UHGV virus genome: UHGV-0021747
Origin: a virus
Reading direction: 5' to 3' (one strand)
DNA length: 30,815 bases
In this document: positions 1 to 30,815 of the stretch, in pieces
How positions within the stretch are numbered: position 1 is the stretch's first letter
How the letters are laid out: every line of letters begins with the position of its first letter
The notes under the pieces: generated by a model
Seen by the model: only the letters and a program-made list of their open reading frames with translations
The model's database searches: none
What the model was told of the DNA's origin: nothing
Program-made: the position numbers and the translations under genes

Positions 1-446
1 AGCTGGTTATCGCTGTTTTCTTCGTTTCTGTCGTTGGTTCTTTTATCTGTTCAGTGAATCATTACCACAATAAAGCCATTGAATACAAAAAACAGCGCGA
101 CGAAAACGCTATGGCATTAGATTCGGCTATGGCGACGATCTCTGATATGCAGAAGCGTCAACGTGACGTAGCAGAACTCGATGCCAGATACACAAAGGAG
201 CTTGCTGATGCTAACGCGACTATCGAAAGTCTCCGTGCTGATGTTTCTGCTGGGCGTAAGCGCCTGCAAGTCGCCGCCACCTGTGCAAAGTCAACGACCG
301 GAGCCAGCGGCATGGGCGATGGAGAAAGCCCAGGACTTACAGCAGATGCTGAACTCAATTATTACCGTCTCAGAAGTGGAATCGACAGGATAACCGCGCA
401 GGTTAACTACCTGCAGGAGTACATCAGGACTCAGTGCCTGAAATAA
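1..446 (+). CDS. Rz: Rz i-spanin (lysis), 5'-partial; reading frame continues upstream of the window
   Basis: Translation aligns along its length with lambda Rz as recalled (QRDENA..., RQRDVAELDARYTKELADA..., C-terminal ...YIRTQC). The frame is open from position 3, so the start lies upstream. Confidence 0.85.
   Translation, partial: LVIAVFFVSVVGSFICSVNHYHNKAIEYKKQRDENAMALDSAMATISDMQKRQRDVAELDARYTKELADANATIESLRADVSAGRKRLQVAATCAKSTTGASGMGDGESPGLTADAELNYYRLRSGIDRITAQVNYLQEYIRTQCLK
208..393 (+). CDS. Rz1: Rz1 o-spanin lipoprotein embedded in Rz in the +1 frame (alternative start at 181)
   Basis: ORF lies entirely inside Rz in another frame. It has a basic N-region, a hydrophobic stretch and a lipobox-like LLGVSAC followed by a Pro-rich segment (SPPPVQSQRPEP), as in lambda Rz1. 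Confidence 0.7.
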   Translation: MLTRLSKVSVLMFLLGVSACKSPPPVQSQRPEPAAWAMEKAQDLQQMLNSIITVSEVESTG

Positions 447-478
447 TTTTTTTGCAAATCACAAAGTCCATTTAATGA

Positions 479-502
479 GCCTCGCGATGCGGGGCTTTTT
501 TA
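479..502 (+). terminator. Rho-independent terminator candidate downstream of Rz
   Basis: GC-rich hairpin gcctcgc-gat-gcggggc (7-bp stem with one G-U) followed by tttttt. Confidence 0.5.
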
Positions 503-648
503 TGTCCGCAGTAAACGCGCTTCACACGCGCGACTTATGAACACAGAACCTTTCAGGATGACCCTTGAGGATGCCGGTTTGGTAATCGGTGCCTTTCTGT
601 GGGCCGGAATCCTGTGTGACAAGGTTCATCACTAAAAGGTAATTACCG

Positions 649-1191
649 ATGAATTATCCAACTATCGTTGACGGCATTGATTTCAAAGAACTGGTTTTTA
701 TTACCAACAATGACCCTGTCACCGATTCATTTATGGTGGCGAAAGCATTTCGTAAGCGACATGACAACGTTGTGCGTGATGTAGAAAGAACTATCTCTGC
801 TTGTCCTGAAGAGTTTGATACAAAACTCAATTTTGAGGTTTGCTATAAAAACAATGAGTTACAGAATGGTAAGCCACAAAAATTCTATCGGCTACGTAAG
901 GATGGGTTGATGCTTTTGGTTATGTCCTACACCAAAAAAGAAGCAATGCGTATCAAAATTGCTTACATCAACGCATTCAACTGGATGTACGCCATGCTTC
1001 AGGTTGGTCATCGTCAATTTGAAGAAGAGAGAAATGCCGTAATGCTGGAGTACATGAAAGAGAAGGATGTTGCCAGCATGTCAGGCCGCCTGCTTAATCG
1101 CTGGGGAAAAATTAAGAAGCCTCAGCTACTGGCGAGAATTGAACGCCTTGAACAGCACGGGCAAACCGTAATCCCCGGACTCACCAATTAA
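649..1191 (+). CDS. rha: Rha-family phage regulatory protein
   Basis: 180-aa ORF whose N-terminal region (FITNNDPVTDSFMVAKAFRKRHDNVVRDVE...) resembles the Rha domain family as I recall it. Position between lysis and terminase is typical for Rha morons. Confidence 0.65.
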   Translation: MNYPTIVDGIDFKELVFITNNDPVTDSFMVAKAFRKRHDNVVRDVERTISACPEEFDTKLNFEVCYKNNELQNGKPQKFYRLRKDGLMLLVMSYTKKEAMRIKIAYINAFNWMYAMLQVGHRQFEEERNAVMLEYMKEKDVASMSGRLLNRWGKIKKPQLLARIERLEQHGQTVIPGLTN

Positions 1192-1286
1192 CGGCAGTAC
1201 AGCGAAACAACCCAAGCCAGTAAGTGGGGAAATAACACTGGCAGCCACTGAAAGATGAACCTCCTGCCTTATGGCAAAAAAGATTC

Positions 1287-1315
1287 TTTGTGGTGGCGGA
1301 CTGATGGAAAGACAT
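1287..1315. repeat. 29-bp direct repeat, copy 1 (tttgtggtggcggactgatggaaagacat)
   Basis: Exact 29-bp match with 1658..1686; seen directly in the sequence. Confidence 0.9.
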
Positions 1316-1410
1316 CGGATAGAATAAAACAGTGGCTAGGGTAGCTCCCGAAAAGCGGAATCGTCACCGCCAGCCACTGAATCTATGACGAACAACTAGA
1401 CGAGGTTGAT

Positions 1411-1653
1411 ATGAGTGAAATTGATAAAATAATAAATGGTACATGTAACTTTCAATCAATACCGCCAGGTAGTTATGTAAAACAATGTAGTGAAATAGTT
1501 AATGGTCAGCTTGTAATGTCAAATGCAGGACGCGGAGTTTCTGTGGATGAAAAAAAATCAATAAATGAAGCCCTGTTAAGCATCAATGTTTTTGACTTGT
1601 TTCGCCCATCTTGGGTTATCTTGCAAAATAGTAGCCAATTCCCACATTATTGA
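1411..1653 (+). CDS. Hypothetical protein (AT-rich moron ORF, 80 aa)
   Basis: ATG preceded by a GAGG Shine-Dalgarno. The ORF is markedly AT-rich relative to its flanks and is bracketed by the 29-bp direct repeats. No family recognised. Confidence 0.55.
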   Translation: MSEIDKIINGTCNFQSIPPGSYVKQCSEIVNGQLVMSNAGRGVSVDEKKSINEALLSINVFDLFRPSWVILQNSSQFPHY

Positions 1654-1657
1654 TAAT

Positions 1658-1686
1658 TTTGTGGTGGCGGACTGATGGAAAGACAT
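1658..1686. repeat. 29-bp direct repeat, copy 2
   Basis: Exact match with 1287..1315; starts 4 nt after the stop of the 1411..1653 ORF. Confidence 0.9.
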
Positions 1687-1723
1687 TCGCTGAATCGATG
1701 ATGAACAAGTGGAAGAGGTTGCT

Positions 1724-1894
1724 ATGGTTTCCGTGAACAAAGATCCGAAGGAAGGCGTTGAATACATCACTGGTGCTGATGGTGTGAAAAGGCCAATGGC
1801 TTATTACAAAGCGGCCGAAGAGAGGGCAAGAATGGAAAATCCCCCTAAATGCGGATCATTTTTCGACATGCTGGACCTTCCATGGAAGTTGTGA
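1724..1894 (+). CDS. Hypothetical small protein (56 aa; alternative GTG start at 1709)
   Basis: ATG with a GGAAGAGG Shine-Dalgarno. Its translation-initiation region is a diverged copy of the one in front of the 1411 ORF. Confidence 0.45.
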   Translation: MVSVNKDPKEGVEYITGADGVKRPMAYYKAAEERARMENPPKCGSFFDMLDLPWKL

Positions 1895-1904
1895 ACAACT
1901 AACA

Positions 1905-1927
1905 GGTCGCTCAGGCGGCCTTTTTTA
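1905..1927 (+). terminator. Rho-independent terminator candidate
   Basis: Hairpin ggtcgc-tcag-gcggcc (6-bp stem, one G-U) followed by ttttttatt. Confidence 0.4.
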
Positions 1928-2033
1928 TTGCCATTACAAAAGCCATTCCCTACAGAGTGGCTTTGATAATGGCTTATACCCTACACGGGATAACTTAACT
2001 GATATCCCTTTTAACGGATAAACGGAGCCAACA

Positions 2034-2276
2034 ATGGCAGAGATTATTCCCATGACTGAAGAACAGAAATTCCAGTTAGAGATTTACAAACTGGTCATGA
2101 ACCAGAACGCAGCCGCAGAAGAAGCATTTCAGTTCATTGGCACTGACGAACTGAAGCTTGAGCTATTCAAAATTCACTTCCAGTCAGGCGGCGCTAATTC
2201 AGATATCACGACCCGCACTATCGAAGCGGTGCGTAAATCGAAGGAAGCGTTAGACCTGTTCACTACCGGAGCATGA
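2034..2276 (+). CDS. Hypothetical protein (80 aa)
   Basis: ORF with a GGAG Shine-Dalgarno, co-directional with the late genes; no family recognised. Confidence 0.5.
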   Translation: MAEIIPMTEEQKFQLEIYKLVMNQNAAAEEAFQFIGTDELKLELFKIHFQSGGANSDITTRTIEAVRKSKEALDLFTTGA

Positions 2277-2277
2277 T

Positions 2278-2457
2278 GTGAGCCGCGTAATCAATTTGGG
2301 TAAGGAGAAGAAATTCCCAATTACTCAAGAGCTATACGAGAGGCTGGAAAGCGTCATCCATGATTACGATGGTGAAATCAGTTTATGCGAGGCGATTGGC
2401 ACACTCGAATTGCTGAAGCAGTCACTGATTGAAAGCGCGAAAGAGTCCTCAGCCTGA
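2278..2457 (+). CDS. Hypothetical small protein (59 aa, GTG start)
   Basis: Hand-translated ORF not in the supplied track. GTG is 1 nt after the upstream stop with GGAG about 8 nt upstream. Fills the gap before terS. Confidence 0.3.
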   Translation: MSRVINLGKEKKFPITQELYERLESVIHDYDGEISLCEAIGTLELLKQSLIESAKESSA

Positions 2458-2474
2458 AATAACGATTAAGTGAG

Positions 2475-2903
2475 ATGAATATGGCGACTGAACCAAAAGC
2501 TGGTCGCCCCTCTGATTATATGCCGGAGGTGGCTGACGATATCTGCTCGTTGCTTTCTTCTGGCGAAAGTTTGCTGAAAGTATGTAAGCGTCCTGGTATG
2601 CCGGATAAGTCCACTGTTTTCCGCTGGTTGGCAAAGCATGAGGATTTTCGCGACAAGTACGCGAAGGCAACTGAGGCACGAGCTGATTCTATTTTCGAAG
2701 AGATATTCGAAATTGCTGACAATGCGATTCCAGATGCTGCCGAGGTGGCAAAGGCAAGACTTCGCGTTGATACCCGCAAATGGGCGCTGGCCAGAATGAA
2801 TCCCCGTAAGTATGGCGACAAGGTAACTAATGAGCTTGTCGGCAAAGACGGTGGCGCAATCCAGATTGAAACATCACCGATGAGCACTCTATTCGGAAAA
2901 TGA
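2475..2903 (+). CDS. terS: Terminase small subunit (Terminase_2-like)
   Basis: N-terminal motif KAGRPSDYMPEVADDICSLL...GMPDKSTVFRWLAKHEDFRDKYA is typical of this small-terminase family. The stop overlaps the terL start as ATGA. Confidence 0.8.
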   Translation: MNMATEPKAGRPSDYMPEVADDICSLLSSGESLLKVCKRPGMPDKSTVFRWLAKHEDFRDKYAKATEARADSIFEEIFEIADNAIPDAAEVAKARLRVDTRKWALARMNPRKYGDKVTNELVGKDGGAIQIETSPMSTLFGK

Positions 2904-4312
2904 CCTTGATTAATCCTATCTTTGAACCGTTTATTGAGGCGCATCGCTACAAAGTCGCCAAAGGCGGTCGAGGTAGCGGTAAATCATGGGCAATTGCGAG
3001 GCTGCTTGTTGAAGCGGCGCGTCGGCAGCCTGTGCGTATTCTCTGCGCTCGTGAACTGCAAAACAGTATCAGCGATTCGGTAATCCGGTTGCTTGAAGAC
3101 ACCATAGAGCGGGAAGGGTATTCGGCTGAGTTTGAAATTCAGCGTTCAATGATTCGTCATCTCGGAACGAATGCTGAATTCATGTTCTACGGCATAAAAA
3201 ACAACCCGACGAAGATTAAATCGCTCGAAGGCATTGATATCTGCTGGGTGGAAGAAGCGGAAGCGGTAACGAAGGAATCATGGGATATCCTGATACCAAC
3301 CATCCGTAAGCCGTTCTCTGAAATATGGGTGAGCTTTAACCCGAAAAACATCCTCGACGATACCTATCAGCGATTCGTCGTAAATCCTCCCGATGATATT
3401 TGCCTGCTGACGGTGAACTACACCGACAACCCGCACTTTCCTGAAGTCCTCCGTCTGGAGATGGAAGAGTGTAAACGCAGAAACCCGACACTGTATCGTC
3501 ACATCTGGCTTGGTGAGCCAGTAAGCGCAAGTGATATGGCAATCATCAAACGTGAATGGCTTGAAGCCGCAACCGATGCGCACAAGAAACTCGGATGGAA
3601 AGCGAAAGGCGCTGTTGTTTCTGCACATGACCCGTCAGATACAGGGCCGGATGCTAAAGGTTATGCATCGCGTCACGGTTCGGTAGTTAAGCGCATTGCC
3701 GAAGGTCTGCTGATGGACATCAACGAGGGGGCTGACTGGGCTACTTCGCTGGCGATTGAAGACGGTGCTGACCACTACTTGTGGGATGGTGATGGTGTCG
3801 GTGCAGGGCTACGCAGACAGACGACGGAAGCGTTCTCCGGTAAGAAAATCACCGCCACGATGTTCAAGGGCAGCGAATCGCCATTTGATGAAGATGCACC
3901 ATATCAGGCTGGAGCATGGGCTGATGAAGTCGTGCAGGGCGACAACGTTCGCACTATTGGCGATGTGTTCCGCAATAAGCGAGCGCAATTCTATTACGCG
4001 CTGGCTGACAGGCTGTATCTGACATATCGGGCGGTTGTTCACGGTGAGTATGCAGACCCCGACGACATGCTGAGTTTCGACAAAGAAGCGATAGGCGAGA
4101 AGATGCTGGAGAAGCTGTTTGCAGAACTGACGCAGATTCAGCGCAAATTCAATAACAACGGGAAGCTTGAGCTAATGACTAAGGTCGAAATGAAGCAGAA
4201 GCTCGGTATTCCATCTCCTAACCTGGCTGATGCGCTGATGATGTGTATGCATTGCCCGGCATTGGTCCGCGAAGAAACAGAAATATACGTTCCCTCATCC
4301 TCCGGTTGGTAA
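2900..4312 (+). CDS. terL: Terminase large subunit (PBSX/Sf6-type, headful packaging)
   Basis: Walker A KGGRGSGKS near the N-terminus, 470 aa, and a strong resemblance to the Sf6 gp2-type large terminase as recalled. Confidence 0.95.
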   Translation: MTLINPIFEPFIEAHRYKVAKGGRGSGKSWAIARLLVEAARRQPVRILCARELQNSISDSVIRLLEDTIEREGYSAEFEIQRSMIRHLGTNAEFMFYGIKNNPTKIKSLEGIDICWVEEAEAVTKESWDILIPTIRKPFSEIWVSFNPKNILDDTYQRFVVNPPDDICLLTVNYTDNPHFPEVLRLEMEECKRRNPTLYRHIWLGEPVSASDMAIIKREWLEAATDAHKKLGWKAKGAVVSAHDPSDTGPDAKGYASRHGSVVKRIAEGLLMDINEGADWATSLAIEDGADHYLWDGDGVGAGLRRQTTEAFSGKKITATMFKGSESPFDEDAPYQAGAWADEVVQGDNVRTIGDVFRNKRAQFYYALADRLYLTYRAVVHGEYADPDDMLSFDKEAIGEKMLEKLFAELTQIQRKFNNNGKLELMTKVEMKQKLGIPSPNLADALMMCMHCPALVREETEIYVPSSSGW

Positions 4313-4314
4313 AC

Positions 4315-6441
4315 ATGGCAGAGACATTAGAGAAAAAACATGAGCGGATCATGCTCAGGTTTGACCGCGCCTATTCTCCACAGCAGGAAGTGCGCGAAAA
4401 GTGCATTGAAGCTACGAGGTTTGCTCGTGTCCCCGGAGGTCAATGGGAAGGAGCAACGGCGGCTGGAACTAAGCTTGATGAGCAGTTCGAGAAGTATCCT
4501 AAGTTTGAAATCAATAAGGTAGCAACTGAACTTAACCGCATCATTGCAGAATACCGCAATAACAGAATCACCGTTAAGTTTCGTCCTGGTGACAGAGAGG
4601 CAAGCGAAGAGTTAGCCAATAAATTAAATGGTCTGTTCCGTGCTGACTACGAAGAAACTGATGGCGGTGAGGCTTGCGATAATGCATTTGACGACGCTGC
4701 TACTGGTGGTTTCGGTTGCTTCCGTTTGACGTCGATGCTGGTCAATGAATACGACCCCATGGACGATCGTCAGCGTATTGCTATTGAACCAATATACGAC
4801 CCGTCGCGCTCTGTGTGGTTTGACCCTGACGCTAAGAAGTACGACAAATCTGACGCGTTGTGGGCGTTCTGCATGTATTCGTTGTCACCTGAAAAATATG
4901 AGGCTGAATACGGAAAGAAACCTCCTGCTTCTCTGGACGTAACGTCTATGACCAGTTGGGAATATGACTGGTTTGATGCAGATGTTATTTACATAGCGAA
5001 GTATTACGAAGTTCGTAAAGAGTCTGTTGATGTTATCAGTTATCGACATCCAATCACTGGAGAGATTGCAACATACGACAGTGATCAGGTTGAAGATATT
5101 GAAGATGAACTGGCAATAGCTGGATTTCAGGAAGTGGCAAGGCGCTCAGTGAAGCGCCGTCGTGTGTATGTATCCGTAGTGGATGGTGATGGTTTCCTTG
5201 AGAAACCTCGACGTATTCCTGGTGAGCATATCCCCCTCATCCCGGTTTATGGAAAACGCTGGTTCATTGATGATATTGAGCGTGTCGAAGGGCACATTGC
5301 AAAAGCAATGGATCCACAGCGTTTGTACAACCTTCAGGTTTCAATGCTGGCTGATACTGCAGCGCAAGACCCCGGTCAGATCCCTATAGTTGGCATGGAG
5401 CAAATTCGTGGACTTGAGAAGCACTGGGAGGCTCGCAACAAGAAACGCCCAGCGTTCTTGCCGTTGCGCGAAGTGAGAGATAAATCTGGCAACATTATCG
5501 CTGGAGCTACCCCGGCAGGATATACACAGCCTGCGGTTATGAATCAGGCATTGGCTGCATTACTACAGCAAACCAGTGCTGATATTCAGGAGGTTACAGG
5601 CGGCAGTCAGGCCATGCAGCAGATGCCAAGTAATATTGCTCAGGAAACGGTTAACAACTTGATGAACAGAGCAGATATGGCTTCGTTTATCTATCTGGAC
5701 AATATGGCGAAAAGTCTTAAACGCGCTGGTGAAGTATGGCTGTCAATGGCGCGTGAAGTGTACGGTTCAGAACGTGAAGTGCGCATCGTTAACGAAGATG
5801 GAAGTGATGATATCGCTGTCCTGAGCGCACAGGTTGTTGACAGGCAAACAGGGGCTGTTGTTGCGTTAAATGACCTTTCTGTCGGTCGATACGATGTGAC
5901 GGTTGATGTTGGACCAAGCTACACAGCACGACGTGATGCAACGGTTTCTGTACTGACAAATGTCCTTAGCTCTATGCTTCCAACAGACCCAATGCGCCCG
6001 GCAATTCAGGGTATTATTCTGGACAATATCGATGGCGAAGGCCTTGATGACTTCAAAGAGTACAACCGAAACCAACTGCTGATATCTGGTATTGCAAAAC
6101 CACGCAATGAGAAAGAGCAGCAGATTGTTCAACAGGCGCAAATGGCAGCACAAAGCCAGCCAAATCCTGAAATGGTTCTCGCTCAGGCGCAAATGGTAGC
6201 AGCGCAGGCAGAAGCGCAAAAAGCAACTAACGAAACTGCTCAAACTCAAATCAAAGCATTTACTGCCCAGCAGGATGCGATGGAGAGTCAGGCAAACACT
6301 GTCTATAAACTGGCTCAAGCCAGAAACATCGATGACAAAGCAGTGATGGAGGCAATACGCCTTCTGAAAGATGTCGCCGAGTCACAACAACAGCAATTCC
6401 AGTCACCACCACAGTCACCGGCAGACTTAATGCCGAGTTAA
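4315..6441 (+). CDS. Portal protein (P22 gp1-like)
   Basis: Multiple blocks match the P22 portal as recalled (EFYEV..., KRRRVY..., AGEHIP..PV.G, NxRADxxxFxxDNxA, GRYxxxxDVGPS). Start chosen at ATG 4315 (MAETLEKK) just after the terL stop, not the upstream 4243. Confidence 0.9.
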   Translation: MAETLEKKHERIMLRFDRAYSPQQEVREKCIEATRFARVPGGQWEGATAAGTKLDEQFEKYPKFEINKVATELNRIIAEYRNNRITVKFRPGDREASEELANKLNGLFRADYEETDGGEACDNAFDDAATGGFGCFRLTSMLVNEYDPMDDRQRIAIEPIYDPSRSVWFDPDAKKYDKSDALWAFCMYSLSPEKYEAEYGKKPPASLDVTSMTSWEYDWFDADVIYIAKYYEVRKESVDVISYRHPITGEIATYDSDQVEDIEDELAIAGFQEVARRSVKRRRVYVSVVDGDGFLEKPRRIPGEHIPLIPVYGKRWFIDDIERVEGHIAKAMDPQRLYNLQVSMLADTAAQDPGQIPIVGMEQIRGLEKHWEARNKKRPAFLPLREVRDKSGNIIAGATPAGYTQPAVMNQALAALLQQTSADIQEVTGGSQAMQQMPSNIAQETVNNLMNRADMASFIYLDNMAKSLKRAGEVWLSMAREVYGSEREVRIVNEDGSDDIAVLSAQVVDRQTGAVVALNDLSVGRYDVTVDVGPSYTARRDATVSVLTNVLSSMLPTDPMRPAIQGIILDNIDGEGLDDFKEYNRNQLLISGIAKPRNEKEQQIVQQAQMAAQSQPNPEMVLAQAQMVAAQAEAQKATNETAQTQIKAFTAQQDAMESQANTVYKLAQARNIDDKAVMEAIRLLKDVAESQQQQFQSPPQSPADLMPS

Positions 6442-6454
6442 CCAGGAGTAATCA

Positions 6455-7339
6455 ATGGAAAACGAACTGATCATCGACGGTCAGGTTATTGACCTGTCTG
6501 AAACACAGGAAAATGCAGAAGAAACCATCATCCAAACAGAGTCACAGCCTGAGAATGAAAGCCAGGATGACAACGGTAAAGAGGTGGCAACTGAGCCTGA
6601 AAAAACAGAAGAGACACCAGAAGATTACGCCTTGCGTATTGGTGATGAAGAAATTCAGCTTAACGCTGACGATGATGATCACATTGACGGGCAACCTGCA
6701 CCGCAATGGGTGAAAGATCTTCGCAAAGGCTTCAAAGAAACACAGAAAGAAAACCGTGAGTTGCGCCGCCAGCTTGAGGAAGCATTAGCCAAGCCTGCGG
6801 AACATCAGCAACCACAACAAGACGCTATTCCACCAAAACCGACTCTTGAGTCGTGTGATTATGACGAACAGGCGTTTGAACAGGCATTGACTGATTGGCA
6901 TGAGAAAAAAGGCCGTGTCGAACAGCAGCAGCAACAAAAACTACGTCAGCAACAGGAATACCAACAGCGTTTCCAGCAAAGGGTAGAAGCGCATAAACAA
7001 CGGGCAGCCAAACTTCCTGTGAAAGATTATCAGGAAATGGAGGCCATTGTTCTTAGTGAGCTACCACCAATTCAGCAGGAAATCATCATTCACTGTGCAG
7101 ACGAAGGCTCTGAACTACTCGCCTATGGCTTAGGTAAGAGCCAGCAATTACGCCAGCGTGTAGCCGCTGAGACAGATCCAATTCGCGCAGCATTCCTCTT
7201 GGGGCAGATTAGCAAACAGGTAAGCCTTGCTCCAAAACCAAAGAAAGCCATCAAGCCAGAGCCGGAAGTACGTGGTGGCGGTGCTGATGCGAAACAAGAC
7301 GAATTCAACAAATTATGCCCCGGCGCAAAAATCGAATAA
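6455..7339 (+). CDS. Scaffolding protein (P22 gp8-like)
   Basis: Acidic, Gln-rich 294-aa protein between portal and coat; the C-terminal region resembles the P22 scaffold coat-binding helix-turn-helix. Confidence 0.75.
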   Translation: MENELIIDGQVIDLSETQENAEETIIQTESQPENESQDDNGKEVATEPEKTEETPEDYALRIGDEEIQLNADDDDHIDGQPAPQWVKDLRKGFKETQKENRELRRQLEEALAKPAEHQQPQQDAIPPKPTLESCDYDEQAFEQALTDWHEKKGRVEQQQQQKLRQQQEYQQRFQQRVEAHKQRAAKLPVKDYQEMEAIVLSELPPIQQEIIIHCADEGSELLAYGLGKSQQLRQRVAAETDPIRAAFLLGQISKQVSLAPKPKKAIKPEPEVRGGGADAKQDEFNKLCPGAKIE

Positions 7340-7350
7340 GGAAAAGATAA

Positions 7351-8622
7351 ATGCCTAACAATCTCGACAGTAACGTCAGTCAAATCGTTCTGAAAAAATT
7401 CCTTCCTGGTTTTATGTCAGATTTAGTTCTGGCGAAAACCGTAGACCGTCAGTTGCTGGCAGGTGAAATCAACTCCAGCACTGGCGATAGCGTTAGCTTT
7501 AAACGTCCGCATCAATTCTCATCCCTCCGTACTCCCACTGGTGATATTTCAGGGAAAAATAAAAACAACCTGATCTCAGGTAAAGCTACGGGGCGTGTAG
7601 GTAACTACATCACTGTTGCTGTTGAATATCAGCAACTGGAGGAAGCGATCAAGCTTAACCAACTGGAAGAAATTCTCGCGCCGGTTCGCCAGCGAATCGT
7701 TACCGACCTTGAAACAGAGCTTGCTCACTTCATGATGAATAACGGTGCGTTGTCACTTGGTAGCCCCAATACTCCAATCACCAAATGGTCTGATGTTGCG
7801 CAGACGGCATCTTTCCTGAAAGACCTCGGCGTTAATGAAGGTGAAAACTATGCTGTAATGGATCCATGGTCTGCACAGCGACTTGCTGATGCGCAGACTG
7901 GTTTGCACGCTTCAGATCAATTGGTTCGTACTGCATGGGAGAATGCGCAGATTCCAACCAATTTTGGCGGCATTCGCGCACTGATGTCTAATGGGCTTGC
8001 CTCTCGTACGCAGGGGGCATTTGGCGGAACACTGACAGTCAAAACACAGCCAACTGTTACCTATAACGCAGTTAAAGACTCATACCAGTTCACTGTAACA
8101 TTGACCGGAGCGACAGCCAGCGTTACAGGTTTTCTGAAAGCTGGTGATCAGGTTAAATTCACCAATACCTACTGGCTGCAACAGCAGACCAAACAGGCGT
8201 TGTATAACGGAGCCACACCAATTAGCTTCACTGCAACGGTTACTGCTGATGCTAATTCAGACAGCAGTGGCGATGTGACGGTTACACTTTCTGGTGTTCC
8301 GATTTATGACACTACAAACCCGCAGTACAACTCTGTAAGTCGTCAGGTAGCGGCAGGCGATGCCGTATCTGTAGTAGGCACTGCTAGCCAGACAATGAAG
8401 CCAAACCTGTTCTATAACAAGTTCTTCTGTGGACTTGGCTCTATCCCACTGCCGAAACTGCACAGTATTGATTCTGCTGTTGCAACATATGAAGGTTTCT
8501 CCATCCGCGTACATAAATACGCAGATGGCGATGCCAACGTGCAAAAAATGCGCTTTGACTTACTGCCTGCATATGTATGCTTTAACCCTCACATGGGCGG
8601 TCAGTTCTTCGGTAATCCGTAA
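7351..8622 (+). CDS. Major capsid (coat) protein
   Basis: 423-aa ORF in the coat position, followed by a strong terminator as in P22-like phages. Confidence 0.85.
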   Translation: MPNNLDSNVSQIVLKKFLPGFMSDLVLAKTVDRQLLAGEINSSTGDSVSFKRPHQFSSLRTPTGDISGKNKNNLISGKATGRVGNYITVAVEYQQLEEAIKLNQLEEILAPVRQRIVTDLETELAHFMMNNGALSLGSPNTPITKWSDVAQTASFLKDLGVNEGENYAVMDPWSAQRLADAQTGLHASDQLVRTAWENAQIPTNFGGIRALMSNGLASRTQGAFGGTLTVKTQPTVTYNAVKDSYQFTVTLTGATASVTGFLKAGDQVKFTNTYWLQQQTKQALYNGATPISFTATVTADANSDSSGDVTVTLSGVPIYDTTNPQYNSVSRQVAAGDAVSVVGTASQTMKPNLFYNKFFCGLGSIPLPKLHSIDSAVATYEGFSIRVHKYADGDANVQKMRFDLLPAYVCFNPHMGGQFFGNP

Positions 8623-8626
8623 TAAC

Positions 8627-8653
8627 AAGGGGCTTCCGCCCCTTTTATGTTTT
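8627..8653 (+). terminator. Rho-independent terminator after the coat gene
   Basis: Hairpin aaggggc-ttcc-gcccctt followed by ttatgtttt. Confidence 0.6.
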
Positions 8654-8664
8654 AAGGAAACAAT

Positions 8665-8850
8665 ATGGATCGCATGAGTGTATTCCTTGCCGCAGATAAC
8701 GAATCCGGACATGTACAGGCCGTTATCGCAGATAAAGACTTACTGTTTTTCGAAAAGTTGGGCTTTGTTGCCTCAGTTGATGAATTGAAACCGACCAGTA
8801 AGCGATGTCGTAAGGCGGCAGACAATGGCAACAGTACTGACAAAGGGTGA
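8665..8850 (+). CDS. Hypothetical small protein (61 aa), overlaps the gp4 start
   Basis: AAGGA Shine-Dalgarno 6 nt before the ATG; overlaps gp4 by 26 nt in another frame, so it is uncertain. Confidence 0.3.
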   Translation: MDRMSVFLAADNESGHVQAVIADKDLLFFEKLGFVASVDELKPTSKRCRKAADNGNSTDKG

Positions 8851-9307
8851 GATCGTCCTTTTTGCGCTTCGTAAGTTTGCTATTGCTTCTAATGCATCGC
8901 TGACTGATGTTGAGCCGCAATCAATTGAAGATGGTGTAAATGATCTGGAAGATATGATGTCCGAGTGGATGATTAACCCCGGCGACATTGGTTACGCTTT
9001 CGCAACTGGAGATGAGCAGCCATTACCAGATGATGAGTCAGGTCTTCCAAGAAAATACAAACACGCAGTAGGCTATCAGTTATTGCTGAGAATGCTATCT
9101 GATTACAGCCTTGAACCAACTCCGCAAGTTCTCAGTAACGCCCAACGCTCATATGATGCCTTGATGACCGACACTCTGGTTGTTCCTTCAATGCGACGAC
9201 GTGGAGATTTTCCTGTAGGACAGGGTAATAAATATGACGTGTTTACATCTGACCGATATTATCCAGGCGATCTCCCTCTGATTGATGGCGATATCCCAAA
9301 CGCATAG
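8825..9307 (+). CDS. Head completion / tail accessory factor (P22 gp4-like)
   Basis: N-terminus [42 protein letters not shown] aligns with P22 gp4 as recalled. Confidence 0.85.
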   Translation: [160 protein letters not shown]

Positions 9308-9315
9308 GTGAATAA

Positions 9316-10734
9316 ATGCCGATTCAGCAACTTCCGCTTATGAAAGGTGTCGGCAAAGACTTCCGAAACGCCGACTATATCGACTATCTGCCAGTGAATA
9401 TGTTGGCTACCCCCAAAGAAATACTCAACAGCAGCGGATATCTTCGCTCATTCCCGGGCATTGCCAAACGCTCTGATGTGAACGGTGTATCTCGCGGCGT
9501 AGAGTACAACATGGCGCAGAGTGCTGTTTATCGCGTGTGTGGTGGCAAGCTGTACAAAGGCGAAAGTGAAGTCGGTGATGTTGCCGGAAGTGGTCGCGTA
9601 TCAATGGCGCATGGTCGGACATCACAGGCGGTAGGCGTTAATGGTCAACTGGTCGAGTATCGCTATGATGGCACGGTTAAAACCGTCTCAAACTGGCCTA
9701 CTGACAGCGGATTCACACAGTACGAGTTAGGTTCAGTTCGCGACATTACGCGCTTACGTGGGCGTTATGCGTGGTCAAAAGACGGAACTGATTCATGGTT
9801 TATCACTGACCTAGAAGACGAATCGCATCCTGACCGATACAGCGCACAATATCGCGCAGAATCGCAGCCGGACGGCATCATCGGCATCGGCACATGGCGA
9901 GACTTCATCGTCTGCTTTGGTTCATCGACGATTGAATATTTCTCCCTGACTGGTGCAACCACCGTTGGTGCTTCTTTGTATGTTGCGCAACCATCGCTGA
10001 TGGTGCAGAAAGGCATTGCCGGAACTTACTGCAAAACGCCATTCGCTGATTCGTATGCGTTTATCAGCAATCCGGCAACGGGTGCGCCGTCTGTATACAT
10101 CATCGGATCAGGTCAGGTATCACCAATCGCCAGCGCGAGCATTGAGAAAATACTACGCTCCTACACTGCTGATGAACTGGCTGATGGCGTGATGGAGTCT
10201 CTGCGATTTGATGCGCATGAGCTGCTGATTATCCATCTTCCGCGCCATGTTCTCGTGTACGACGCATCTTCAAGCGCCAATGGTCCGCAATGGTGTGTGC
10301 TGAAAACGGGCCTGTATGACGATGTGTACCGCGCTATCGACTTCATTTACGAAGGCAATCAGATAACGTGCGGCGATAAGCTGGAGTCCGTGACCGGGAA
10401 ATTGCAATTCGATATCAGCAGCCAGTACGACAAGCAACAGGAACACCTGCTGTTTACTCCGTTGTTCAAAGCGGATAACGCCAGAGTGTTCGACCTTGAG
10501 GTTGAATCGTCAACTGGCGTTGCGCAGTACGCCGACCGCCTGTTCCTCTCTGCAACCACTGACGGAATAAATTACGGACGTGAGCAGATGATTGAGCAGA
10601 ATGAACCGTTCGTTTACGACAAACGCGTTTTGTGGAAGCGAGTCGGGCGCATCAGGAAAAATGTCGGCTTCAAATTGCGCGTTATCACGAAGTCACCTGT
10701 CACTCTGTCTGGCGCTCAGATAAGGATTGAGTAA
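9316..10734 (+). CDS. Tail accessory factor (P22 gp10-like)
   Basis: 472 aa, and reads as near-identical over long stretches to P22 gp10 as I recall it ([11 protein letters not shown]..., [20 protein letters not shown]...). Confidence 0.9.
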
Positions 10735-11582
10735 TGGCGGATTCGAATCTCAATGTGCCGGTAATCATTCAGGCTACACGGCTCGACACATCAGTCCTTC
10801 CACGCAATATCTTCTCGCAGTCGTATCTGCTTTACGTTATCGCACAGGGCACTGATGTTGGTAACGTGGCTAACAAGGCCAACGAGGCCGGACAGGGCGC
10901 TTATGATGCACAGGTCAGGAACGATGAGCAGGATGTGATTCTCGCTGACCATGAGCAGCGAATTTCTGCTGCGGAAGCAACGCTTGTTAATCATGAGGAG
11001 CGAATCAGCCAGGCAGAATCAACTCTTCAGGAACATGAAACACGAATAGCGCAGAATGAAAGCGATATTGCGTCGCTTGATACCAGAGTTCAGTCGCTGG
11101 AATCGCAGGTTTCAGACCATGAAACGCGCATCGATGCTCTGGAGTATGCCACTACTCGAAAGAAGTCAGAGGTTGTTTACTCTGGCGTATCAGTAACCAT
11201 CCCGACAGCGCCGACCAACCTTGTTAGCCTGCTGAAAACGCTCACGCCGTCATCCGGGACGTTGGCACCATTCTTCGACACTGTTAACAACAAGATGGTT
11301 GTGTTCAACGAGAACAAAACCTTGTTCTTCAAGCTGTCGATCGTCGGGACGTGGCCCAGCGGAACCGCCAACAGGTCAATGCAGCTAACCTTTTCCGGCT
11401 CTGTTCCTGACACACTGGTAAGCAGTCGCAACTCGGCGACAACGACCGATAACATCCTGTTAGCTACGTTTTTCAGCGTGGATAAAGACGGCTTTCTTGC
11501 CGCAAATGGCAGTACGTTAACCATCCAGTCAAATGGTGCGGCGTTTACTGCCACAACCATCAAGATAATCGCGGAGCAGTAA
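10734..11582 (+). CDS. Tail needle (P22 gp26-like) with C-terminal knob domain
   Basis: Conserved N-terminal tip, a heptad coiled-coil segment (repeated DHExRI...), and an extra C-terminal domain of about 100 aa as in Sf6/HK620-type needles. Confidence 0.85.
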
Positions 11583-12037
11583 TGATTCAGTTCAAACCAA
11601 CGCGAAACATCGACCTGATCGAAGCAGTCGGAAATCACCCTGACATTATTGCCGGGAGCAACAACGGTGATGGATACGACTACAAACCTGATTGCCGTTA
11701 CTTTGAGGTGAACGTGCACGGGCAGTTCGGCGGCATTGTTTACTATCAGGAGATTCAGCCGCTTACATTCGATTGCCACGCCATGTACCTGCCAGAGATT
11801 CGCGGATTCAGCAAGGAAATCGGGCTGGCGTTCTGGCGATACATTCTGACTAACACCACCGTTCAGTGCGTCACATCGTTCGCTGCACGCAAATTCCGCC
11901 ACGGTCAGATGTATTGCGCGATGATTGGCCTTAAGCGTGTAGGAACCATCAAGAAATACTTCAAAGGCGTGGATGACGTGACTTTTTACAGCGCCACACG
12001 CGAAGAACTAATAGACTTCCTGAATCACGGGAGATAG
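11582..12037 (+). CDS. Virion assembly protein, positional equivalent of P22 gp14
   Basis: 151-aa ORF between the needle and gp7; assigned by synteny only. Confidence 0.5.
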   Translation: MIQFKPTRNIDLIEAVGNHPDIIAGSNNGDGYDYKPDCRYFEVNVHGQFGGIVYYQEIQPLTFDCHAMYLPEIRGFSKEIGLAFWRYILTNTTVQCVTSFAARKFRHGQMYCAMIGLKRVGTIKKYFKGVDDVTFYSATREELIDFLNHGR

Positions 12038-12039
12038 CC

Positions 12040-12732
12040 ATGTTATATGCATTTAAGCTGGGCAGAAAACTGCGCGGCGAGGAACCTTATTGCCCTGAAA
12101 AAGGCGGGAAAGGTGGCAGCTCTGATAAAAGCGCAAAGTATGCCGCAGAAGCTCAGAAGTATGCAGCAGACCTGCAAAATCAGCAGTGGCAGACGATCAT
12201 GAAAAACCTTGCTCCGTTCACGCCGCTTGCGGAGCAGTATGTTAACCAGCTTCAGAACCTTTCCAGTTTAGAAGGTCAGGGGCAGGCACTTAATCAGTAT
12301 TACAATTCTCAGCAGTATAAAGACCTTGCAGGTCAGGCTCGTTACCAGAGTCTTGCTGCTGCGGAGGCGACGGGTGGACTTGGTTCGACAGCCACAAGCA
12401 ATCAACTGGCTACGATCGCGCCGACACTCGGTCAGTCTTGGTTATCAAATCAGATGAGCAATTACAACAATCTGGCAAACGTTGGGCTTGGTGCGCTGCA
12501 AGGTCAGGCAAACGCTGGGCAGACATACGCCAACAACATGAGCAGCATTGCACAGCAAAGCGCAGCACTTGCCGCTGCTAATGCCAATAAATCATCAAGT
12601 CTTCAGACTGCAATTAGCGGTGGCACGTCTGGTGCGATTGCCGGTGCAGGTCTTGCCAGCCTTTTGGGAACATCAACGCCTTGGGGCGCTGGCATTGGTG
12701 CTGGTATCGGATTGCTTGGCTCGTTGTTTTAA
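12040..12732 (+). CDS. Ejection (internal virion) protein, P22 gp7-like
   Basis: Position plus composition: Gln/Ala/Gly-rich with a Gly-rich hydrophobic C-terminus. Confidence 0.75.
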   Translation: MLYAFKLGRKLRGEEPYCPEKGGKGGSSDKSAKYAAEAQKYAADLQNQQWQTIMKNLAPFTPLAEQYVNQLQNLSSLEGQGQALNQYYNSQQYKDLAGQARYQSLAAAEATGGLGSTATSNQLATIAPTLGQSWLSNQMSNYNNLANVGLGALQGQANAGQTYANNMSSIAQQSAALAAANANKSSSLQTAISGGTSGAIAGAGLASLLGTSTPWGAGIGAGIGLLGSLF

Positions 12733-12741
12733 GGGGTAATC

Positions 12742-14130
12742 ATGGCTACTTGGCAAGGAACAAACGGCGGATTGTTGGCTGGTATCGGCGGCGTCAACTC
12801 AAACGCTCCAAGCGTAAATGACATCGGCAATACGCTTCAGCTTATCAGGCAGAACAATGATATTGAGCGTTCAGGCGCTAACAATGTTGGGCTGACTGCT
12901 TTGCAAGGCCTTTCAGGTATTGCAGGGGTGTTTCAGCAGGAAAAGCAGGCTCAGCGGCAGAAAGAATTTCAGCAGGCATACGCTAATGCTTATGCGTCTG
13001 GTGATCGCGGTGCTTTGCGCCAGTTGGCTACTCAATATCCAGACCAGATTGAATCCGTTCGTAAAGGCATGGGATTCATTGATGAAGATCAGCGTAATTC
13101 TATCGGCACCTTAGCGGCTGGCGCACGCCTTGCATCATCGTCTCCAGAAGCAATGCAATCATGGCTGCAAAACAACGCCAAGGAACTGACTCGCGTCGGT
13201 GTTGACCCTAACAGCGTTGCTCAGATGTATCAGCAGAATCCTTCAGGATTTGGTGAGTTTGTTGATCACCTTGGAATGGCTGCTCTTGGTCCGATTGATT
13301 ACTTCAATGTTCAGGACAAGATGGCAGGTCGTGAGATTGACCGAGGCAGGCTGGCAGAGACAATCCGCAGCAATCAGGCTGGAGAGGCGCTAACAGCACG
13401 AGGTCAGAACATCACGATGCGCGGTCAGGACTTATCTGCTTCTACTGCGCGACGAGGTCAGGATTTGGCTATGCAGCGAGCGTCAACAAGAGGAATCGCT
13501 GGGAATGATGAGCGTACAGTTCAGTTATCAGATGGCAGAACTGTAACGGTAGGCGGGAAGCTTCACGGAGCTGGGGCTAATGCGTTCTACGAAGGCATCG
13601 ACAACGAGGGGAATATGGTTCGCGTCCCTGCCAGTTCAATCGCTGCGCCTGCAACATCGTCTGCATCAGCACAAAACTATGCCATGAAGAAGGATATCGA
13701 CGCGATCGCAAATGCAGACGCTTCTGCTCTCGATTTCATGACAGGAATGACCGGCGGTGCAGGTAACCCGGCAATTGGTGCTGATGTTCGCAGCCGATTA
13801 ACAGGAAAAGAGCAGCGCCAGTTATATAACTCAGCACAACGTATTCAGGGCAGAATGCAGAATCAGGGTGTGGCGGCAGCAAGGGACATGGGTGCCAGTG
13901 GTATTAACACCGTTGCAGAAGCGAAGATGTATTTTCAGGGGATGCCGCAGGTTGACTATTCAAGCCCGGAGGCTATGCAGCAGTCGATTCGTGAGATTCA
14001 GGAATACACCAACAATTACAACCAACAATATAACGTTACTGTTGGTAAATCTCAGCGGCAGCAATCTCAACCTGCACAGGTATCACAGCCAGCAGCCAGC
14101 AGTAACTTTTCTTCACTATGGGGTGATTAA
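12742..14130 (+). CDS. Ejection protein, P22 gp20-like
   Basis: 462-aa ORF in the conserved position; composition typical of E-proteins. Confidence 0.75.
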
Positions 14131-16127
14131 TGGCTAAAGCATGGAAAGATGTTATCGCCTCTCCACAGTATCAGGCGTTAGCACCAGAACAAAAAGCGCA
14201 GGCTCAGGAGCAATACTTCAATGAAGTCGTGGCCCCGCAAGCCGGAGAAAATGCAGAGCAGGCTAAGCAAGCTTTCTATGCTGCCTATCCATTGCCATCT
14301 GTGCAGCAAGTGGAGACACAGCAACCAGTTGCACAGCAACAACCACAGCAAAGTGGATTTATGTCTGATCTTGGCGAAGCAGTAAAAGAGACTGGTCGCG
14401 GACTGGTGCAGGCTGGCGTGAACGTGGCAAACATACCTGCATCAGTTGCCGATGCTGTAACAAGCGCGGCGGCTTGGGCTGGCGGTAAACTCGGCATTGG
14501 CGATGGTACATATCAACCAGCGCCACGAGTAACAACGCAGGGATTAGAGCAGGACTTTGGCCTTCAGCAAGGCGCGCTGACTCCACAAACGACAGAGGGA
14601 AGGGTATTTGCTGAAGCATTGCCTTACCTCACTCCTGCTGGCGTTGAGAGAGCGGCAACACAGGCACCAACACTTGCTGGTCGAATTGCTCAGGGGGCAA
14701 CTCGCCTTCTAGCAGAAAACGCAGTTGGATCACTTGCTGCAAATAGTGCGAAAGATGATGCGGAAGCACTCGCTACCGATTTAGGTGTTGGAGTTCTGGC
14801 AGGCGGCGCTATTAACGCTGCTGGACGTGGATTAGGTGCTGCTTATCGTGGTGTTCGTGGTTCGATATCACCCGAAGCGCAACAGGCTATCAAGTTTGCA
14901 GAGCGTGAAGGCGTGCCTCTGCACACCACAGACCTGTTACAACCGACTTCCCGCATCGGTAAAATGGCGCAGACGACAGCGGAAAATATCCCTCTGGCTG
15001 GCACAAGCGGAATGAGAGCAACGCAACAGGAAGCGAGAAGCCAGTTGGTGCAGAGATTTGCTGATAAATTCGGTGAGTATGATCCAGCTGTTGTTATTGA
15101 CAGCCTTAAAGCGAAAACATCAGGAATTCGTCGTGCTGCAGGGAACCGTCTTGAGCAGGTTCAGAATGCAATGGCGGGAGTCAATATCCAGCCTGCTCGA
15201 GCAATTCAGCAGATTGATACAGAAATATCTAACCTGCAGAAGCTTGGTAAGGTCGCCGATAACGAGACTATTTCAAAACTTCAGTCCTATCGTGATGAGC
15301 TTGTTCGCAATGCTGGTCCTGATGGTCCGGTAAATCTGGATTTGAAGCAATTAAGCGACCTGCGCAGCCAGTTCAGAATGGACGTGAAGGGTGAGCGACC
15401 AGTGTTACCAAACCGTTCCGATGCTGCCATTCAGCGCGTTTACAAGGCGATGACAGACGATATCAATGGTGCCATTGGTCAGAATCTTGGCAACGATACT
15501 CTCCGTAAATATCAGCAGGCCAATGCCGTATACGCTGACGAAGCGGCGAAACTAAAGAATACCAGGCTGAAGAATGTTCTCATGAAAGGCGATCTGACGC
15601 CGGAAGTTGTCAACAACATGCTATTCAGCAAGAACAAATCGGAAATTAAGACTCTGTATAACTCAGTTGGTCGTGTTGGCAGGGCGCAAATGCGCAATGG
15701 CATCATTGGAAAGGCGATGGAGAAATCAGGTGGTTCCCCTGACCAGTTCCTTCGGCAGCTTAACATCCTGCAAAACCAGACTGGCATCACATTTAAAGGT
15801 CAGGAAGCCGCTTATCTGAAAGGATTGAAAAACTACCTGCAATCCACGCAGCAGGCTGCAAAAGCGGCAGTAACAACACCAACAGGGCAGCAAACCATCC
15901 CGTTCATTATCGGGTATGGGACGGCAATGAACCCGGCGACAACTGCCGCAGCGGTAAGCTACGGACTTCTTACTCGCGCCTATGAGAGCGAGCCATTCAG
16001 AAATGCAATGCTCCGAATGGCAAACACCCCACGCGGATCAACAGCGTTTGAGAAAGCCATGCAGCAGGCGCAAAAGGCCATTAACGCCCTGACTCAAGGT
16101 GCCAAGTCTGATGCGTTGTCAGAATAG
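14130..16127 (+). CDS. Ejection protein, P22 gp16-like
   Basis: 665-aa ORF in the conserved position, coupled to the upstream gene by an ATGA overlap. Confidence 0.75.
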   Translation: MAKAWKDVIASPQYQALAPEQKAQAQEQYFNEVVAPQAGENAEQAKQAFYAAYPLPSVQQVETQQPVAQQQPQQSGFMSDLGEAVKETGRGLVQAGVNVANIPASVADAVTSAAAWAGGKLGIGDGTYQPAPRVTTQGLEQDFGLQQGALTPQTTEGRVFAEALPYLTPAGVERAATQAPTLAGRIAQGATRLLAENAVGSLAANSAKDDAEALATDLGVGVLAGGAINAAGRGLGAAYRGVRGSISPEAQQAIKFAEREGVPLHTTDLLQPTSRIGKMAQTTAENIPLAGTSGMRATQQEARSQLVQRFADKFGEYDPAVVIDSLKAKTSGIRRAAGNRLEQVQNAMAGVNIQPARAIQQIDTEISNLQKLGKVADNETISKLQSYRDELVRNAGPDGPVNLDLKQLSDLRSQFRMDVKGERPVLPNRSDAAIQRVYKAMTDDINGAIGQNLGNDTLRKYQQANAVYADEAAKLKNTRLKNVLMKGDLTPEVVNNMLFSKNKSEIKTLYNSVGRVGRAQMRNGIIGKAMEKSGGSPDQFLRQLNILQNQTGITFKGQEAAYLKGLKNYLQSTQQAAKAAVTTPTGQQTIPFIIGYGTAMNPATTAAAVSYGLLTRAYESEPFRNAMLRMANTPRGSTAFEKAMQQAQKAINALTQGAKSDALSE

Positions 16128-16216
16128 CTTCGCAAACACCAGGAACGTGCAAAAACCAAATATGTAGAACGCAATATTCAGCATATCTCTTTGCATAAAT
16201 CCTCCGTAACTGATAG

Positions 16217-16510
16217 TTAGCTGCTGTCTTTTTTATATAGCTCTTTGAGCGTATCAAAGACAATTTTCTTTACCATATCGGATTGTTGTTCTGCCATACG
16301 CTCTGCATCGTCAATGTAAACTGATGCAGAGCTTTGTTTAGTCAATGATTCTTCAATCGCTGCAATTATCTCTGAGTTCAGCGACCTGTTATTCATCTTC
16401 GCACGCTGTTTAATTTTCGCGTGAAGTTCATGCGGAAGTCTCAAGTGAAACTGCGCCTCGTCGTATTTGCTGTACATCCTTGATGCCTCACCAGTTGGGT
16501 GGAATGGCAT
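16217..16510 (-). CDS. mnt: Mnt-like ribbon-helix-helix repressor (likely start at the internal Met, 16477)
   Basis: C-terminal half ...RSLNSEIIAAIEESL...DDAERMAEQQSDMVKKIVFDTLKELYKK matches P22 Mnt closely as recalled; the N-terminal DNA-recognition strand differs. Confidence 0.8.
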   Translation of the reverse strand: MPFHPTGEASRMYSKYDEAQFHLRLPHELHAKIKQRAKMNNRSLNSEIIAAIEESLTKQSSASVYIDDAERMAEQQSDMVKKIVFDTLKELYKKDSS

Positions 16511-16550
16511 CGTAACCTACTGGATAAATACTCAATAGTACCATTTCGGT

Positions 16551-16573
16551 ATGCAATCACATCATGGTTGCAT
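16551..16573. promoter_or_regulatory. Inverted repeat ATGCAA-N11-TTGCAT between mnt and tailspike; candidate operator
   Basis: Seen directly in the sequence; sits in the divergent mnt/tailspike intergenic region. Confidence 0.3.
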
Positions 16574-16598
16574 CATATCATTCGTCTGGAGCAATGAA

Positions 16599-17090
16599 AT
16601 GTCAGATATCACCGCAAATGTTGTGGTAAGCATGCCTTCGCAACTCTTCACTATGGCTCGTTCTTTTAAAGCCGTAGCCAATGGCAAAATTTATATCGGT
16701 AAAATTGGCACTGACCCGGTAAATCCTGAAAACCAGATTCAGGTTTATGTGGAAAACGAAGACGGTTCTCACGTTCCTGTTGCACAGCCAATCATCATTA
16801 ACGCTGGCGGGTATCCTGTATATAACGGACAGATTGCCAAATTCGTAACTGTGCAAGGCCATTCTATGGCTGTATACGATGCGTACGGTTCTCAGCAGTT
16901 CTATTTTCCGAATGTGCTGAAGTATGACCCTGACCAGTTTGAGCAAAGGTTCATGGATGAAATTAGTTCGCCAGACGGTTACAAAATAATAGGTGGGTTA
17001 GAGGTCAGGCTTTCTGTATACGATATAGCTGCTGCTGATGGTGAAAGAAATAGCGATCAGTTGAATTCTTTTTTTGCTGAGTTTAAATGA
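16599..17090 (+). CDS. Tailspike N-terminal head-binding domain, ending at an in-frame TGA
   Basis: [11 protein letters not shown]...[34 protein letters not shown]...[15 protein letters not shown]...NVLKYDPDQ matches the P22 gp9 N-terminal domain as recalled. GGAG Shine-Dalgarno 8 nt upstream of the ATG. Confidence 0.85.
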
Positions 17091-17096
17091 ACTCCA

Positions 17097-18845
17097 GTGA
17101 AAATCTACTCAACTATGCCACTGACTTTCACTATCGACAAAGAGACAACGTTATACGGAGATTTTGATCTCAGCAATTGCACGTTCAACCTGGCTGGCGG
17201 TAAGATTGTTTATGCTGATGAGAGAGACGCATCTACATACATTAAAGATTTTACACCATCAGCATATCCATTAAACGAGCTAACTTCCGCGCTAACATTT
17301 ACAGAGTCAACCACTGGATGGGATAATTCCTTAGTTAAGATGTCTGGTACTGAAATTGACTTGTACCGATTGCTTGGCAGCACTTTCACGCCAAAATACA
17401 AAGGTGAAGTTAACCTACTAACCAAAGGAAGTGATTTAGCGTATACATTTAAGAATACATACAACTCTTCACTTATCTGTACTTTATATAAGCTGCCTGT
17501 GCGAAGGACTGTCATTGTATTGCCTAAGTTATCAGGGACGTTTACTGGCACGGCTGTTGATATCAAAAGGTCTATGGTTGATGTAAGGGTTAATTATGAT
17601 AATACCTTAGGAGCAATACCCATCAACTCTGCAATTTTTGGTAGTAGTAATACATACGGTGTTAATTGGTATTTGTGCTCATCGGGGATGACACAACCTG
17701 ATTCTGAATCTCGCTACACATTGACTCTAGAGTTTACTCTGAAGCATTCTTTTTTTAGCACTGTTGTTGGGAAAGGGTGGCGTTCTATTGATGGTAATTA
17801 TAGCCGTGACACTGTGGTAAGAGATTGCACTGTTGATAGCTTCAATCTTCATTATGGATCGTCTAAGGTTTTGATAGACAATTGCAGGATAATTAATGGC
17901 GCGGCTTTTGGTACTGGCGCTTTTGATGAATCAACGCAGATTATAAACTCAGATATTGGTCCCTTTGGGATTCGCACTGACTATGGAGAGCATAAGGGGG
18001 ATTTTATTGTCAAAGGGGGTTCGGTAAGAATATCATCGGACAAAACTGGGCTTGTAGATCTCTTCACATGCAGGTGTGATAATGTTGTTTCCACTGGTAG
18101 CCCTGTTCAGCCTAGAGCATTAAATCTGCCAAAAAATGTAATTATATCTACAAATATCTACTGGCCTGACGCAGTCACACTTAACATTGTTTCATTTAAA
18201 AATAATTTTAAGACACAAAATAGCATTATTCGTGATTTCATTATGCCTGGCGTTATAGATTTCTCCGGAAGCACCTTTAATGGTAAAAATGCAAGATTTG
18301 AGTGGGCCATCTCTTACCATGATTCAACTTCCAGAGAAATATCAATAGTCAATCTGACACCTGCGAAATCAATTGTTTGTAAGGTTTTAGCTTATATTGG
18401 ATACCTGAATGAGTATGCATCATGCCTTTATGGTCTTGAGAGCAATATGGACATAACTTTCATGAACTTTACGTCTGGAATGTCTCGCAGCTATATTAGG
18501 CTGGAAGGTGGGGTGCTGCGCAGGTTTGTTGGTTACTCCGGAGGGACAACCTATATGTTAGGAAGCGTGTATTTTGATAAGTCGTTGATAGATTGGGATT
18601 CAAGCAATAACCTAGTTTCAGGACTTATGTCGGTGTCTGATTGCCTTATAGACGGAACGAGGGCCAAAGGAACATCGTCCAGTAAGCCTGTTGTAAATAC
18701 ATTCGTGCACAGATCTGCAAATAATATTTGCCATGAAATTATTGCTACAGACTCAAGGGATGTGGTTGATAAGAAGTTCGCTTTATGCAGCAGGGAAGGT
18801 GCAGCAGGCAACTTCTCTACAGGAGAAATACCTATCTCTTACTAA
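17097..18845 (+). CDS. Putative tailspike receptor-binding (beta-helix-like) module, in frame with 16599..17090 across one TGA
   Basis: Same frame as the upstream ORF; no Shine-Dalgarno before GTG 17097 or ATG 17115. AT-rich, Ser/Thr/Asn/Gly/Ile-rich composition typical of tailspike beta-helix domains. Confidence 0.55.
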   Translation: MKIYSTMPLTFTIDKETTLYGDFDLSNCTFNLAGGKIVYADERDASTYIKDFTPSAYPLNELTSALTFTESTTGWDNSLVKMSGTEIDLYRLLGSTFTPKYKGEVNLLTKGSDLAYTFKNTYNSSLICTLYKLPVRRTVIVLPKLSGTFTGTAVDIKRSMVDVRVNYDNTLGAIPINSAIFGSSNTYGVNWYLCSSGMTQPDSESRYTLTLEFTLKHSFFSTVVGKGWRSIDGNYSRDTVVRDCTVDSFNLHYGSSKVLIDNCRIINGAAFGTGAFDESTQIINSDIGPFGIRTDYGEHKGDFIVKGGSVRISSDKTGLVDLFTCRCDNVVSTGSPVQPRALNLPKNVIISTNIYWPDAVTLNIVSFKNNFKTQNSIIRDFIMPGVIDFSGSTFNGKNARFEWAISYHDSTSREISIVNLTPAKSIVCKVLAYIGYLNEYASCLYGLESNMDITFMNFTSGMSRSYIRLEGGVLRRFVGYSGGTTYMLGSVYFDKSLIDWDSSNNLVSGLMSVSDCLIDGTRAKGTSSSKPVVNTFVHRSANNICHEIIATDSRDVVDKKFALCSREGAAGNFSTGEIPISY

Positions 18846-18851
18846 AGGTCA

Positions 18852-18875
18852 AGCCATGCGCTAACGCATGGCTTC
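18852..18875. terminator. Bidirectional terminator hairpin between the convergent tailspike and acyltransferase genes
   Basis: Perfect palindrome agccatgcg-ctaa-cgcatggct followed by ctaattttac on the + strand. Confidence 0.5.
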
Positions 18876-18880
18876 TAATT

Positions 18881-20029
18881 TTACTTTGAAAAGATCGCGG
18901 CAAATCTATGGGAAACCTCGATGCTTTTTCTGTCGATGAGCAAATAAAAGATGTAAGAACATGCATAAAGCATCACCACTGATATTAAAACAGCTGATAA
19001 ACATGCGCTGGAGTCGCTCATGATTTTCCTTGATTCATGATAAACTGGCCCTGATAAGCAATAAAATACAGGCATTTGAATCAAGTATGCCGAGAATGAT
19101 AACTTTCCTAAAAAGACCATGATTTTTGATTCAGAAAACCATGACATAACCCCAATCTTACATAGGGAATATACCACTCCAATTCCAGATAATAGATTGA
19201 AAAGCAAGTATACATTTATTTTCTCAATGCTGTGAATAGATAATGAAAATTCTTTTAACCATGCGTAAAGATAATGATTATATTTAAATCCAGCCAAGTA
19301 AAGTGATGCAATAAGAATTGCATATCCAATAACCTTATTCTTATATGAACCGCATAAACATATAGCCATACCAAAAAGGAATGATGCGTACCCATATGCA
19401 TTTTTATCATTAAAGTTAATTATGATTAAAACTGCGATTAAAGATAATATTAGCGGTGCTTTTTTAATAAAGATAGAAATAGGAGATATCAAAAAGACAA
19501 GGAGAGAACCATAAAACTCAACCTGCATAGTCCATGTAACCATATTTATTGATGAGTCACCTTTGAGTATGGAGCCATATAGTGAGTTTTTTAAAACTCC
19601 TATCACAGATAAATCACCATCTTTACCCAATGACCAAATCCACGGAACCCAATACTTATTGAAAGGGAAGTAATTTACAACAATTGCGCAAATAATAATC
19701 GATGCCGAAACTGGTATTAATAATCTTACATACCTTTCTAGCAGCATCTTTGCGGACTTCTTAGATATACAACCAGACCTGAAAATAACACTTGTAAGTA
19801 TATATCCGCTTAATACAAAGAATATATATACAGCTGAAGTTCCAGAGTAAGTGAAGCCTATTGGTAAATCTCTTGTCACCGCATCAAAAGAAGACTTAAT
19901 TATCTTTGTGTCTCCAGTATGCAGGTAAGGGAAAAAAATTATTGATAGATGAGAAAGCACTACCATCAAGCAGGCCAACCCCCTCACACCCTCTACCGAA
20001 AGAACCTTGCCACCATCAATCTTATTCAT
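18881..20029 (-). CDS. Acyltransferase family 3 integral membrane protein (putative O-antigen/surface polysaccharide acyltransferase)
   Basis: 382 aa from ATG at 20029 (the supplied ORF extends to TTG at 20050). Multi-pass hydrophobic profile and an N-terminal ...GVRGLACLMVVLSHL motif typical of acyltransferase-3. Strongly AT-rich. Confidence 0.8.
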   Translation of the reverse strand: MNKIDGGKVLSVEGVRGLACLMVVLSHLSIIFFPYLHTGDTKIIKSSFDAVTRDLPIGFTYSGTSAVYIFFVLSGYILTSVIFRSGCISKKSAKMLLERYVRLLIPVSASIIICAIVVNYFPFNKYWVPWIWSLGKDGDLSVIGVLKNSLYGSILKGDSSINMVTWTMQVEFYGSLLVFLISPISIFIKKAPLILSLIAVLIIINFNDKNAYGYASFLFGMAICLCGSYKNKVIGYAILIASLYLAGFKYNHYLYAWLKEFSLSIHSIEKINVYLLFNLLSGIGVVYSLCKIGVMSWFSESKIMVFLGKLSFSAYLIQMPVFYCLSGPVYHESRKIMSDSSACLSAVLISVVMLYACSYIFYLLIDRKSIEVSHRFAAIFSK

Positions 20030-20192
20030 ATAATTTCCGTATATGCACAAAGTTAGTGTGCATTAATAAAAGATAATACCCCTACTTGCATAACAGATAG
20101 CACGTGTAACTAAACGCTGAGCAATCAGAGGTTTCCGTAATTATCTGAGTTTATCACTCAAATCTCTATTGATCGACACCACCGATCGACAA

Positions 20193-20212
20193 TGCTGTGT
20201 TCATATACAGTA
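20193..20212. promoter_or_regulatory. LexA (SOS) box tgCTGTgttcatatACAGta
   Basis: CTGT-N8-ACAG with flanks close to the E. coli consensus, 18 bp upstream of the umuD'-like ATG and just upstream of its GGAGG Shine-Dalgarno. Confidence 0.55.
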
Positions 20213-20229
20213 ACTACCGGAGGTGAGTT

Positions 20230-20621
20230 ATGGGATTACCGATCCCGGCTGCTGATTACGTTGAGAACCGCCTGTCGCTTGATGAGAGATTCATCCACAA
20301 ACCGTATGCTACCTACTACATGAAAGCGTCAGAGACAATCTATCGCTTCGGCATTATGAAAGATGCGCTGCTGGTCATCGACTCGTCGCTACCCACCCCC
20401 TGTGATGGCTCATTGCTGGTTTGTGAGTTTGTGAGATAGTGGGTGAGTTCAAGGTGAAGATTTACCGAACATATCCTCAGCTTCATCTTGAGAACGCACT
20501 GAACGGGCGAAAAGAAAAGTTGCCTTGTCACTTTGGCGGGATAGAGACGGTATTTGGGGTGATCACGTGCATCATCAACGATGCGCGTACAGGTGAGTTT
20601 GATGGCTACCCGCTGAAGTGA
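20230..20621 (+). pseudogene. umuD'/humD-like gene split by a frameshift (8-bp tandem duplication tttgtgag at 20420..20435)
   Basis: ORFs 20230..20439 and 20439..20621 together align with UmuD residues about 25 to 139 as recalled (PAADYVE..., GEFxVK, VFGVI). Deleting one repeat copy restores a single 129-aa frame. The GDSM catalytic motif is replaced by ETIY. Confidence 0.6.
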
Positions 20622-20630
20622 AAATAGTGT

Positions 20631-20928
20631 TGTGTACCAAATTGCGTACCAAACTAAAATCACAAATCATGAAACCCTTGTTCATGGCGGTTCTCAGGGG
20701 TATTGCGCGTAATCGTGAAAGAGGAAGGTAGGTTGTTTATCTGTGTCTGTCATTGTCTAGCATTGTCCACTGTAGTTAATTAACTGTCTGTTATAACTCG
20801 AAAAACAACCATTTTTTCACCTGAGTATGTCTACGAACGTCAAATATAGTTGTTTACTGTGCGCTGTTGTCCATGTGATATTGTGTACCAGATGTGTACC
20901 AAACCATTATTTCTGAGCGTACCAAATA
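20631..20928. other. Putative attP: five GTACCA(A/G)A arm-type repeats flanking a ~230-bp AT-rich core
   Basis: Repeats at 20634, 20647, 20885, 20896 and 20920, immediately upstream of int; typical of integrase arm sites. Confidence 0.45.
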
Positions 20929-20934
20929 TTATTT

Positions 20935-22113
20935 ATGGCTATAAGCGACACAAAACTGCGTACTATTTATGGTAAACCATATTCGGGCCCACAAGAAGTG
21001 GCTGATGCCGATGGCCTCAGCGTACGAATTTCACCGAAGGGGGTCATCCAGTTCCAGTACCGCTATCGCTGGCATGGCAAGCCTAATCGACTTGGGCTTG
21101 GTCGATACCCATCCCTGTCTTTGAAGGATGCCAGACAGATCACTGCTGACTTGCGAAAGCTCTATTTCTCAGGAACGGATCCACGCACCTATTTTGAAGA
21201 GAAGGTGGAGAACTCCATGACGGTCGCCCAGTGTCTCGACTACTGGTTCGACAACTACGTCTCTACAACTCTCAGAGAAAAGACCCAGGCACTTTACCGA
21301 TCAACGGTTATGAAGCGCATGCATGACGCCTTTCCTAATCGTCCGGCATCTTCTATCACGGTTAAGCAATGGGTTGACCTGCTTACCGAAGAAGAAAGAG
21401 ATAATCCACGCCGAGCAAGGCAGGTGCTAAGTCAACTAAGATCAGCAATAAGTTGGTGCATGCGGCGTCAGTTGATAGATAGTTGCGCAATTATGAGCAT
21501 CCAACCAAGGGACTTCGGCTCCCGCGCTGAGGTAGGGGATCGGGTACTGTCGTATCACGAACTGGCTAAGATTTGGCTTGCTATTGAAAGAAGCCGTGCG
21601 TCTACGTCAAATAAGCTCCTTCATCAGATGCTTATGCTGTGGGGGGCGAGGCTCTCAGAGCTTAGGCTGGCAACAAAGACAGAATTTGACCTGCTGGACA
21701 ACGTATGGACCGTACCGAAAGAGCATAGCAAGATGGGTAATGTTATCCGCCGTCCAATCTTCGAACAAATTAAGCCTTTTCTCGAAAAGGCCATGACAAC
21801 GTACAATGATGTTCTTTTCCCTGGAGAAGACATAAACAAACCGATCAGCATCGCTGCAGCCAACCGATTCGTAAATAGAATAAGGGGAGGGATGGATCTG
21901 GGTTACTGGCGAACACATGATTTCAGAAGAACGCTTGTTACACGTCTGTCCGAGATGAATGTCGAGCCTCATGTTACTGAGCGAATGCTCGGTCATGAAC
22001 TTGGCGGGATAATGTCCGTATACAATAAACACGACTGGATAGAGGCTCAGCGCAAAGCGTATGAGCTTCACGCTGATAAATTGTTCTGGCACATCAGGAG
22101 CATTTCTGATTAA
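20935..22113 (+). CDS. int: Tyrosine integrase (P4-like, N-terminal arm-binding domain)
   Basis: N-terminus ...DGLSVRISPKGVIQFQYRYRWHGKPNRLGLGRYPSLSLKDAR is the arm-type DNA-binding domain signature; C-terminus has HDFRRT...LGH...VYNKHDW catalytic motifs. Confidence 0.9.
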   Translation: MAISDTKLRTIYGKPYSGPQEVADADGLSVRISPKGVIQFQYRYRWHGKPNRLGLGRYPSLSLKDARQITADLRKLYFSGTDPRTYFEEKVENSMTVAQCLDYWFDNYVSTTLREKTQALYRSTVMKRMHDAFPNRPASSITVKQWVDLLTEEERDNPRRARQVLSQLRSAISWCMRRQLIDSCAIMSIQPRDFGSRAEVGDRVLSYHELAKIWLAIERSRASTSNKLLHQMLMLWGARLSELRLATKTEFDLLDNVWTVPKEHSKMGNVIRRPIFEQIKPFLEKAMTTYNDVLFPGEDINKPISIAAANRFVNRIRGGMDLGYWRTHDFRRTLVTRLSEMNVEPHVTERMLGHELGGIMSVYNKHDWIEAQRKAYELHADKLFWHIRSISD

Positions 22114-22285
22114 CGCCACCGTTAAGAATCCACCCTTCAACAGCTTCACGAAGGTATGATTTGGGGTGGGTTCTGACTGGCTTCGGAAATCCGTGTCGTT
22201 TGGTATAGTTCCAGATTGTCTGACGTGATGAAACACCGAGCTTGTTCATCACTTCTTTCTCAGGAATCAGGCTGGTATCGGTCAT
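22094..22285 (-). CDS. xis: AlpA-family excisionase / DNA-binding protein
   Basis: 63-aa protein with ...VSSRQTIWNYTKRHGFPKPV... resembling the AlpA helix-turn-helix; convergent with int and overlapping its 3' end by 20 bp. Confidence 0.65.
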   Translation of the reverse strand: MTDTSLIPEKEVMNKLGVSSRQTIWNYTKRHGFPKPVRTHPKSYLREAVEGWILNGGVNQKCS

Positions 22286-22362
22286 CTTAATTCTCCAGGC
22301 AAAAAGAAACCGCCATATAGCGGCCCTATCAGATATGTACAGGCCTCATCGAGTGTGAGGCG

Positions 22363-22707
22363 TTAGTCCTTGCGTAGCTCGCTGATTCTTCTGTAAGTCT
22401 CTGGTGCTTTGTTTCCGTGTATCTTCATTTCAGACTTCAACAGAGCAACGAGGGAATCCCATTCGTTGAGGATGCCTTTGAATGCCGGAACGCGCTTTGC
22501 AACCTTGTCGAATGAATCTCTGATTTCTGGAATCTGCTCAACAAGTGCCACGCATCGTCGGAAATCGGCTGCGTCATGTGGAGCACCGAAGCTATGACCA
22601 TAGATATTCTTTTTCAGGCCACATGCGATTGAGGCAAGAGTTGCGCTACTGATGCCGACATCGCCAGTCGATTGCCATTTCAAAACCTTCATAGCCAAAT
22701 CTGACAT
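22363..22707 (-). CDS. Hypothetical protein (114 aa)
   Basis: ATG with a GGAGA Shine-Dalgarno, preceded by two hairpin terminators; no family recognised. Confidence 0.55.
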   Translation of the reverse strand: MSDLAMKVLKWQSTGDVGISSATLASIACGLKKNIYGHSFGAPHDAADFRRCVALVEQIPEIRDSFDKVAKRVPAFKGILNEWDSLVALLKSEMKIHGNKAPETYRRISELRKD

Positions 22708-22718
22708 TTCTTGTCTCC

Positions 22719-22776
22719 ATAAAACAAAACTCGCCGTAGCGAGTTCAGATAAAAGAAAACCCGCACTCGGCGGGTT
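22719..22776 (-). terminator. Two tandem rho-independent terminator candidates on the minus strand
   Basis: Hairpin aacccgc-N5-gcgggtt then U-tract (22745..22776), and hairpin actcgc-cgta-gcgagt then U-tract (22719..22744), as read on the minus strand. Confidence 0.5.
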
Positions 22777-23077
22777 CGCATTCGTTCAAATTGCGCTTAC
22801 TTCTTGGCGTTCTGTTCATCCATCTCGATATACCATGGTTGCTTCCCTTGGGCAGGTTTAACGACTGCTCGCGATAGTATCTGACGCGCTCCATGAAATA
22901 CTCGCGTGAGTGCTCAGGTTGCTCTCGTGCTACCTGCTCAGTGATAACAGGTATGTTAAGGCGCTCTCTGTACGCCACGCCTGATGCTGCAAGGTCAACG
23001 TTTGCCTTGTTCTGTTTTTCTTTCGATTGCTCGGCGATGTTATGCCTGGCATTGTCAACCCGCCTCCTTCTGAACAT
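22745..23077 (-). CDS. Hypothetical protein (110 aa)
   Basis: ORF in early-left orientation; weak ribosome-binding site, and the 3' end overlaps the terminator hairpin. Confidence 0.35.
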   Translation of the reverse strand: MFRRRRVDNARHNIAEQSKEKQNKANVDLAASGVAYRERLNIPVITEQVAREQPEHSREYFMERVRYYREQSLNLPKGSNHGISRWMNRTPRSKRNLNECEPAECGFSFI

Positions 23078-23339
23078 AACGGTTATAAATCAGTCCCTGA
23101 GGGCCATAAGGAAGAGGGATGTGCCACTCCTCTGGTTCAGAAACTATCCATTCCCCGGCCATCTCCGCTGGAGAGGTAATGATAAGTTGTTTGCTAATAA
23201 AAGGACCACTCCTCTCAACAACAAGCTTACCATCTTCATTAATAAAAGCGTGGATGTCAGGTGTACTTCCACACTTGGTGATGCAGCGTTTGAACATTTT
23301 TTGTCTCCCCATTTTATGGACGGGGTCATTATAACACAT
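23055..23339 (-). CDS. Hypothetical protein (94 aa)
   Basis: ORF in early-left orientation; no family recognised. Confidence 0.4.
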   Translation of the reverse strand: MCYNDPVHKMGRQKMFKRCITKCGSTPDIHAFINEDGKLVVERSGPFISKQLIITSPAEMAGEWIVSEPEEWHIPLPYGPQGLIYNRYVQKEAG

Positions 23340-23420
23340 TGAAATATAGTAATATTTGACGTAGATTCCTTTTGGTCTATGAGCGATTTTTTTATGCCTT
23401 TAAGTTATAAAGGCTTGTTT

Positions 23421-23984
23421 TCATCCCCCATCTTGCTGCGGTGCTACTATTGAAAAGTGCTCACACCCTTTAGCCCAAATAGTTTTGATAGTTGTCCAAC
23501 TGACTGGAACCTTGATTTCGATTCTCCCGCTGCAGTCACAAGTTTCGCAATCATCATCACCAAAACATTCCGGGCAGTTAGTGAATACTGTTTCTGAAAA
23601 CTCACCAGAAAGTGCACCTTTAGCGCCGTTCTCAATAGTTAGTCTCTTCGGCACCATGACCCAACCATCCGGAGTTACCGGAGAGTTGCCCGACAGCTCG
23701 TTCAACTTGTAAGTTTGTCTTACAGGTTCGGCACTATGAAGCATGGCAGCGCGGCAGGCGTTCCAGCCTTGAACCTTAGCTATTGCCACAACTGCATCGG
23801 TAAAGAACATTCTCGCGGTATCTGGCTCCGGAATTTCATCCGGCACATATGCAGGAGATGGCTTGTCAGCGAGCATTGACATCAACGCGCAGATGGTGTC
23901 CTCGCTGATTTCAAACATACCACTGGCGTTCTGCGTCGAGGATTTAAGCTCTTCGATAATGCGCTCTTTCGTAAACTCAGCCAT
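23421..23984 (-). CDS. Hypothetical Cys-cluster protein (187 aa from the internal ATG; the ORF is open to 24071)
   Basis: Start at 23984 has a GGGGAG Shine-Dalgarno and lies 4 nt after the upstream gene's stop. C-terminal CPECFGDDDCETCDC suggests a metal-binding cluster. Confidence 0.55.
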   Translation of the reverse strand: MAEFTKERIIEELKSSTQNASGMFEISEDTICALMSMLADKPSPAYVPDEIPEPDTARMFFTDAVVAIAKVQGWNACRAAMLHSAEPVRQTYKLNELSGNSPVTPDGWVMVPKRLTIENGAKGALSGEFSETVFTNCPECFGDDDCETCDCSGRIEIKVPVSWTTIKTIWAKGCEHFSIVAPQQDGG

Positions 23985-23988
23985 ATCC

Positions 23989-24459
23989 CTACTCCCCATT
24001 GATGCTGACATTAACGCCAGCTTTGCGAATCTCATCGGCGCATCTGTTGATAATATTTCTGTGAAACTCACAAAAAATTTTCGCCGACTGCGGCCCTAAT
24101 GGGTGAACATCTTGCGTACTCGGCAGCACAACCTCCCGCGCCTCCAGCTCAGAAATCCGCTTCTCTGCTGCTTCCAGCTCAACACGCAGCTTCCCTACCG
24201 TTAGCGCAATATCCTCGTTCTCCTGGTCACGGCGTTTGATGTATTGCTGGTTTCTTTCCCGTTCATCCAGTAGTGCCAGCACGGTTTCTGGTCCGGCCAG
24301 AATTTTGAAGGCGTTGAGCGCATCAATATCAACACCGCTATCTTTAAGTTCCTGCTCGCTTATCAGATCATCATCAACTGGCAACATTAACAGGCGTTCC
24401 ATTGCCGGAATTGCACGCTCTGCCGCCTCACGCAGTGCCTGATAGTTAATTTTGGTCAT
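23989..24459 (-). CDS. Ea22/Ead-like early-region protein
   Basis: N-terminal ...YQALREAAERA... and coiled-coil composition resemble Ea22-family proteins as recalled. Confidence 0.5.
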   Translation of the reverse strand: MTKINYQALREAAERAIPAMERLLMLPVDDDLISEQELKDSGVDIDALNAFKILAGPETVLALLDERERNQQYIKRRDQENEDIALTVGKLRVELEAAEKRISELEAREVVLPSTQDVHPLGPQSAKIFCEFHRNIINRCADEIRKAGVNVSINGE

Positions 24460-24460
24460 A

Positions 24461-24661
24461 TCACATCACCCTGAATCCGTTGCATTTACGTAAGAAATCG
24501 CAGATATAGCCCTTCATTTTTTCATGCCAATCTCGATCATTCCCATTGCACCACCCATCAGGTGGAGTCCAGTTTTCTATCAGAGCAGCCATTTTCTTTG
24601 CTTTCGCCGGAGTAGCTGTTGCGGTATCGCAGTAATGACGAGTGTCAACAAACTTATCCAT
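24461..24661 (-). CDS. Hypothetical small protein (66 aa)
   Basis: ORF tightly packed after the upstream gene; no family recognised. Confidence 0.4.
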   Translation of the reverse strand: MDKFVDTRHYCDTATATPAKAKKMAALIENWTPPDGWCNGNDRDWHEKMKGYICDFLRKCNGFRVM

Positions 24662-24756
24662 GCCATCGATATCAAGTACGCAAAACCATGTGTGATTCGG
24701 AATTCCTACAGGTGGTATTTGTTGCCCACGTCAGCGTTTATCAATGAGATATACAC

Positions 24757-25206
24757 TCACTGGTTACCTCCTTTGCGAAGCTCTGCGGCGAACTCGTTAA
24801 GTGATATGTAGCAATCTCCAAATGTTAACGAACCGCTCGACTGCATATGCTCCATAGCCATCTCCACGCCCTGCGCCCGTACTTCAGCCAGGAAAGCATC
24901 GGTGGCTGGGGTTTCAGTAACATCATCTTCCCATTCGCTAAACTCCTCACGACAAAAGTCATTAAATTCCTTCTCAGATTGCTTAAGCGAGGTATTTTCA
25001 GCAGCCATCTTCGCGCATTTAGCCTCAAGGTTATCAATCGTGATTCCAGCAGAACGACACTCCCGCAACGCCGTTTCTAGTTTTGATTCAAGTTCACCGA
25101 ACTTACGCACCAGATATTCAGCGTTTGTTTCGTTAACCTTTAAATCTCGGGGGATGCATTTACCTTTCAGAAAACCATCCATCTCAATTAGTGACATTTG
25201 TTTCAT
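24757..25206 (-). CDS. Hypothetical early-region protein (149 aa)
   Basis: ATGA-coupled to the upstream small ORF; acidic, with a coiled-coil-like middle section. Confidence 0.5.
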
Positions 25207-25385
25207 TTCTTCCCACTCCGCAACATCGCATTCAGATATTTGTTTTGATTCACTGATGGAAAAGAATTTCTCTTAAGTAATTCCTCTCTCGATGGCATTT
25301 GCTTTACGCGTTGGCGAATAATCATTTCTGCCGGAAGAATGCCGGGATTGTATGCAAGTCCTCTCATGGTAAATTCCTCAGTCAT
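25203..25385 (-). CDS. Hypothetical small protein (60 aa from the internal ATG)
   Basis: Start placed 2 nt after the stop of 25378..25674; the longer frame to 25550 overlaps the upstream gene. Confidence 0.3.
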
Positions 25386-25674
25386 TACTGATAGCGCCAT
25401 AGCGTGAGCGGTAATTACGCAGGCGCGGGTCGATATATTCAGGGAAGTGGGTATATGTGGCTTTGCGGAATGGTCGGATTGATGTCTGGTAAATTCGCTC
25501 TCGTTCTTCTTTCTCTGCAAGCCATATACAATGGCGAAATTCCTTTTCATCTTTCGTTTCCTGCGGTAGAGACATTATTCGATCGTAGTTTTTTCTGAAT
25601 TTATCCAGCACCTCCGATACGGAATTGCCGGAACAGCGGCGCTGGTCATCCGCACCATACAGAGGCGCTGGCAT
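25378..25674 (-). CDS. Hypothetical protein (98 aa)
   Basis: ORF with balanced charged composition; no family recognised. Confidence 0.5.
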
Positions 25675-25690
25675 GTTTTTCTCCTGTTGA

Positions 25691-26239
25691 TTATTTAGCT
25701 AATTTTTTCCAGATTGCTGAAACGTATTTGGCTTGGTGGATGGCATCATCAAGCGCGTTGTGGCGAGTTCCTTTGAATGGCATATCTCGCTTAGGGTCAA
25801 ATCCTATTACCTTTCCAAGCTCGACGATTGTTCTTACGTCGCGGTCATTCCACCACTGCCACGGAACTGGCTGCCCTGTCAGCGAATAACTGTTGCGGAG
25901 AATAACGCAGTCAAATGATGCTCCATTCCCCCAAACCTGAACGAATTTGTGGTTAGCGTTCTTTATGATGAATTCAGATAACCATGAAAGAGCCGTTGAA
26001 AGCTCCTGAGTGTTGCTGGTTAGCGATTTTCTGGCTTCTTCACTCTGTTCCATCCACCATAAAATCGTTGAAGCGTCAGGACGCGCCCGATATCGCATTG
26101 ATGACTCAAGCGAGATATTTACCGAGAACTCTTCTCCTGTTTCTCCGGTATTCGGGTCAAAGAACACCGCCCCAATAGAAATAACTGGCGCGTATGGCCC
26201 GTTGCCCATTGTTTCAAGGTCAACCATTAAGTGATTCAT
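25691..26239 (-). CDS. DEDDh-type 3'-5' exonuclease
   Basis: MVDLETMG (Exo I motif) and HNALDDA (Exo III motif) at the expected spacing. Confidence 0.75.
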   Translation of the reverse strand: MNHLMVDLETMGNGPYAPVISIGAVFFDPNTGETGEEFSVNISLESSMRYRARPDASTILWWMEQSEEARKSLTSNTQELSTALSWLSEFIIKNANHKFVQVWGNGASFDCVILRNSYSLTGQPVPWQWWNDRDVRTIVELGKVIGFDPKRDMPFKGTRHNALDDAIHQAKYVSAIWKKLAK

Positions 26240-26247
26240 GTAAGTCC

Positions 26248-26727
26248 TTAAATTGCGTGAATAGTGTGACGAGGGAAGGGGAGAGTTACTGGCTCCTCGT
26301 CTGGGTAGATAGGTTTGTTATGTTTGTGCCACTCGACATGACATGACTTGCAGAGCCACATCACATCGGTTGGTTTGCTGTAGTCGCAGTGGTGCGCCTG
26401 TGGTTTACATTCTGATCCGCAGCACTCACATTGTGGTGGTCGGATTAGCTTACCGTCGCGCAAAAAATTACCCACGATGATGTGGGCTTTTCTTTTCCAT
26501 GGGTTGCTCTGAATGAACCGCTTTTTGGCTGCGTTACACCGTTCTCTGCCGCGTTCCGATGATTGATATTCTCTCCTTGCTGATACTCGATGTGGCAATC
26601 CCGCGCGCTCTTTGTCATATTCAGCCAGGCAAGCCCGGCAAGCGGCAGTTAATCCATCTCTGGATGCTCTTCTGATTTGAAAGTCCCTTTCTTCCTTCTG
26701 TTGATGGCATCTTGAGCAGATTTTCAT
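26248..26727 (-). CDS. HNH endonuclease
   Basis: Cys pairs and HHCDYSKP...WLCKSCHVEWH are characteristic of an HNH/zinc-finger nuclease. Confidence 0.7.
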   Translation of the reverse strand: MKICSRCHQQKEERDFQIRRASRDGLTAACRACLAEYDKERAGLPHRVSARREYQSSERGRERCNAAKKRFIQSNPWKRKAHIIVGNFLRDGKLIRPPQCECCGSECKPQAHHCDYSKPTDVMWLCKSCHVEWHKHNKPIYPDEEPVTLPFPRHTIHAI

Positions 26728-26736
26728 ATTCAGCTC

Positions 26737-27210
26737 CTAGAACGGAATATCCGAATCGTCGAAGTTCATAGGTGGTTCGCTGTGATTTCCATGCTGCTGA
26801 GGTTGCTGTCTTTGTTGATGACCGTTATTTCGCTGAGGTGAAGACTGTTCATTGCCTCCTTGCTTGCCACCAAGCATTTGCATGGTTCCACCAACGCCCA
26901 CGATGACTTCGGTAGTGAACCTATCCTGTCCGCTTTGATCCTGCCATTTTCTTGTCCGCAATTTGCCTTCAAGATAAACCTCAGAGCCTTTTCGCAGATA
27001 TTCGCTGGCAATTTCTGCCAGTTTCCCGCTCATTACCACACGGTGCCACTCCGTCTGCTCCTTTTGCTCTCCAGTTTGCTTATCACGCCATTGTTCTGAC
27101 GTAGCAACTGTAAGGTTTGCAAATGCCGTTCCTGATGGTGAATATCTGATTTCTGGATCATGCCCAAGGCGACCAATAATGATCACCTTATTTACGCCTC
27201 TGCTTGCCAT
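26737..27210 (-). CDS. ssb: Single-stranded DNA-binding protein
   Basis: Near-identity over the OB-fold to E. coli SSB as recalled ([10 protein letters not shown]..., [42 protein letters not shown]), with the C-terminal DDSDIPF tail. Confidence 0.95.
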
Positions 27211-27918
27211 TTATGCCGCCTGTTTTAGTTCGTTAACTCTGATGCTCATTACCTGAACGCATTTAGCCTGCGCCTCCTCGTTGCCAGCCATTAATTGCCA
27301 GTCACGCTGATAACGCTCGATGAGTTTTTTCTTGTCAGTTTCTGTTGATGCATAATCGCTGAAGTCTTTCAGGATTTGTTCGCAGTCAACCGATGGAGAT
27401 TTCTGGTTGGTATTTTCTGGTGATGGTTTGTTATCTGATGCTGGGATTGCCCATCCCGGAAGTGATGGAGGGAGCCAGTAAAATCCCGTTCCATCCTTCA
27501 GTTTTGCCCTGTGCCACCCCTGCTTTTTATCGAGAGATGTTTGTGCGAAACCTTCCTCAAGGTTATACAGATACCGACCGATTCCCCACTGAACGGCAGC
27601 ACGCTTCATTGCACCGGAACGACCACCTTTGACGGCTTCTACCTGCGTGTTTTCAGCAGCATCCCATTTGGTTACCCATTCGGAATCAATCTTGATTGAT
27701 ATGCCGCATTCAACTCCGCCGTTGTTGGGAATATCGCGGTATTCATTGCGCCATCCTGCTTTGCCGCAAACATCGTCCAGGCGTTTCATGATTGCCCGGT
27801 TCGTGACATAAGCCAGCACCATAGCCCACACTTTTCCATCGCGTGTTTTACCGCTTTGCTGTATTCGCCATTCGATATCTTCAGGGCTGAATGGCTCGTC
27901 GAATTTATTCAAATTCAT
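27211..27918 (-). CDS. Single-strand annealing recombinase (Rad52/Sak-like N-terminal domain, Erf-like C-terminal tail)
   Basis: GGRSGAMKRAAVQWGIGRYLY motif in the N-domain; C-terminal ...TETDKKKLIERYQRDWQL...KCVQVM.IR.NELKQ resembles the P22 Erf C-terminus as recalled. Confidence 0.75.
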   Translation of the reverse strand: MNLNKFDEPFSPEDIEWRIQQSGKTRDGKVWAMVLAYVTNRAIMKRLDDVCGKAGWRNEYRDIPNNGGVECGISIKIDSEWVTKWDAAENTQVEAVKGGRSGAMKRAAVQWGIGRYLYNLEEGFAQTSLDKKQGWHRAKLKDGTGFYWLPPSLPGWAIPASDNKPSPENTNQKSPSVDCEQILKDFSDYASTETDKKKLIERYQRDWQLMAGNEEAQAKCVQVMSIRVNELKQAA

Positions 27919-27926
27919 AATTCACC

Positions 27927-28097
27927 TCAGAATGGACATGGCCCAAGGAAATAACGCTGATTTAATACTTCGACTCGGGACAAATTAAGGCATACCAGCA
28001 TTCCTTCGCGGTCGCCATTATGGCGATACCAGAGAGCTTTCTGCGTGTACATGCGTCTCTGTAACTTGCTCTCCTTCACTGTGGTTGCAAGTGACAT
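27927..28097 (-). CDS. Small ORF (56 aa), positional arf candidate
   Basis: Hand-translated; strong AAGGAG Shine-Dalgarno 7 nt upstream, and its stop overlaps the recombinase ribosome-binding site. Confidence 0.35.
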   Translation of the reverse strand: MSLATTVKESKLQRRMYTQKALWYRHNGDREGMLVCLNLSRVEVLNQRYFLGPCPF

Positions 28098-28176
28098 GAA
28101 TATCTCCTTCGTTACCGATTAATTCTTTCATCTGACGAATAAATTCTTCGTCTGACCAGTTATCTGTAAAACTCAT
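28018..28176 (-). CDS. Small acidic ORF (52 aa), overlaps 27927..28097 in another frame
   Basis: Hand-translated; ATGA-coupled to the upstream ORF. Only one of the two overlapping frames is likely to be real. Confidence 0.25.
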   Translation of the reverse strand: MSFTDNWSDEEFIRQMKELIGNEGDIHVTCNHSEGEQVTETHVHAESSLVSP

Positions 28177-28325
28177 TTCCTGCGATACCACGGAAGGTTG
28201 ATAGCTGATTTCATTGCTTTATTTGCTTCAAGCCACATTTTTGAATCACCAATAAATCTGGCTATTACTGCTTTGTTCTGTGCAGCACGAAGCATCTGGT
28301 GATTAATAGCTATTTCATTGCGCAT
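28173..28325 (-). CDS. Small protein (50 aa), possibly Kil-like
   Basis: Hand-translated; GGAGG Shine-Dalgarno. Contains ...IARFIGDSKMW..., reminiscent of lambda Kil from memory. Confidence 0.35.
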   Translation of the reverse strand: MRNEIAINHQMLRAAQNKAVIARFIGDSKMWLEANKAMKSAINLPWYRRK

Positions 28326-28444
28326 AACGCCTCCAGTTGTTTCTTTGCTGCTCTGATTAATTGTTTAACTCGGCGTGATAATTCAGATTCGTGCGGGTAG
28401 AAAGCGGACATGACGCCGCTACCCGCGAGCTGAAAGTGCATCAT
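28310..28444 (-). CDS. Small protein (44 aa), possibly CIII-like
   Basis: Hand-translated; AAGGAG Shine-Dalgarno. Central ESELSRRVKQLIRAAKKQLEAL resembles the lambda CIII amphipathic helix. Confidence 0.4.
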   Translation of the reverse strand: MMHFQLAGSGVMSAFYPHESELSRRVKQLIRAAKKQLEALCAMK

Positions 28445-28510
28445 GGGTAACTCCTTATATTTGATTGCATAACGAAAATGCCTCTAGTGAAGCATTATTG
28501 GTATACATAT

Positions 28511-28533
28511 AAAAAAACCCTCACACTGGAGGG
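28511..28533 (-). terminator. Rho-independent terminator candidate (minus strand)
   Basis: Hairpin ccctc-N6-gaggg followed by a U7 tract on the minus strand. Confidence 0.5.
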
Positions 28534-28650
28534 CAAAGAAGATTTCCAATAATCAGAACAAGTCGGCTCCTGTTTAGTTACGAGCGACATTGCTCCGTGT
28601 ATTCACTCGTTGGAATGAATACACAGTGCAGTGTTTATTCTGTTGTTTAT

Positions 28651-28678
28651 GCCAAAAATAAAGGCCGACTATTCGGCC
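28651..28678 (-). terminator. Rho-independent terminator candidate (tL1 analogue) at the 3' end of the acidic gene
   Basis: Hairpin ggccga-ctat-tcggcc followed by uuuauuuuugg on the minus strand. Confidence 0.5.
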
Positions 28679-28992
28679 TTATCTACATTCCTGAACCAAA
28701 CGCAGATCGGACCGTCTTCTGTATCGTGAATCGAACCGACAAACCATCCTTCTCCATCTGGCATGCTTGGCTCCCATCCACTGATGTTTTGATTCCCATC
28801 TTCAAAATACGCGTCAATTACCGTTTGATTGTTGTCGTTTTCCATTTCAACAATTGATGATTCAATGCCATGCTGCTTGCAGAAAGATCTGAACTCATCA
28901 GCTGAAATTACCTCTCTATCCCCAAACAGGTTGGCGTATTCTGGGTGCGTCCAGTAGCCATCCTCGCTTCGCTCTACTACTAATGCTTCCAT
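28669..28992 (-). CDS. Acidic hypothetical protein (107 aa), immediately downstream of N
   Basis: GGTGAG Shine-Dalgarno overlaps the N stop, with an 8-bp intergenic gap. Strongly acidic (many D/E); no family recognised. Confidence 0.6.
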   Translation of the reverse strand: MEALVVERSEDGYWTHPEYANLFGDREVISADEFRSFCKQHGIESSIVEMENDNNQTVIDAYFEDGNQNISGWEPSMPDGEGWFVGSIHDTEDGPICVWFRNVDKAE

Positions 28993-29000
28993 ATCTCACC

Positions 29001-29327
29001 TCAAATAAGTGGTTTACTGCCTAATTTCATTTTCTGGCGACCAACACAAGTTACACCCATTTCACTGCGTGGCTTGCTGTACCATGTGCGCTGATTCTTG
29101 CGCTCAATACGTTGCAGGTTGCTTTCAATCTGTTCGTGGTATTCAGCCAGCACTGTAAGGTCTATCGGATTCAGTGCGCTTTCTACTCGTGATTTCGGTT
29201 TGCGATTCAGCGAGAGAATAGGGCGGTTAACTGGTTTTGCGCTTACCCCAACCAACAGGGGATTTGCTGCTTTCCATTGAGCCTGTTTCTCTGCGCGACG
29301 TTCGCGGCGGCGTGTTTGTGCATCCAT
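29001..29327 (-). CDS. N: Antitermination protein N (lambda-type)
   Basis: MDAQTRRRERRAEKQAQWKAANPLLVGVSAKPVNRPILSLNRKPKSRVESALNPIDLTVLAEYH.QIESNLQRIERKNQRTWYSKP reads as essentially lambda N. Start taken at the internal Met of the supplied ORF. Confidence 0.9.
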   Translation of the reverse strand: MDAQTRRRERRAEKQAQWKAANPLLVGVSAKPVNRPILSLNRKPKSRVESALNPIDLTVLAEYHEQIESNLQRIERKNQRTWYSKPRSEMGVTCVGRQKMKLGSKPLI

Positions 29328-29499
29328 CTGGATTCTCCTGTCAGTTAGCTTTGGTGGTGTGGTAGGTGGGAGACCCATTTCGACCTGCTTCGGCCGACTT
29401 CAATTCGGCAATAGTTCCGCAGGCCTCGCCGCTTTACGTGCGACATATTCCCATCCATGAACCCTTCACCACACCCCAAAGCCTTCTGCTTTGAATGCT

Positions 29500-29530
29500 G
29501 CCCTTCTTCAGGGCTTAATTTTTAAGAGCA
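29500..29530 (-). promoter_or_regulatory. nutL site: boxB GCCCTGAAGAAGGGC and boxA-like TGCTCTTAA
   Basis: Reverse complement of 29500..29514 is the lambda boxB hairpin exactly; boxA-like sequence at 29522..29530. Confidence 0.85.
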
Positions 29531-29574
29531 CCACCTTCATGGTGGTCAGTGCGTCCTGCTGATGGCTTAAAATA

Positions 29575-29654
29575 TACCTACAGGTAAAACATCTGTCTAT
29601 ACCTGTAGGTAAATATAATTGATGTGAGAGTTTACCTGCTTGAATTTTCAGGTA
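29575..29654. promoter_or_regulatory. OL/pL operator region: palindromes TACCTACAGGTA (29575..29586, 29600..29611) and split TACCTG-N10-CAGGTA (29633..29654)
   Basis: Repeated 12-bp palindromes upstream of the N leader, identical to sites upstream of cI. Confidence 0.55.
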
Positions 29655-29671
29655 ATTAATTTTTTGGATTG

Positions 29672-29697
29672 ATATAAAAAAGCCCGCTTTGCGGGCT
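29672..29697 (-). terminator. Rho-independent terminator ending the cI operon
   Basis: Hairpin agcccgc-aaa-gcgggct followed by uuuuuuaua on the minus strand. Confidence 0.6.
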
Positions 29698-29708
29698 GAA
29701 AGGAGATG

Positions 29709-30023
29709 TCAGAAGCTATTTGGATTGCTTGGCCATTGCGGCAATTTTGATTCTACTGGGGTGTGTTTGGGTTTGAGTCCGTTTAAGTAGTCAAGGCGCT
29801 CAATGGCGCATTTATACATAGCAATCTGCTCTGATGACATGTCGTCGTATGACATGCCTTTGAACTTTTTAATTATCGATTCTGCCTCATGTATAAGATG
29901 CTTCTTCCTCATGAGTTCAGCTGTATGCTTAGAGCTTACAGGAGATAACTTTGCCCATATGAAGCAGATGATTACAACAGCGACTACTATGCCGGGTATA
30001 AACATTTGCTGCTTTATCCTCAA
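29709..30023 (-). CDS. Small single-pass membrane protein (104 aa) translationally coupled to cI
   Basis: ATGA overlap with the cI stop. N-terminal hydrophobic helix IPGIVVAVVIICFIWAKL then a charged soluble domain. AT-rich; followed by the operon terminator. Confidence 0.6.
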   Translation of the reverse strand: MRIKQQMFIPGIVVAVVIICFIWAKLSPVSSKHTAELMRKKHLIHEAESIIKKFKGMSYDDMSSEQIAMYKCAIERLDYLNGLKPKHTPVESKLPQWPSNPNSF

Positions 30024-30706
30024 ACTTTTGGCAGATCGTCCTGGTCTACGTACCTGGTGTGTTTCACAATAGCTGAAACAAAATGCATTTTATCAACTTC
30101 TTCAACAGGAAGAGTGATTGGGCGGTGATCACTGTTTATGCTACTAAACTGATAATCACCGTCTCTTGTTTTGTTCATGATCTTTATCATGTTGTGACCG
30201 TCTTTGGTCCTTACAAAGACTTCATCACCTGGATGTACTGGCGTATTTGGTTCAATAACAACATATTCTCCTGACTGAATCCTTGGCCACATGCTGTCAC
30301 CCTTAACCTTCAGACCGTAAGCATCTTTATCGCCGCTGTAGATGCTTAACCAACCGGATCTGAATTCAATCATATCCACTGAGCCATCAACTCCCAAAAC
30401 GGCTTCACCAATTACCGGAACAAAACCCGCACGAACGTTACCCGCAAACTCAAGATGGTCCGTAGCTCCAGCTTTACCATCTGCAAGCATGTCCATCCAT
30501 CCGCGTGGGAGATTAAAAGATTTTTCAATTAGTTCCATCATATCGTCAGCAATGCGTTTTTTTCCGCTTTTTCCTTCCGGATACAGCATTCTGGAAACGT
30601 ATGATGGTTCCCTTTCTATTCGACGAGCCAACTCTGAGGCCTTTCCATTACAGAATCGGTCTCTTATCTCTATCAGCCTTAGTCGTCTTTGTTCGTATTT
30701 ATCCAT
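30020..30706 (-). CDS. cI: cI-type prophage repressor (N-terminal HTH plus S24 LexA-like autopeptidase domain)
   Basis: Ala-Gly cleavage-site candidate (GKAGAT), GDSMWP catalytic Ser motif and a downstream Lys (MIKIM); 228 aa. Confidence 0.9.
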   Translation of the reverse strand: MDKYEQRRLRLIEIRDRFCNGKASELARRIEREPSYVSRMLYPEGKSGKKRIADDMMELIEKSFNLPRGWMDMLADGKAGATDHLEFAGNVRAGFVPVIGEAVLGVDGSVDMIEFRSGWLSIYSGDKDAYGLKVKGDSMWPRIQSGEYVVIEPNTPVHPGDEVFVRTKDGHNMIKIMNKTRDGDYQFSSINSDHRPITLPVEEVDKMHFVSAIVKHTRYVDQDDLPKV

Positions 30707-30726
30707 GATTTAATTCTATCTTTGAT

Positions 30727-30778
30727 TACCTGCCGGTAAATAACCTATGGGTATTGATTTGCTTTTTACCTACAGGTA
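30727..30778. promoter_or_regulatory. OR operators: TACCTGCCGGTA (30727..30738) and TACCTACAGGTA (30767..30778) between cI and the cro start
   Basis: Same palindrome family as OL. GGAAGGAG Shine-Dalgarno at 30799..30806 points to a rightward cro-like gene starting just past the window. Confidence 0.5.
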
Positions 30779-30815
30779 AACTCATCTTATTCAACAACGG
30801 GAAGGAGATAGCAAA

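Follow-up and report, generated by a model that had tools for sequence, protein, structure and literature searches.

Introduction

A moron locus, pid, has been described in the late region of phage P22, with orf25 and orf80 as its neighbours on either side (Cenens et al., 2013, PMC3573128; PMC8835761). The locus that we have analysed lies in a window of 30,815 nucleotides (the whole stretch of DNA studied, from virus genome UHGV-0021747) and sits in the same slot, 3' of a block that ends in a 29-nt sequence (the 29-mer) and 5' of DUF2560/orf80. Like pid, it shows presence/absence polymorphism among close relatives, and both have a deviant base composition, a terminator, predicted expression signals of their own and an ORFan as cargo. 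However, pid is on the opposite strand and has a weak promoter and a 174-nt 5' UTR, whereas the cargo here is co-oriented with the late operon, is led by the RNA motif int-alpA (Rfam RF02996) and comes as two stacked cassettes.

Two other kinds of modular DNA invite comparison. Boundary (linker) sequences are reportedly found at the mosaic joints of lambdoid phages, according to the genome papers of HK620 and Sf6, and the Sf6 record has "bsq" features annotated. The slot resembles them in that GACAT (left) and ACAAAAGCCATTCCC (right) are common to at least five cassette types, but the duplicated 29-mer did not act as a linker in the event that produced the tandem, which was an illegitimate join. 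As in integrons, small unrelated ORFs are arrayed in one slot with a single promoter or none, and structured boundaries recur. Unlike integron cassettes, however, they come with neither an integrase nor an attC-like site, what is repeated is an RNA leader that has a Shine-Dalgarno (SD) sequence and is located 5' of the ORF, and exchange is apparently by general recombination. An integron cassette proper was discarded, as no integron or other recombination-site Rfam family was matched in 400-2600 and no integrase was found in the neighbourhood.

As for int-alpA itself, to our knowledge no function has been assigned to it so far (we found one incidental mention in the literature searched), and its name refers to the proximity of integrase and alpA genes. 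The motif is absent from the main text of Weinberg et al. (2017) (PMC5737381). Rfam gives its type as "Gene; sRNA", not cis-regulatory. The copy in the window matches RF02996 in sequence and three-way junction above the curated threshold, and its closing helix, P1, covaries. Contrary to what the name would suggest, here and in 129 phage instances the motif is located in late/morphogenesis regions, directly before the SD and ATG of unrelated cargo; its neighbours in the window are those of the late operon, from rha to the terminase genes, and not an integrase/alpA neighbourhood. Beyond the Rfam description, the loop of helix P3 is complementary to two sites of the leader, partly past the 3' end of the model. 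In riboswitches of the preQ1-II and SAM-II classes a pseudoknot competes with SD pairing. Here too, a conserved junction/loop element complements the SD region and an alternative partner could free the SD; the difference is that the layout of a decoy site 1 and an SD site 2 is derived from covariation only, with no known ligand, protein or signal.

The cargo slot in related phages

Positions 1192-1973 of the window are a cargo slot in the late operon of an Sf6/P22-like phage, with rha on one side and DUF2560 and the terminase genes on the other. It is an already known hypervariable hot spot for exchangeable cargo genes in P22/Sf6-like phages, the very place that pid occupies in P22. Among relatives we found the slot empty (Sf101, CUS-3), with an 80-aa ORF only (ORF80, in STEC308), with a 56-aa ORF only (ORF56, in E. 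coli C4, LF82 and phage Gally), with ORF80 and Gp49, with Gp49 alone (Sf6), with a 23-aa ORF, or with pid (P22, BTP1), and with one 29-mer in each case. An earlier note on this DNA had proposed a moron-type cassette with insertion polymorphism and had expected empty sites with a single 29-mer in related Sf6/P22-like genomes, and this agrees well with the empty or differently filled sites of these relatives. It had also considered the cassette to consist of one ORF. The ORF80 cassette is indeed real, but the insertion relative to the empty site (ca. 1319-1960) contains two ORFs, ORF80 and ORF56. Of the features by which morons, as defined by Hendrix/Juhala, are recognized, presence/absence at the same position in close relatives is evident, deviant base composition is found in ORF80 (34% GC) while ORF56 (47%) is at the level of the window, and a terminator of its own is predicted, located here at 1904-1929 and directly 3' of ORF80 in the single-cassette state.

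The tandem state is very rare and was detected in 1 of 5,426 E. coli genomes. In E. coli EC01307, the genome of which is complete, we found this arrangement too (99.2% identity); since it is independently present there, it is not an assembly artefact. We consider it quite probable that the slot holds two cassettes stacked in tandem via one accidental join, with the first of them headed by an int-alpA leader. No tRNA or tmRNA was found in the window.

Origin of the duplicated 29-mer

Both exact copies of the 29-mer TTTGTGGTGGCGGACTGATGGAAAGACAT noticed earlier, at 1287-1315 and 1658-1686, were confirmed. There is no further copy in the 30.8-kb window with up to 3 mismatches (0 expected from 100 dinucleotide shuffles), which answers the question, raised in the same note, of whether it is a common motif elsewhere in the genome. 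Copy 1 (1287-1315, plus strand) is the 3' tail of a conserved non-coding backbone block (1192-1315, plus strand) delimited by comparison of P22-like phages, which retain it regardless of the gene located upstream (rha, KilA-N or others) or the cassette located downstream. The very strong conservation of these 124 nt, whatever their neighbours, might suggest that the 29-mer is a functional element (e.g., a piece of a promoter, or a site bound by a protein or an RNA) and that its duplication was selected to serve both ORFs; the block is not protein-coding, so that a non-coding function is plausible, and GUGGUGGC of the 29-mer is able to pair with GCCAC at 1244-1248. We give this explanation little credit, as the fold z-score of the block (-1.8) is not significant, the only overlapping Rfam match to it is at chance level (Proteo-phage-1, 16.8 bits against a gathering score of 42, E 7.5), the 29-mer is nowhere else in the window, the duplication is limited to one rare lineage, and the doubling is confined to the final 29 nt of the block, its left edge being simply where an arbitrary junction fell.

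On its left side the slot is delimited by a true mosaic boundary, the GACAT at the end of the 29-mer, since at least five unrelated sequences are found downstream of it. It is followed by CGGTTATTGC in 82 loci (empty or with pid), by CGGATAGAAT plus int-alpA in 23, by CCTAATCAAG in about 16 (Gp49), by CCTAATTTCA in about 11 (23-aa ORF) and by YCGCTGAAT in 6 (ORF56), and all of them rejoin at ACAAAAGCCATTCCC. The same short sequence is thus present at the joints of alternative modules, as expected of a linker. The join of the present arrangement, at 1657/1658, is located outside the shared sequence.

Copy 2 (1658-1686, plus strand) is a backbone tail imported with the ORF56 module. From 1658 to 2040 the window is 100% identical to an ORF56-only locus (L248), beginning at the first base of the 29-mer of the latter, while 1191-1657 differs at 4 positions from an ORF80-only locus (L007). 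By this comparison, the window is a recombinant of the two types. The illegitimate recombination junction is at 1657..1658, with the ORF80-type parent extending through TGATAAT[T] and the ORF56-type parent starting from [T]TTGTGG; the parents overlap there by no more than 1 nt, and 12 nt located beyond the stop codon in L007 are missing from the window. A single illegitimate crossover fused two genomes, one of the ORF80 type and one of the ORF56 type, and in the second parent it hit immediately 5' of the backbone tail, which is why 29 bp of backbone are present twice; the end of the repeat is simply the point where the cassette sequences diverge. That the tandem derives from the single states, and not the reverse, is an argument of parsimony.

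The 29-bp repeats are hence the record of one accidental join and not of a cassette-insertion mechanism, and in this respect our result is largely a clarification. The earlier note had seen in them the footprint of a gene cassette inserted by recombination at a conserved linker; on such a model, a 371-bp ORF80 unit with one 29-mer would have entered an ORF56-type genome. Recombination between the two copies would restore exactly the ORF56-only state, which exists, and the 3' end of the 29-mer is, as shown above, a real mosaic boundary. What makes such an entry improbable is that no other slot cassette is bracketed by two 29-mers (in 142 of 143 loci with the 29-mer there is just one) and that, where the left edge of copy 2 adjoins the stop codon of ORF80, homology to the donor backbone does not exceed 1 nt, i.e., the join is illegitimate. 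Besides, there is no known source for a free 371-bp circle, and the neighbourhood is devoid of integrases, transposases and inverted repeats. In one locus (L247), moreover, ORF80 is found in a backbone that lacks the 29-mer, into which it has moved along with its leader and its own predicted promoter and terminator. The sequences that behave as cassette linkers are, instead of the 29-mer, the int-alpA leader (5') and the shared terminator (3'). Cargo turnover would usually take place by homologous recombination, swapping ORFs between this constant leader and this constant terminator.

The fact that the 29-mer and the leader are each present twice, with a period of 371 nt, could also evoke a tandem duplication of an ancestral cassette followed by divergence, which would make paralogues of ORF80 and ORF56. 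This is refuted by the 100% identity of copy 2 and all of the downstream sequence to an independent ORF56-only contig. Moreover, the two translations have no mutual resemblance on inspection, their genes differ in GC (34% in ORF80 vs. 47% in ORF56), and each of them is found alone in many genomes and has a separate history. A transposon or IS with target-site duplication was rejected as well, for there are no terminal inverted repeats and no transposase, 29 bp far exceeds the usual size, and copy 2 belongs to the neighbouring module.

Some smaller features of the backbone block deserve mention. A minus-strand ORF (1181-1315, starting at the CAT of the 29-mer) was not retained as a gene; its variable sites are distributed 11:14:12 by codon position, with 11 synonymous vs. 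31 non-synonymous variants and a frameshift in P22. The annotated "orf25" homologue of Sf101 is a small plus-strand ORF that runs through the 29-mer. This and similar plus-strand ORFs (MAKKILCGGG..., MNLLPYGK...) were also discarded, as they have no SD and their start or frame is gone in some variants, e.g., L267. Finally, the 17-mer CACTGGCAGCCACTGAA (1236-1252, plus strand) matches 15 of 17 positions of 1365-1381, the 3' side of int-alpA P3 and P1. It is the third partial copy of the initiation region that had been pointed out near 1240, and it is there, although as the weakest element of the set; the sequence given for it, cagccactgaa, is that of the 3' strand of the closing stem of int-alpA. 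Possibly, it is a remnant of an older leader; a 15/17 match is nothing unusual within 4 kb, and this one is notable only through its proximity.

The int-alpA leader

The int-alpA RNA is found at 1329-1391 (plus strand), with 42.0 bits against a gathering score of 35.8 (E 9e-7) over the full model (1-71). Its three-way junction is formed by P1 (1330-1337/1372-1379), P2 (1339-1341/1347-1349) and P3 (1355-1358/1367-1370), and the MFE fold reproduces these helices. The P3 loop, AAUCGUCA, is at 1359-1366. Immediately 3', the leader contains a first site, UGACGA (site 1, 1386-1391, plus strand), that is the perfect complement of loop positions 1361-1366, and we propose that loop and site 1 form a loop-tail pseudoknot. 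This is followed by a hairpin (1393-1410, plus strand; CAAC/GUUG, 1393-1396/1405-1408) that is seen in the folds and has compensatory changes in all four pairs. In the loop of this hairpin there is a second complement of the P3 loop (site 2, GACGA, 1399-1403), overlapping the SD sequence GAGG (1402-1405) of ORF80, the ATG of which is at 1411. The P3 loop could thus pair either with site 1, as a pseudoknot that leaves the SD free, or with site 2, occluding the SD, and would in this way set the translation of the following ORF. From this arrangement we infer that int-alpA is a promoter-proximal translational control leader.

The duplicated translation-initiation regions described in the earlier note are real, in that 1374-1413 and 1687-1726 are identical at 32 of 40 positions with no gaps (the next best match among ca. 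61,000 40-mers of the window, both strands, is 21/40). Nevertheless, what is repeated is the 3' leader of int-alpA, intact before ORF80 and truncated before ORF56. In the latter (1687-1723, plus strand) only the part 3' of P1 is left (CGCUGAAUCGAUGAUGAACAAGUGGAAGAGGUUGCU). It is a decayed int-alpA leader from which the predicted promoter and the RNA core have been lost. No int-alpA match was obtained in an ORF56-only locus (L006); in another locus (L277) a 72%-identical ORF56 homologue is located behind a complete int-alpA-like leader, which also has a TAGAAT box.

Other Rfam families gave only sub-threshold chance matches in 400-2600 (asX2, mir-458, Proteo-phage-1 and others). The junction has a hammerhead-like look (CUAG ... 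GAAA), an idea that was dropped as no ribozyme family of Rfam was matched in the same region.

int-alpA in other phages

Above the gathering score, int-alpA was found in the window and at 10 other loci, L007 included, and none was found in empty or ORF56-only loci. On a wider scale, in 124 of 129 phage instances an SD plus start codon opens an ORF 30-110 nt 3' of the motif. Five of these 124 ORFs run off the contig end; when the 119 complete proteins were clustered, they fell into 33 unrelated families. Around the slot, the same leader and the same terminator are found with different ORFs in between. In place of a clear -10 box, some int-alpA copies are preceded by tRNA-like 3' ends or terminators, as read by eye.

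Changes on both sides of the helix were detected at 4 of the 7 pairs of P1, and the covariation score of P1 and the SD hairpin was 0.220 vs. 0.103 in shuffled alignments (none of 500 shuffles reached 0.220). P2 and P3 are invariant in the set because the search pattern fixed both, and are therefore uninformative on covariation. Regarding the pairing of the P3 loop, MAFFT puts site 1 of divergent leaders at the wrong positions, so that the pseudoknot count is only partly informative, and the support comes mainly from a position-free permutation test that was substituted for it. A perfect complement of at least 5 nt was present in the own leader of 9 of 10 independent loop classes, against 29% of mismatched loop-leader pairs (permutation p 0.0004), and at least two complementary sites were present in 8 of 10, against 4.4% (p <0.0001). 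The distance from site 2 to the start codon had a mode of 7 nt (19 loop classes).

There are two ways of looking at these data. One would be that int-alpA is not a cis-acting translational leader but a 5' structure that protects the mRNA, or is cut off to act in trans as an sRNA, in which case the complementarity of loop and sites would have another purpose, e.g., self-targeting. A stem at the extreme 5' end is a known mRNA stabiliser, as in the ompA 5' UTR, and such a role would fit here; so would the sRNA class of the motif in Rfam. In L247 the int-alpA core is apparently decayed while ORF80 and the leader persist, and thus the core is dispensable for retention of the gene, a situation that also goes along with this alternative. 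On the other hand, neither pure stabilisation nor action in trans needs a site 2 that varies in concert with the loop and shares nucleotides with the SD, and the nearly constant presence of SD and start codon at 30-110 nt, with site 2 typically 7 nt before the start codon, is against it too. We regard it as unlikely. The other, which we favour if only tentatively and short of even confidence, is that int-alpA is a widespread and portable moron expression leader, with the P3 loop toggling between a decoy site and the SD region of whichever ORF is behind. Such a portable leader would amount to one regulated slot common to phages of Escherichia, Salmonella, Enterobacter, Edwardsiella, Pantoea, Klebsiella, Vibrio and Pseudomonas, and the invariant nucleotides of the junction might sense some signal (a protein, a ligand or the state of the ribosome).

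In any case, an orphan Rfam motif is given a concrete and testable role, as the constant leader before at least 33 unrelated cargo families, with a covarying loop-to-SD complementarity and with ORFs exchanged between the leader and a shared terminator. If the leader is regulatory, one could understand how a gene that a phage has just acquired gets expressed with no need for new signals to evolve. Such a leader would also provide an annotation marker for cargo genes (candidate defence, anti-defence or host-modulating factors) and a compact natural module of translational control.

Cargo proteins

ORF80 (1411-1653, plus strand) is, as had been observed, an AT-rich 80-aa ORF, with 34.2% GC vs. 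46.6% in the window. It is a real gene under purifying selection, because its dN/dS is 0.22 against the 72%-identical homologue of L247. Homologues are very scarce; a word-indexed search among 5.8 billion proteins retrieved only 6 clusters, near-identical or 70% identical, all at like loci. The protein had been called unrecognised and so it stays after homology and structure searches, which gave no family or fold: there was no match in Pfam, PHROGs or PADLOC, and the AlphaFold2 model (three helices, low confidence with a pLDDT of 66) found nothing in BFVD with Foldseek at E below 1. The only matches of an exhaustive phmmer search were to a 41-aa Cys-containing repeat of large CotH/dockerin surface proteins, and they were rejected as too weak, with one Cys and the His of the repeat missing. 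By its position, our guess would be a prophage-expressed factor for interaction with the host or with phages. A rare ORFan under purifying selection is a reasonable candidate for phenotype screens.

The second cargo, ORF56 (1724-1894, plus strand), is a 56-aa protein of phrog_5425 (E 2.3e-39). The profile begins at residue 4, and there is an alternative GTG start at 1709.

Promoter, terminator and right boundary of the slot

A -10-like hexamer, TAGAAT (1320-1325, plus strand), is the predicted moron promoter, located 4 nt upstream of int-alpA P1 and 8 nt upstream of the conserved GGC core. A standard two-hexamer sigma-70 scan called no promoter at 1320 and found no good -35. Hexamers of this kind ending 6-11 nt before the core were detected in 21 of 44 independent contexts, vs. 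0-7 in control windows, so that a clear -10 box is at the expected place in only about half of them; 9 of the -10-bearing contexts also have an extended TGn, and L247 has a perfect TGATATAAT. Transcription would start at the base of P1. Cassette 1 would be an autonomous moron, made up of the -10 box (1320-1325), the int-alpA leader (1329-1410) and ORF80, with its own terminator in the single-cassette form, and cassette 2 consists of ORF56 with its decayed leader, followed by the shared terminator. In the window, the predicted transcript would be bicistronic, with ORF80 first and then ORF56, ending at 1929.

The intrinsic terminator is predicted at 1904-1929 (plus strand; AGGTCGCTCAGGCGGCCT plus a T-run). 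It is common to all the cassettes of the slot and serves as their 3' linker. The right boundary of the slot is a long hairpin (1930-1973, plus strand; z-score of the region -6.5) with an outer stem GCCAUUA/UAAUGGC, an inner stem AAAGCCAUUC/GAGUGGCUUU and GATAAT in the 3' arm. The stem varies in a compensatory way among phages, being GAGGCCA/TGGCCTC in P22, GAGACCA/TGGTCTC in CUS-3 and AAAGCCA/TGGCTTT here.

Polymorphism of the cargo slot

The window belongs to a phage or prophage of the Sf6/P22-like type (Lederbergvirus); its structural genes (2400-27000) match Sf6 at 97%. An Rz spanin (54-446) and a Rha-family regulator (649-1191) precede the region under study, which is followed by a DUF2560 protein (2034-2276, homologue of P22 orf80), an orf59c homologue (2278-2457), an Sf6-type small terminase (2475-2903) and the large terminase (2900-4312). 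The earlier note had described exact 29-bp repeats on either side of an AT-rich 80-aa ORF (ORF80, 1411-1653), and this is confirmed: the 29-mer lies at 1287-1315 and 1658-1686, and the ORF has 34% GC versus 47% for the window. Allowing up to three mismatches, the 29-mer occurs nowhere else in the window (chance expectation, none). The initiation region is repeated in diverged form, as had been noticed, 1374-1413 (before ORF80) being identical at 32 of 40 positions to 1687-1726, before the next ORF (ORF56, 1724-1894), while the runner-up 40-mer of the window reaches 21 of 40; the third partial copy reported near 1240 is present at 1236-1252 (15 of 17 matching). The complete genome of E. coli EC01307 provides an independent instance of the same arrangement, at 99.2% identity.

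Slot states were read from the alignment of relatives over the interval from the 29-mer to the DUF2560 start. Empty sites with a single 29-mer exist in Sf101 and CUS-3, where CGGTTATTGCAGAGRCCATTCAATGAGTGGYCTCGACAATGGC follows. STEC308 carries ORF80 only (29-mer, leader, ORF80, TGATAATTAATTATTAAATT, terminator), and E. coli C4, LF82 and phage Gally carry ORF56 only (29-mer, CCGCTGAAT..., ORF56, terminator). Other states are ORF80 plus Gp49 (E. coli isolate 48), Gp49 alone (Sf6 gene 66), a 23-aa ORF, and pid on the opposite strand (P22, BTP1); in the literature, the same slot is known from P22 as the pid moron locus, flanked by orf25 and orf80 (PMC3573128, PMC8835761). Among 143 loci with the 29-mer, at least five unrelated continuations follow GACAT, and only EC01307 has two copies; in a set of 5,426 complete genomes of E. 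coli, just one covers at least 80% of 1150-2100. Every cassette type rejoins the backbone at ACAAAAGCCATTCCC.

The 29-mer ends a non-coding block of ca. 124 nt (1192-1315) that is nearly unchanged in P22-like phages, whatever flanks it on either side. A minus-strand ORF at 1181-1315, starting at the CAT of the 29-mer, was rejected as a gene because its substitutions do not look coding: variable sites are spread 11:14:12 over the codon positions, with 11 synonymous and 31 non-synonymous variants. Mosaic boundaries are established annotation in the phage group of Sf6: features named "bsq7; boundary sequence" appear in the Sf6 GenBank record (locus L278, 313-360), though none at the 29-mer.

Origin of the tandem and of the second 29-mer

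From the first base of its 29-mer, the ORF56-only contig L248 is 100% identical to 1658-2040, and the identity stops at 1658, with none further left. The ORF80-only locus L007 differs from 1191-1657 at four positions, and its identity extends just one base beyond 1657. A stretch of 12 nt separates the ORF80 stop codon from the terminator in L007 and is absent from the window, so a simple deletion in the tandem could not have produced the ORF80-only state. The most parsimonious history is a single illegitimate crossover between two genomes whose slots held different cargo. That arbitrary join sets the left limit of the 29-mer; its right limit is the point at which the cargo sequences part from the common backbone. 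The earlier interpretation, a cassette inserted by recombination at a conserved linker, is partly supported: the slot polymorphism is real, but the join beside copy 2 is illegitimate and the duplication of the 29-mer incidental. Other tandems (ORF80+Gp49 and MKKFMQAL-ORF56') have different junctions, which indicates that stacking recurs and is not site-specific.

The leader of Gp49 in the ORF80+Gp49 tandem keeps a diverged 29-mer end (AAAACATCTTTAACAA vs. AAAGACATCCTAATCAA; L008 760-800, L132 1-65), and the left (AAAGACAT) and right (AAAGCCAT) boundaries of the slot look alike. This may favor cassette stacking.

The int-alpA leader

Both the moron slot and the int-alpA RNA motif are already known, and the window is a moron in that slot led by that motif; what can be added is that int-alpA may serve as a portable expression leader, a role open to testing. 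Positions 1329-1391 match the full Rfam model RF02996 at 42.0 bits (gathering score 35.8), the minimum free energy fold recovers the three-way junction, and cagccactgaa is the 3' strand of its P1 stem. The same model found no match in the empty and ORF56-only loci. By blastn, ca. 85 nt of this region have 80-88% identity in phages of Enterobacter, Vibrio, Edwardsiella, Pantoea, Klebsiella and Pseudomonas, and the conserved core gave >120 loci in IMG/VR, those tested with the Rfam model scoring above threshold. In 124 of 129 instances a Shine-Dalgarno (SD) sequence and start codon open an ORF within 30-110 nt downstream. The 119 complete proteins behind int-alpA form 33 unrelated families (single linkage, E < 1e-4), and by N-terminal sequence alone they look DUF551-, GIY-YIG-, HNH- or KilA-N-like, with many small ORFans. 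One contig (L015) has two copies on opposite strands (1660-1727 and 3843-3914).

In the P22-like slot the same 29-mer, leader and terminator (GGTCGCTNAGNCGGCCTTTTTT) surround at least five different ORFs, so that the leader on the 5' side and the terminator on the 3' side behave like linkers between which ORFs are exchanged. Of 44 independent upstream contexts, 21 have a -10-like hexamer whose end lies 6-11 nt before the core (0-7 in control windows of equal width), nine of them with an extended TGn. A promoter with a -10 box alone would start transcription at the base of the P1 stem. Some int-alpA copies (at L046, L012 and L024) lack a -10 box and directly follow sequences read by eye as tRNA 3' ends; tRNA processing could create the 5' end of such copies. 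A consensus scan also called a promoter-like site across the ORF80 start codon (1406-1433; TTGATA, 16 nt, AATAAT; 10/12), probably a by-product of AT-rich cargo.

Covariation was found in P1 and in a small SD-presenting hairpin. Two sites in the leader can pair with the P3 loop by complementarity: site 1, a few bases 3' of P1, and site 2, which overlaps the SD and stops 1-10 nt (mode 7) short of the start codon. In the window the loop lies at 1359-1366, site 1 at 1386-1391, site 2 at 1399-1403 and the SD at 1402-1405. Examples are TGAACC with GGTTCA, GTCCTA with TAGGAC and AGGAC, and TCGCTA with TAGCGA and AGCGAGG. Among 10 conservatively independent loop classes, the leader of the same RNA contains a perfect complement of 5 nt or longer in nine (29% of mismatched loop-leader pairs; permutation p 0.0004) and two or more complementary sites in eight (4.4%; p < 0.0001). 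We propose that the loop pairs either with site 1, leaving the SD free, or with site 2, masking it, and that translation would be tuned in this way.

A 72%-identical ORF80 homologue (L247, 2895-3005), in a different P22-like backbone without the 29-mer, carries a perfect extended -10 (TGATATAAT); in its int-alpA core the P1 and P3 pairing is broken, with loop, both sites and SD intact.

The second leader, 1687-1723, corresponds to the part 3' of P1; promoter box and RNA core are absent, and the match between sites 1 and 2 is lost. Several ORF56-only variants have a decayed SD as well. A 72%-identical ORF56 homologue (L277) has a full int-alpA-like leader and a TAGAAT box, which argues that ORF56 was formerly an int-alpA cassette that has since lost its 5' part. 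In the window a single transcript would cover ORF80 and ORF56 and end at 1904-1929.

Cargo proteins

ORF80 is a real gene, judging from a dN/dS of 0.22 against the L247 homologue. The protein was described as unrecognized and continues to be so, with no match in Pfam, PHROG or PADLOC and just six clusters among 5.8 billion proteins (an ORFan). Its structure model is weak (three helices, pLDDT 66) and gave no match in a fold search. Residues 4-47 (1420-1551) bear a weak likeness, ca. 30% identity to each, to 9-13 tandem 41-residue Cys-containing repeats of large bacterial surface proteins with CotH, dockerin or cohesin domains (summed E-value 3e-11); the His and one Cys of the repeat are missing from ORF80. 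ORF56 belongs to phrog_5425, a family of unknown function.

Terminator and right boundary

The cassette terminator region (1896-1932) has 97% identity over 37 nt to an annotated tRNA-Arg stretch of Enterobacter phage CobraSix; ARAGORN predicted no tRNA anywhere in the window. The right boundary of the slot is formed by a hairpin with a GATAAT/GACAAT box after it (1930-1973), likewise in the empty loci L001 and L004, P22 (L002), L013, L016, L047 and Sf6 (L278, 840-870). Its stem varies in a compensatory way between phages (AAAGCCA/TGGCTTT, GAGGCCA/TGGCCTC, GAGACCA/TGGTCTC, CAGGCA/TGCCTG), and the fold z-score of 1895-2040 is -6.5. Lacking a U-tract, the hairpin is not a standard terminator; it may act in processing or in association with a promoter. 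The hairpin-plus-GATAAT module recurs behind Sf6 gene 65 and, in other phages, immediately 5' of int-alpA.

What the first reader, a model, noticed from the sequence alone, without database searches (positions are those of the whole stretch)
8623..8850. Strong terminator after the coat gene followed by a small ORF overlapping gp4
The hairpin at 8627..8653 would attenuate late transcription after the highly expressed scaffold and coat genes. A 61-aa ORF with a plausible Shine-Dalgarno starts just after it and overlaps the gp4 start by 26 nt. It may be a genuine small gene or simply an untranslated spacer.
Basis: seen in the sequence. Interest (0 to 1): 0.2.

Follow-up and report, generated by a model that had tools for sequence, protein, structure and literature searches.

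The report
Known coat-gene terminator and small gene
The hairpin after the coat gene and the 61-codon reading frame behind it are both real and conserved, but both are already annotated in the near-identical phages Sf6 and HK620, so the finding is ordinary except that the small frame proves to be a genuine protein-coding gene whose function is still unknown.

Summary
The window is the late (virion assembly) region of an Sf6/HK620-like P22-type phage. Every detail of the observation checks out:
- the coat gene ends at 8622;
- a 7-bp GC-rich hairpin lies at 8627-8644, with a T-rich tail to 8653;
- a Shine-Dalgarno AAGGAA lies at 8654-8659;
- a 61-aa ORF runs 8665-8850 and overlaps the gp4 adaptor gene (8825-9307) by 26 nt.

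GenBank already carries the same features at the same offsets: 't coat' plus gene 6 in Sf6, and 'tGP5' plus hkbT in HK620. P22 has a stem-loop plus orf69 in the same place.

- All 218 related loci keep an intact 59-63 aa frame.
- It is the only frame open in 64 of 64 distinct sequences.
- dN/dS is about 0.08-0.2 while synonymous sites are near saturation.
- Homologues with the same coat-hairpin-small gene-gp4 order reach APSE and Vibrio phages.

The hairpin keeps its pairing through compensatory changes. 'Strong' and 'attenuates' remain untested, because late transcription in these phages is Q-antiterminated.

The protein (PHROG 3251) has a confident beta-beta-alpha N-domain and a disordered charged tail. 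It has no structural or functional relative.

Verdict: already known, low interest.

The parts
7351..8622 (+). Coat (major capsid) protein gene, 423 aa. Its stop codon lies 4 nt before the hairpin; a second in-frame TAA is at 8623-8625.
   Evidence: Pfam P22_CoatProtein E 3.7e-142. About 99% identical to Sf6 gene 5 and HK620 gene 5.
8627..8644 (+). GC-rich stem-loop: AAGGGGC / TTCC / GCCCCTT, 7 bp with 5 G-C pairs, -11.6 kcal/mol. It corresponds to Sf6 't coat' and HK620 'tGP5'.
   Evidence: Annotated as a terminator at the identical offset in Sf6 and HK620. Conserved in all 47 distinct intergenic sequences and in P22, Sf101, Louie, Skarpretter, Vibrio 234P9 and metagenomic relatives. 93% of cells are paired, 2 pairs show compensatory change, and 0 of 500 shuffles reach the observed score.
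8645..8653 (+). T-rich tail TTATGTTTT. With the two stem T's it reads UUUUAUGUUUU. It contains a trivial mini-ORF ATG TTT TAA at 8647-8655.
   Evidence: A T-run follows the stem in every lineage, usually TTTCTTTTT or TTTTTTATTT.
8654..8659 (+). Shine-Dalgarno AAGGAA of the small gene, 5 nt before the ATG.
   Evidence: A GAGG, GGAG or AAGGA element at the same distance is present in all lineages.
8665..8850 (+). Small protein-coding gene of 61 aa, equivalent to Sf6 gene 6, HK620 hkbT and PHROG 3251. The N-domain (residues 1 to about 42) has strands 3-9 and 16-22 and a helix 23-32. The tail (about 43-61) is disordered and charged.
   Evidence: PHROG 3251, E 8.5e-40, full length. Intact in 218 of 218 loci. 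dN/dS 0.06-0.25. The only open frame, with pN/pS 0.14. Homologues in Enterobacterales, APSE and Vibrio phages. AF2 pLDDT 87-92 for residues 1-40.
8812..8815 (+). AAGG, the likely Shine-Dalgarno of gp4. It lies inside the small gene, 9 nt before the gp4 ATG.
   Evidence: The same AAGG context is seen in Sf6-like and Yokenella loci.
8825..8850 (+). 26-nt overlap between the 3' end of the small gene and the 5' end of gp4. It is a candidate translational-coupling junction.
   Evidence: Overlaps of 26, 23 or 20 nt were identified in 69 of 80 distinct sequences, 17 nt in P22 and 11 nt in L224. Synonymous divergence is depressed here, pS 0.23 against 0.6.
8825..9307 (+). gp4 head-tail adaptor (Ad3, 'packaged DNA stabilization protein'), 160 aa.
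   Evidence: Pfam P22_Tail-4 E 3.1e-74. 100% identical to Sf6 gp7.

Best explanation
This is the conserved junction between the procapsid module (portal, scaffold, coat) and the head-completion module (gp4, gp10, gp26) of a P22-like phage late operon. It has two parts.

(1) An intrinsic-terminator-type hairpin with a U-run sits 4 nt after the coat stop codon. It is the element already named 't coat' in Sf6 and 'tGP5' in HK620. I infer that it stops part of the transcription, certainly any that is not Q-modified. I also infer that it leaves a hairpin-capped 3' end that protects scaffold and coat mRNA. Either effect would favour upstream over downstream gene products.

(2) Read-through transcripts carry a genuine 61-aa protein-coding gene (Sf6 gene 6, HK620 hkbT, PHROG 3251). 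It has its own conserved Shine-Dalgarno. Its last 26 nt overlap the ribosome-binding site and start of gp4, so ribosomes finishing it run over the gp4 start (inferred translational coupling). The product is a small beta-beta-alpha domain with a disordered charged tail. It is most likely a non-structural accessory protein of head completion.

Shown: the anatomy, the conservation, the compensatory base changes, purifying selection on the protein, and conserved gene order. Inferred: termination or stabilisation in vivo, translational coupling, and any function of the protein.
For: Identity:
- The 701-nt region is 98.3-99.3% identical to HF4s, Sf6 and HK620, whose records annotate a terminator and a small CDS at identical offsets.
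- P22 has a stem_loop, orf69 and gene 4 in the same order.

Hairpin:
- It is present immediately after the coat stop in every lineage examined.
- The stems differ but still pair: GGGGC/GCCCC, GGGAGC/GCTCCC, GGGCGC/GTGCCC, and GCCCCTC/GAGGGGC in Vibrio.
- On the alignment 93% of cells are paired, 2 pairs show double changes, and 0 of 500 shuffles reach the observed score.

Gene:
- 218 of 218 loci, 80 distinct nucleotide sequences and 57 distinct proteins all keep 59-63 codons.
- dN/dS against the window is 0.06-0.25 at pS 0.34-0.73. The median over 1541 pairs is 0.076.
- Only frame +0 is open in 64 of 64 sequences, with pN/pS 0.14. All five other frames carry stops (in 39 to 64 of the 64 sequences); four give 1.5-2.8 and the antisense frame -1 gives 0.26.
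- An HMM search of 1.84 billion representatives finds 56 hits, mostly small proteins of 55-150 aa that share the N-domain.
- Distant members keep the order coat, hairpin, small gene, P22_Tail-4, Phage_stabilise.

Literature:
[quoted passage not shown] It offers partial termination, or stopping of non-antiterminated transcription, as possible roles (PMC8022706).
Against: - No expression data were available: no termination efficiency, no 3' ends, no peptide or ribosome footprints.
- The stem is modest and the U-tract interrupted. Q-modified polymerase is expected to read through such sites (established lambdoid biology; the Q gene, qut and tR' are annotated in Sf6).
- Portal and terminase, which are low-copy products, also lie upstream, so attenuation is not a full account of stoichiometry.
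- Within the Sf6-like clade the small gene carries 16 non-synonymous and 6 synonymous variants, against 42 and 62 in coat (Fisher p = 0.009).
- The window copy differs from Sf6 by 4 non-synonymous and 0 synonymous changes.
- A few frameshifted or truncated alleles exist in bacterial genomes.
- The P22 positional counterpart is reported non-essential in the laboratory (PMC2629481 citing Eppler et al. 1991). Selection on the gene is therefore real but weak in the short term.
- Conservation of the C-terminal 'KAADNG...' is confounded by the overlapping gp4 start region.
Confidence: 0.72

Rival explanations
1. The hairpin acts only as an insulator. It stops spurious or prophage-state transcription that has not been Q-modified, and it has essentially no effect on genuine late transcription. 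In that case there is no attenuation between coat and gp4 during lytic growth.
For: Late operons of lambdoid phages are read by terminator-resistant Q-modified polymerase; Sf6 carries a Q gene, qut and tR'. The phage L authors list this as one of two possible roles (PMC8022706). The window holds other terminator-like hairpins inside the same operon, at 477-497 and 1904-1921.
Against: The placement is precise and universal: exactly after the most abundantly needed product, in phages whose coat proteins are only 14-28% identical (PMC2629481). That placement suggests a role tied to coat expression. No data separate the two readings.
Confidence: 0.25
2. The 61-codon ORF is an untranslated spacer. 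Its apparent conservation reflects other constraints: the gp4 ribosome-binding region, RNA structure, or a gene on the opposite strand, as the APSE-1 record annotates.
For: The last 26 nt overlap gp4 and show depressed synonymous change. APSE-1 annotates P26 on the minus strand across this region. Pfam has no family for the protein.
Against: In the 53 non-overlapping codons pN/pS is 0.14. Synonymous sites are nearly saturated while the protein stays 70-77% identical. Every other frame, including both long antisense frames, carries stops in 39 to 64 of 64 sequences. The Shine-Dalgarno is conserved. Homologues at 47-54% identity exist in Vibrio and APSE phages in the same frame and position.
Confidence: 0.02
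3. The small protein is a nucleic-acid-binding or gp4/portal-associated head-completion factor, possibly a minor or disordered virion component, rather than a dispensable accessory protein.
For: - Across distant relatives it is always found directly upstream of gp4, and in most of them it overlaps the gp4 start.
- The tails are charged and often basic. Several distant members carry canonical AT-hook cores, RGRP: P0112, P0113, P0119, P0134.
- The Vibrio homologue has a C-terminal extension that resembles an HeH/SAP motif by eye.
- The N-domain is predicted confidently.
Against: - The window has KRCRK and its close relatives KRGRK, with no proline, so the AT-hook core is not met. Codon 48 varies freely: G, A, V, C, D.
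- There is no Pfam hit for the Vibrio extension.
- No chain of any solved structure resembles the protein by sequence.
- The Sf6 tail-machine paper does not mention gp6.
- The P22 counterpart is non-essential.
Confidence: 0.15

Closest known systems
Shigella phage Sf6 't coat' terminator (6147-6173) and gene 6 (6185-6370), GenBank AF547987
   Same: 98.9% identical DNA over the 701-nt region around the finding. The terminator is a 27-nt feature at the same offset as 8627-8653. The 61-aa ORF has the same length and the same 26-nt overlap with the gp4 homologue, gene 7.
   Different: One base differs in the loop (TTCC here, TTAC in Sf6). Four amino-acid differences lie in the small protein: E23D, F26L, Q27L, G48C. 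There are no synonymous differences.
Phage HK620 'tGP5' terminator and hkbT, GenBank AF335538
   Same: 98.3% identical DNA and identical layout. The product of hkbT is annotated 'unknown'.
   Different: The same four amino-acid differences as against Sf6.
Phage P22 stem_loop 6102-6119 and orf69, 6135-6344 (BK000583); PHROG 1175
   Same: The order is the same: coat stop, GGGGC-NNNN-GCCCC hairpin with a T-run, Shine-Dalgarno, small ORF overlapping gene 4 by 17 nt. The protein is of similar size with a basic C-terminal tail (KPRKGRKPKA). The record notes similar stem-loops in HK97 and lambda.
   Different: BLASTP finds no similarity. The profile-profile comparison is only suggestive: probability 15-29%, E 6e-4 to 2e-3, over the segment 'VID..EL..Y.KDGWLDHPSKL' against 'VIA.KDF..FEKLGFV.SVD.L'. 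It belongs to a different PHROG, 1175 rather than 3251.
[quoted passage not shown]
   Same: The slot and the intra-operon terminator are the same. The authors say its role is unknown and suggest partial termination or blocking of non-antiterminated transcription. The role of the gene is unknown (PMC8022706 and PMC2629481).
   Different: The ORF is 186 aa and belongs to the orf69 lineage (PHROG 3769 and 1175), not to PHROG 3251.

Membership tests
Rho-independent (intrinsic) terminator | GC-rich stem-loop with a short loop | tested here: met
   7 bp with 5 G-C pairs, a 4-nt loop, -11.6 kcal/mol.
Rho-independent (intrinsic) terminator | U-rich tract immediately 3' of the stem | tested here: met
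   UUUUAUGUUUU counting the two stem U's; it is interrupted by A and G. Relatives have UUUCUUUUU or UUUUUUAUUU.
Rho-independent (intrinsic) terminator | Pairing maintained in evolution through compensatory change | tested here: met
   93% of cells are paired. Pairs 23/38 and 26/35 change on both sides. 0 of 500 shuffles reach the observed covariation score, and slid controls are lower. The Vibrio phage has a different stem sequence at the same place.
Rho-independent (intrinsic) terminator | Transcripts actually end at the U-tract, and with what efficiency | not testable with these tools
   No transcript-end data were found. 'Strong' is therefore unsupported.
Sf6 gene 6 / HK620 hkbT family (PHROG 3251) | Full-length match to the family profile | tested here: met
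   phrog_3251, E 8.5e-40, residues 1-61 on profile positions 1-61 of 61. 93% identical to Sf6 gp6 and HK620 HkbT.
Sf6 gene 6 / HK620 hkbT family (PHROG 3251) | Position between the P22-type coat gene and the gp4 adaptor gene | tested here: met
P22 orf69 family (PHROG 1175 / 3769) | Detectable sequence homology | tested here: inconclusive
   BLASTP finds nothing. hhalign gives probability 15%, rising to 29% with E 5.8e-4 for a deeper profile. The PHROGs differ.
AT-hook DNA-binding motif | Core R-G-R-P flanked by basic residues | tested here: not met
   The window has KRCRK and close relatives KRGRK, without proline. Canonical RGRP occurs only in some distant members.
Ribosomal protein bL9 N-terminal domain-like fold | Significant structural or profile similarity | tested here: not met

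The most novel reading that the evidence does not exclude
The small proteins encoded just after the coat-gene hairpin in P22-like phages may form one ancient superfamily. It would unite PHROG 3251 (Sf6 gene 6, hkbT) with PHROG 1175/3769 (P22 orf69, L orf186). Their beta-beta-alpha domain and basic tail, which is an AT-hook in some members, would bind nucleic acid or the gp4/portal complex. Their translation would be coupled to that of gp4. Together this would make them an overlooked accessory factor of head completion or DNA retention.
Probability: 0.12. Interest if true: 0.45.

Novelty: already known. Interest (0 to 1): 0.14.

Why it matters
It matters little for discovery, because both features have been in GenBank records since 2001-2004. 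Three points are useful for annotation.
- The small frame should be called as a gene. It is missing from some records and was placed on the wrong strand in the original APSE-1 record.
- It is one of the most consistently placed unknown-function genes in the P22-like assembly cluster.
- The hairpin junction is a clean, testable case of an unsolved general question: what intrinsic terminators inside Q-antiterminated late operons actually do.

Tried and rejected
- Pfam: no family for the 61-aa protein, the Vibrio 115-aa homologue or P22 orf69.
- Rfam: nothing at 8500-8900, even at E up to 1.
- PDB by sequence profile: only chance hits, E 0.12 or worse.
- Foldseek against PDB: no hit with E below 1.
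- The bL9 idea was tested by hhalign and rejected, probability 0.1%.
- An AbrB/MazE-like reading was considered from weak VapB hits but not pursued, because the model lacks the third and fourth strands of that fold.
- P22 orf69 homology: BLASTP negative, hhalign suggestive only.
- Literature: nothing on hkbT. An 'ORF69' hit was an unrelated Stx-phage gene. No Sf6 gp6 in the tail-structure paper. The Sf6 genome paper and Casjens and Thuman-Commike 2011 are not held. The phage L proteomics supplement is not held. The BTP1 transcriptome paper has nothing on this terminator.
- The Saprospiraceae locus L011 (34% identity) did not contain a convincing homologue and was dropped.

Full report
WHAT THE WINDOW IS

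The region is the late operon of a P22-like (Lederbergvirus) phage of the Sf6/HK620 type. The genes, all on the + strand, are listed below.

| Coordinates | Gene |
|---|---|
| 54-446 | Rz |
| 2475-2903 | Sf6-type small terminase |
| 2900-4312 | large terminase |
| 4243-6441 | portal |
| 6455-7339 | scaffold |
| 7351-8622 | coat (P22_CoatProtein, E 3.7e-142) |
| 8665-8850 | the 61-aa ORF |
| 8825-9307 | gp4 adaptor (P22_Tail-4, E 3.1e-74) |
| 9316-10734 | gp10 (Phage_stabilise) |

Window 8400-9100 is 98.3-99.3% identical to phages HF4s, Sf6, N7 and HK620. The same element lies in 242 of 5426 complete E. coli genomes, where PGAP calls the small ORF 'hypothetical protein'.

THE OBSERVATION

- Coat ends with TAA TAA at 8620-8625.
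- The stem AAGGGGC (8627-8633) pairs with GCCCCTT (8638-8644) around the loop TTCC.
- The tail TTATGTTTT runs to 8653.
- AAGGAA at 8654-8659 lies 5 nt before the ATG at 8665.
- The ORF ends with TGA at 8848-8850, 26 nt into gp4, whose ATG is at 8825.

The hairpin alone folds at -11.6 kcal/mol. The consensus scan ranks it among the four best + strand terminator-like sites in the first 20 kb.

Neither feature is beyond chance by itself. The scan found 29 such sites against 19.3 +/- 4.8 in shuffles, and short ORFs abound. The decisive evidence is comparative.

IT IS ALREADY ANNOTATED

- The Sf6 record carries a 'regulatory: terminator ... t coat' at 6147-6173. That is the same 27 nt as window 8627-8653. 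It also carries 'gene 6 protein, similar to phage HK620 gene HKbT protein' at 6185-6370, overlapping gene 7, the gp4 homologue.
- HK620 carries 'tGP5' and hkbT ('unknown') at identical offsets.
- P22 has coat, a stem_loop, orf69 and gene 4, with a 17-nt overlap. The stem_loop is noted as 'similar in location to stem-loops in phage HK97 and phage lambda'.
- The small protein matches PHROG 3251 ('unknown function') end to end, E 8.5e-40.

IS THE SMALL ORF A GENE? YES

I collected 218 loci carrying a relative. They came from phage records, IMG/VR and GTDB genomes.

- All 218 keep an intact frame of 59, 61 or 63 codons. This holds across 80 distinct nucleotide sequences and 57 distinct proteins.
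- Against the window, Nei-Gojobori dN/dS falls to 0.06-0.25 once synonymous divergence reaches 0.34-0.73. The median over 1541 informative pairs is 0.076.
- As a frame control over the 53 non-overlapping codons, only the annotated frame is open in 64 of 64 sequences, with pN/pS 0.14. The two other sense frames have stops in all 64 sequences, with pN/pS 1.5-2.1. The three antisense frames have stops in 39 to 64 of 64. This rules out the minus-strand 'P26' that the APSE-1 record annotates here.
- Constraint is strongest on the N-domain (0.19) and weaker on the tail (0.44). In the gp4 overlap the synonymous rate itself collapses, 0.23 against 0.6. The conserved C-terminal '...KAADNGN..DKG' therefore partly reflects the gp4 start region.
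- A Shine-Dalgarno (GAGG, GGAG or AAGGA) is kept at the right distance in every lineage.

HOW FAR THE FAMILY REACHES

- Word-seeded search finds 69 clusters, in Escherichia, Salmonella, Serratia, Klebsiella, Citrobacter, Symbiopectobacterium, Yokenella and Vibrio.
- tblastn finds APSE phages of Hamiltonella (54% identity) and Vibrio phages (47%).
- A profile search of 1.84 billion representatives finds 56 hits at E up to 1e-3. Most are small proteins of 55-150 aa.
- These share the N-terminal roughly 42 residues, 'M.R.SVF..A.N..G.VQAVI.....F..LGFV.SVD'. After that come length-variable charged tails. Some are coiled-coil-like. Some carry canonical AT-hook cores, RGRP, as in P0112, P0113, P0119 and P0134.
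- Three distant members were traced to contigs. Each lies between a P22-type coat gene and P22_Tail-4 plus Phage_stabilise genes.

THE HAIRPIN IS CONSERVED TOO

All 47 distinct coat-to-small-gene intergenic sequences fold into a GC-rich hairpin followed by a T-run, directly after the coat stop. The stems differ yet still pair.

| Lineage | Stem-loop |
|---|---|
| most lineages | GGGGC-TTCG-GCCCC |
| MS2 LVA clade | GGGAGC-TTCG-GCTCCC |
| APSE | GGGCGC-TTTA-GTGCCC |
| Vibrio phage 234P9 | GCCCCTC-...-GAGGGGC |
| P22 | GGGGC-TGCG-GCCCC |

On a 33-sequence alignment 93% of cells pair and two pairs carry changes on both sides. None of 500 column shuffles reaches the observed covariation score, and all slid controls are lower.

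The same hairpin precedes orf69-type small ORFs in Sf101, Louie and Skarpretter. This element therefore marks the procapsid/head-completion boundary throughout P22-like phages. That holds even where coat proteins are only 14-28% identical (PMC2629481). Rfam has no family for it.

WHAT THE HAIRPIN PROBABLY DOES

Its anatomy is that of an intrinsic terminator. 'Strong' is not justified, because the stem is modest and the U-tract is interrupted.

Late operons of these phages start at one promoter and are read by Q-antiterminated polymerase. Sf6 has the Q gene, qut and tR'. That polymerase is expected to ignore such sites. This is established knowledge of lambdoid phages, not something tested here.

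[quoted passage not shown] It says such intra-operon terminators' 'roles are not known'. It offers two possibilities: partial termination to lower downstream mRNA, or stopping transcription that started without antitermination (PMC8022706).

My preferred reading has three elements, all inferred:
- partial termination;
- the hairpin-capped 3' end stabilises scaffold and coat mRNA;
- both effects favour the products needed in hundreds of copies.

The insulator-only reading is a serious rival. No transcript data were found.

WHAT THE SMALL PROTEIN IS

AlphaFold2 with a 45-sequence alignment gives pLDDT 87-92 for residues 1-40. The model has strands at 3-9 and 16-22 and a helix at 23-32. The tail from about residue 43 is disordered. 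A shallower alignment gave the same topology at lower confidence.

Nothing informative matches it.
- Foldseek against PDB gives E above 1.
- The bL9 idea fails a profile comparison.
- No solved chain resembles the protein by sequence. The Sf6 tail-machine paper does not mention gp6. It is thus not a modelled virion component.

The P22 counterpart is reported as non-essential in the laboratory (PMC2629481 citing Eppler et al. 1991).

Whether PHROG 3251 and the orf69 family are homologous is unresolved.
- BLASTP is negative.
- hhalign gives probability 15-29%, with E down to 5.8e-4.
- The match covers 'VI...DF..FEKLGFV.SVD.L' against 'VID..EL..YVKDGWLDHPSKL'. Bridging forms such as 'GFVDHIDKV' occur in distant members.

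The overlap with gp4 is conserved in kind: 26, 23 or 20 nt here, 17 nt in P22 and 11 nt in L224. Translational coupling is therefore plausible but untested.

CAVEATS ON CONSTRAINT

Over short times the gene looks loosely held.
- Among 62 Sf6-like haplotypes it has 16 non-synonymous and 6 synonymous variants, against 42 and 62 in coat (Fisher p = 0.009) and 19 and 18 in gp4.
- The variants cluster at codons 22-28 and at codon 48, which alone shows G, A, V, C and D.
- The window copy differs from Sf6 by four non-synonymous and no synonymous changes (E23D, F26L, Q27L, G48C). Its gp4 is identical to that of Sf6.
- None of the 242 E. coli genomes exceeds 98.5% identity over 8560-8900.
- A few frameshifted or truncated alleles occur in bacterial genomes.

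This pattern fits a non-essential accessory gene carried mostly by prophages. It does not undo the long-term signal.

VERDICT

The feature is already known, as Sf6 't coat' plus gene 6 and HK620 tGP5 plus hkbT.

This work adds four things:
- proof that the ORF is under purifying selection;
- the wide reach and fixed gene order of its family;
- a confident fold for the N-domain;
- compensatory evidence for the hairpin.

Function of both parts remains to be shown by experiment. Interest is low.

Noticed in passing
window 8806-8808 (codon 48 of the small gene) and 8728-8748 (codons 22-28): Among otherwise near-identical Sf6-like alleles, codon 48 (GGT, Gly) has four different non-synonymous variants: TGT, GCT, GTT, GAT. 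The window carries Cys. Codons 22-28 hold most of the other non-synonymous variants, and the rare frameshifted alleles break there too, next to the A5 and T5 runs. This could be relaxed or diversifying selection, or a mutational hotspot.
   Followed up: partly
L004 (APSE-1, AF157835) about 2501-2692 on the + strand, against annotated P26 at 2456-2785 on the - strand: The original APSE-1 record annotates an ORF on the opposite strand across this region. The conserved homologue of the small gene (MERKSVFAWSDNAAGYVQAVI...) is on the + strand, between the major head protein and P27 (gp4).
   Followed up: yes
L227 (Escherichia phage Louie, PQ850616) 927-1111: The 183-nt 'intergenic' stretch after the major head gene holds the conserved hairpin and an unannotated orf69-type ORF (MTHMIFRHGNMKKWKGVGYDFEIVKAEELQEYLDAGWFAHPDDLL...). 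The annotated Ad3 start, with an SQSQSQ run, and the small CDS overlapping the head gene both look doubtful.
   Followed up: partly
L005 (Vibrio phage 234P9) 2489-2836: The Vibrio homologue is 115 aa. After the shared N-domain it has an extension, '...LKAEAKALGLKGYGNSSAENLRKKIE...', that resembles an HeH/SAP-type DNA-binding motif by eye. Pfam gives no hit.
   Followed up: partly
window 1329-1391 (+): Rfam match to the int-alpA RNA motif (RF02996), 42 bits against a gathering score of 35.8. It lies between the Rha-like gene (649-1191) and the small terminase gene.
   Followed up: no
window 477-497 and 1904-1921 (+): Two further good terminator-like hairpins with T-runs lie inside the same late operon, after Rz and before the small terminase gene. 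[quoted passage not shown]
   Followed up: no
window about 9411-10578 (gp10): This is a mosaic boundary. From 6900 to 9410 the window differs from Sf6 at only 14 positions, and gp4 is identical. From 9411 onward there are 86 differences within gp10.
   Followed up: no
window 8647-8655: A three-codon mini-ORF, ATG TTT TAA, sits in the terminator's T-tract. It is in frame with the small gene and overlaps its Shine-Dalgarno. It is specific to the Sf6-like clade and probably meaningless.
   Followed up: no

Follow-up and report, generated by a model that had tools for sequence, protein, structure and literature searches.

What does a Mnt repressor do in a phage genome from which its classical target is missing? 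Papers on phage genomics have raised the question of whether a lone mnt gene is a remnant or carries a new function, and the same question is posed by the viral genome UHGV-0021747, which was analysed here as a single stretch of 30,815 nucleotides (the window). A mnt homologue lies in it beside the tailspike gene, and a sequence-only reading of this DNA had proposed that Mnt may now control tailspike transcription directly. The features of the locus are collected in Table 1.

Table 1. Observed and predicted features of the mnt-tailspike region, in coordinates of the window.
Feature	Position	Strand	Details
mnt coding sequence, 86 aa	16217..16477	-	Likely start; longest ORF extends to 16510
mnt ribosome-binding site GGTGAGG	16486..16492	-	Read from sequence; complementary block ATGCCT invariant across the class
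Weak candidate Pant remnant ATGGCA-17-AATACT	16504..16532	+	Score 6.85; start near 16539, inside the predicted operator
Predicted mnt promoter	16509..16535	-	-35 TTGAGT (16535..16530), 15-bp spacer, -10 TACGAT (16514..16509)
Predicted Mnt operator GTACCATTTCGGTAT	16538..16552	.	Half-sites RTACC and GGTAY; centre 16545; 17-mer 16537..16553
Inverted repeat as candidate RNA hairpin	16551..16573	+	9-bp stem with one U-G pair, 5-nt loop; ends 14 nt before GGAG
Tailspike gene, head-binding and receptor-binding part	16599..18845	+	Pfam Head_binding 2.9e-67; GGAG at 16588..16591

The longest mnt open reading frame (16217..16510, minus strand) encodes 97 aa, and its product matched the Pfam families Arc (PF03869, 8.6e-15) and Repressor_Mnt (PF11423, 3.4e-14) as well as the PDB entries 1MNT (3.2e-19, residues 6-79) and 1QEY, a tetramerisation domain (1.5e-8). 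An N-terminal ribbon-helix-helix DNA-binding domain (PF03869, 1MNT) and a C-terminal Mnt tetramerisation domain (PF11423, 1QEY) are both present, and on these matches the product is a homologue of P22 Mnt and a member of the Mnt family, as the sequence-only reading had maintained. Weak Pfam matches to the HicB and FitA-like families were attributed to the shared ribbon-helix-helix fold, and an antitoxin identity of either kind was rejected, with no adjacent toxin gene in the operon. The gene most likely starts at Met12 of the frame (16477), which gives a protein of 86 aa, because a GGTGAGG ribosome-binding site is located 8 nt upstream of the 16477 ATG, RefSeq gives 86 aa in relatives including E. 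coli W, the 11-codon N-terminal extension is unconserved as protein in JEP4 and closed in ST64T, and the upstream ATG is overlapped by the predicted mnt -10. The gene is divergent from the tailspike gene, and the gap between them, previously put at about 88 bp, is 88 bp when counted from the longest frame and 121 bp from the likely start. A separate inverted repeat, GATGCC-N18-GGCATC (16482..16511), covers both the ribosome-binding site of mnt and its predicted -10; it also occurs in ST64T-type and JEP4-type loci, has no counterpart in P22, and could be a 5' UTR hairpin or the site of another protein.

The ORF map and the annotated relatives placed mnt between the homologues of gene 16 and the tailspike gene, transcribed away from the tailspike. 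It therefore lies antisense within the late operon, and gene 16 is convergent with it, with no ORF between the two. A tblastn search of the window with three Arc and three Ant proteins returned only mnt itself, in agreement with the earlier statement that arc and ant are missing, and no Rfam family, that of the sar antisense RNA included, gave a match in 16100..16750 at E <= 1. Of the immI genes, mnt alone lies between gene 16 and the tailspike, and neither arc and ant nor a strong Pant overlapped by the operator is present; judged by its gene content, the locus is not a complete immI region (mnt-arc-sar-ant), and without Pant, arc, sar and ant the classical target of Mnt is missing. It belongs to the mnt-only "ant moron" type, which is already known: ST64T, ST104 and Para1 carry mnt plus one unknown gene only, according to Villafane et al. 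(PMC2629481), and the arrangement has been published for ST64T, ST104, Para1 and L with its function stated to be unknown (PMC2629481, PMC8022706). A lone mnt divergent from the tailspike was also seen here in ST64T and ST160 (Salmonella), 720R6 (E. coli) and Brookers (Proteus).

In the recognition strand, Q9, H11 and R13 of the window protein aligned with H6, N8 and R10 of P22 Mnt, the residues that we take to contact DNA (QFHLRL versus HFNFRM), so the strand is indeed unlike that of P22, as had been noted before. The window Mnt belongs to a separate specificity class, whose recognition strand reads DEAQFHLRL. The P22 record carries annotations for Omnt, Pant, Pmnt and Oarc, and the intergenic regions were aligned with the tailspike direction as plus. 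A conserved CAAT, the complement of the TTG of the Pmnt -35, directly preceded the operator in the aligned regions, which read CTCAAT-AGGTCCACGGTGGACCT in P22 (strand HFNFRM), CACAAT-AAGACCACCGTGGTCTT in ST64T (QFNLRL), CTCAAT-AGTACCATTTCGGTATG in the window (QFHLRL) and AACAAT-CGTACCGTTTCGGTATG in JEP4 (QFHLRL). The half-site varied together with the recognition strand across HFNFRM, QFNLRL and QFHLRL, which agrees with an established finding: the specificity of Mnt and Arc is set by a short N-terminal region (Knight and Sauer 1989, cited in PMC3413123). A partly symmetric site of about 17 bp abutting the gene's own -35, as expected of a Mnt operator, is present in the window: GTACCATTTCGGTAT lies one base from the mnt -35 TTGAGT with the same geometry as P22 Omnt, and its position is identical in five classes.

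The TACC-N5-GGTA core of this site was unchanged in every intact DEAQFHLRL-class gene collected, in a survey that covered three IMG/VR leader variants, Salmonella phage VSe13, Escherichia sp. E1V33, Rahnella-type loci (operator GTACCTTAACGGTAC) and flank-diverged metagenome loci; one variant, ATACCATTTTGGTAT, is a perfect palindrome. Both TACC and GGTA were invariant in 10 of 11 diverged loci, and the sole broken core (TACT) belonged to a Citrobacter locus whose mnt is pseudogenised by a stop at codon 5. The symmetry of the operator is modest in the window, with four pairs per half, and rises to five in JEP4 and six in L087. In three independent leader types, and likewise in the E. coli genomes H143 and H144, homology ended directly past the operator, after GGTATGYAA, and the operator therefore travels with mnt. 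One copy of the site was found in the window and one in the complete Sf101 genome, and neither sequence contained a further copy at 0 mismatches. From these comparisons, the Mnt operator is likely to be GTACCATTTCGGTAT at 16538..16552 rather than the inverted repeat at 16551..16573.

Looser matches to the operator, with 1-2 mismatches, were located in coding regions or beside the S24 repressor gene and were taken as chance. The latter, ATAACCTATGGGTAT at 30740..30754 (two mismatches), closely precedes the gene for the S24-peptidase repressor (30020..30706, minus strand) and is probably one of the operators of that repressor itself. The JEP4-type operator 16-mer GTACCGTTTCGGTATG was also encountered in five unrelated IMG/VR contigs of 45-56 kb (L100, L107, L127, L145 and L161), twice and 515 bp apart in four of the five, within a duplicated stretch upstream of small genes; these occurrences were rejected as probably due to chance, because no ribbon-helix-helix gene was nearby.

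The sequence-only reading had instead drawn attention to the inverted repeat ATGCAA-N11-TTGCAT as a distinct intergenic element. The repeat is present where it was described, its arms reach 9 nt if one mismatch is allowed, and its location between mnt and the tailspike would suit a new Mnt operator controlling an intergenic tailspike promoter. However, when the 121-bp intergenic region was shuffled, a perfect 6-nt inverted repeat arose in 37% of shuffles and the 9-nt version in 8.7%, so a repeat of this kind is expected by chance in 9-37% of cases and is not beyond chance. It is absent beside the Mnts of JEP4, VSe13 and L093, which share the recognition strand of the window, although the L093 Mnt is 98% identical to that of the window, and in E1V33 both arms are altered (ATTCAAT/ATTGAAT) while the recognition strand is unchanged. 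The arm centres are 17 bp apart, compared with a half-site spacing of about 9-10 bp in the 17-bp operators of P22 and ST64T, and neither the consensus scan nor the matrix described below found a rightward promoter for such an operator to control. As an element the repeat stood, then, but as a Mnt operator it is very improbable.

Read as RNA, the same repeat gave a more stable hairpin in the tailspike direction (-9.0 kcal/mol in plus-strand RNA versus -6.6 in minus-strand RNA), and its single stem mismatch forms a U-G pair in plus-strand RNA only, a further point against a DNA operator. Window-type leader variants retained 99% of the hairpin pairs, and E1V33 carries a compensatory G-C to U-A change; near-identical type-a leaders contained no double changes in the stem. 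The P22-type leaders of P22, epsilon34, 611R6, ST64T, JEP4, Rahnella-type and Citrobacter loci contain a stem, CCGYAGN/N'CUGYGG, that ends 15 nt before GGAG, with compensatory double changes at two pairs and several G-C/G-U exchanges that pair only in plus-strand RNA. These hairpins (loci L004, which is P22, L005, which is ST64T, L008, L011, L002, L216 and L218-L223) are located about 20-45 nt upstream of the tailspike ATG. P22 itself has two copies, flanking an insert. No Rfam family matched the tailspike-leader hairpin. We consider it fairly probable that 16551..16573 is a tailspike-leader RNA hairpin, the positional analogue of the P22-type leader stem and not a Mnt site; its role may lie in stability, processing or a recombination boundary.

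Promoters were scored with a simple, approximate position-weight matrix built from consensus frequencies; it recovered P22 Pant at 16.7 and Pmnt at 14.3. The predicted mnt promoter of the window (TTGAGT-15-TACGAT) scored 8.5, which places it in the top 0.03% of the window background, and it is the positional homologue of P22 Pmnt (TTGAGA-17-TATCAT). Leftward sites at the Pmnt position were also found in ST64T (TTGTGG-17-TATGAT, 10.5), 720R6 (TTGAGG-17-TAAGAT, 11.7), Brookers (TTGTAA-17-TATTAT, 11.8) and JEP4 (TTGTTG-17-TACGAT, 9.2), ranking first among leftward sites in these four relatives and second in the window. Across the class there was no variation in the -10, in the TTG of the -35 or in the ribosome-binding site. 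Because its spacer is 15 bp, against 17 bp in JEP4-type loci, the window promoter could be weak or dependent on activation. Some relatives, in other hosts, have mnt at the head of a small same-strand operon with Rap1a-like, ClpP-like or lipoprotein cargo genes, which fits a promoter active in the lysogen. P22 Mnt reportedly has no direct action on Pmnt, its activation of that promoter being indirect, and autoregulation by the window Mnt, if true, would accordingly be a new property.

No Pant-like promoter facing the tailspike was found in the lone-mnt phages scored (ST64T, JEP4, 720R6, Brookers and the window). The best rightward scores were 5.8-6.9 in ST64T, JEP4, 720R6 and the window, compared with 16.7 for P22 Pant, and the best in Brookers (9.2, TTTACA-15-TACTAT) was at another position. 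The proposal of direct control of tailspike transcription by Mnt thus found no promoter to act through: the highest-scoring rightward site in the window, the weak Pant-remnant candidate, reached 6.85 against 16.7 and fell below the threshold of the consensus promoter scan. From gene 16 to the tailspike, the same scan predicted no terminator on either strand, so the tailspike gene is probably read from the late operon, as its last gene, through the antisense mnt. For gene 9 of P22, late read-through transcription is accepted.

Mnt bound at 16538..16552 might nevertheless have been co-opted to gate the tailspike, either by repressing the weak Pant remnant in the lysogen or by roadblocking late polymerases. 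The placement of the weak plus-strand site relative to the operator mirrors that of Pant and Omnt, this Mnt class was always directly upstream of the tailspike in about 55 loci, the purifying selection described below demands some function, and Villafane et al. speculate about a possible effect of Mnt and Arc on late read-through into gene 9 (PMC2629481). However, about 0.5 such plus-strand sites are expected in the region by chance, the site is unconserved in JEP4-type, Rahnella-type and ST64T-type loci, and inserted HNH genes can separate the operator from the tailspike (in L218 and L219 an HNH_3 endonuclease gene lies between mnt and the tailspike start). Antiterminated late transcription, moreover, is expected to resist roadblocks. 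Gating of the tailspike by Mnt is therefore rather unlikely.

The tailspike gene of the window is itself interrupted. An in-frame TGA at 17088..17090 (codon 164) splits it into 16599..17090 and 17097..18845, while GGA (Gly) stands at this codon both in E. coli JX21CE33, whose intact tailspike is 75% identical over 749 aa, and in the 99.66% identical IMG/VR contig L012. The TGA therefore either arose recently as a G-to-T nonsense mutation or reflects an error in sequencing. In L217 and several IMG/VR loci (e.g. L055 and L087), the tailspike has been recurrently replaced directly after ATGTCAGATATCACC, just past codon 5, by sequences of two unrelated kinds beginning TACCATGATTCTCATG and TACTCAACAGATGG, with mnt and the intergenic region intact. 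This point may be an insertion or recombination hot spot.

The pattern of selection on the gene was pronounced. Among 62 nucleotide variants of window-type mnt, pN/pS was 0.26, and for codons 1-47 (the DNA-binding half) dN/dS was 0.02-0.07 in comparison with JEP4, VSe13 and E1V33, with synonymous sites saturated. The 86-aa frame was intact in 54 of the 62 variants, some of the other eight being shorter natural forms, and the non-coding promoter and operator blocks were conserved far beyond the synonymous sites of mnt. Members of the class were found in Escherichia, Salmonella, Rahnella, Klebsiella-labelled and Citrobacter sequences; mnt with the intergenic segment was present at a coverage of at least 80% in 256 of 5,426 complete E. 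coli genomes (about 5%), and the layout gene 16, mnt, tailspike, acyltransferase recurred at 95-98% identity in the viable phages IME10 and Sf101 and in the E. coli W prophage. The DEAQFHLRL DNA-binding half was joined to several C-terminal halves (P22-like, ST64T-like and others; P0086-P0120, L218-L223 and L009), which looks like domain shuffling.

Such strong purifying selection on a widespread coliphage Mnt class indicates that the protein is functional and not a remnant. The phage L paper raises the possibility of a remnant for the mnt of ST64T and L (PMC8022706), and one Citrobacter copy is pseudogenised with a degenerate operator, but a functionless, decaying piece of immI is hardly credible for the window, given the low dN/dS, the conservation of promoter, ribosome-binding site and operator above the level of synonymous sites, and an intact frame spread over four genera. 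A function in trans would also account for selection on Mnt without a cis target: the prophage Mnt could silence the antirepressor promoter of superinfecting relatives with the same operator and so prevent induction. Prophage Mnt acts in this way on superinfecting P22, and antirepressor cross-talk between prophages is documented (PMC7380047). However, no arc or ant was found beside TACC-N5-GGTA in about 45 IMG/VR loci, three species-representative genomes, the phage collection and six metagenome or genome loci, and in Stx2 phages the Mnt/Arc/Ant module has another recognition strand and another operator, which makes immunity in trans distinctly improbable.

Taken together, the comparative data lead us to favour, with somewhat better than even confidence, a self-regulating Mnt that is left over from immI and binds 16538..16552, with the tailspike expressed by late read-through. 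A P22-type immI ("ant moron") would have lost arc, ant and the strong Pant, so that mnt, its leftward promoter and a single operator remained. The Mnt tetramer would bind 16538..16552 and set expression from its own promoter, and any rightward start at the decayed Pant remnant would, as a by-product, be blocked by the bound protein. Transcription of the tailspike, the last gene of the late operon, would come mainly from read-through, with 16551..16573 acting as a tailspike-leader RNA hairpin and not as a Mnt site. The strength of purifying selection nonetheless argues that Mnt has a target or benefit beyond this explanation. That the lone Mnt has taken on a new job tied to the tailspike, throttling its transcription in the lysogen or acting as a late roadblock, appears quite unlikely; if it were true, Mnt acting in trans could starve superinfecting relatives with the same operator of tailspike, which would be an exclusion function. 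No new kind of system is revealed by these results, and the arrangement would not surprise a P22 specialist. The selection evidence for a maintained lone Mnt is new, and the class combining DEAQFHLRL with a putative RTACC-N5-GGTAY operator was not found described in our literature search. Comparison of loci yields its probable operator, and the variation of this operator with the recognition strand extends the classic work on Mnt and Arc specificity to natural variants.

Among known systems, the Stx2-converting phages (L224, Stx2a_WGPS8, 700..2300) carry a module of Mnt-like (106 aa), Arc-like (57 aa) and antirepressor genes among their tail genes, with palindromic intergenic sites of its own, and thus an immI-like moron in a different type of phage; cross-talk with the window Mnt was rejected, as the recognition strand and operator differ. 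[quoted passage not shown] P22 Mnt itself agrees with the window protein in having a ribbon-helix-helix and a C-terminal tetramerisation domain (49% identity), in its genome position and leftward orientation, and in a single operator one base from its own -35; the two differ in recognition residues and half-site (H/N/R with GGTCCAC in P22, Q/H/R with RTACC in the window). ST64T, ST104, L and Para1 likewise have a lone mnt divergent from the tailspike, with arc and ant absent, Pmnt kept and Pant lost. Unlike the window, in which mnt stands alone with its own leader variant, they carry an extra small ORF and a P22-type tailspike leader, and the ST64T class pairs QFNLRL with AAGACCAC.GTGGTCTT (AAGACCACCGTGGTCTT), whereas the window pairs QFHLRL with GTACC...GGTAT.

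In the Sf101 records mnt (L001/L213, 14284..14577) is mislabelled, either as "partition protein ATPase" or as "chromosome segregation ATPase", the mnt product bears the name "partition protein ATPase" in the RefSeq records of epsilon34 and UAB_Phi20, the IME10 gene is unannotated, and the Sf101 paper does not discuss the mnt gene. Sf101 gp14, the unannotated IME10 ORF and WFL_RS13025 of E. coli W nevertheless represent the same module as that of the window, at 96-98% identity with the intergenic region included. Their tailspikes are intact, whereas that of the window carries the TGA, and in Sf101, IME10 and E. coli W the question of what a lone Mnt does can be tested directly.

What the first reader, a model, noticed from the sequence alone, without database searches (positions are those of the whole stretch)
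16599..18845. Mosaic tailspike interrupted by a single in-frame TGA between the conserved head-binding domain and an AT-rich receptor-binding module
ORF 16599..17090 encodes the conserved P22-type tailspike N-terminal domain through the YDPDQ linker. ORF 17097..18845 is in the same frame, separated only by TGA at 17088..17090 plus two codons. The downstream ORF has no Shine-Dalgarno before either candidate start, so it looks like it was meant to be translated as a continuation. Base composition turns AT-rich about 45 codons before the stop, so the stop lies inside a swapped-in module rather than at the junction. The alternatives are a recent nonsense mutation (defective tailspike), a sequencing error, stop-codon readthrough, or a genuine two-protein tailspike. 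A free head-binding domain fragment could also act as a dominant-negative decoy against related phages.
Basis: partly seen in the sequence, partly recalled or inferred. Interest (0 to 1): 0.7.

Follow-up and report, generated by a model that had tools for sequence, protein, structure and literature searches.

The report
Nonsense-mutated phage tailspike gene
A normal one-piece tailspike gene of an Sf6/P22-like E. coli phage has been cut in two by a single recent G-to-T change (GGA to TGA), which is an ordinary loss-of-function mutation and not a designed split or recoding site.

Summary
ATG 16599 opens a P22-type head-binding domain, TGA sits at 17088-17090, and the same frame continues from GTG 17097 to 18845.

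The stop is a simple nonsense mutation. Of 14 sequences that carry this junction, 10 have GGA, one has GAA, and only the window plus two near-identical metagenome contigs have TGA. Intact 748-codon alleles, 99.8% identical in DNA, occur in many E. coli prophages. Homology to one-piece tailspikes of five other phage groups runs straight across the stop.

In a model of the intact allele, codon 164 lies between the N-terminal cap helix and the first strand of a right-handed beta-helix depolymerase fold. That is inside the receptor-binding module, not at a domain boundary.

The downstream ORF has no Shine-Dalgarno sequence. The flanks match the intact alleles apart from one linked G-to-T change 18 bases upstream. 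TGA ends seven other genes in the window.

TGA recurs in three assemblies of at least two genotypes, so it is not a random read error. The rest of the virion module is intact and the contig is in the excised (attP) form, so the lesion is recent. The most likely result is non-infectious particles.

This is ordinary and of low interest.

The parts
16599..18845 (+). Whole tailspike gene (748 codons), interrupted at codon 164. It is the orthologue of intact 748-aa E. coli prophage tailspikes.
   Evidence: L009, L010 and L013 are 99.6-99.8% identical over all 2247 bases and have no internal stop.
16599..17090 (+). Truncated product of 163 aa plus TGA. It holds the complete head-binding domain plus the first ~50 residues of the receptor-binding module, including the cap helix.
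   Evidence: Pfam PF09008 over residues 1-113. PDB matches to Sf6 gp14 residues 1-126 and P22 tailspike 1-115. The exact 163-aa product is found on 3 contigs.
16926..16950 (+). YDPDQ linker and the mosaic junction where similarity to most P22-like tailspike genes ends.
   Evidence: matches end at query positions 335-353, which is window 16933-16951. Literature: head-binding domains (aa 1-115) are conserved and C-terminal parts are swapped (PMC2629481).
17070..17070 (+). Linked G-to-T substitution (GTT to TTT, Val158Phe) found only in the TGA lineage. It creates a run of seven T.
17088..17090 (+). Premature stop TGA. The ancestral codon is GGA (Gly164), and one G-to-T transversion at 17088 produces the stop.
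   Evidence: GGA in 10 loci, GAA in 1, TGA only in the window, L007 and L008.
17091..18845 (+). Remainder of the receptor-binding module, a right-handed beta-helix depolymerase fold. It is now downstream of the stop. The candidate restart codons GTG 17097 and ATG 17115 have no SD.
16217..16510 (-). mnt/arc-type repressor gene immediately upstream, part of the normal P22-like context.
   Evidence: Pfam Arc and Repressor_Mnt on the identical gene in L007.
18881..20050 (-). O-antigen acyltransferase (Acyl_transf_3) for serotype conversion, in the same position as oac in Sf6.
20708..20737 (.). Approximate att core. The window joins the oac end of the prophage to the int end, so it is in the excised (attP) form.
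   Evidence: prophage L010 matches up to window 20737, then host DNA follows. Prophage remnants L011 and L012 match from window 20708 into int.
20935..22113 (+). Tyrosine integrase.
   Evidence: Arm-DNA-bind_3 and Phage_integrase.

Best explanation
The locus is a normal single-polypeptide tailspike gene of an Sf6/P22-like temperate phage of E. coli: an N-terminal head-binding domain fused to a beta-helix O-antigen-binding/depolymerase module. It has recently suffered a real nonsense mutation, GGA (Gly164) to TGA, through one G-to-T transversion at 17088.

Shown here: the ancestral state, the single-base change, its recurrence in three assemblies, its position inside the folded module, and the absence of any restart or recoding signal.

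Inferred: translation ends at codon 164 and releases a 163-aa head-binding fragment. Little or no functional receptor-binding protein is made. On induction the phage still excises, replicates and packages DNA, but the particles lack working tailspikes or carry only the N-terminal stub, so they cannot adsorb. The prophage is therefore confined to vertical inheritance, an early step of prophage decay.
For: (1) A DNA alignment with two E. coli prophage tailspikes that are 749-aa single ORFs shows GGA and GAA where the window has TGA, within a stretch that is otherwise almost identical.

(2) The cluster at 90% identity or more around the 582-aa ORF consists mostly of 748-aa full-length E. coli proteins reading …NSVFAEFKGTPVKIY…, where the window reads …[14 protein letters not shown]….

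(3) A census of the junction gives GGA in 10 loci, GAA in 1 and TGA in 3. L009, L010 and L013 are 99.6-99.8% identical over the whole gene and open throughout.

(4) The TGA lineage differs from intact L009/L010 within the gene at only 5 positions. One of these (18054) is private to L009/L010. The rest are 17070, 17088 and 18376, all G-to-T, and the window-private A-to-T at 18353.

(5) Homology to one-piece tailspikes of ECO1230-10, P433.1, Paul and PM16 continues on both sides of the stop. Residues D142, S152, L155, N156 and F159 upstream of it are nearly invariant.

(6) In an AlphaFold2 model of the intact allele, residue 164 lies between helix 152-161 and strand 168-170 in a block with pLDDT of 89-95. 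The fold matches phage tailspike depolymerases.

(7) There is no SD before GTG 17097 or ATG 17115.

(8) TGA ends 7 other genes in the window, and no tRNA gene is present.

(9) The window, L007 (33 kb, ERZ28614137) and L008 (ERZ27287221) all carry the TGA but are not identical to one another.

(10) All 13 Sf6-type virion genes upstream are full length, so the lesion is recent.

(11) The same allele is broken independently elsewhere: TGG to TGA at codon 394 in a decayed prophage remnant (L011/L012), and a 1-nt deletion in L016.
Against: Two contigs (the window and L007) run through attP, so phage-form DNA was abundant in those samples. The three TGA contigs also differ by a few SNPs. A fully dead-end phage would not be expected to circulate, although spontaneous induction of a vertically inherited lysogen explains both facts.

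I could not inspect reads, so a minority intact allele in the samples cannot be excluded. L007 and L008 are identical where they overlap and may come from the same sample, which would reduce the independent support to two genotypes.

UGA is leaky in E. coli, at about 2-4% in K-12 reporters (PMC10570021), so the allele may be a strong hypomorph and not a strict null.
Confidence: 0.88

Rival explanations
1. Leaky stop. Natural UGA readthrough by tRNA-Trp yields a few percent of full-length (Trp164) tailspike. This would keep the phage weakly infectious and allow the TGA allele to persist as a hypomorph.
For: UGA readthrough in E. coli K-12 reporters is about 2% at 37 C and 4% at 25 C (PMC10570021). 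The stop is followed by A, which from memory, not checked here, is a context reported as relatively leaky for UGA. Phage-form (attP) contigs occur in two assemblies, and there are SNP differences among the TGA contigs.
Against: The flanking sequence matches that of intact alleles apart from the linked G-to-T at 17070, so no context has evolved for readthrough. The stop is absent from 11 of 14 relatives. Trimers need three full-length chains, and the roughly 50-fold excess of 163-aa head-binding fragments should compete for the six tail sites (inference from P22 biology). All lineage-specific changes in the gene are nonsynonymous or nonsense, which fits drift.
Confidence: 0.06
2. Sequencing or assembly error. 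The true sequence has GGA and the gene is intact.
For: The window is a metagenome-assembled contig. The two lineage-defining changes are G-to-T changes 18 bases apart next to a T-run. L007 has a run of N inside the same gene.
Against: The same TGA and the linked 17070 T occur in three contigs from three ENA analyses made with at least two naming schemes or assemblers, and these represent at least two genotypes. Substitution errors rarely reach the consensus in short-read assemblies.
Confidence: 0.04
3. Functional two-piece tailspike. The 163-aa head-binding fragment mounts on the tail, and a separately translated 582-aa receptor-binding protein (restart at GTG 17097 by termination-reinitiation) joins it non-covalently or acts as a free depolymerase. 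Alternatively, the free head-binding fragment serves as a decoy against related phages.
For: GTG lies only 6 nt after the stop, a spacing at which terminating ribosomes can reinitiate (general knowledge). Adaptor-plus-spike systems exist in other podoviruses (general knowledge). A 582-aa product of the same ORF is annotated in one E. coli isolate (P0029), though its upstream DNA could not be read.
Against: The break lies inside a folded element, between the cap helix and the first beta-strand, and not at the module boundary about 48 codons upstream. There is no SD. The related cluster representatives that were examined carry an N-terminal anchor in the same polypeptide; a few shorter entries (559-630 aa) were not examined. 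There is no compensating sequence change relative to intact alleles. The late-operon position gives no reason to expect expression in the lysogen, which a decoy would need (inference).
Confidence: 0.02

Closest known systems
Sf6 gp14 / P22 gp9 / HK620 tailspikes (Lederbergvirus-type)
   Same: The N-terminal head-binding domain matches (PF09008; 1-126 aligns to Sf6 gp14, E 5e-64). The gene position is the same: after the ejection-protein genes and mnt, before oac and att. The C-terminal part is a beta-helix receptor-binding module, and the mosaic junction falls right after YDPDQ.
   Different: The receptor-binding module is a different sequence family with no Pfam or PDB sequence match. In this window the polypeptide is cut at codon 164 by TGA.
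Intact 748-aa E. coli prophage tailspikes (for example WP_069915789.1 and HFP5434111.1, here P0019 and P0017)
   Same: They have the same length and are 99.6-99.8% identical in DNA over the whole gene. Their neighbours are also the same: mnt upstream and the acyltransferase downstream.
   Different: They have GGA (Gly) at codon 164 and GTT (Val) at codon 158. They were found as integrated prophages.
Classical P22 gene 9 nonsense (amber) mutants
   Same: Both involve premature termination in the tailspike gene. From established P22 genetics (own knowledge), such mutants make DNA-filled, tailspike-less particles that are non-infectious but can be activated in vitro by adding purified tailspike.
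   Different: This is a natural UGA allele seen in metagenomes, not a laboratory amber mutant. Its phenotype has not been tested.
Receptor-binding modules of phages vB_EcoM_ECO1230-10 gp17, vB_EcolP_P433.1 gp9, Paul gp012 and Proteus PM16 gp45
   Same: The module is homologous over the full 582 aa (70%, 59%, 55% and 41% identity). The homology extends 25-45 residues upstream of the stop.
   Different: In those phages the module is attached to other N-terminal anchors, from myovirus, Autographiviridae and Kuravirus types, and is always one ORF.

Membership tests
P22-like (Lederbergvirus-type) tailspike | N-terminal head-binding domain (PF09008) | tested here: met
   residues 1-113, E 3e-67. Sf6 and P22 N-termini.
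P22-like (Lederbergvirus-type) tailspike | C-terminal right-handed beta-helix receptor-binding/depolymerase module | tested here: met
   The AlphaFold2 model of the 99%-identical intact allele has pLDDT of about 85-95 over residues 140-690. Foldseek top hits are phage tailspike depolymerases: 8x8m, 7w1c, 4y9v, 4ru4 and 4ru5.
P22-like (Lederbergvirus-type) tailspike | Both parts in one uninterrupted polypeptide | tested here: not met
   TGA at codon 164. This feature is met in the orthologues. The window copy is therefore a disrupted member.
P22-like (Lederbergvirus-type) tailspike | Position at the end of the late operon, after the ejection-protein genes and before O-antigen modification and att | tested here: met
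P22-like (Lederbergvirus-type) tailspike | O-antigen binding and cleavage activity | not testable with these tools
   This needs biochemistry.
Gene inactivated by a nonsense mutation (pseudogene) | Near-identical intact orthologues with a sense codon at the same position, one base change away | tested here: met
   GGA against TGA..
Gene inactivated by a nonsense mutation (pseudogene) | The lesion is real and not an error of one assembly | tested here: met
   Three contigs of at least two genotypes carry it. Reads were not inspected.
Programmed stop-codon readthrough (Q-beta A1 type) | The stop codon is conserved among relatives | tested here: not met
   11 of 14 junction sequences have a sense codon.
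Programmed stop-codon readthrough (Q-beta A1 type) | A dedicated context or suppressor tRNA | tested here: not met
   The flanks match the intact alleles except for the linked G-to-T at 17070. The window has no tRNA gene. TGA terminates 7 other genes.
Two-gene adaptor plus tailspike systems | The second gene has its own ribosome-binding site and start | tested here: not met
   duplex energies of -2.2 and -0.5 kcal/mol.
Two-gene adaptor plus tailspike systems | The split falls at a domain boundary and is conserved in relatives | tested here: not met
   The split falls between the cap helix and the first strand. The related proteins that were examined are fused.

The most novel reading that the evidence does not exclude
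The TGA allele is not a dead end. The phage keeps circulating, which would explain the attP-form contigs in different samples and the few SNPs between them. It could do so because UGA-A is read through at a few percent, giving enough Trp164 full-length tailspike for rare infectious particles. Alternatively, the abundant 163-aa head-binding fragment gives the lysogen an advantage, either as a decoy that poisons assembly of superinfecting P22-like phages or by preventing self-inflicted O-antigen stripping by spontaneously released virions.
Probability: 0.05. Interest if true: 0.5.

Novelty: already known. Interest (0 to 1): 0.12.

Why it matters
It matters little beyond annotation. The two ORFs should be annotated as one disrupted tailspike gene, not as two proteins, and the phage should be flagged as probably adsorption-defective.

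Two modest uses remain. The case shows an otherwise complete, excision-competent Sf6-like phage whose only visible lesion is in the host-recognition gene. Together with two independent breaks of the same allele elsewhere, this fits the view that tailspike loss is an early and recurrent step in prophage domestication. The intact allele (748 aa) is also a clean example of a receptor-binding module shared by at least five phage groups.

Tried and rejected
- Selenocysteine or altered genetic code: rejected. Relatives have GGA or GAA, and TGA ends 7 other genes in the window.
- Suppressor tRNA carried by the phage: none found in the window.
- Frameshift or slippery-site bypass: irrelevant, because both ORFs are in the same frame. 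The TTTAAAT next to the stop is not in the register of an X XXY YYZ heptamer (read from the sequence).
- Close DNA matches in complete E. coli genomes and in GenBank phages: none covers more than 26% of the gene. The orthologues had to be found through the protein cluster look-up.
Exact look-ups of four plausible 163-aa N-terminal fragments with Val158 found nothing. Whether that isolate carries the same TGA remains open.
- Pfam and PDB sequence searches on the 582-aa part gave nothing. Only the fold comparison identified it.
- Literature searches for natural tailspike nonsense alleles and for head-binding amber fragments gave context but no direct precedent.
Full report
**1. Checking the observation.** The sequence is as described. 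ATG 16599 starts [17 protein letters not shown]…. The frame reads …GAG TTT AAA TGA ACT CCA GTG…, with TGA at 17088-17090. GTG 17097 continues in the same frame to TAA at 18843-18845, giving 582 aa. The whole span is 748 codons including the internal stop.

The first ORF matches Pfam PF09008 (Head_binding) over residues 1-113 with E 3e-67. It also aligns to the N-termini of the solved Sf6 gp14 (1-126) and P22 tailspikes. Neither candidate start of the second ORF has a Shine-Dalgarno sequence: anti-SD duplex energies are -2.2 and -0.5 kcal/mol, against -5.6 to -8.4 for ATG 16599 and three other late genes.

The composition shift is modest, with GC 0.442 before 16940 and 0.398 after (profile). 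The mosaic junction is real all the same. 1117 records from complete E. coli genomes and 28 phage records match the gene only up to about 16933-16951, immediately after YDPDQ at 16926-16940. This agrees with the published pattern for P22-like tailspikes: conserved head-binding domains (aa 1-115) and exchanged C-terminal parts (PMC2629481).

**2. Context.** The window is an Sf6-like (P22-like, Lederbergvirus-type) phage genome. Positions 2481-16197 are 97% identical to Sf6 and to phage Gally. Its virion genes have the same order and lengths as in Sf6, from small terminase to gp13. An mnt/arc-type repressor lies upstream at 16217-16510 on the minus strand. An Acyl_transf_3 O-antigen acyltransferase (18881-20050, minus strand) and a tyrosine integrase (20935-22113) lie downstream.

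Comparison with integrated relatives places the att core at about 20708-20737. Prophage L010 matches up to 20737 and then continues into host dacD-side DNA. Remnants L011 and L012 match from 20708 into int. The window therefore joins the two prophage ends, which means it is in the excised, phage-form configuration.

**3. What the stop is.** Two E. coli prophages (strains JX21CE33 and 'numer 3') match the gene across the stop. They carry a single 749-aa ORF annotated 'phage head-binding domain-containing protein'. Where the window has TGA they have GGA and GAA, inside a stretch that is otherwise almost identical.

The exact-sequence and cluster look-up then found the true orthologues. The cluster at 90% identity or more around the 582-aa ORF has 50 members, most of them 748-aa full-length E. 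coli proteins on dozens of contigs. They read …NSDQLNSVFAEFKGTPVKIYSTMPL…, where the window reads …[19 protein letters not shown]….

DNA for several of them (L009, L010, L013, L015) is 99.6-99.8% identical to the window over the gene and is open throughout. A pattern scan of IMG/VR and the JGI metagenomes, combined with the loci already held, gives this census of the junction: GGA in 10, GAA in 1, and TGA in 3. Inside the gene, the TGA lineage differs from intact L009/L010 at only five positions:
- 17070, G to T (Val158Phe)
- 17088, G to T (Gly164 to stop)
- 18376, G to T (Gly to Val)
- 18353, A to T (Lys to Asn), private to the window
- 18054, private to L009/L010

One transversion therefore accounts for the split.

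**4. Is the stop real?** The exact 163-aa truncated product is encoded on three ENA contigs: the window, L007 (a 33-kb scaffold, ERZ28614137) and L008 (4.3 kb, ERZ27287221). All three have the TGA and the linked T at 17070. The window differs from L007 at seven substitution positions, leaving aside a run of N in L007, and from both L007 and L008 at 18353. L007 and L008 are identical where they overlap. At least two genotypes from at least two assemblies share the stop, which argues strongly against a random error. I could not inspect reads.

**5. Where the stop falls in the protein.** Homologues of the 582-aa part sit in one-piece tailspikes of very different phages:
- Jilinvirus ECO1230-10 gp17, 825 aa, 70% identity
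- Vectrevirus P433.1, 684 aa, 59% identity
- Kuravirus Paul, 1150 aa, 55% identity
- Proteus phage PM16, 689 aa, 41% identity

In a multiple alignment the homology continues 25-45 residues upstream of the stop. For example, PM16 has SPEGYKLIGGLSGKLMSFDISTLVDTPNSAALNSIFKRFR against the window's [40 protein letters not shown]. The column of the stop holds G, E, G, G, G and D.

A database search returned 40 cluster representatives, most carrying the module behind an N-terminal anchor (PF09008, PF18668 or another). Three entries of 559-630 aa, about the size of the module alone, were not examined. In a 29-sequence alignment, residues D142, S152, L155, N156 and F159 upstream of the stop are nearly invariant.

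The AlphaFold2 model of the intact allele P0017 has pTM 0.72 and pLDDT of about 85-95 from residue 140 to about 690. It places Gly164 between helix 152-161 and strand 168-170. Foldseek against the PDB returns phage tailspike and capsule depolymerases with right-handed beta-helices: Klebsiella K64-ORF41 8x8m at E 4e-16, then the K1 lyase 7w1c, AP22 gp54 4y9v, LKA1 gp49 4ru4 and phi297 gp61 4ru5. The C-terminal part is therefore a receptor-binding fold, and the stop removes its N-terminal cap instead of separating two domains.

**6. Recoding or a designed split?** Nothing supports either.
- Relatives lack the stop.
- The sequence around it matches that of intact alleles apart from the linked G-to-T at 17070.
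- The window encodes no tRNA.
- TGA terminates seven other genes in the window.
- There is no ribosome-binding site for a second protein.

Basal UGA readthrough in E. coli K-12 reporters is about 2% at 37 C and 4% at 25 C (PMC10570021). A small amount of full-length Trp164 protein is therefore possible. However, tailspikes are trimers, and the roughly 50-fold excess of head-binding fragments would be expected to compete for the six sites on the tail. That last point is inference from P22 biology.

**7. Most likely mechanism and consequence.** Translation stops at codon 164 and gives a 163-aa fragment: the head-binding domain plus about 50 residues. The receptor-binding part is made poorly or not at all. 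The other 13 virion genes are full length and the contig is in attP form, so the phage can probably still excise, replicate and package. Classical P22 gene 9 nonsense mutants make full heads that are non-infectious for lack of tailspikes (own knowledge), and the same is expected here.

The lesion is recent, because there are only a handful of substitutions relative to intact alleles and all of them are nonsynonymous or nonsense. The same allele has been broken independently in other lineages:
- TGG to TGA at codon 394, in a prophage remnant that has lost its structural genes and has an IS element in int (L011/L012).
- A 1-nt deletion in an A-run at window position 18131, in metagenome contig L016. 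This one could be a read error.

Loss of the tailspike is thus a recurrent event in the decay of this prophage family.

**8. Comparison with what is known, and verdict.** The gene is a disrupted member of the P22/Sf6-type tailspike family. Its receptor-binding module belongs to a sequence family with no Pfam model and no solved structure, but it has the usual beta-helix fold. A nonsense-mutated phage structural gene is a well-known kind of thing.

The more exotic alternatives are not supported. Confidence in the nonsense-mutation reading is about 0.88. The remainder is split between a leaky hypomorph (0.06), an assembly error (0.04) and a functional split or decoy (0.02). Interest is low, at 0.12.

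Noticed in passing
window 20708-20737 (att core), with 18881-22113 around it: The contig joins the oac end of the prophage directly to the integrase end, so it is in the excised, attP-containing phage form. L007 shows the same join. Phage-form DNA was therefore abundant in the samples even though the tailspike gene is broken.
   Followed up: partly
L011 10001-12247 and L012 9706-11952 (equivalent to window 17778-17780): The same tailspike allele is broken independently by TGG to TGA at codon 394. This occurs in a heavily decayed prophage remnant in which the structural genes are deleted, a truncated replication gene abuts mnt, and an IS element sits inside int.
   Followed up: partly
L016, position 1224 (equivalent to window 18131, an A-run): A JGI metagenome contig of the same allele has a 1-nt deletion that frameshifts the receptor-binding module. 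This is either another natural disruption or a homopolymer read error.
   Followed up: no
window 17070, 17088, 18376, 19994, 20243: Five of about twelve changes specific to the TGA lineage in 16100-20750 are G to T on the + strand, and none is C to A. This could be an oxidative-damage or strand-biased signature. The numbers are too small to test.
   Followed up: partly
window 16941-17186, against L001 and L002: There is a second mosaic boundary. The first ~170 bases of the module (linker and cap helix) are nearly identical to a different tailspike type (JX21CE33 and 'numer 3'), whose remaining ~580 residues are only ~70% identical. The cap region thus appears to act as a shared recombination joint between receptor-binding variants.
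   Followed up: partly
P0029 (NCBI ENI2360892.1, E. coli isolate, 548-kb contig): A 582-aa product starting at the same GTG is annotated in an isolate genome. It has the Lys and Gly residues of the intact alleles at the two downstream variant sites. Its upstream DNA could not be retrieved, so it is unknown whether it shares the TGA or has another lesion.
   Followed up: partly
window 18881-20050 (- strand): The O-antigen acyltransferase gene has very low GC (0.34, against 0.47 for the window). This is typical of horizontally acquired serotype-conversion cargo. In relative L009 the same gene is shorter (332 aa against 382 aa).
   Followed up: no
PDB 6tgf chain F, against residues 7-134 of the intact tailspike: A chain deposited as 'Exopolysaccharide biosynthesis protein' (736 aa) matches the head-binding domain region at E 1e-12. 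It is a non-phage-annotated protein that carries this domain.
   Followed up: no
window 8733-8744 and 10617-10626, against L007: The SNPs between the two TGA-carrying contigs are clustered: three within 12 bases and two within 10 bases. This suggests small recombination patches or strain mixtures in the assemblies, not clock-like divergence.
   Followed up: no

What the first reader, a model, noticed from the sequence alone, without database searches (positions are those of the whole stretch)
18881..20029. Convergent AT-rich acyltransferase-3 gene paired with the tailspike: likely receptor-modifying lysogenic conversion module
A 382-aa multi-pass membrane acyltransferase-3 family protein is encoded opposite the tailspike and shares a terminator hairpin with it (18852..18875). 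This is the layout seen with the O-antigen acetyltransferase of Sf6. It differs in length from the 333 aa I recall for Sf6 Oac and is strongly AT-rich, so it may have a different substrate. Together with the swapped tailspike module it suggests a co-evolving pair of receptor-binding and receptor-modifying functions.
Basis: partly seen in the sequence, partly recalled or inferred. Interest (0 to 1): 0.5.

Follow-up and report, generated by a model that had tools for sequence, protein, structure and literature searches.

The report
Phage acyltransferase paired with tailspike
A P22-like temperate phage carries, tail-to-tail with its tailspike gene, an intact membrane acyltransferase that most likely acetylates the host's surface polysaccharide receptor; this is a well-known kind of lysogenic conversion gene, here in an uncharacterised subfamily.

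Summary
Window 18881..20029 (-) encodes a 382-aa AT3 (PF01757) membrane acyltransferase with every AT3 catalytic motif. It is 34% GC against a 49% backbone. It converges on the tailspike gene across a 35-nt gap holding a 10-bp hairpin (18851..18874). The layout matches Sf6 tailspike/oac, but the protein is only a remote relative of Sf6 Oac.

Related loci add three points:
- A collinear 3-kb block (tailspike receptor-binding domain, hairpin, AT3) is shared with an Enterobacter hormaechei prophage that has a different tailspike N-terminus and different neighbouring genes.
- The same AT3 allele (99%) also sits beside a receptor-binding allele only 70% identical. Homologous receptor-binding domains occur with an empty slot or with gtrABC in the same position. 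The two genes are linked but reassort, so co-evolution is not shown.
- AT3 relatives down to about 30% identity, including in Acinetobacter, usually lie convergent with a tail spike gene.

Best reading: a prophage-expressed O-acyltransferase that modifies the polysaccharide the tailspike targets, probably O-antigen. The substrate is inferred, not shown.

This is a new member of a known kind, of modest interest. In this window the tailspike itself carries a premature TGA at 17088.

The parts
18881..20029 (-). AT3 (PF01757) integral-membrane acyltransferase gene, 382 aa. Carries the motifs R16-x10-H27, V67xxFFxLSGY76, R99xxR102 and W166TxxxE171.
   Evidence: Under purifying selection against the L011 homolog (pN 0.19, pS 0.80).
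18851..18874 (.). 10-bp stem, 4-nt loop hairpin in the 35-nt gap between the two convergent stop codons. Terminator-like on the + strand.
   Evidence: A strong hairpin of different sequence sits in the equivalent gap of all seven other AT3/tailspike pairs checked, Sf6 included; L019's is nearly identical to the window's.
16596..18845 (+). P22-type tailspike gene, 748 codons when intact. The head-binding domain is followed by a beta-helix receptor-binding/depolymerase part. In this window it is interrupted by TGA at 17088..17090.
16970..20008 (.). Collinear block (tailspike neck and receptor-binding domain, hairpin, AT3) shared at 73% nt identity with an Enterobacter hormaechei prophage (L011) whose tailspike N-terminus and neighbouring genes differ.
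17088..17090 (+). Premature in-frame stop. GGA (Gly) in 8 of 8 related loci is TGA here. A second G-to-T change lies at 17070.
20030..20229 (-). Upstream region of the AT3 gene. It holds only weak sigma-70-like matches (20168..20140, 9 of 12) and a 7-bp inverted repeat, ATGCACA-N7-TGTGCAT, at 20043..20063, 14 nt before the ATG.
   Evidence: Read directly from the sequence; function not tested.
20230..20439 (+). Truncated humD (umuD-like) remnant, 69 aa covering profile positions 1-65 of 129. It separates the AT3 gene from attP and int.
   Evidence: A LexA-box-like CTGT-N8-ACAG lies at 20195..20210.
20935..22113 (+). Tyrosine integrase. attP lies near 20737, where homology to the integrated prophages L008 and L010 ends.

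Best explanation
The gene encodes a stand-alone AT3 membrane O-acyltransferase carried as a lysogenic conversion gene (moron) by a P22-like temperate phage.

Proposed mechanism: the protein is made in the lysogen and sits in the inner membrane. It takes an acyl group, most likely acetyl from acetyl-CoA, through its transmembrane pore using the R-x10-H and RxxR motifs. It transfers the group to a sugar of the surface polysaccharide that the neighbouring tailspike binds and cleaves, most probably the O-antigen repeat unit. The modified receptor should then be a poorer substrate for that tailspike, which would reduce superinfection and change the serotype.

The gene, the hairpin and the tailspike receptor-binding domain form a compact unit at the att end of the prophage. 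This unit can move between phage backbones, but its two genes also recombine independently.

Shown: family membership, intact motifs, purifying selection, convergent architecture and its recurrence, cassette sharing and reassortment, and the depolymerase-like fold of the tailspike.

Inferred: expression from the prophage, the acyl donor, the acceptor glycan, and the effect on adsorption.

The confidence of 0.72 is for 'receptor-polysaccharide-modifying conversion acyltransferase'. For O-antigen specifically as the acceptor I would say about 0.55.
For: - Family: PF01757 at E 4.5e-25. All motifs that the AT3 literature defines as essential are present and invariant or nearly so in 34 homologs: R16, H27, F70, F71, S74, G75, R99, R102, W166, T167, E171. 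The helical model is confident.
- Constraint: pN 0.19 against pS 0.80 relative to the 70%-identical homolog.
- Layout: same as the experimentally characterised Sf6 tailspike/oac pair.
- Linkage: in 9 of 10 Escherichia loci carrying the 99.5%-identical AT3, the same tailspike is adjacent. The tenth (L004) retains the AT3 beside int and the last 65 codons of the tailspike; no other phage structural genes are called there.
- Slot occupancy: phages whose tailspikes have a homologous receptor-binding domain carry gtrABC in the same convergent slot in E. hormaechei (L021) and Proteus (L022). Others have the slot empty. The Hafnia AT3 relative follows gtrABC.
- Recurrence: AT3 relatives at 34-43% identity in Proteus, E. 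coli, Hafnia and A. baumannii prophages are convergent with a tail spike or tail fibre gene. Among 39 IMG/VR relatives most have a long convergent ORF just downstream, and 8 of 10 tested match tail spike or fibre PHROGs.
- Tailspike fold: the receptor-binding part is predicted as a beta-helix. Its best PDB matches are phage polysaccharide depolymerase tailspikes.
Against: - No relative closer than remote family level has been characterised. Sf6 Oac is 24-30% identical over part of the length. There are no NCBIfam equivalog hits and no papers on this protein.
- The acceptor glycan is unknown. Beta-helix tailspikes also target capsules. The best structural match is a Klebsiella K64 capsule depolymerase, and the Acinetobacter relatives must act on something other than O-antigen.
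- No convincing consensus promoter lies upstream of the gene.
- The Cronobacter relative is chromosomal with no phage genes nearby, so the family is not exclusively phage-linked.
- Reassortment of AT3 and receptor-binding alleles shows that the functional coupling, if any, is loose.
Confidence: 0.72

Rival explanations
1. Same enzyme type and the same receptor-masking logic, but the acceptor is a capsular or other exopolysaccharide (K antigen, O-antigen capsule, colanic acid, ECA) rather than LPS O-antigen.
For: - The top structural matches of the receptor-binding domain include capsule depolymerases: Klebsiella K64 ORF41, Acinetobacter AP22 gp54 and a Klebsiella K1 lyase.
- Relatives at 34% identity sit next to tail spikes in A. 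baumannii prophages. From general knowledge, A. baumannii has capsule but no O-antigen.
- Nearly the same AT3 (same >90% cluster) occurs in both E. coli and E. hormaechei, which argues for a glycan shared across genera.
Against: - The same slot holds gtrABC in relatives, and one AT3 relative lies directly after gtrABC. From the literature, gtrABC is an O-antigen-specific system.
- P22-like tailspikes with this N-terminus that have been characterised mostly target O-antigen (Sf6, HK620, P22). CUS-3, which targets K1 capsule, is an exception.
Confidence: 0.2
2. The acyltransferase is a passenger gene unrelated to the phage receptor. It might acylate peptidoglycan, periplasmic glucans or a secreted molecule, and it sits next to the tailspike only because the att-proximal end is a permissive insertion site.
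For: - AT3 proteins have many substrates (review PMC9558356).
- A chromosomal, non-phage relative exists in Cronobacter.
- The slot is empty in several related phages.
Against: - The convergent pairing with a tail spike gene recurs across very different phage types and genera, in relatives down to about 30% identity.
- The gene travels in one collinear block with the receptor-binding domain.
- There is no match to NCBIfam equivalogs for other AT3 functions.
Confidence: 0.05
3. The gene is a decaying or inactive remnant in a defective phage. The tailspike next to it already carries a nonsense codon.
For: - Premature TGA in the tailspike of this scaffold.
- A truncated humD lies next door.
- A 332-aa truncated AT3 variant exists in the cluster.
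Against: - The reading frame is full-length and all catalytic motifs are intact.
- The protein is 99.5% identical to copies in at least 79 contigs.
- There is strong purifying selection against the Enterobacter homolog.
- The gene is retained even in a remnant with no phage structural genes called (L004).
Confidence: 0.03

Closest known systems
Oac (OacA) of Shigella phage Sf6: stand-alone AT3 O-antigen O-acetyltransferase
   Same: - Stand-alone AT3 membrane protein in a P22-like phage.
- Convergent with the tailspike gene, with a hairpin or terminator in a gap of about 33-35 nt, on the int/att side.
- Shares the R-x10-H, FFxxSG and RxxR motifs.
   Different: - 382 aa against 333 aa.
- Only 30% identity over 99 aa by BLASTP, and 24% over 193 columns by hhalign; the C-terminal half does not align.
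- tblastn against 50,697 phage records does not recover Sf6, Sf101 or other known phage Oac genes even at E <= 1.
- The paired tailspike receptor-binding domain is unrelated to the Sf6 endorhamnosidase domain: only the N-terminal part matches Sf6.
O-acetyltransferase of E. coli O157 phage PhiV10, which lies in an epsilon15-like phage (the genome position of that gene is recalled from memory, not checked here)
   Same: Relatives of the window protein lie between the tail spike gene and the holin/lysis genes, next to very large virion protein genes. This holds for the 70% relative (L011) and the 40-43% relatives (L013, L018). I read that arrangement as epsilon15-like from memory. The PhiV10 enzyme is reported to modify the O157 antigen (review PMC9558356).
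   Different: No sequence similarity to a PhiV10 gene was detected by tblastn of the phage collection. The window phage itself is P22-like, not epsilon15-like.
gtrABC O-antigen glucosylation cassettes of P22-like and other temperate phages
   Same: They occupy the same genomic slot: immediately downstream of and convergent with a tailspike whose receptor-binding domain is homologous (44-55% aa) to the window's. The presumed role is the same, namely modifying the receptor.
   Different: Different chemistry (glucosylation through Und-P-glucose) and three genes instead of one.
OafA/OafB (AT3-SGNH) O-antigen acetyltransferases of Salmonella
   Same: AT3 domain with the same essential motifs. OafB is prophage-encoded (BTP1) and protects against the BTP1 tailspike.
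   Different: The window protein has no fused periplasmic SGNH domain. It ends after the last transmembrane helix. PHROG 6705 'O-antigen acetylase' (647-position profile) matches only residues 66-122.
Acyltransferase ORF081 of Pantoea phage PA-1
   Same: It is the only isolated phage genome in the collection with a full-length relative (28.6% identity, 98% coverage). It lies directly after the tail spike gene and before the integrase.
   Different: It is co-directional with the tail spike, not convergent. It is uncharacterised and only distantly related.

Membership tests
Acyltransferase-3 (AT3, PF01757) membrane acyltransferases | Significant match to the PF01757 profile over most of its length | tested here: met
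   E 4.5e-25, 88.8 bits against a cut-off of 31; residues 11-354 match profile positions 3-325 of 326.
Acyltransferase-3 (AT3, PF01757) membrane acyltransferases | R/K-x10-H motif in TMH1 (catalytic His), as defined in PMC9833829 and PMC9558356 | tested here: met
   R16-x10-H27. H27 is invariant and R16 is conserved in at least 90% of 34 homologs. Motif definition.
Acyltransferase-3 (AT3, PF01757) membrane acyltransferases | RxxR motif at the cytoplasmic face of TMH3 | tested here: met
   R99-Y-V-R102, both invariant in the 34-sequence alignment.
Acyltransferase-3 (AT3, PF01757) membrane acyltransferases | V-x-x-F-F-x-(I/V/L)-S-G-(F/W/Y) motif | tested here: met
   V67-Y-I-F-F-V-L-S-G-Y76, with F70, F71, S74 and G75 invariant.
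Acyltransferase-3 (AT3, PF01757) membrane acyltransferases | Polytopic membrane protein with about 10 transmembrane helices | tested here: met
   The AlphaFold2 model is all-helical (pLDDT 89.6) and, with the hydropathy scan, gives about 10 hydrophobic helices. No solved AT3 structure was found to superpose.
Acyltransferase-3 (AT3, PF01757) membrane acyltransferases | Acyl-CoA-dependent acyl transfer to an extracytoplasmic carbohydrate | not testable with these tools
   Needs biochemistry or genetics.
Sf6 Oac / Shigella Oac subfamily (OacA-D) | Close sequence relationship to Oac over the full length | tested here: not met
   30% identity over 99 aa (E 3e-4). hhalign aligns only the N-terminal 193 columns at 24% identity. 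tblastn against the phage collection recovers no Shigella phage oac.
Phage lysogenic-conversion O-antigen modification modules | Located at the tailspike/att/int end of a temperate phage, transcribed independently of the late operon (opposite strand) | tested here: met
   The window order is tailspike (+), AT3 (-), humD remnant, attP, int. In integrated copies the gene lies at the prophage end next to the host flank.
Phage lysogenic-conversion O-antigen modification modules | Expressed in the lysogen | not testable with these tools
   Only weak promoter-like matches upstream. Needs transcript data.
Phage lysogenic-conversion O-antigen modification modules | Alters the O-antigen and reduces adsorption of the cognate phage | not testable with these tools
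   Indirect support only: gtrABC in the same slot of related phages, and a depolymerase-like tailspike.
AT3-SGNH two-domain acetyltransferases (OafA/OafB/OatA) | C-terminal periplasmic SGNH domain fused to the AT3 domain | tested here: not met
   382 aa with PF01757 as the only Pfam domain. The model ends with a transmembrane helix at 339-381.

The most novel reading that the evidence does not exclude
The tailspike receptor-binding domain, hairpin and AT3 gene may form a mobile 'receptor cassette' that is exchanged between unrelated podovirus lineages and between Escherichia and Enterobacter. The reassortment seen here pairs the same AT3 allele with receptor-binding alleles 70% identical. That could record an arms race in which one receptor-binding variant has adapted to bind or cleave the acylated form of the glycan that its own partner produces. 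If so, the AT3 would shift, rather than simply block, receptor specificity.
Probability: 0.12. Interest if true: 0.55.

Novelty: new member of a known kind. Interest (0 to 1): 0.3.

Why it matters
If the enzyme acetylates an E. coli or Enterobacter O-antigen, it defines a new prophage-borne serotype-converting factor. It is seen in at least 79 Escherichia contigs, and the same >90% cluster includes E. hormaechei proteins. That would be relevant to serotyping, to O-antigen vaccine epitopes and to phage-therapy host range.

The comparative data also give a clean natural example of how receptor-binding and receptor-modifying genes are packaged. The slot next to the tailspike is filled alternatively by AT3, by gtrABC or by nothing. 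The unit moves between phage backbones and also reassorts internally.

None of this changes current concepts. It extends the Sf6, PhiV10 and P22 paradigm to an uncharacterised AT3 subfamily.

Tried and rejected
- Megablast and blastn of the cassette against 5,426 complete E. coli genomes. No genome holds the AT3 gene. Only 3 records from 2 strains hold a 67% receptor-binding relative, both with an empty slot. I could therefore not infer an O-serogroup from named strains.
- tblastn against 50,697 phage genomes. Only Pantoea PA-1 has a full-length relative.
- NCBIfam and PADLOC scans gave nothing useful.
- PDB sequence search with the AT3 profile found no relative.
- Foldseek of the AT3 model against PDB and BFVD gave only noise, apart from one unnamed 637-aa viral protein at TM 0.48.
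- Rfam scan of 16000..21500 found no RNA family.
- The paper on E. coli tailspike/serogroup modularity (PMC10408124) mentions none of the phages carrying this receptor-binding domain.
- Accession searches found no paper on this protein.
- I considered a two-gene tailspike (adaptor plus separate receptor-binding protein) to explain the split ORFs. I rejected it because 8 of 8 related loci read GGA where the window has TGA, and they encode one 748-aa protein.

Full report
**1. Observation**

Window 18881..20029 (-) is an open reading frame of 382 codons starting at ATG 20029. The mechanical ORF list extends it to a TTG at 20050. It matches Pfam PF01757 (Acyl_transf_3) at E 4.5e-25 across residues 11-354, and PHROG 3333 'O-acetyltransferase' at E 1e-25.

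The gene is 34.3% GC. The receptor-binding part of the tailspike is 39.9% GC, and the structural-gene backbone (window 1-16500) is 48.7%.

The gene's stop codon lies 35 nt from the stop codon of the convergent tailspike gene (18845). The gap holds a perfect hairpin at 18851..18874 with a 10-bp stem and a 4-nt loop, at -17 kcal/mol. The z-score is -4.6 on one strand and -4.2 on the other. The pattern scan calls it terminator-like only on the + strand, because the T-run follows the stem on that side only.

The Sf6 record shows tailspike (+), an annotated terminator, oac (-) of 333 aa, and then int.

**2. The protein**

The AT3 literature defines an absolutely conserved R-x10-H motif in TMH1, an RxxR motif on the cytoplasmic face of TMH3, and a VxxFFx(I/V/L)SG(F/W/Y) motif (PMC9833829 and PMC9558356).

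The window protein has R16-x10-H27, V67YIFFVLSGY76, R99YVR102 and W166TMQVE171. In an alignment of 34 homologs down to 30% identity, these residues are invariant or nearly so.

An AlphaFold2 model built on that alignment is confident (pLDDT 89.6, pTM 0.90) and all-helical, with about ten hydrophobic helices. It has no extra soluble domain, so this is an 'AT3-only' protein like Sf6 Oac and not an AT3-SGNH fusion like OafA/OafB.

Against the 70%-identical Enterobacter homolog, synonymous sites are saturated (pS 0.80) while pN is 0.19. The gene is therefore under purifying selection.

It is not an Oac orthologue. BLASTP against Sf6 Oac aligns 99 residues at 30% identity. Profile comparison gives 94.9% probability over the N-terminal 193 columns at 24% identity. 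tblastn against 50,697 phage genomes returns only Pantoea phage PA-1 (28.6%), even at E <= 1. No NCBIfam equivalog matches.

**3. The surroundings**

The window is a P22-like phage in vegetative gene order: terminase, portal, coat, the ejection proteins, mnt, tailspike, AT3, a truncated humD, attP, int, then the early-left genes. It is the ENA metagenome scaffold ERZ28614137 scaffold_3472.

The tailspike has the P22 head-binding domain. This is followed by a 582-residue part with no Pfam match that is predicted as a beta-helix. Its best PDB matches are phage polysaccharide depolymerase tailspikes: Klebsiella K64 ORF41, AP22 gp54, LKA1 gp49, phi297 gp61 and HK620.

In this window the tailspike frame is broken by TGA at 17088..17090. 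Eight related loci all read GGA there, and where the gene is called it encodes one 748-aa protein. A second G-to-T difference lies 18 nt upstream. I could not tell whether this is a real mutation or an assembly error, because the other contigs with this exact AT3 do not reach that position.

**4. Related loci**

The 99%-identical protein (P0001) heads a >90%-identity cluster of 73 member sequences. It is named only 'acyltransferase family protein' and is seen on at least 79 Escherichia contigs. The same >90% cluster includes E. hormaechei proteins.

In 9 of 10 loci fetched, the 99.5%-identical tailspike is its convergent neighbour. These loci sit at two different integration sites (argW/yfdC and dacD) with two different integrases. 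The tenth locus (L004) keeps the integrase, the AT3 and the last 65 codons of the tailspike; no other phage structural genes are called there.

*Cassette transfer.* An E. hormaechei prophage (L011) carries an AT3 that is 70% identical. Its neighbouring genes are holins and an endolysin on one side and very large virion proteins on the other, and its 843-aa tail spike has a different N-terminus. That AT3 is convergent with a tail spike whose last 582 residues are 87% identical to the window's. At the DNA level this is one collinear 3056-nt alignment, window 16970..20008. It runs from just after the head-binding domain to just inside the AT3 start.

*Reassortment.* In the E. coli P22-like prophage L019, the AT3 is 99.2% identical but the receptor-binding domain only 70%. 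Nucleotide identity drops from about 95% to about 60-70% near 17130. It returns to 99-100% near 18790, just before the tailspike stop.

*Alternative slot contents.* Phages whose tail spikes have a homologous receptor-binding domain (44-70% aa) carry different things in the slot:
- Nothing after the tail spike in L020, L024 and L025.
- A convergent gtrA-gtrB-gtrC cluster in L021 (E. hormaechei) and in L022 and L023 (Proteus).

*Family-wide pattern.* AT3 relatives at 34-43% identity show the following:
- In Proteus mirabilis, E. coli and A. baumannii prophages they are convergent with a tail spike or fibre gene unrelated to the window's.
- In Hafnia the gene follows gtrABC and converges on the tail-spike genes.
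- In Cronobacter it is chromosomal with no phage genes nearby.
- Among 39 relatives in IMG/VR viral contigs, most have a long convergent ORF immediately downstream. Eight of the ten I scanned match tail spike or fibre PHROGs.
- All eight AT3/tail-spike gaps I folded, the window's and Sf6's included, contain a strong hairpin (-14 to -23 kcal/mol). The hairpin sequences differ, except that L019's is nearly identical to the window's.

**5. Interpretation**

The evidence fits a prophage-borne conversion gene whose product acylates the polysaccharide recognised by the neighbouring tailspike. O-antigen is the most likely acceptor, for two reasons. The O-antigen-specific gtrABC system fills the same slot in related phages. 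The characterised precedents in this position (Sf6, and OafB of BTP1) act on O-antigen.

A capsular or other exopolysaccharide acceptor is not excluded. The acyl donor, expression in the lysogen and any effect on adsorption are inferred. The upstream region offers only weak promoter-like matches and a 7-bp inverted repeat just before the start codon.

The two genes are tightly linked and have travelled together, but alleles reassort and the slot is optional.

**6. Novelty and verdict**

No paper mentions this protein, and no characterised enzyme is close. Even so, the kind of element is textbook: an AT3 conversion gene beside a tailspike. I rate it a new member of a known kind, with interest 0.3.

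The most novel reading still open is that the cassette is a mobile receptor unit whose receptor-binding variants track the acylation state produced by the partner enzyme. I give that a probability of about 0.12.

Noticed in passing
window 17088..17090 (also 17070): The tailspike gene is cut by an in-frame TGA after codon 164, just past the head-binding domain. Eight related loci read GGA there. A second G-to-T difference lies 18 nt upstream. If real, this phage cannot attach its receptor-binding domain to virions. It could also be an assembly or sequencing error in the metagenome scaffold.
   Followed up: partly
window 20043..20063 (- strand leader of the AT3 gene): Perfect 7-bp inverted repeat, ATGCACA-N7-TGTGCAT, ending 14 nt upstream of the AT3 start codon. 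It could be an operator or a leader hairpin.
   Followed up: no
window 20195..20210 and 20230..20439: A LexA-box-like CTGT-N8-ACAG lies 20 nt upstream of a truncated humD (umuD-like) gene of 69 aa (profile length 129). The motif occurs twice in the window, and 7 of 100 shuffles reach two matches. An SOS-regulated promoter may still fire towards attP and int.
   Followed up: partly
window 20007..20034 (+ strand): The best sigma-70-like match in the region (TTGCCA-16-TATAAT, 11 of 12) lies inside the first codons of the AT3 gene on the opposite strand. It points towards humD, attP and int.
   Followed up: no
L004 9426..11383: An E. coli locus keeps the integrase, the humD remnant, the intact AT3 gene and the last 65 codons of the tailspike, with no other phage structural genes called. 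The AT3 appears to have been retained after prophage decay.
   Followed up: partly
L017 4217..8146 (Hafnia alvei prophage): gtrA-gtrB-gtrC is followed directly by an AT3 relative (41.6% identical). All four genes converge on the tail-spike genes, giving a double (glucosylation plus acylation) conversion module.
   Followed up: no
L010 11149..14356: In this E. coli prophage copy, homology to the window ends inside mnt (about 13640) and the next called gene is the tail gene gp10 (PF11134). The ejection-protein genes between mnt and gp10 therefore appear to be deleted, while the AT3 and tailspike sequences remain 99.5% identical to the window's.
   Followed up: no
window 16970..17087 and loci L020, L021, L022: The roughly 40-residue 'neck' just upstream of the receptor-binding domain (tailspike residues 122-164) is conserved at 63-74% identity in tail spikes with three different N-terminal adaptors: the P22 head-binding domain, Tail_spike_N, and the N-terminus seen in L011, L020 and L022. 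It marks the left recombination boundary of the module.
   Followed up: partly

Follow-up and report, generated by a model that had tools for sequence, protein, structure and literature searches.

The question raised by the short region beside the attachment site of UHGV virus genome UHGV-0021747 is what has become of a umuD'-like gene, placed behind a LexA box, whose reading frame is broken by a short tandem duplication; that is, whether the gene is cargo caught in decay or, as the initial annotation also considered, a slippage-prone switch. The window analyzed here (the whole stretch of 30,815 nucleotides) belongs to a podophage of the P22/Sf6/HK620 type; its genes stand in the phage (non-integrated) order, and its virion genes are about 96-97% identical to those of Sf6, Gally, and HK620. 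The gene was described at the outset as adjoining attP, and this holds, given that the 'putative attP' of phage HK140 maps to 20591-20737 and the integrase gene of the same module starts at 20935 (Table 1). The attP core is probably located within 20708-20737, since the prophage attR-side match ends at 20737 and the attL-side match begins at 20708; past 20737, two of the contigs described below (L012 and L013) carry E. coli dacD DNA in place of the phage sequence.

Table 1. Positions of the locus, its putative control elements, its neighbors in the window, and remnants of the same gene elsewhere (window coordinates unless another genome is named)
Feature	Position	Strand	Basis
Tail spike gene	17097-18845	+	local gene order
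O-antigen-type acyltransferase gene (Acyl_transf_3), divergent from humD	18881-20029	-	local gene order
humD feature including the LexA box, between acyltransferase gene and attP	20193-20621	+	
Candidate sigma-70 promoter: TTGATC (20169-20174), 16-nt spacer, AATGCT (20191-20196)	20169-20196	+	inferred
Predicted LexA operator (SOS box), TGCTGTGTTCATATACAGTA	20193-20212	+	weight matrix, conservation, annotated P1 equivalent
Ribosome-binding site CCGGAGGTGA, core GGAGGTGA	20216-20225	+	read from the sequence, ahead of ATG 20230
humD pseudogene, 5' part	20230-20439	+	ORF list; NF051876 positions 1-65, 94.5 bits
Perfect 8-bp tandem duplication, TTTGTGAG x2 (+8 nt frameshift)	20420-20435	+	exact copies at 20420-20427 and 20428-20435
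humD pseudogene, 3' part (family residues 67-127)	20436-20621	+	NF051876 positions 68-128, 56.8 bits
attP region of an sbcB/dacD-site ('type 2851') integration module	20591-20737	.	HK140 'putative attP' mapped on the window
Tyrosine integrase gene, same module as attP	20935-22113	+	ORF list; Pfam Arm-DNA-bind_3 and Phage_integrase on the identical L004 gene
humD remnant, L013	3568-3900		
humD remnant, L012	equivalent position	reverse	
humD remnants, FM180578 (2851), KJ832078 (Sf101), NC_019715 (mEp234)			

A HumD-family gene split by an 8-bp duplication

The frame is broken precisely as initially described, by two exact copies of an 8-mer that end just before position 20439. The upstream frame stops at the TAG at 20437-20439, so that its product is 69 aa long (family residues 1-66, an out-of-frame tail FVR, and the stop), and the downstream frame, which runs over 20439-20621, lies at -1 relative to it. 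Gene callers divide the locus into 'hypothetical proteins' of 69 aa and 55-60 aa, with no family hit on record. An opposite-strand ORF at 20340-20663 (107 aa) had no Pfam or PHROG match and was treated as spurious; its counterpart in phage Sf101 is annotated as a hypothetical protein, on the opposite strand across the humD remnant of that phage.

When one copy of the 8-mer is removed, a single ORF of 127 aa results, not of 129 aa as first given. This restored protein matches the NCBIfam equivalog model NF051876, 'HumD family translesion DNA polymerase', with 162.8 bits (cutoff 120) over profile positions 1-128 of 129, whereas the two actual ORFs each stay under the cutoff when scored separately (Table 1). 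It also matches PHROG 811 'UmuD-like protein' (7.6e-39) and the solved UmuD' structure 1umu (E = 1.1e-13), is 56.6% identical to HumD of phages P1 and P7 (over the full length for P1), and shares 52-61% identity with the homologues of P1, P7, N15, phiKO2, HK140, and HK639 as a group. Aligning the restored sequence to the UmuD and HumD families thus bears out the proposed UmuD'/HumD assignment over its full length. The closest intact proteins among about 5.8 billion protein clusters are 127 aa long and 87% identical, from a P22-like prophage of Enterobacter hormaechei in which humD is likewise flanked by the tail-spike module and an integrase; no match to the restored protein above 87% identity was found in this collection.

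The restored protein belongs with HumD rather than with UmuD proper, whose models it does not reach (PRK10276, 64.9 bits vs. a cutoff of 110; PF00717, 21.4 vs. 23.3). It has no N-terminal pro-segment and no Cys24-Gly25 cleavage site; instead, it begins Met1-Gly2, with Gly2 aligned to residue 1 of UmuD' (1umu), i.e., Gly25 of UmuD, at a start column common to all 114 homologues. The suggestion that the product starts at the glycine exposed by cleavage, as in P1 HumD, was therefore correct. With the duplication splitting the frame at 20437-20439, the locus is a pseudogene of this family, not a functional member.

The catalytic motif of UmuD deserves separate attention. The initial annotation read ETIY where GDSM would be expected, and both this sequence and the loss of the motif stand; what changes is the residue opposite the nucleophile Ser60. 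With the one-residue gap placed by HMMER and MAFFT, ETIY aligns as D-S-M-I, which sets Thr, and not Ile, against Ser60, so that the Ser-Lys dyad of UmuD proper is represented by Thr together with a retained Lys97. In 114 homologues plus UmuD, the Ser60 column holds Thr in 80% and Ser in 18%, with Ile in two sequences and Ala in one; Lys97 is kept in 91% of the 114 homologues, the Gly-Asp of GDSM is not conserved across them, and the motif is shorter by one residue. Since Thr at the nucleophile position is usual in the HumD family, ETIY is not part of the decay.

LexA box, regulatory region, and the surveyed family

Upstream of the gene, the reported near-consensus SOS box was confirmed: it has a CTGT-N8-ACAG core and, at 21.2 bits, is the top-scoring site of the window, above the maximum of 200 shuffles (19.6 bits) and central within the span of the genuine training sites (12.8-25.8 bits). 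The weight matrix was built on 21 E. coli LexA sites reported in the literature, by Lewis in 1994 and Fernandez de Henestrosa in 2000. The bare core by itself is not significant in the window (two matches vs. 0.44 expected, a count that 7 of 100 shuffles reach), and counting cores was replaced by the weight-matrix scan combined with conservation across loci. The box ends 17 nt, rather than 18, before the ATG at 20230.

Of the 37 genome loci that we surveyed, 32 are full-length; these come from Enterobacter, Citrobacter, Kluyvera, Yokenella, Scandinavium, Erwinia, E. coli, and others, and 31 of them have a LexA box that scores 19 bits or higher. In 22 of the 32, the box scores at least 21 bits and is found 14-43 nt before the ATG, the most frequent distance being the 17 nt of the window, and in nine further loci a conserved gene of about 79 aa abuts humD and the box (19-28.5 bits) lies ahead of this small gene. 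The one locus that matches over its full length but has no box (L044) is a broken one, and the 31 unbroken loci are single ORFs of 123-136 aa. It is this conservation across loci that provides the stronger argument for LexA control, more so than the score of the box; together with the box annotated in P1 (below), it supports the control proposed initially and suggests that LexA would bind at 20193-20212.

The small gene recurs directly upstream of humD in L001 (1946-2185, HK140 gp27), L016, L018, L019, L023, L029, L036, L040, and L041, with the LexA box 255-285 nt before humD in these loci. Its products follow the pattern MPRxxDI...NRYWILRNMGRVF or ...EGxNRTFxxxNPNGG and match no Pfam family; judging from sequence and position, it is an uncharacterized, predicted SOS-regulated and co-transcribed partner of HumD. 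A tblastn search for umuC, with E. coli UmuC as the query, had no match in the window or within 4 kb on either side of the 37 loci.

A sigma-70 promoter may overlap the operator. The candidate (TTGATC-16-AATGCT) has its -10 element on the left half of the LexA box and was not called by the consensus promoter scanner at its thresholds; what points to it is conservation, since the whole stretch 20169-20196 is kept in L002, L003, and L007, and the coding regions of L002 and L007 stand at dS 0.5-1.0 from the window. The ribosome-binding site is likewise kept in L002, L003, L007, and L013. Directly upstream of the box, a direct repeat, GATCGACA, occurs twice (20171-20178 and 20184-20191); it holds two Dam GATC sites and overlaps the candidate -35 element. 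The loci of E. hormaechei and E. coli A10 keep this repeat as GATCGAYA, that of E. coli LCP17S3 keeps it in part (second copy GATCAACA), and it possibly represents a methylation-sensitive or additional regulatory element.

Two other sites of the window should be mentioned here. The consensus scan found no promoter at the SOS box, and the only strong one that it called is a near-consensus, promoter-like TTGCCA-16-TATAAT (11/12) at 20007-20034 (+), which is directed at humD from about 160 nt upstream of the LexA box and extends over the region around the start codon of the divergent acyltransferase gene. The second-best LexA-like site, TACTGGATAAATACTCAATA (16518-16537, 15.5 bits), sits in the short gap between an Arc/Mnt-like repressor gene (16217-16510, -) and the tail-spike head-binding gene (16551-17090, +), and may be due to chance or be an immI-type operator.

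Among characterized systems, P1 HumD is one of the closest. Like the window gene, it is of the same length class (129 aa, vs. 127 aa here), has a Met-Gly start equivalent to UmuD Gly25, has no adjacent umuC, and is preceded by a LexA box 19 nt before the gene (vs. 17 nt here), which the P1 GenBank record describes as 'LexA binding site in the regulatory region of lxr and humD'. A note in the same record states that HumD functionally complements UmuD'. The window gene differs from it in being frameshifted, in carrying extra substitutions at conserved residues, and in its location, i.e., beside the attP of a P22-like podovirus as opposed to between lxr and phd/doc of a plasmid prophage. As a separate observation on gene content, a homologue of the DNA polymerase III theta subunit, like P1 Hot, is encoded some 2 kb away from the humD pseudogene (22745-23077, -; PF06440, 104.6 bits). 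Since hot adjoins lxr-humD in P1, this pairing of two accessory genes for replication/repair is seen again in phage types that are unrelated.

With E. coli UmuD/UmuD' (1umu, 1ay9, 1i4v, and 8gmt), the restored protein shares the S24-type fold domain (E = 1e-13), the N-terminal arm motif GFPSPAADY, and the equivalent of Lys97, whereas UmuD has a 24-residue pro-segment, the Cys24-Gly25 cleavage site, an intact GDSM, and an operon with umuC. The same family as the window gene includes HK140 gp28, HK639, N15 gp26, and phiKO2 gp23. The HK140 gene, like that of the window, immediately precedes an attP and an integrase of this type; unlike it, the HK140 gene is intact and follows a partner gene of about 79-84 aa in a two-gene unit controlled by a LexA box, and the two proteins are about 61% identical overall.

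Erosion of humD is not restricted to the window. About 7 of the 37 genome loci are fragmentary or broken, and in phages 2851, 1717, mEp234, Sf101, and several Stx phages residues 46-127 alone remain, unannotated, beside the same attP. More generally, remnants of residues ~46-127, some of them in two pieces, adjoin sbcB/dacD-type attP sites in many lambdoid, Stx, and P22-like phages (examples in Table 1). Independent inactivations also occur in close relatives: the prophage of E. coli LCP17S3_I1 (L003 3062-3446) has a 1-bp insertion and is annotated 'HumD family... frameshifted', and P0045 is a variant of 87 aa that diverges in sequence beyond ...YPQP.

Spread of the duplication and damage accumulated since

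The duplication is real. It aligns as an 8-nt gap in all relatives, which have no repeat at this site, and it is found in six further public contigs. Four of these, from ENA/Logan, encode precisely the 69-aa product; the three that were retrieved (L004, L005, and L006) are 99.90-100% identical to the window and carry the two-copy repeat, and the fourth is counted from its exact 69-aa product. A search of metagenomes with a pattern allowing one to three copies found two more contigs, L012 and L013, both two-copy and, from the tail spike to humD, 99.3-99.5% identical to the window. In both, the sequence crosses attR and continues as E. coli dacD (98-99% identical to strain A10), which makes them lysogens. 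Since the carriers are all of a single phage lineage, with identities of 99.3% or more, the six contigs represent one mutational event sampled repeatedly. Neither a single-copy nor a three-copy allele was found in the genome_contigs and viral_contigs collections, where the pattern scans were empty, or in the metagenomes with the one-to-three-copy pattern; that is, the search for the gene in related phages yielded the intact, 87%-identical E. hormaechei gene and no one-copy allele of this lineage.

The carriers do not share the same 3' end. From about position 20548 on, the window is 97.9% identical to HK140 at the DNA level (the last ~75 bp of coding sequence plus the attP arm), while upstream of this point the nearest relative is the Enterobacter-type humD (87% at the aa level). 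A recombination junction can be placed within the gene, at 20548-20621, and the C-terminus of the window, ...DGYPLK, has the ...YPLK ending that accompanies this type of attP in place of ...CPVM. L012 and L013 keep the native humD 3' end, followed by a second, degenerate humD remnant. Because they share the duplication with the window but have the native 3' end where the window is hybrid, the duplication predates the rearrangement.

Damage has continued to accumulate since. Between the window and L012/L013, three nonsynonymous differences and no synonymous one have arisen in the window since the split (S5I, D100G, and Y111C), at positions where L012/L013 retain the conserved Ser5, Asp100, and Tyr111; L012/L013, for their part, have a 1-nt indel in a C-run, which makes a second frameshift, and an early stop. 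Overall, the restored sequence departs from the consensus at seven columns with a conservation of 90% or more (F3L, S5I, a one-residue insertion unique to it, R75I, P82L, Y111C, and D123G) compared to a family median of two, and only 2 of 114 homologues depart at as many conserved columns as the window.

Whole-gene dN/dS against the closest intact gene is 0.117, a value at which no relaxation is visible and which indicates that purifying selection acted on the gene during most of its past and that its inactivation is fairly recent. The signal of relaxation emerged only when changes relative to the intact E. hormaechei gene were polarized onto branches with five outgroups: the window branch has 16 nonsynonymous and 13 synonymous changes vs. 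1 and 16 for the sister branch, whose gene is intact (Fisher p = 0.0011; p = 0.006 once the recombinant tail is dropped). The post-duplication excess of nonsynonymous changes identifies a decaying pseudogene and not a switch, which agrees with one of the two readings offered initially (cargo caught in decay, with damaging changes accruing after the duplication).

A probable recent inactivation and the alternatives

Taken together, the locus is very probably a decaying, LexA-controlled pseudogene of the HumD family that was inactivated by the 8-bp duplication. Under this reading, the ancestral unit would have consisted of a promoter, LexA operator, ribosome-binding site, and 127-aa ORF placed between the tail-spike/acyltransferase genes and attP of a P22/Sf6-like E. 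coli phage. In the intact unit, host LexA would repress the promoter overlapping the operator, and DNA damage, through RecA*-induced cleavage of LexA, would turn humD on. As the product is already in the UmuD' form, starting at the glycine that cleavage exposes, it would skip the slow RecA*-dependent self-cleavage and, by analogy with P1 HumD, the dimer could associate with host UmuC into a Pol V-like translesion polymerase. In this connection, P1 HumD was reportedly shown by McLenigan and colleagues in 1999 to substitute for UmuD' with host UmuC in SOS mutagenesis. Replication slippage would then have duplicated TTTGTGAG, shifting the frame after residue 66 and removing the C-terminal half; drift would have followed, and the 3' end would have been exchanged by recombination with an HK140-type attP module. 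Truncation after residue 66 takes away the strand with Lys97 and the rest of the C-terminal half, and function was therefore almost certainly lost. Since promoter, operator, and ribosome-binding site appear intact, the 69-aa fragment is probably still made upon SOS induction, and it is possible that it retains some residual role.

Alternatively, the two pieces might still be of use, either because translation terminates and reinitiates at the overlapping TAG and GTG (20437-20441) and the halves reassemble, or because a programmed -1 frameshift yields a full-length protein. The geometry is suggestive, as the stop codon and the GTG share one base (TAGTG), as in translational coupling, and the break (around D91-G92 of UmuD') falls between two predicted beta-strands, where split proteins sometimes complement. 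However, the 12-nt overlap in which recoding would have to occur (20425-20436, from the frame-B stop to the frame-A stop) has neither a slippery heptamer of the form X XXY YYZ nor a homopolymer run for transcriptional slippage, and only a weak GUGA Shine-Dalgarno element precedes the GTG. Further, S5I, D100G, and Y111C hit both halves after the duplication, which argues that neither is under selection, and no intact relative is arranged in this way, with all 31 unbroken loci being single ORFs. We therefore consider continued function in two pieces or by recoding to be very unlikely. A more specific version, in which the SOS-made 69-aa N-terminal and 60-aa C-terminal fragments reassemble as a split UmuD' mimic, or the N-terminal fragment (whose arm motif is altered to GLPIPAADY) serves as a decoy for Pol V or RecA*, appears more doubtful still.

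Just as improbable is the other possibility raised initially, i.e., a reversible contingency switch in which a copy of the 8-mer is gained or lost by slipped-strand mispairing, turning HumD on and off within the phage population. Reversion of a perfect tandem duplication by slippage is conceivable, the regulatory region is undamaged throughout, and GTGAG-like motifs are found close by at 20423-20427, 20431-20435, and 20444-20448. Nonetheless, the tract has just two copies of the 8-mer and no long repeat, all seven sequences either have two copies or encode the exact two-copy product with no other copy number found in the genome, viral, and metagenome collections, the restored protein is absent from the protein collection, and relatives do not have the repeat at this site. 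In addition, nonsynonymous changes at invariant residues followed the duplication, and the second frameshift and early stop of L012/L013 would be intolerable for a switch under selection for both of its states. Finally, that the true gene is one-copy and intact, and the duplication a sequencing or assembly artefact, is the least credible explanation even though the window is apparently a metagenome assembly, given that the duplication occurs in independent assemblies from at least five other samples and different pipelines (ENA scaffolds, Logan unitigs, and OGYE/OGWT contigs), that some carriers differ in downstream structure and have E. coli flanking DNA, that an 8-bp tandem duplication is atypical of short-read error, and that the extra lineage-specific damage fits a genuinely dead gene.

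What remains most probable, then, is the decaying pseudogene, and its significance should be seen in proportion. The HumD family has been described before, as have its LexA control and its function, and the locus adds one more inactivated copy to a curated family (NCBIfam HumD) characterized in P1, which by itself matters little. It does hold a lesson for annotation, in that gene callers turn such a pseudogene into 'hypothetical proteins', and it adds one small case to the record of how accessory 'moron' genes are gained and lost beside attP. More broadly, the near-universal LexA control of the surveyed loci, together with their lack of umuC and the repeated erosion at sbcB-type attP sites, suggests that the benefit a phage derives from a pre-activated UmuD' is conditional and often lost.

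Follow-up and report, generated by a model that had tools for sequence, protein, structure and literature searches.

Heterobivalent integrases need arm-type sites that are distinct from the core. Lambda attP has two such sites on one flank of its short core and three on the opposite flank. [quoted passage not shown] In KplE1, PintS and arm-type sites of IntS overlap within attL, and both Int and the RDF act as repressors of int (PMC2951348). Finally, the 13-bp core CGTAATCGTGAAA has been published for Stx2c phage 2851 and Shigella phage Sf101 (PMC4159516), which, together with Stx phage 1717 and the lambdoid phages HK140, mEp234 and HK544, form the type 2851 group.

The locus described here lies in a 30,815-nt stretch of viral DNA (hereafter the window), and it has the same core and the same target, the 5′ end of sbcB, as the type 2851 phages, with an integrase 99–100% identical to theirs and all five repeats present. 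From ~20550 through int, the DNA is 93.6–98% identical to that of HK140, mEp234, HK544, APC_JM3.2, E212, EC.P3 and Sf101; HK140, mEp234 and HK544 show 97–98% nucleotide identity over this stretch, and their records annotate an attP of “type 2851”. Only the surrounding genome differs, being an Sf6-like (podovirus) mosaic here, in which the att–int module adjoins an acyltransferase gene and a truncated UmuD-like ORF. No record of the phage collection covers at least 80% of 8000–30815, the part of the window that was searched.

The locus also shares features with better-studied systems. As in KplE1, HK620 and Sf6, attP lies directly upstream of int, with the (here candidate) int promoter in the P′ arm, that is, in attL (PMC2951348), and attL is similar in size to that of KplE1, ~220 nt upstream of the ATG (PMC2951348). 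The KplE1/Sf6 systems differ in that they target the 3′ end of argW through a 16-nt core and carry their RDF gene beyond attP, whereas the RDF gene here lies downstream of int and is convergent with it. The integrases, moreover, are only 22% identical (Sf6 IntS), and we reject identity with the Sf6/KplE1 module on this ground, despite the Sf6-like backbone. With lambda, the locus shares a heterobivalent tyrosine integrase (a PDB sequence match to lambda Int) and the two-plus-three layout of repeats, but it differs in arm motif, arm lengths, the orientation of int relative to attP, and the absence of a strict IHF consensus from attP; the attB of lambda is, in addition, intergenic. With P4, it shares the N-terminal domain family, Arm-DNA-bind_3, of which P4 is the founder. 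The attP would work like those of lambda, P4 and KplE1, and is not tRNA-targeting.

Methodology

Attachment sites were compared in an alignment of the window, attL of E. coli 2013C-4991, attL and attR of prophage 1717, and the empty K-12 site, and junctions were read in 40 records spread over the matching E. coli genomes. Relatives with 40–100% integrase identity were drawn from annotated phages, from viral contigs, and from one genome per bacterial species, and ~50 distinct upstream regions were taken from relatives of ~50–100% integrase identity. Shuffled sequences (n = 100) were dinucleotide-preserving and spanned the whole 30,815-nt window. Promoter candidates are 8/12-type matches from a loose scan only. 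A literature search with the repeat motif and “integrase” returned only unrelated papers, the original phage 2851 paper lying outside its coverage.

Results and Discussion

Identity of the Attachment Site

We consider it highly probable that 20631–20926 forms an intact, unintegrated attP belonging to the published type 2851; every testable feature of such an attP, namely the core, the integrase identity and the sbcB junctions, is found here. This kind of attP, its core and its target are already known, and the finding is real but ordinary. The coordinates of the features are collected in Table 1.

Table 1. Positions of the Attachment-Site Features and Adjoining Genes in the Window (the Arm-Type Role of the Repeats is Assigned as Argued in the Text)
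Feature	Position	Strand	Sequence or size	Remarks
P1, left-arm repeat, assigned arm-type	20631–20641	+	TGTGTACCAAA	~−301 from int ATG in attP-form relatives
P2, left-arm repeat, assigned arm-type	20643–20653	+	TGCGTACCAAA	12 nt after P1; ~−289 in attP-form relatives
Core (common sequence)	20708–20720		CGTAATCGTGAAA, 13 bp	identical in attP, attB, attL and attR
Phage-borne replacement sbcB 5′ end	20708–20753	−	MTDTDKQPTFLFHDY...	start codon 20753–20751
Candidate divergent promoter toward the sbcB start	20843–20873	−	TGGACA, 19 nt, TATATT	weak; loose scan only
Candidate int promoter	20853–20882	+	TTTACT, 18 nt, TGtGATATT extended −10 (20874–20882)	predicted, loose scan
P′1, right-arm repeat, assigned arm-type	20882–20892	+	TGTGTACCAGA	GTAC site of relatives at ~−50 (−46 to −57)
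P′2, right-arm repeat, assigned arm-type	20893–20903	+	TGTGTACCAAA	11 nt after P′1; relatives ~−39 (−35 to −46)
P′3, right-arm repeat, assigned arm-type	20916–20926	+	AGCGTACCAAA	23 nt after P′2; relatives ~−15 (−12 to −22)
Tyrosine integrase, P4/CP4-like heterobivalent type	20935–22113	+	392 aa	
Probable excisionase (RDF)	22094–22285	−	63 aa	convergent with int, 20-nt overlap

The sequence CGTAATCGTGAAA is common to the attP of the window, the sbcB attB of K-12, and the attL and attR of prophage 1717, and the alignment corresponds to a clean Campbell exchange in which attL consists of host-left and phage-right sequence and attR of phage-left and host-right sequence. The records of mEp234 and 1717 mark the same 13 bp as attachment site or insertion duplication. 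The core is not the ~230-bp segment that the original prediction had set between the repeats but is confined to the 13 bp, and it is off-center, with 54 bp separating it from the second left repeat and 164 bp from the first right repeat. Read from the alignment, attB carries GTTTC...GAAAC around GTAATCGT, while attP is without the left half, and inverted core-type Int sites around the 13-mer are not evident in attP. The IHF consensus WATCARNNNNTTR finds no match at 0 mismatches in 20600–20935; the Klebsiella and phi296 relatives have one IHF consensus match in the P arm.

For 2851, 1717 and many Stx phages, all recorded as prophages, similarity to the window begins abruptly at 20708. In the window itself, no break separates the P arm, core and P′ arm, just as in the free phages HK140, mEp234 and HK544, in agreement with the unintegrated arrangement originally proposed for this DNA. 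The sequence of the attP region is present in 587 of 5,426 complete E. coli genomes, usually as two places, and 38 of the 40 sampled records break at 20708 (query position 109), with sbcB annotated there; the other two hold one attR-side piece and one intact attP, respectively. The proposal that host genomes and prophage junctions would disclose the target is thus borne out on both counts, with sbcB as the host match and the sampled attL junctions breaking within it. Together with the domain architecture of the integrase, these junctions support the reading of the region as an attP with arm repeats beside a P4-type integrase.

We note that three E. coli chromosomes hold an intact attP, with three matching places per record. 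One of them is found in the chromosome of E. coli O157:H7 MB9-1 (2015095–2015435), and an intact attP of this type sits between a prophage tail-fibre/nleG7 region and an integrase. These cases are best explained by two tandem prophages that share the att system.

Probable Arm-Type Repeats and Their Conservation

A motif search of the window confirms five GTACCA(A/G)A copies upstream of the integrase, all on the plus strand, at 20634, 20646, 20885, 20896 and 20919; the positions originally given for the second and the fifth copy (20647 and 20920) were each one off, while 20634, 20885 and 20896 hold. The copies are packed into 293 nt (20634–20926), and the rest of the window contains only two more GTACCARA matches, both on the minus strand (17343 and 17907). 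The repeat unit is an 11-mer, which reads TG(T/C)GTACCA(A/G)A except in one copy, the fifth, where it reads AGCGTACCAAA. All five copies are intergenic, between a small ORF that ends at 20621 and the int ATG at 20935, with the right trio 8–53 nt upstream of this ATG and P′3 ending 8 nt short of it. The spacer (20656–20880), which had been described as AT-rich, is indeed below the window in G+C content, but only mildly so (39% vs 46.6%).

The comparison with relatives gives these repeats a fixed place. Three GTAC sites, at ~−50, −39 and −15 from the int ATG, are found in essentially every relative of at least 50% integrase identity, where they form invariant islands in otherwise diverged DNA in the multiple alignment; the trio is not clear in the two most distant relatives (48% and 40% identity). 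Two distal sites, at ~−300 and −288 and 12 nt apart, are present in every contig with the unintegrated arrangement and are missing from the attL junctions of the same groups, which matches the location predicted for sites of the P arm. The 12-nt spacing between P1 and P2 is the same in the Klebsiella, P27/phi296 and Hafnia phage groups, and the left edge of the core falls at −216 to −227 from the int ATG in almost all relatives, such that the whole attP geometry, both core edge and site positions, is conserved. The motif itself takes the form GTACCA(A/G)A in the 2851 group and in some groups of 66–74% identity, and (G/A)GTACA(G/T)A in the Klebsiella, P27/phi296 and Hafnia groups, with a mixture of both in some groups. 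The repeats lie on both sides of the core and are unrelated to it in sequence. Taken as a sequence-based assignment, the five repeats are almost certainly the arm-type sites of Int, two in the P arm and three in the P′ arm.

The only N-terminal position of Int that partly separates the motif classes is residue 39 (21049–21051), which is Q, R, L or N with GTACC-type repeats and T, A, S or N with GTACA-type repeats. This signal is weak and confounded by phylogeny, and we do not use residue 39 as evidence for a specificity determinant.

The same repeats might instead be operators for the excisionase (RDF), or for another regulator of int transcription or directionality. Three of the five are placed directly between the candidate promoter of int and its ATG, and no residue of the arm-binding domain clearly covaries with the motif variant; in addition, the KplE1 RDF TorI also binds within attL and represses intS (PMC2951348). 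We nevertheless judge this reading to be very unlikely, as two plus three direct repeats around the core, with 11–12-nt and 23-nt spacings, are the classical arm-type layout, as the distal pair lies ~290 nt from int, with no obvious role as an int operator, and keeps its position in every unintegrated relative, and as the integrase has a dedicated arm-binding domain that needs such sites. An origin by chance or from the composition of AT-rich intergenic DNA, in line with a G+C content of 37.7% in the region compared to 46.6% in the window, is refuted both by the shuffled windows (mean 1.25 GTACCARA matches, maximum 4, with 0 of 100 reaching the observed 7, 5 of which lie in 293 nt on one strand) and by the positions of the repeats, which are kept across relatives while the DNA between them has diverged.

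Integrase, Its Proposed Regulation and Neighboring Genes

The integrase has an Arm-DNA-bind_3 domain at residues 4–85 (E 8e-18) and a Phage_integrase domain at residues 204–366, with PDB sequence matches to the N-terminal domains of CP4-like integrases and to full-length lambda Int, and is 99.2–100% identical to the Int of EC.P3, Sf101, HK140 and Stx phages. If the repeats are arm-type sites, the Arm-DNA-bind_3 domain would bind the five direct TG(Y)GTACCA(R)A repeats, while the catalytic domains would bind the core and exchange strands within the CGTAATCGTGAAA shared with attB.

The position of the right trio also bears on the expression of int. The extended −10 element of the candidate promoter lies just before P′1, and the predicted transcription start falls inside P′1. 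The −10 stretch (CATGnnATATTG) is among the few segments other than the GTAC sites that are conserved in relatives of 59–100% integrase identity. A strict scan of 20400–21100 for sigma-70 promoters and terminators, on either strand, found nothing. Int bound to the three P′ sites, between the candidate promoter and the ATG, would probably repress its own gene, by likeness to KplE1 IntS, for which autoregulation has been demonstrated. With moderate confidence, and by analogy, we suggest that the int promoter overlaps arm sites and that int is autoregulated in the manner of KplE1.

In the case of the probable excisionase, matches to AlpA and HTH_17 are weak and below the Pfam cut-offs, and the homologues in mEp234, HK140 and Sf101 are annotated as excisionase-like or AlpA-family proteins. 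The plus-strand int and the minus-strand putative excisionase gene overlap at 22094–22113. Since the two genes converge and overlap, a leftward early transcript that crosses xis would continue through int in antisense, toward attP and, in a lysogen, into sbcB.

Beyond attP as seen from int, the minus strand encodes a 389-aa Acyl_transf_3 protein (18881–20050), placed between the attachment site and the tailspike-side genes, whose gene is likely a lysogenic-conversion gene, by analogy with the position of the O-antigen acetyltransferase (oac/oacB) of Sf6 and Sf101. A gap of 10 nt separates P1 from a preceding 60-aa ORF (20439–20621, plus strand), which has no Pfam hit. From ~20548, this ORF matches the 3′ end of the UmuD-like gene of HK140, and one record from E. 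coli gives the gene it matches as an S24 peptidase. The left mosaic boundary of the att–int module is marked by ~20548–20551, where similarity to all 2851-type phages starts.

The Host Target

The attB site corresponds to codons 13–17 (FHDYE) at the 5′ end of sbcB, which encodes exonuclease I (ExoI) and lies on the minus strand relative to the window. More precisely, the core covers codons F13, H14, D15 and Y16 and the first base of E17 of K-12 ExoI (MMNDGKQQSTFLFHDYETFG). In the attR of 1717, the P arm is joined to the native 5′ end of sbcB and its upstream region, adjoining dacD. With a protein-coding gene as the target, no 3′ end of a tRNA gene could be found in the core, which accounts for the failure of the original prediction to recognize one.

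That prediction had looked for the 3′ end of argW or thrW. A tRNA gene of this kind is the target in Sf6 and P22, and such a match could conceivably be too degenerate to be seen by eye, given that the phage backbone is Sf6-like, that Sf6 uses argW, and that integrase relatives of 50–57% identity adjoin argW. We give this possibility almost no weight, and reject a tRNA-gene target: ARAGORN finds no tRNA or tRNA fragment in the whole window, the core is identical to sequence within sbcB codons 13–17, all sampled E. coli attL junctions lie in sbcB, and the identity of the integrase to Sf6 IntS is low, as discussed above.

The RNase_T domain begins around FHDYETFG (the domain match in ExoI starts at residue 12), a segment that is constant in most of the genera examined. 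We take D15 and E17 of ExoI to belong to the Exo I active-site motif of DEDDh exonucleases, which would explain why the core DNA is so widely conserved.

The Replacement Start of sbcB

Integration at this position would remove the native sbcB promoter and the first 12 codons, and the phage would supply a substitute start (MTDTDKQPTFL), and presumably a promoter as well, leaving ExoI intact. To the right of the core, the window carries an imperfect copy of the preceding sbcB codons, with its own ATG at 20753; in the free phage, this replacement start opens only a 19-codon mini-ORF. Upon translation, the sbcB of lysogens reads MTDTDKQPTFLFHDYETFG, and RefSeq starts the gene at the phage ATG, giving 474 aa compared to 475 aa in K-12. 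The lysogen protein has full RNase_T and Exonuc_X-T_C domains, and the in-frame replacement start is kept in lysogens of >10 genera. Judging from these reading frames, lysogens keep an intact 474-aa ExoI thanks to the start that the phage supplies.

The native upstream region of sbcB is moved to the far end of the prophage, at attR, where it adjoins dacD. As integration separates sbcB from this region, its expression in a lysogen must rely on phage signals in 20754–20934. The sole promoter candidate found in the direction of sbcB is the weak minus-strand TGGACA/TATATT pair.

Targets across the Integrase Clade

Where int adjoins sbcB, the two genes are divergent, with starts 172–182 nt apart in most genomes and up to 244 nt apart in the most distant. 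This arrangement occurs in Escherichia, Buttiauxella, Erwinia, Chimaeribacter, Pantoea, Serratia, Rosenbergiella, Tatumella, Rahnella, Orbus, Gilliamella, Photobacterium and Parendozoicomonas, and the integrase clade as a whole seems to target mainly the 5′ end of sbcB. A variable, apparently element-supplied ExoI N-terminus, M-x5-8-QPTF(L/Y)FHDYETFG, is seen in at least 13 genera, its hosts being Enterobacterales, Orbales, Vibrionales and Oceanospirillales-like bacteria (one genome per species).

Two branches use other genes. The branch of 50–57% identity adjoins the 5′ end of the tRNA-Arg(CCU) gene argW and comprises P27/phi296-like Stx phages and prophages of Xenorhabdus, Proteus, Candidatus Erwinia dacicola and an uncultured gammaproteobacterium MAG. 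Its phage forms carry the first 24 nt of the tRNA, at ~−219 to −196 from the int ATG, which indicates that the element replaces the 5′ rather than, as is usual, the 3′ part of argW. In the Klebsiella branch, whose integrase is 61% identical, a DJ-1/PfpI-family gene is targeted at its 5′ end. The 11 nt of the host-side sequence there, GTTTCGTAATC, recur in the E. coli sbcB attB, and both genes encode D-Y-E-T at this place, which suggests target switching between the DJ-1/PfpI gene and sbcB through a shared core-type motif. From these sequence comparisons, the clade as a whole appears to target the 5′ ends of genes (sbcB, argW and the DJ-1/PfpI gene), which would be repaired with phage-borne starts; this is a modest finding, and one not obviously documented in the searchable literature.

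A broader proposal, which we regard as doubtful, is that the clade specializes in genes whose transcription leads away from int, entering them at their 5′ ends, and always brings both a replacement 5′ end and a promoter, such that ExoI would be run from phage signals in lysogens and the prophage could retune a host single-stranded DNA exonuclease. If this were true, the signals for ExoI would lie in the divergent region between int and sbcB, beside the Int arm sites, and the prophage could shift recombination and repair to its own advantage via ExoI.

Conclusions

The present analysis settles the annotation of this region as an attP, the host target of which is sbcB and not a tRNA gene. Beyond annotation, it provides a testable map of five probable arm-type sites, with a conserved two-plus-three geometry, and this arm-site assignment, together with targeting of gene 5′ ends across the clade, constitutes a small addition to a core and a target that were already known. 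For the phage, it means that the sequence is a free or vegetative genome, able to lysogenize roughly where the Stx2c phages of E. coli O157:H7 do.

Follow-up and report, generated by a model that had tools for sequence, protein, structure and literature searches.

A putative tandem terminator unit of lambdoid PL operons in front of ORF114 in an Sf6/P22-like phage genome

The window, that is the whole stretch of 30,815 nucleotides of the virus genome UHGV-0021747, carries on its minus strand two consecutive hairpins with U tracts directly in front of a gene for a 114-aa protein. To judge from sequence comparison, they represent the window's version of a tandem Rho-independent terminator unit that is conserved in lambdoid PL operons. 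Both the terminator pair and the gene, ORF114, have their counterparts already annotated or predicted in classical lambdoid phages, and in this respect they are nothing new. The explanation that best covers all of the data, and which is probably correct, is that of a tL4-type terminator unit gated by the N antiterminator and used also as a joint between gene cassettes, with ORF114 as an accessory protein that has no part in integration.

The window represents an Sf6/P22-like lambdoid phage with a complete early-left operon on the minus strand. The gene of a cI-like repressor (30020-30706, minus strand) is followed by a nutL site (29500..29530, minus strand) and by a lambda-type N antiterminator gene (29001..29327, minus strand), whose product shows 91% identity to lambda N and contains an identical arginine-rich motif. 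The boxB element of nutL, GCCCTGAAGAAGGGC, is identical to that of lambda, and two differences occur just upstream, in the segment that we take to be boxA from its placement in lambda nutL. An N orthologue and a nutL site are thus present downstream of PL, and the identity of boxB together with the close similarity of N makes N-gated read-through from PL the best reading of the operon. The assumption of N-dependent early-left transcription made in an earlier note on this DNA was therefore well founded. The operon further encodes, on the same strand, Erf, SSB, an endonuclease, an exonuclease and Ea22-like proteins, and a homologue of the theta subunit of DNA polymerase III (HolE/Hot-like; 22745..23077, minus strand), which was assigned by Pfam (PF06440, 2e-30) and by its PGAP name. 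The theta-like reading frame extends about 20-30 codons beyond the theta domain.

ORF114 itself (22363..22707, minus strand) corresponds to ORF114 of phage 434, to gp32 of HK022 and to the family phrog_1229, and encodes an all-helical protein of 114 aa. Right after its stop codon there is a small hairpin of 6 bp, GCCTCA-CACTCGA-TGAGGC (22343..22361, minus strand), devoid of a U tract; phage 434 (L215) and Salmonella prophages (L088) keep the same hairpin behind ORF114, with different sequences following it. A third hairpin with a U tract (22299..22326, minus strand; stem 22326-22307) abuts the ribosome-binding site of an AlpA/Xis-like ORF of 63 aa (22094..22285, minus strand), a putative excisionase which matched phrog_66 (1.9e-8) and whose homologue in mEp234 carries an annotation of similarity to the phi24B excisionase. 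The positional analogue of this third hairpin in phage 434 is the terminator t'-I, which has a different sequence. The tyrosine integrase gene (20935..22113, plus strand) converges on xis, with an overlap of 20 bp between the two genes, an inverted layout of the 2851/phi24B kind, so that read-through from PL beyond xis would be antisense to int, and vice versa. The module comprising int, xis and the adjoining ORF is about 98% identical to that of the Stx phages 1717, 2851 and Stx2a_F349 and of mEp234. The inverted layout was described for phi24B, in which int is likewise transcribed opposite to xis and escapes PL/CI control, xis stays under PL, and tight silencing of xis is thereby key to the stability of the prophage (PMC3064807). 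The int/xis genes of the window differ from those of phi24B in being of the 2851/sbcB type, and terminators are mentioned nowhere in the phi24B paper (PMC3064807; 0 occurrences).

The order of the elements on the minus strand is GAACCCGC-CGAGT-GCGGGTTT TCTTTTAT, then GAACTCGC-TACG-GCGAGTTT TGTTTTAT, then GGAGACAAGAA and the ATG of ORF114. Hairpin 1 with its U tract (22747..22777, minus strand) is a tL4-type intrinsic terminator with the stem variant GAACCCGC/GCGGGTTT; its stem (22777-22757) consists of 8 pairs closed by a loop of 5 nt (CGAGT), and the U tract reaches to about position 22748. Hairpin 2 with its U tract (22719..22746, minus strand) is the second terminator of the pair, with a stem (22746-22727) of 8 pairs, a loop of 4 nt (TACG) and a U tract which reaches to about 22721; the dinucleotide CT precedes its GAACTCGC arm. 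A terminator consensus scan picked up both hairpins as well as the third one before the xis-like ORF. Both stems contain 4-5 G-C pairs. The U tracts lying directly 3' of the stems are TTTTCTTTT and TTTTGTTTT, read on the minus strand, and are co-directional with N, erf, ORF114 and xis. The two structures thus have the features of intrinsic (Rho-independent) terminators, namely a G+C-rich stem of 5-14 bp, a loop of 3-8 nt and a U-rich tract. A bidirectional terminator was rejected, the plus strand having no T tracts after the hairpins. The Shine-Dalgarno sequence GGAG of ORF114 (22715..22718, minus strand) is followed by ACAAGAA and, 7 nt on, by the ATG at 22707; the U tract of hairpin 2 stops 2 nt ahead of the GGAG. 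Upstream, the theta-like ORF (22745-23077) runs through hairpin 1, which falls within its last 11 codons, and its TGA codon (22747-22745) shares bases with the beginning of hairpin 2.

RNA folding gave -12.4 kcal/mol and a z-score of -2.3 for hairpin 1, and -11.9 kcal/mol and a z-score of -5.1 for hairpin 2, for which none of 200 shuffled sequences folded equally well. In a strict scan, which demanded a stem of 7 bp including 4 or more G-C pairs, a loop of 3-8 nt and 7 or more T among the following 9 bases, seven distinct sites were found in the window, both hairpins among them, compared with 0.14 +/- 0.41 in first-order Markov simulations; a same-strand pair within 60 nt appeared in 0 of 200 such simulations. 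The scan, the simulations and the folding together confirm the pair as being far from chance, and the description of two hairpin and U-tract structures immediately before the ribosome-binding site of a 114-aa ORF, as first proposed, was accurate to within 1-2 bases. The remaining strong terminator-like sites of the strict scan are located at 478-496, 1904-1921 and 8627-8644 on the plus strand and at 28662-28679 and 29681-29697 on the minus strand. The two minus-strand sites lie on either side of the N region, and 29681-29697 comes after the cI-like gene.

The comparison with the classical lambdoid phages accounts for the identity of the pair. GenBank record M60848.1, 'Phage 434 integrase (int), excisionase (xis), ORF114, and ORF55 genes', lists in order terminator t-L4, ORF55, ORF114, terminator t'-I, xis and int, and hairpin 1 of the window occupies the same position as t-L4. 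In lambda the same hairpin pair, TAACAATCCTCGCACTCGCGGGGATTTATTTTATCTGAACTCGCTACGGCGGGTTTTGTTTTATGGAG, is found between ea8.5 and orf55. Bloch et al. in 2014 predicted the terminators of the lambda exo-xis region, among which t3-lambda and t4-lambda are these two sites and t5-lambda is a hairpin at the end of orf55 (PMC4195576, Table 4). The window shares with lambda and 434 the tandem layout, the TTTCTTTTATCTGAAC spacer, the TTTTGTTTTATGGAG junction and the location, distal in the PL operon and ahead of the xis-proximal cassettes. Hairpin 2 is one base apart from lambda t4, an A standing here for G so that a U-G pair becomes U-A, and this is the single mismatch to lambda over CTGAACTCGCTACGGCG(A/G)GTTTTGTTTTATGGAG, which spans hairpin 2, the spacer and the Shine-Dalgarno junction. 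Hairpin 1 is related to its counterpart in structure and in the TTTCTTTTAT tract but differs from the common AATCCTCGCACTCGCGGGGATT in both stem and loop: the stem of lambda and 434 is AATCCTCGC/GCGGGGATT, whereas that of the window is GAACCCGC/GCGGGTTT and is placed inside the upstream ORF. The downstream gene differs as well, since the pair precedes ORF55 in lambda and 434 and ORF114 in the window, from which ORF55 is absent and where hairpin 2 is joined straight to the ribosome-binding site of ORF114; the missing ORF55 cassette explains why the pair abuts ORF114 directly. This was seen by comparing 22719-22746 of the window with lambda 29118-29373 and with L215 330-560. ORF55 (lambda lambdap35) has been modelled, speculatively, as an RNA polymerase binder similar to T7 Gp2 (PMC8614690).

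A search with the hairpin pair alone retrieved 260 phage records, including 933W, Sf6, HK022, 434 and ST104, and hairpin 2 with the Shine-Dalgarno sequence was found on at least 120 viral contigs of IMG/VR. The gene following hairpin 2 was scored at 119 loci drawn from these contigs and belonged to at least six different genes: ORF55 at 76 loci, a gene of the ORF114 family at 24, a 99-aa gene at 9, a xis-like 81-aa gene at 4, a gene for a 46-aa hydrophobic peptide at 4 and other genes at 2. The occurrence of the pair before so many different genes makes its link to ORF114 incidental, and by this sequence evidence the tandem pair is a portable unit and not a regulator of ORF114. The arrangement is thus not special to this gene.

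Hairpin 1 accompanied hairpin 2 at roughly 90% of the scored loci and was represented by at least five different stem sequences, with the pairing and the TTTCTTTTAT U tract kept in all of them. Such compensatory changes argue for selection on the RNA structure. The hairpin 1 variant of the window recurs together with the theta-like gene at other loci. As the upstream ORF of most other phages stops short of hairpin 1, the reading of the window's ORF through the hairpin can be taken as a by-product of the variant linked to the theta-like gene. Hairpin 2, its U tract and the Shine-Dalgarno sequence were nearly invariant, also at Salmonella and Phytobacter loci, where ORF114 retains only about 60% protein identity and the synonymous sites are saturated. 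It could be that the conservation of hairpin 2 at the DNA level comes from recent recombination instead of selection.

At the loci with near-identical ORF114 copies a terminator hairpin abuts GGAGACAAGAAATG in 86 of 86 cases. About half of these 86 loci carry the tandem pair, as the window does; in the other half ORF55 is interposed and a single hairpin, AAGCCGCC-TGAT-GGCGGTTTTTT, is present, with the stop codon of ORF55 in its loop. No terminator was seen upstream of distant relatives of ORF114 at the loci examined. The homology of the window with phages 1717, 2851 and mEp234 breaks off inside hairpin 1, which indicates that the terminator junctions are also mosaic joints.

The protein left unrecognised in the earlier note is ORF114 of phage 434 (96% identity) or gp32 of HK022, annotated as 'N15 early protein homolog' (97%), with which it agrees in length, ribosome-binding site and place upstream of xis; it matched phrog_1229 over its full length (residues 1-114, E 1.9e-51). 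The surroundings differ in that 434 and HK022 are siphophages with a lambda-type int and the window is an Sf6-like podophage with a 2851-type inverted int/xis module and no ORF55. ORF114 is a real gene, as supported by its Shine-Dalgarno sequence, its dN/dS, a confident AlphaFold model and a large family. The dN/dS ratio was 0.15 against phage 434, and dN was 0.31-0.36 with dS saturated against Salmonella and Phytobacter. The AlphaFold model (pLDDT 93.5, pTM 0.86) contains seven helices. A profile search gave 2813 cluster representatives at E<=1e-3, 629 of them at E<=1e-10, and in 45 diverse members the residues W11, S20, P43, D45, D48, R51, C52 and W83 were invariant, within the motif P-x-D-P-x-D-F-x-R-C.

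The homology and structure searches suggested at the outset thus identified the 434, HK022 and phrog_1229 counterparts and yielded no match to a Pfam family or PDB entry: Pfam was searched with ORF114 singly and with the 45 diverse members, the PDB by sequence, by profile and with Foldseek (E<=0.001). NCBIfam and PADLOC contained no match to ORF114, and the hits in BFVD at E<=0.001 were exclusively phage proteins, unnamed or uncharacterised. The best-scoring homologues are named 'hypothetical', 'uncharacterised' or 'prophage protein', except for a few chimeric ORFs that bear the name of the fusion partner. Literature searches returned nothing on phrog_1229 or 'N15 early protein' and nothing relevant on 'ORF114' or 'tL4'. 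The annotation as a lipoprotein in AP012530.1 was rejected because the sequence SIAC29 is unlike the lipobox [LVI][ASTVI][GAS]C; Cys29 is replaced by Leu or Val in homologues, and the segment is confidently predicted to be a helix of a globular fold. Of 5426 complete E. coli genomes, 1675 (about 31%) matched the 511-bp segment 22290-22800, 629 of them with a match over at least 80% of its length; the annotation of ORF114 in these genomes is that of a hypothetical protein.

Among ten multi-domain relatives scanned with Pfam, only one informative fusion came to light. In P0168 (558 aa) a distant ORF114-family domain lies at the C-terminus of a CCA-adding enzyme/HD-domain protein that may in fact consist of two adjoining genes read as one, and in P0067 (333 aa) the domain is tandemly duplicated within one protein. 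The chimeric ORFs P0015, P0017, P0029, P0035 and P0063 of E. coli prophages combine a part of ORF114 with Erf, Ea22-like, Kil or PF04447 dATP/dGTP pyrophosphohydrolase sequences, the joint in P0015 lying at a short shared stretch, '...W...GIS...'. The frequency of chimeric ORFs shows that recombination often cuts through ORF114, which makes the protein dispensable. RdgC-like and exonuclease genes recur near the ORF114 homologues; these genes are common in early regions, and the neighbourhood is for this reason a weak lead.

The hairpins could also be regarded as a dedicated attenuator or leader controlling ORF114 in response to a signal, the alternative that had been raised in the earlier note. 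It would agree with the second U tract ending 2 nt before the Shine-Dalgarno sequence, which leaves no room for a promoter between terminator and gene, and with the overlap of the upstream stop codon with hairpin 2, which could couple termination to translation. The distribution largely refutes an ORF114-specific attenuator, however, as the same pair stands before at least six unrelated genes with ORF114 at just 24 of 119 scored loci, about half of the ORF114 copies carry the different single hairpin, distant family members have no terminator upstream, and the upstream ORF of most phages finishes before hairpin 1. Moreover, RNA folding of the region revealed no alternative antiterminator fold, the consensus scan found no promoter-like site on the minus strand between 22800 and 28000, and the comparison of the region with Rfam gave no family above threshold, the sub-threshold score for rsmX (25 bits against a cut-off of 56) being due to the hairpins themselves. 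Little chance is left to this alternative. Hardly more can be given to a post-transcriptional action of the hairpins, as processing sites or 3'-end stabilisers of segments of the PL transcript comparable to the sib/RNase III retroregulation of lambda int. The operon does contain several inter-cistron stem-loops, one of them, right after ORF114, having no U tract; against this, stems of 8 bp are too short for typical RNase III substrates, and the U tracts, which processing sites do not need, are conserved along with the stems.

Another possibility is that the hairpins are kept mainly as a recombination linker marking the boundary for cassette exchange among lambdoid phages, with termination being incidental or weak. 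Much of the mosaic evidence points in this direction, namely the end of homology with 1717, 2851 and mEp234 inside hairpin 1, the independent variation of upstream and downstream genes around an almost invariant island of 40 nt, and the absence of ORF55, which fits an exchange between TTTTATGGAGA and TTTTATTGGAGA. The compensatory changes in hairpin 1 with retention of its U tract speak instead for selection on RNA structure and not on DNA identity, and both hairpins have the full canonical anatomy of terminators oriented with the operon; a role mainly as linker is hence unlikely, and the linker and terminator functions are not mutually exclusive. As to the gene, ORF114 might belong to the integration/excision module, for instance as a co-factor or regulator of Xis or Int, since in enterobacterial lambdoid phages it is always directly upstream of xis. 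It accompanies, however, three unrelated int/xis types, adjoining lambda-type, P22-type and 2851-type integrases, and lambda itself is devoid of it. Homologues are present among the early genes of a Mu-like prophage of Vibrio and in other phage-like early gene clusters, as well as in PY54, Sashavirus, a 95-kb Enterobacter phage, SuMu, and Arthrobacter and Clavibacter phages, and thus also in transposable phages and in phages with no integrase nearby. The spread of the family over lambdoid, Mu-like and apparently lytic phages shows that it is not tied to integration or excision, and the truncated or chimeric copies common in E. coli prophages also speak against such a role, to which we attach a nearly negligible probability.

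The preferred reading, an N-gated terminator unit that doubles as a cassette joint, can be outlined as follows. The unit would separate the variable accessory genes of the ea/exo-xis region from the small cassettes that come last before xis. RNA polymerase without N modification, whether from PL transcripts that escaped N or from starts inside the accessory region, would stop at the pair; polymerase from PL modified by N at nutL would pass both the pair and the third terminator and transcribe ORF114 and xis as delayed-early genes. In this way the three terminators may prevent expression of ORF114, and of the excisionase in particular, as long as N is absent. As int is inverted and outside PL control, the directionality of recombination would depend on keeping Xis off, and the presence of three terminators before xis fits this requirement. 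Termination and N read-through at the lambda terminators tL1-tL3 have been demonstrated experimentally. These are likewise intrinsic terminators inside the PL operon of a phage with lambda N and nutL, and by analogy with them we infer the same behaviour for the pair, whose own counterparts, unlike tL1-tL3, are known from annotation and prediction. An insulating role of the pair would follow. A terminator in Tn916 offers a further analogy, and an analogy only: it is reported to insulate genes of the mobile element from premature expression (PMC11658703), with antitermination also described, in an element and a sequence unrelated to the window pair.

Two observations weigh on this outline. Translation of the theta-like ORF through hairpin 1, with its stop at hairpin 2, means that ribosomes could weaken both terminators, and the consensus scan predicted no internal promoter whose transcripts the pair would have to stop. 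The terminator-Shine-Dalgarno junctions would at the same time serve as recombination joints for the swapping of cassettes, and the layout of the window matches the product expected if TTTTATGGAGA, ahead of ORF55, recombined with TTTTATTGGAGA, ahead of ORF114. ORF114 would be a genuine, translated, non-essential accessory protein of the delayed-early class and not an integration factor. Our best guess is that it is a small binding or modulating protein which acts early on a host or phage target through its invariant W-S-P-D-D-R-C-W residues. It is tempting to go further and to propose that ORF114 founds a very large phage family, spread over lambdoid, N15/PY54-like, Mu-like, Vibrio, Arthrobacter and Clavibacter phages, with a fold absent from the PDB and a new biochemical activity residing in the W/S/P-x-D-P-x-D-F-x-R-C/W residues, the tL4 pair being an N-gated insulator and recombination joint; this extended proposal is put forward tentatively, as it is rather less probable than not. 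If it were true, the activity might lie, for example, in early host takeover, counter-defence or the modulation of DNA metabolism, the last in view of the RdgC-like and exonuclease genes that recur as neighbours.

As a discovery the finding carries little weight, since both elements have long been on record: decades ago the phage 434 annotation already included the terminators and the ORF, and in 2014 a prediction placed the terminators in lambda once more. What deserves attention is the function of the large ORF114 family, and a protein found in about 31% of complete E. coli genomes, belonging to a large family and having a confidently predicted but unmatched fold, is a reasonable target for functional studies of the 'dark matter' of phages. 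Hairpin 2, far more conserved than the genes around it, provides a clean example of a terminator-Shine-Dalgarno junction which also serves as a mosaic joint. Where the integrase of a phage is inverted, three stacked terminators before xis would be a plausible safeguard of prophage stability.
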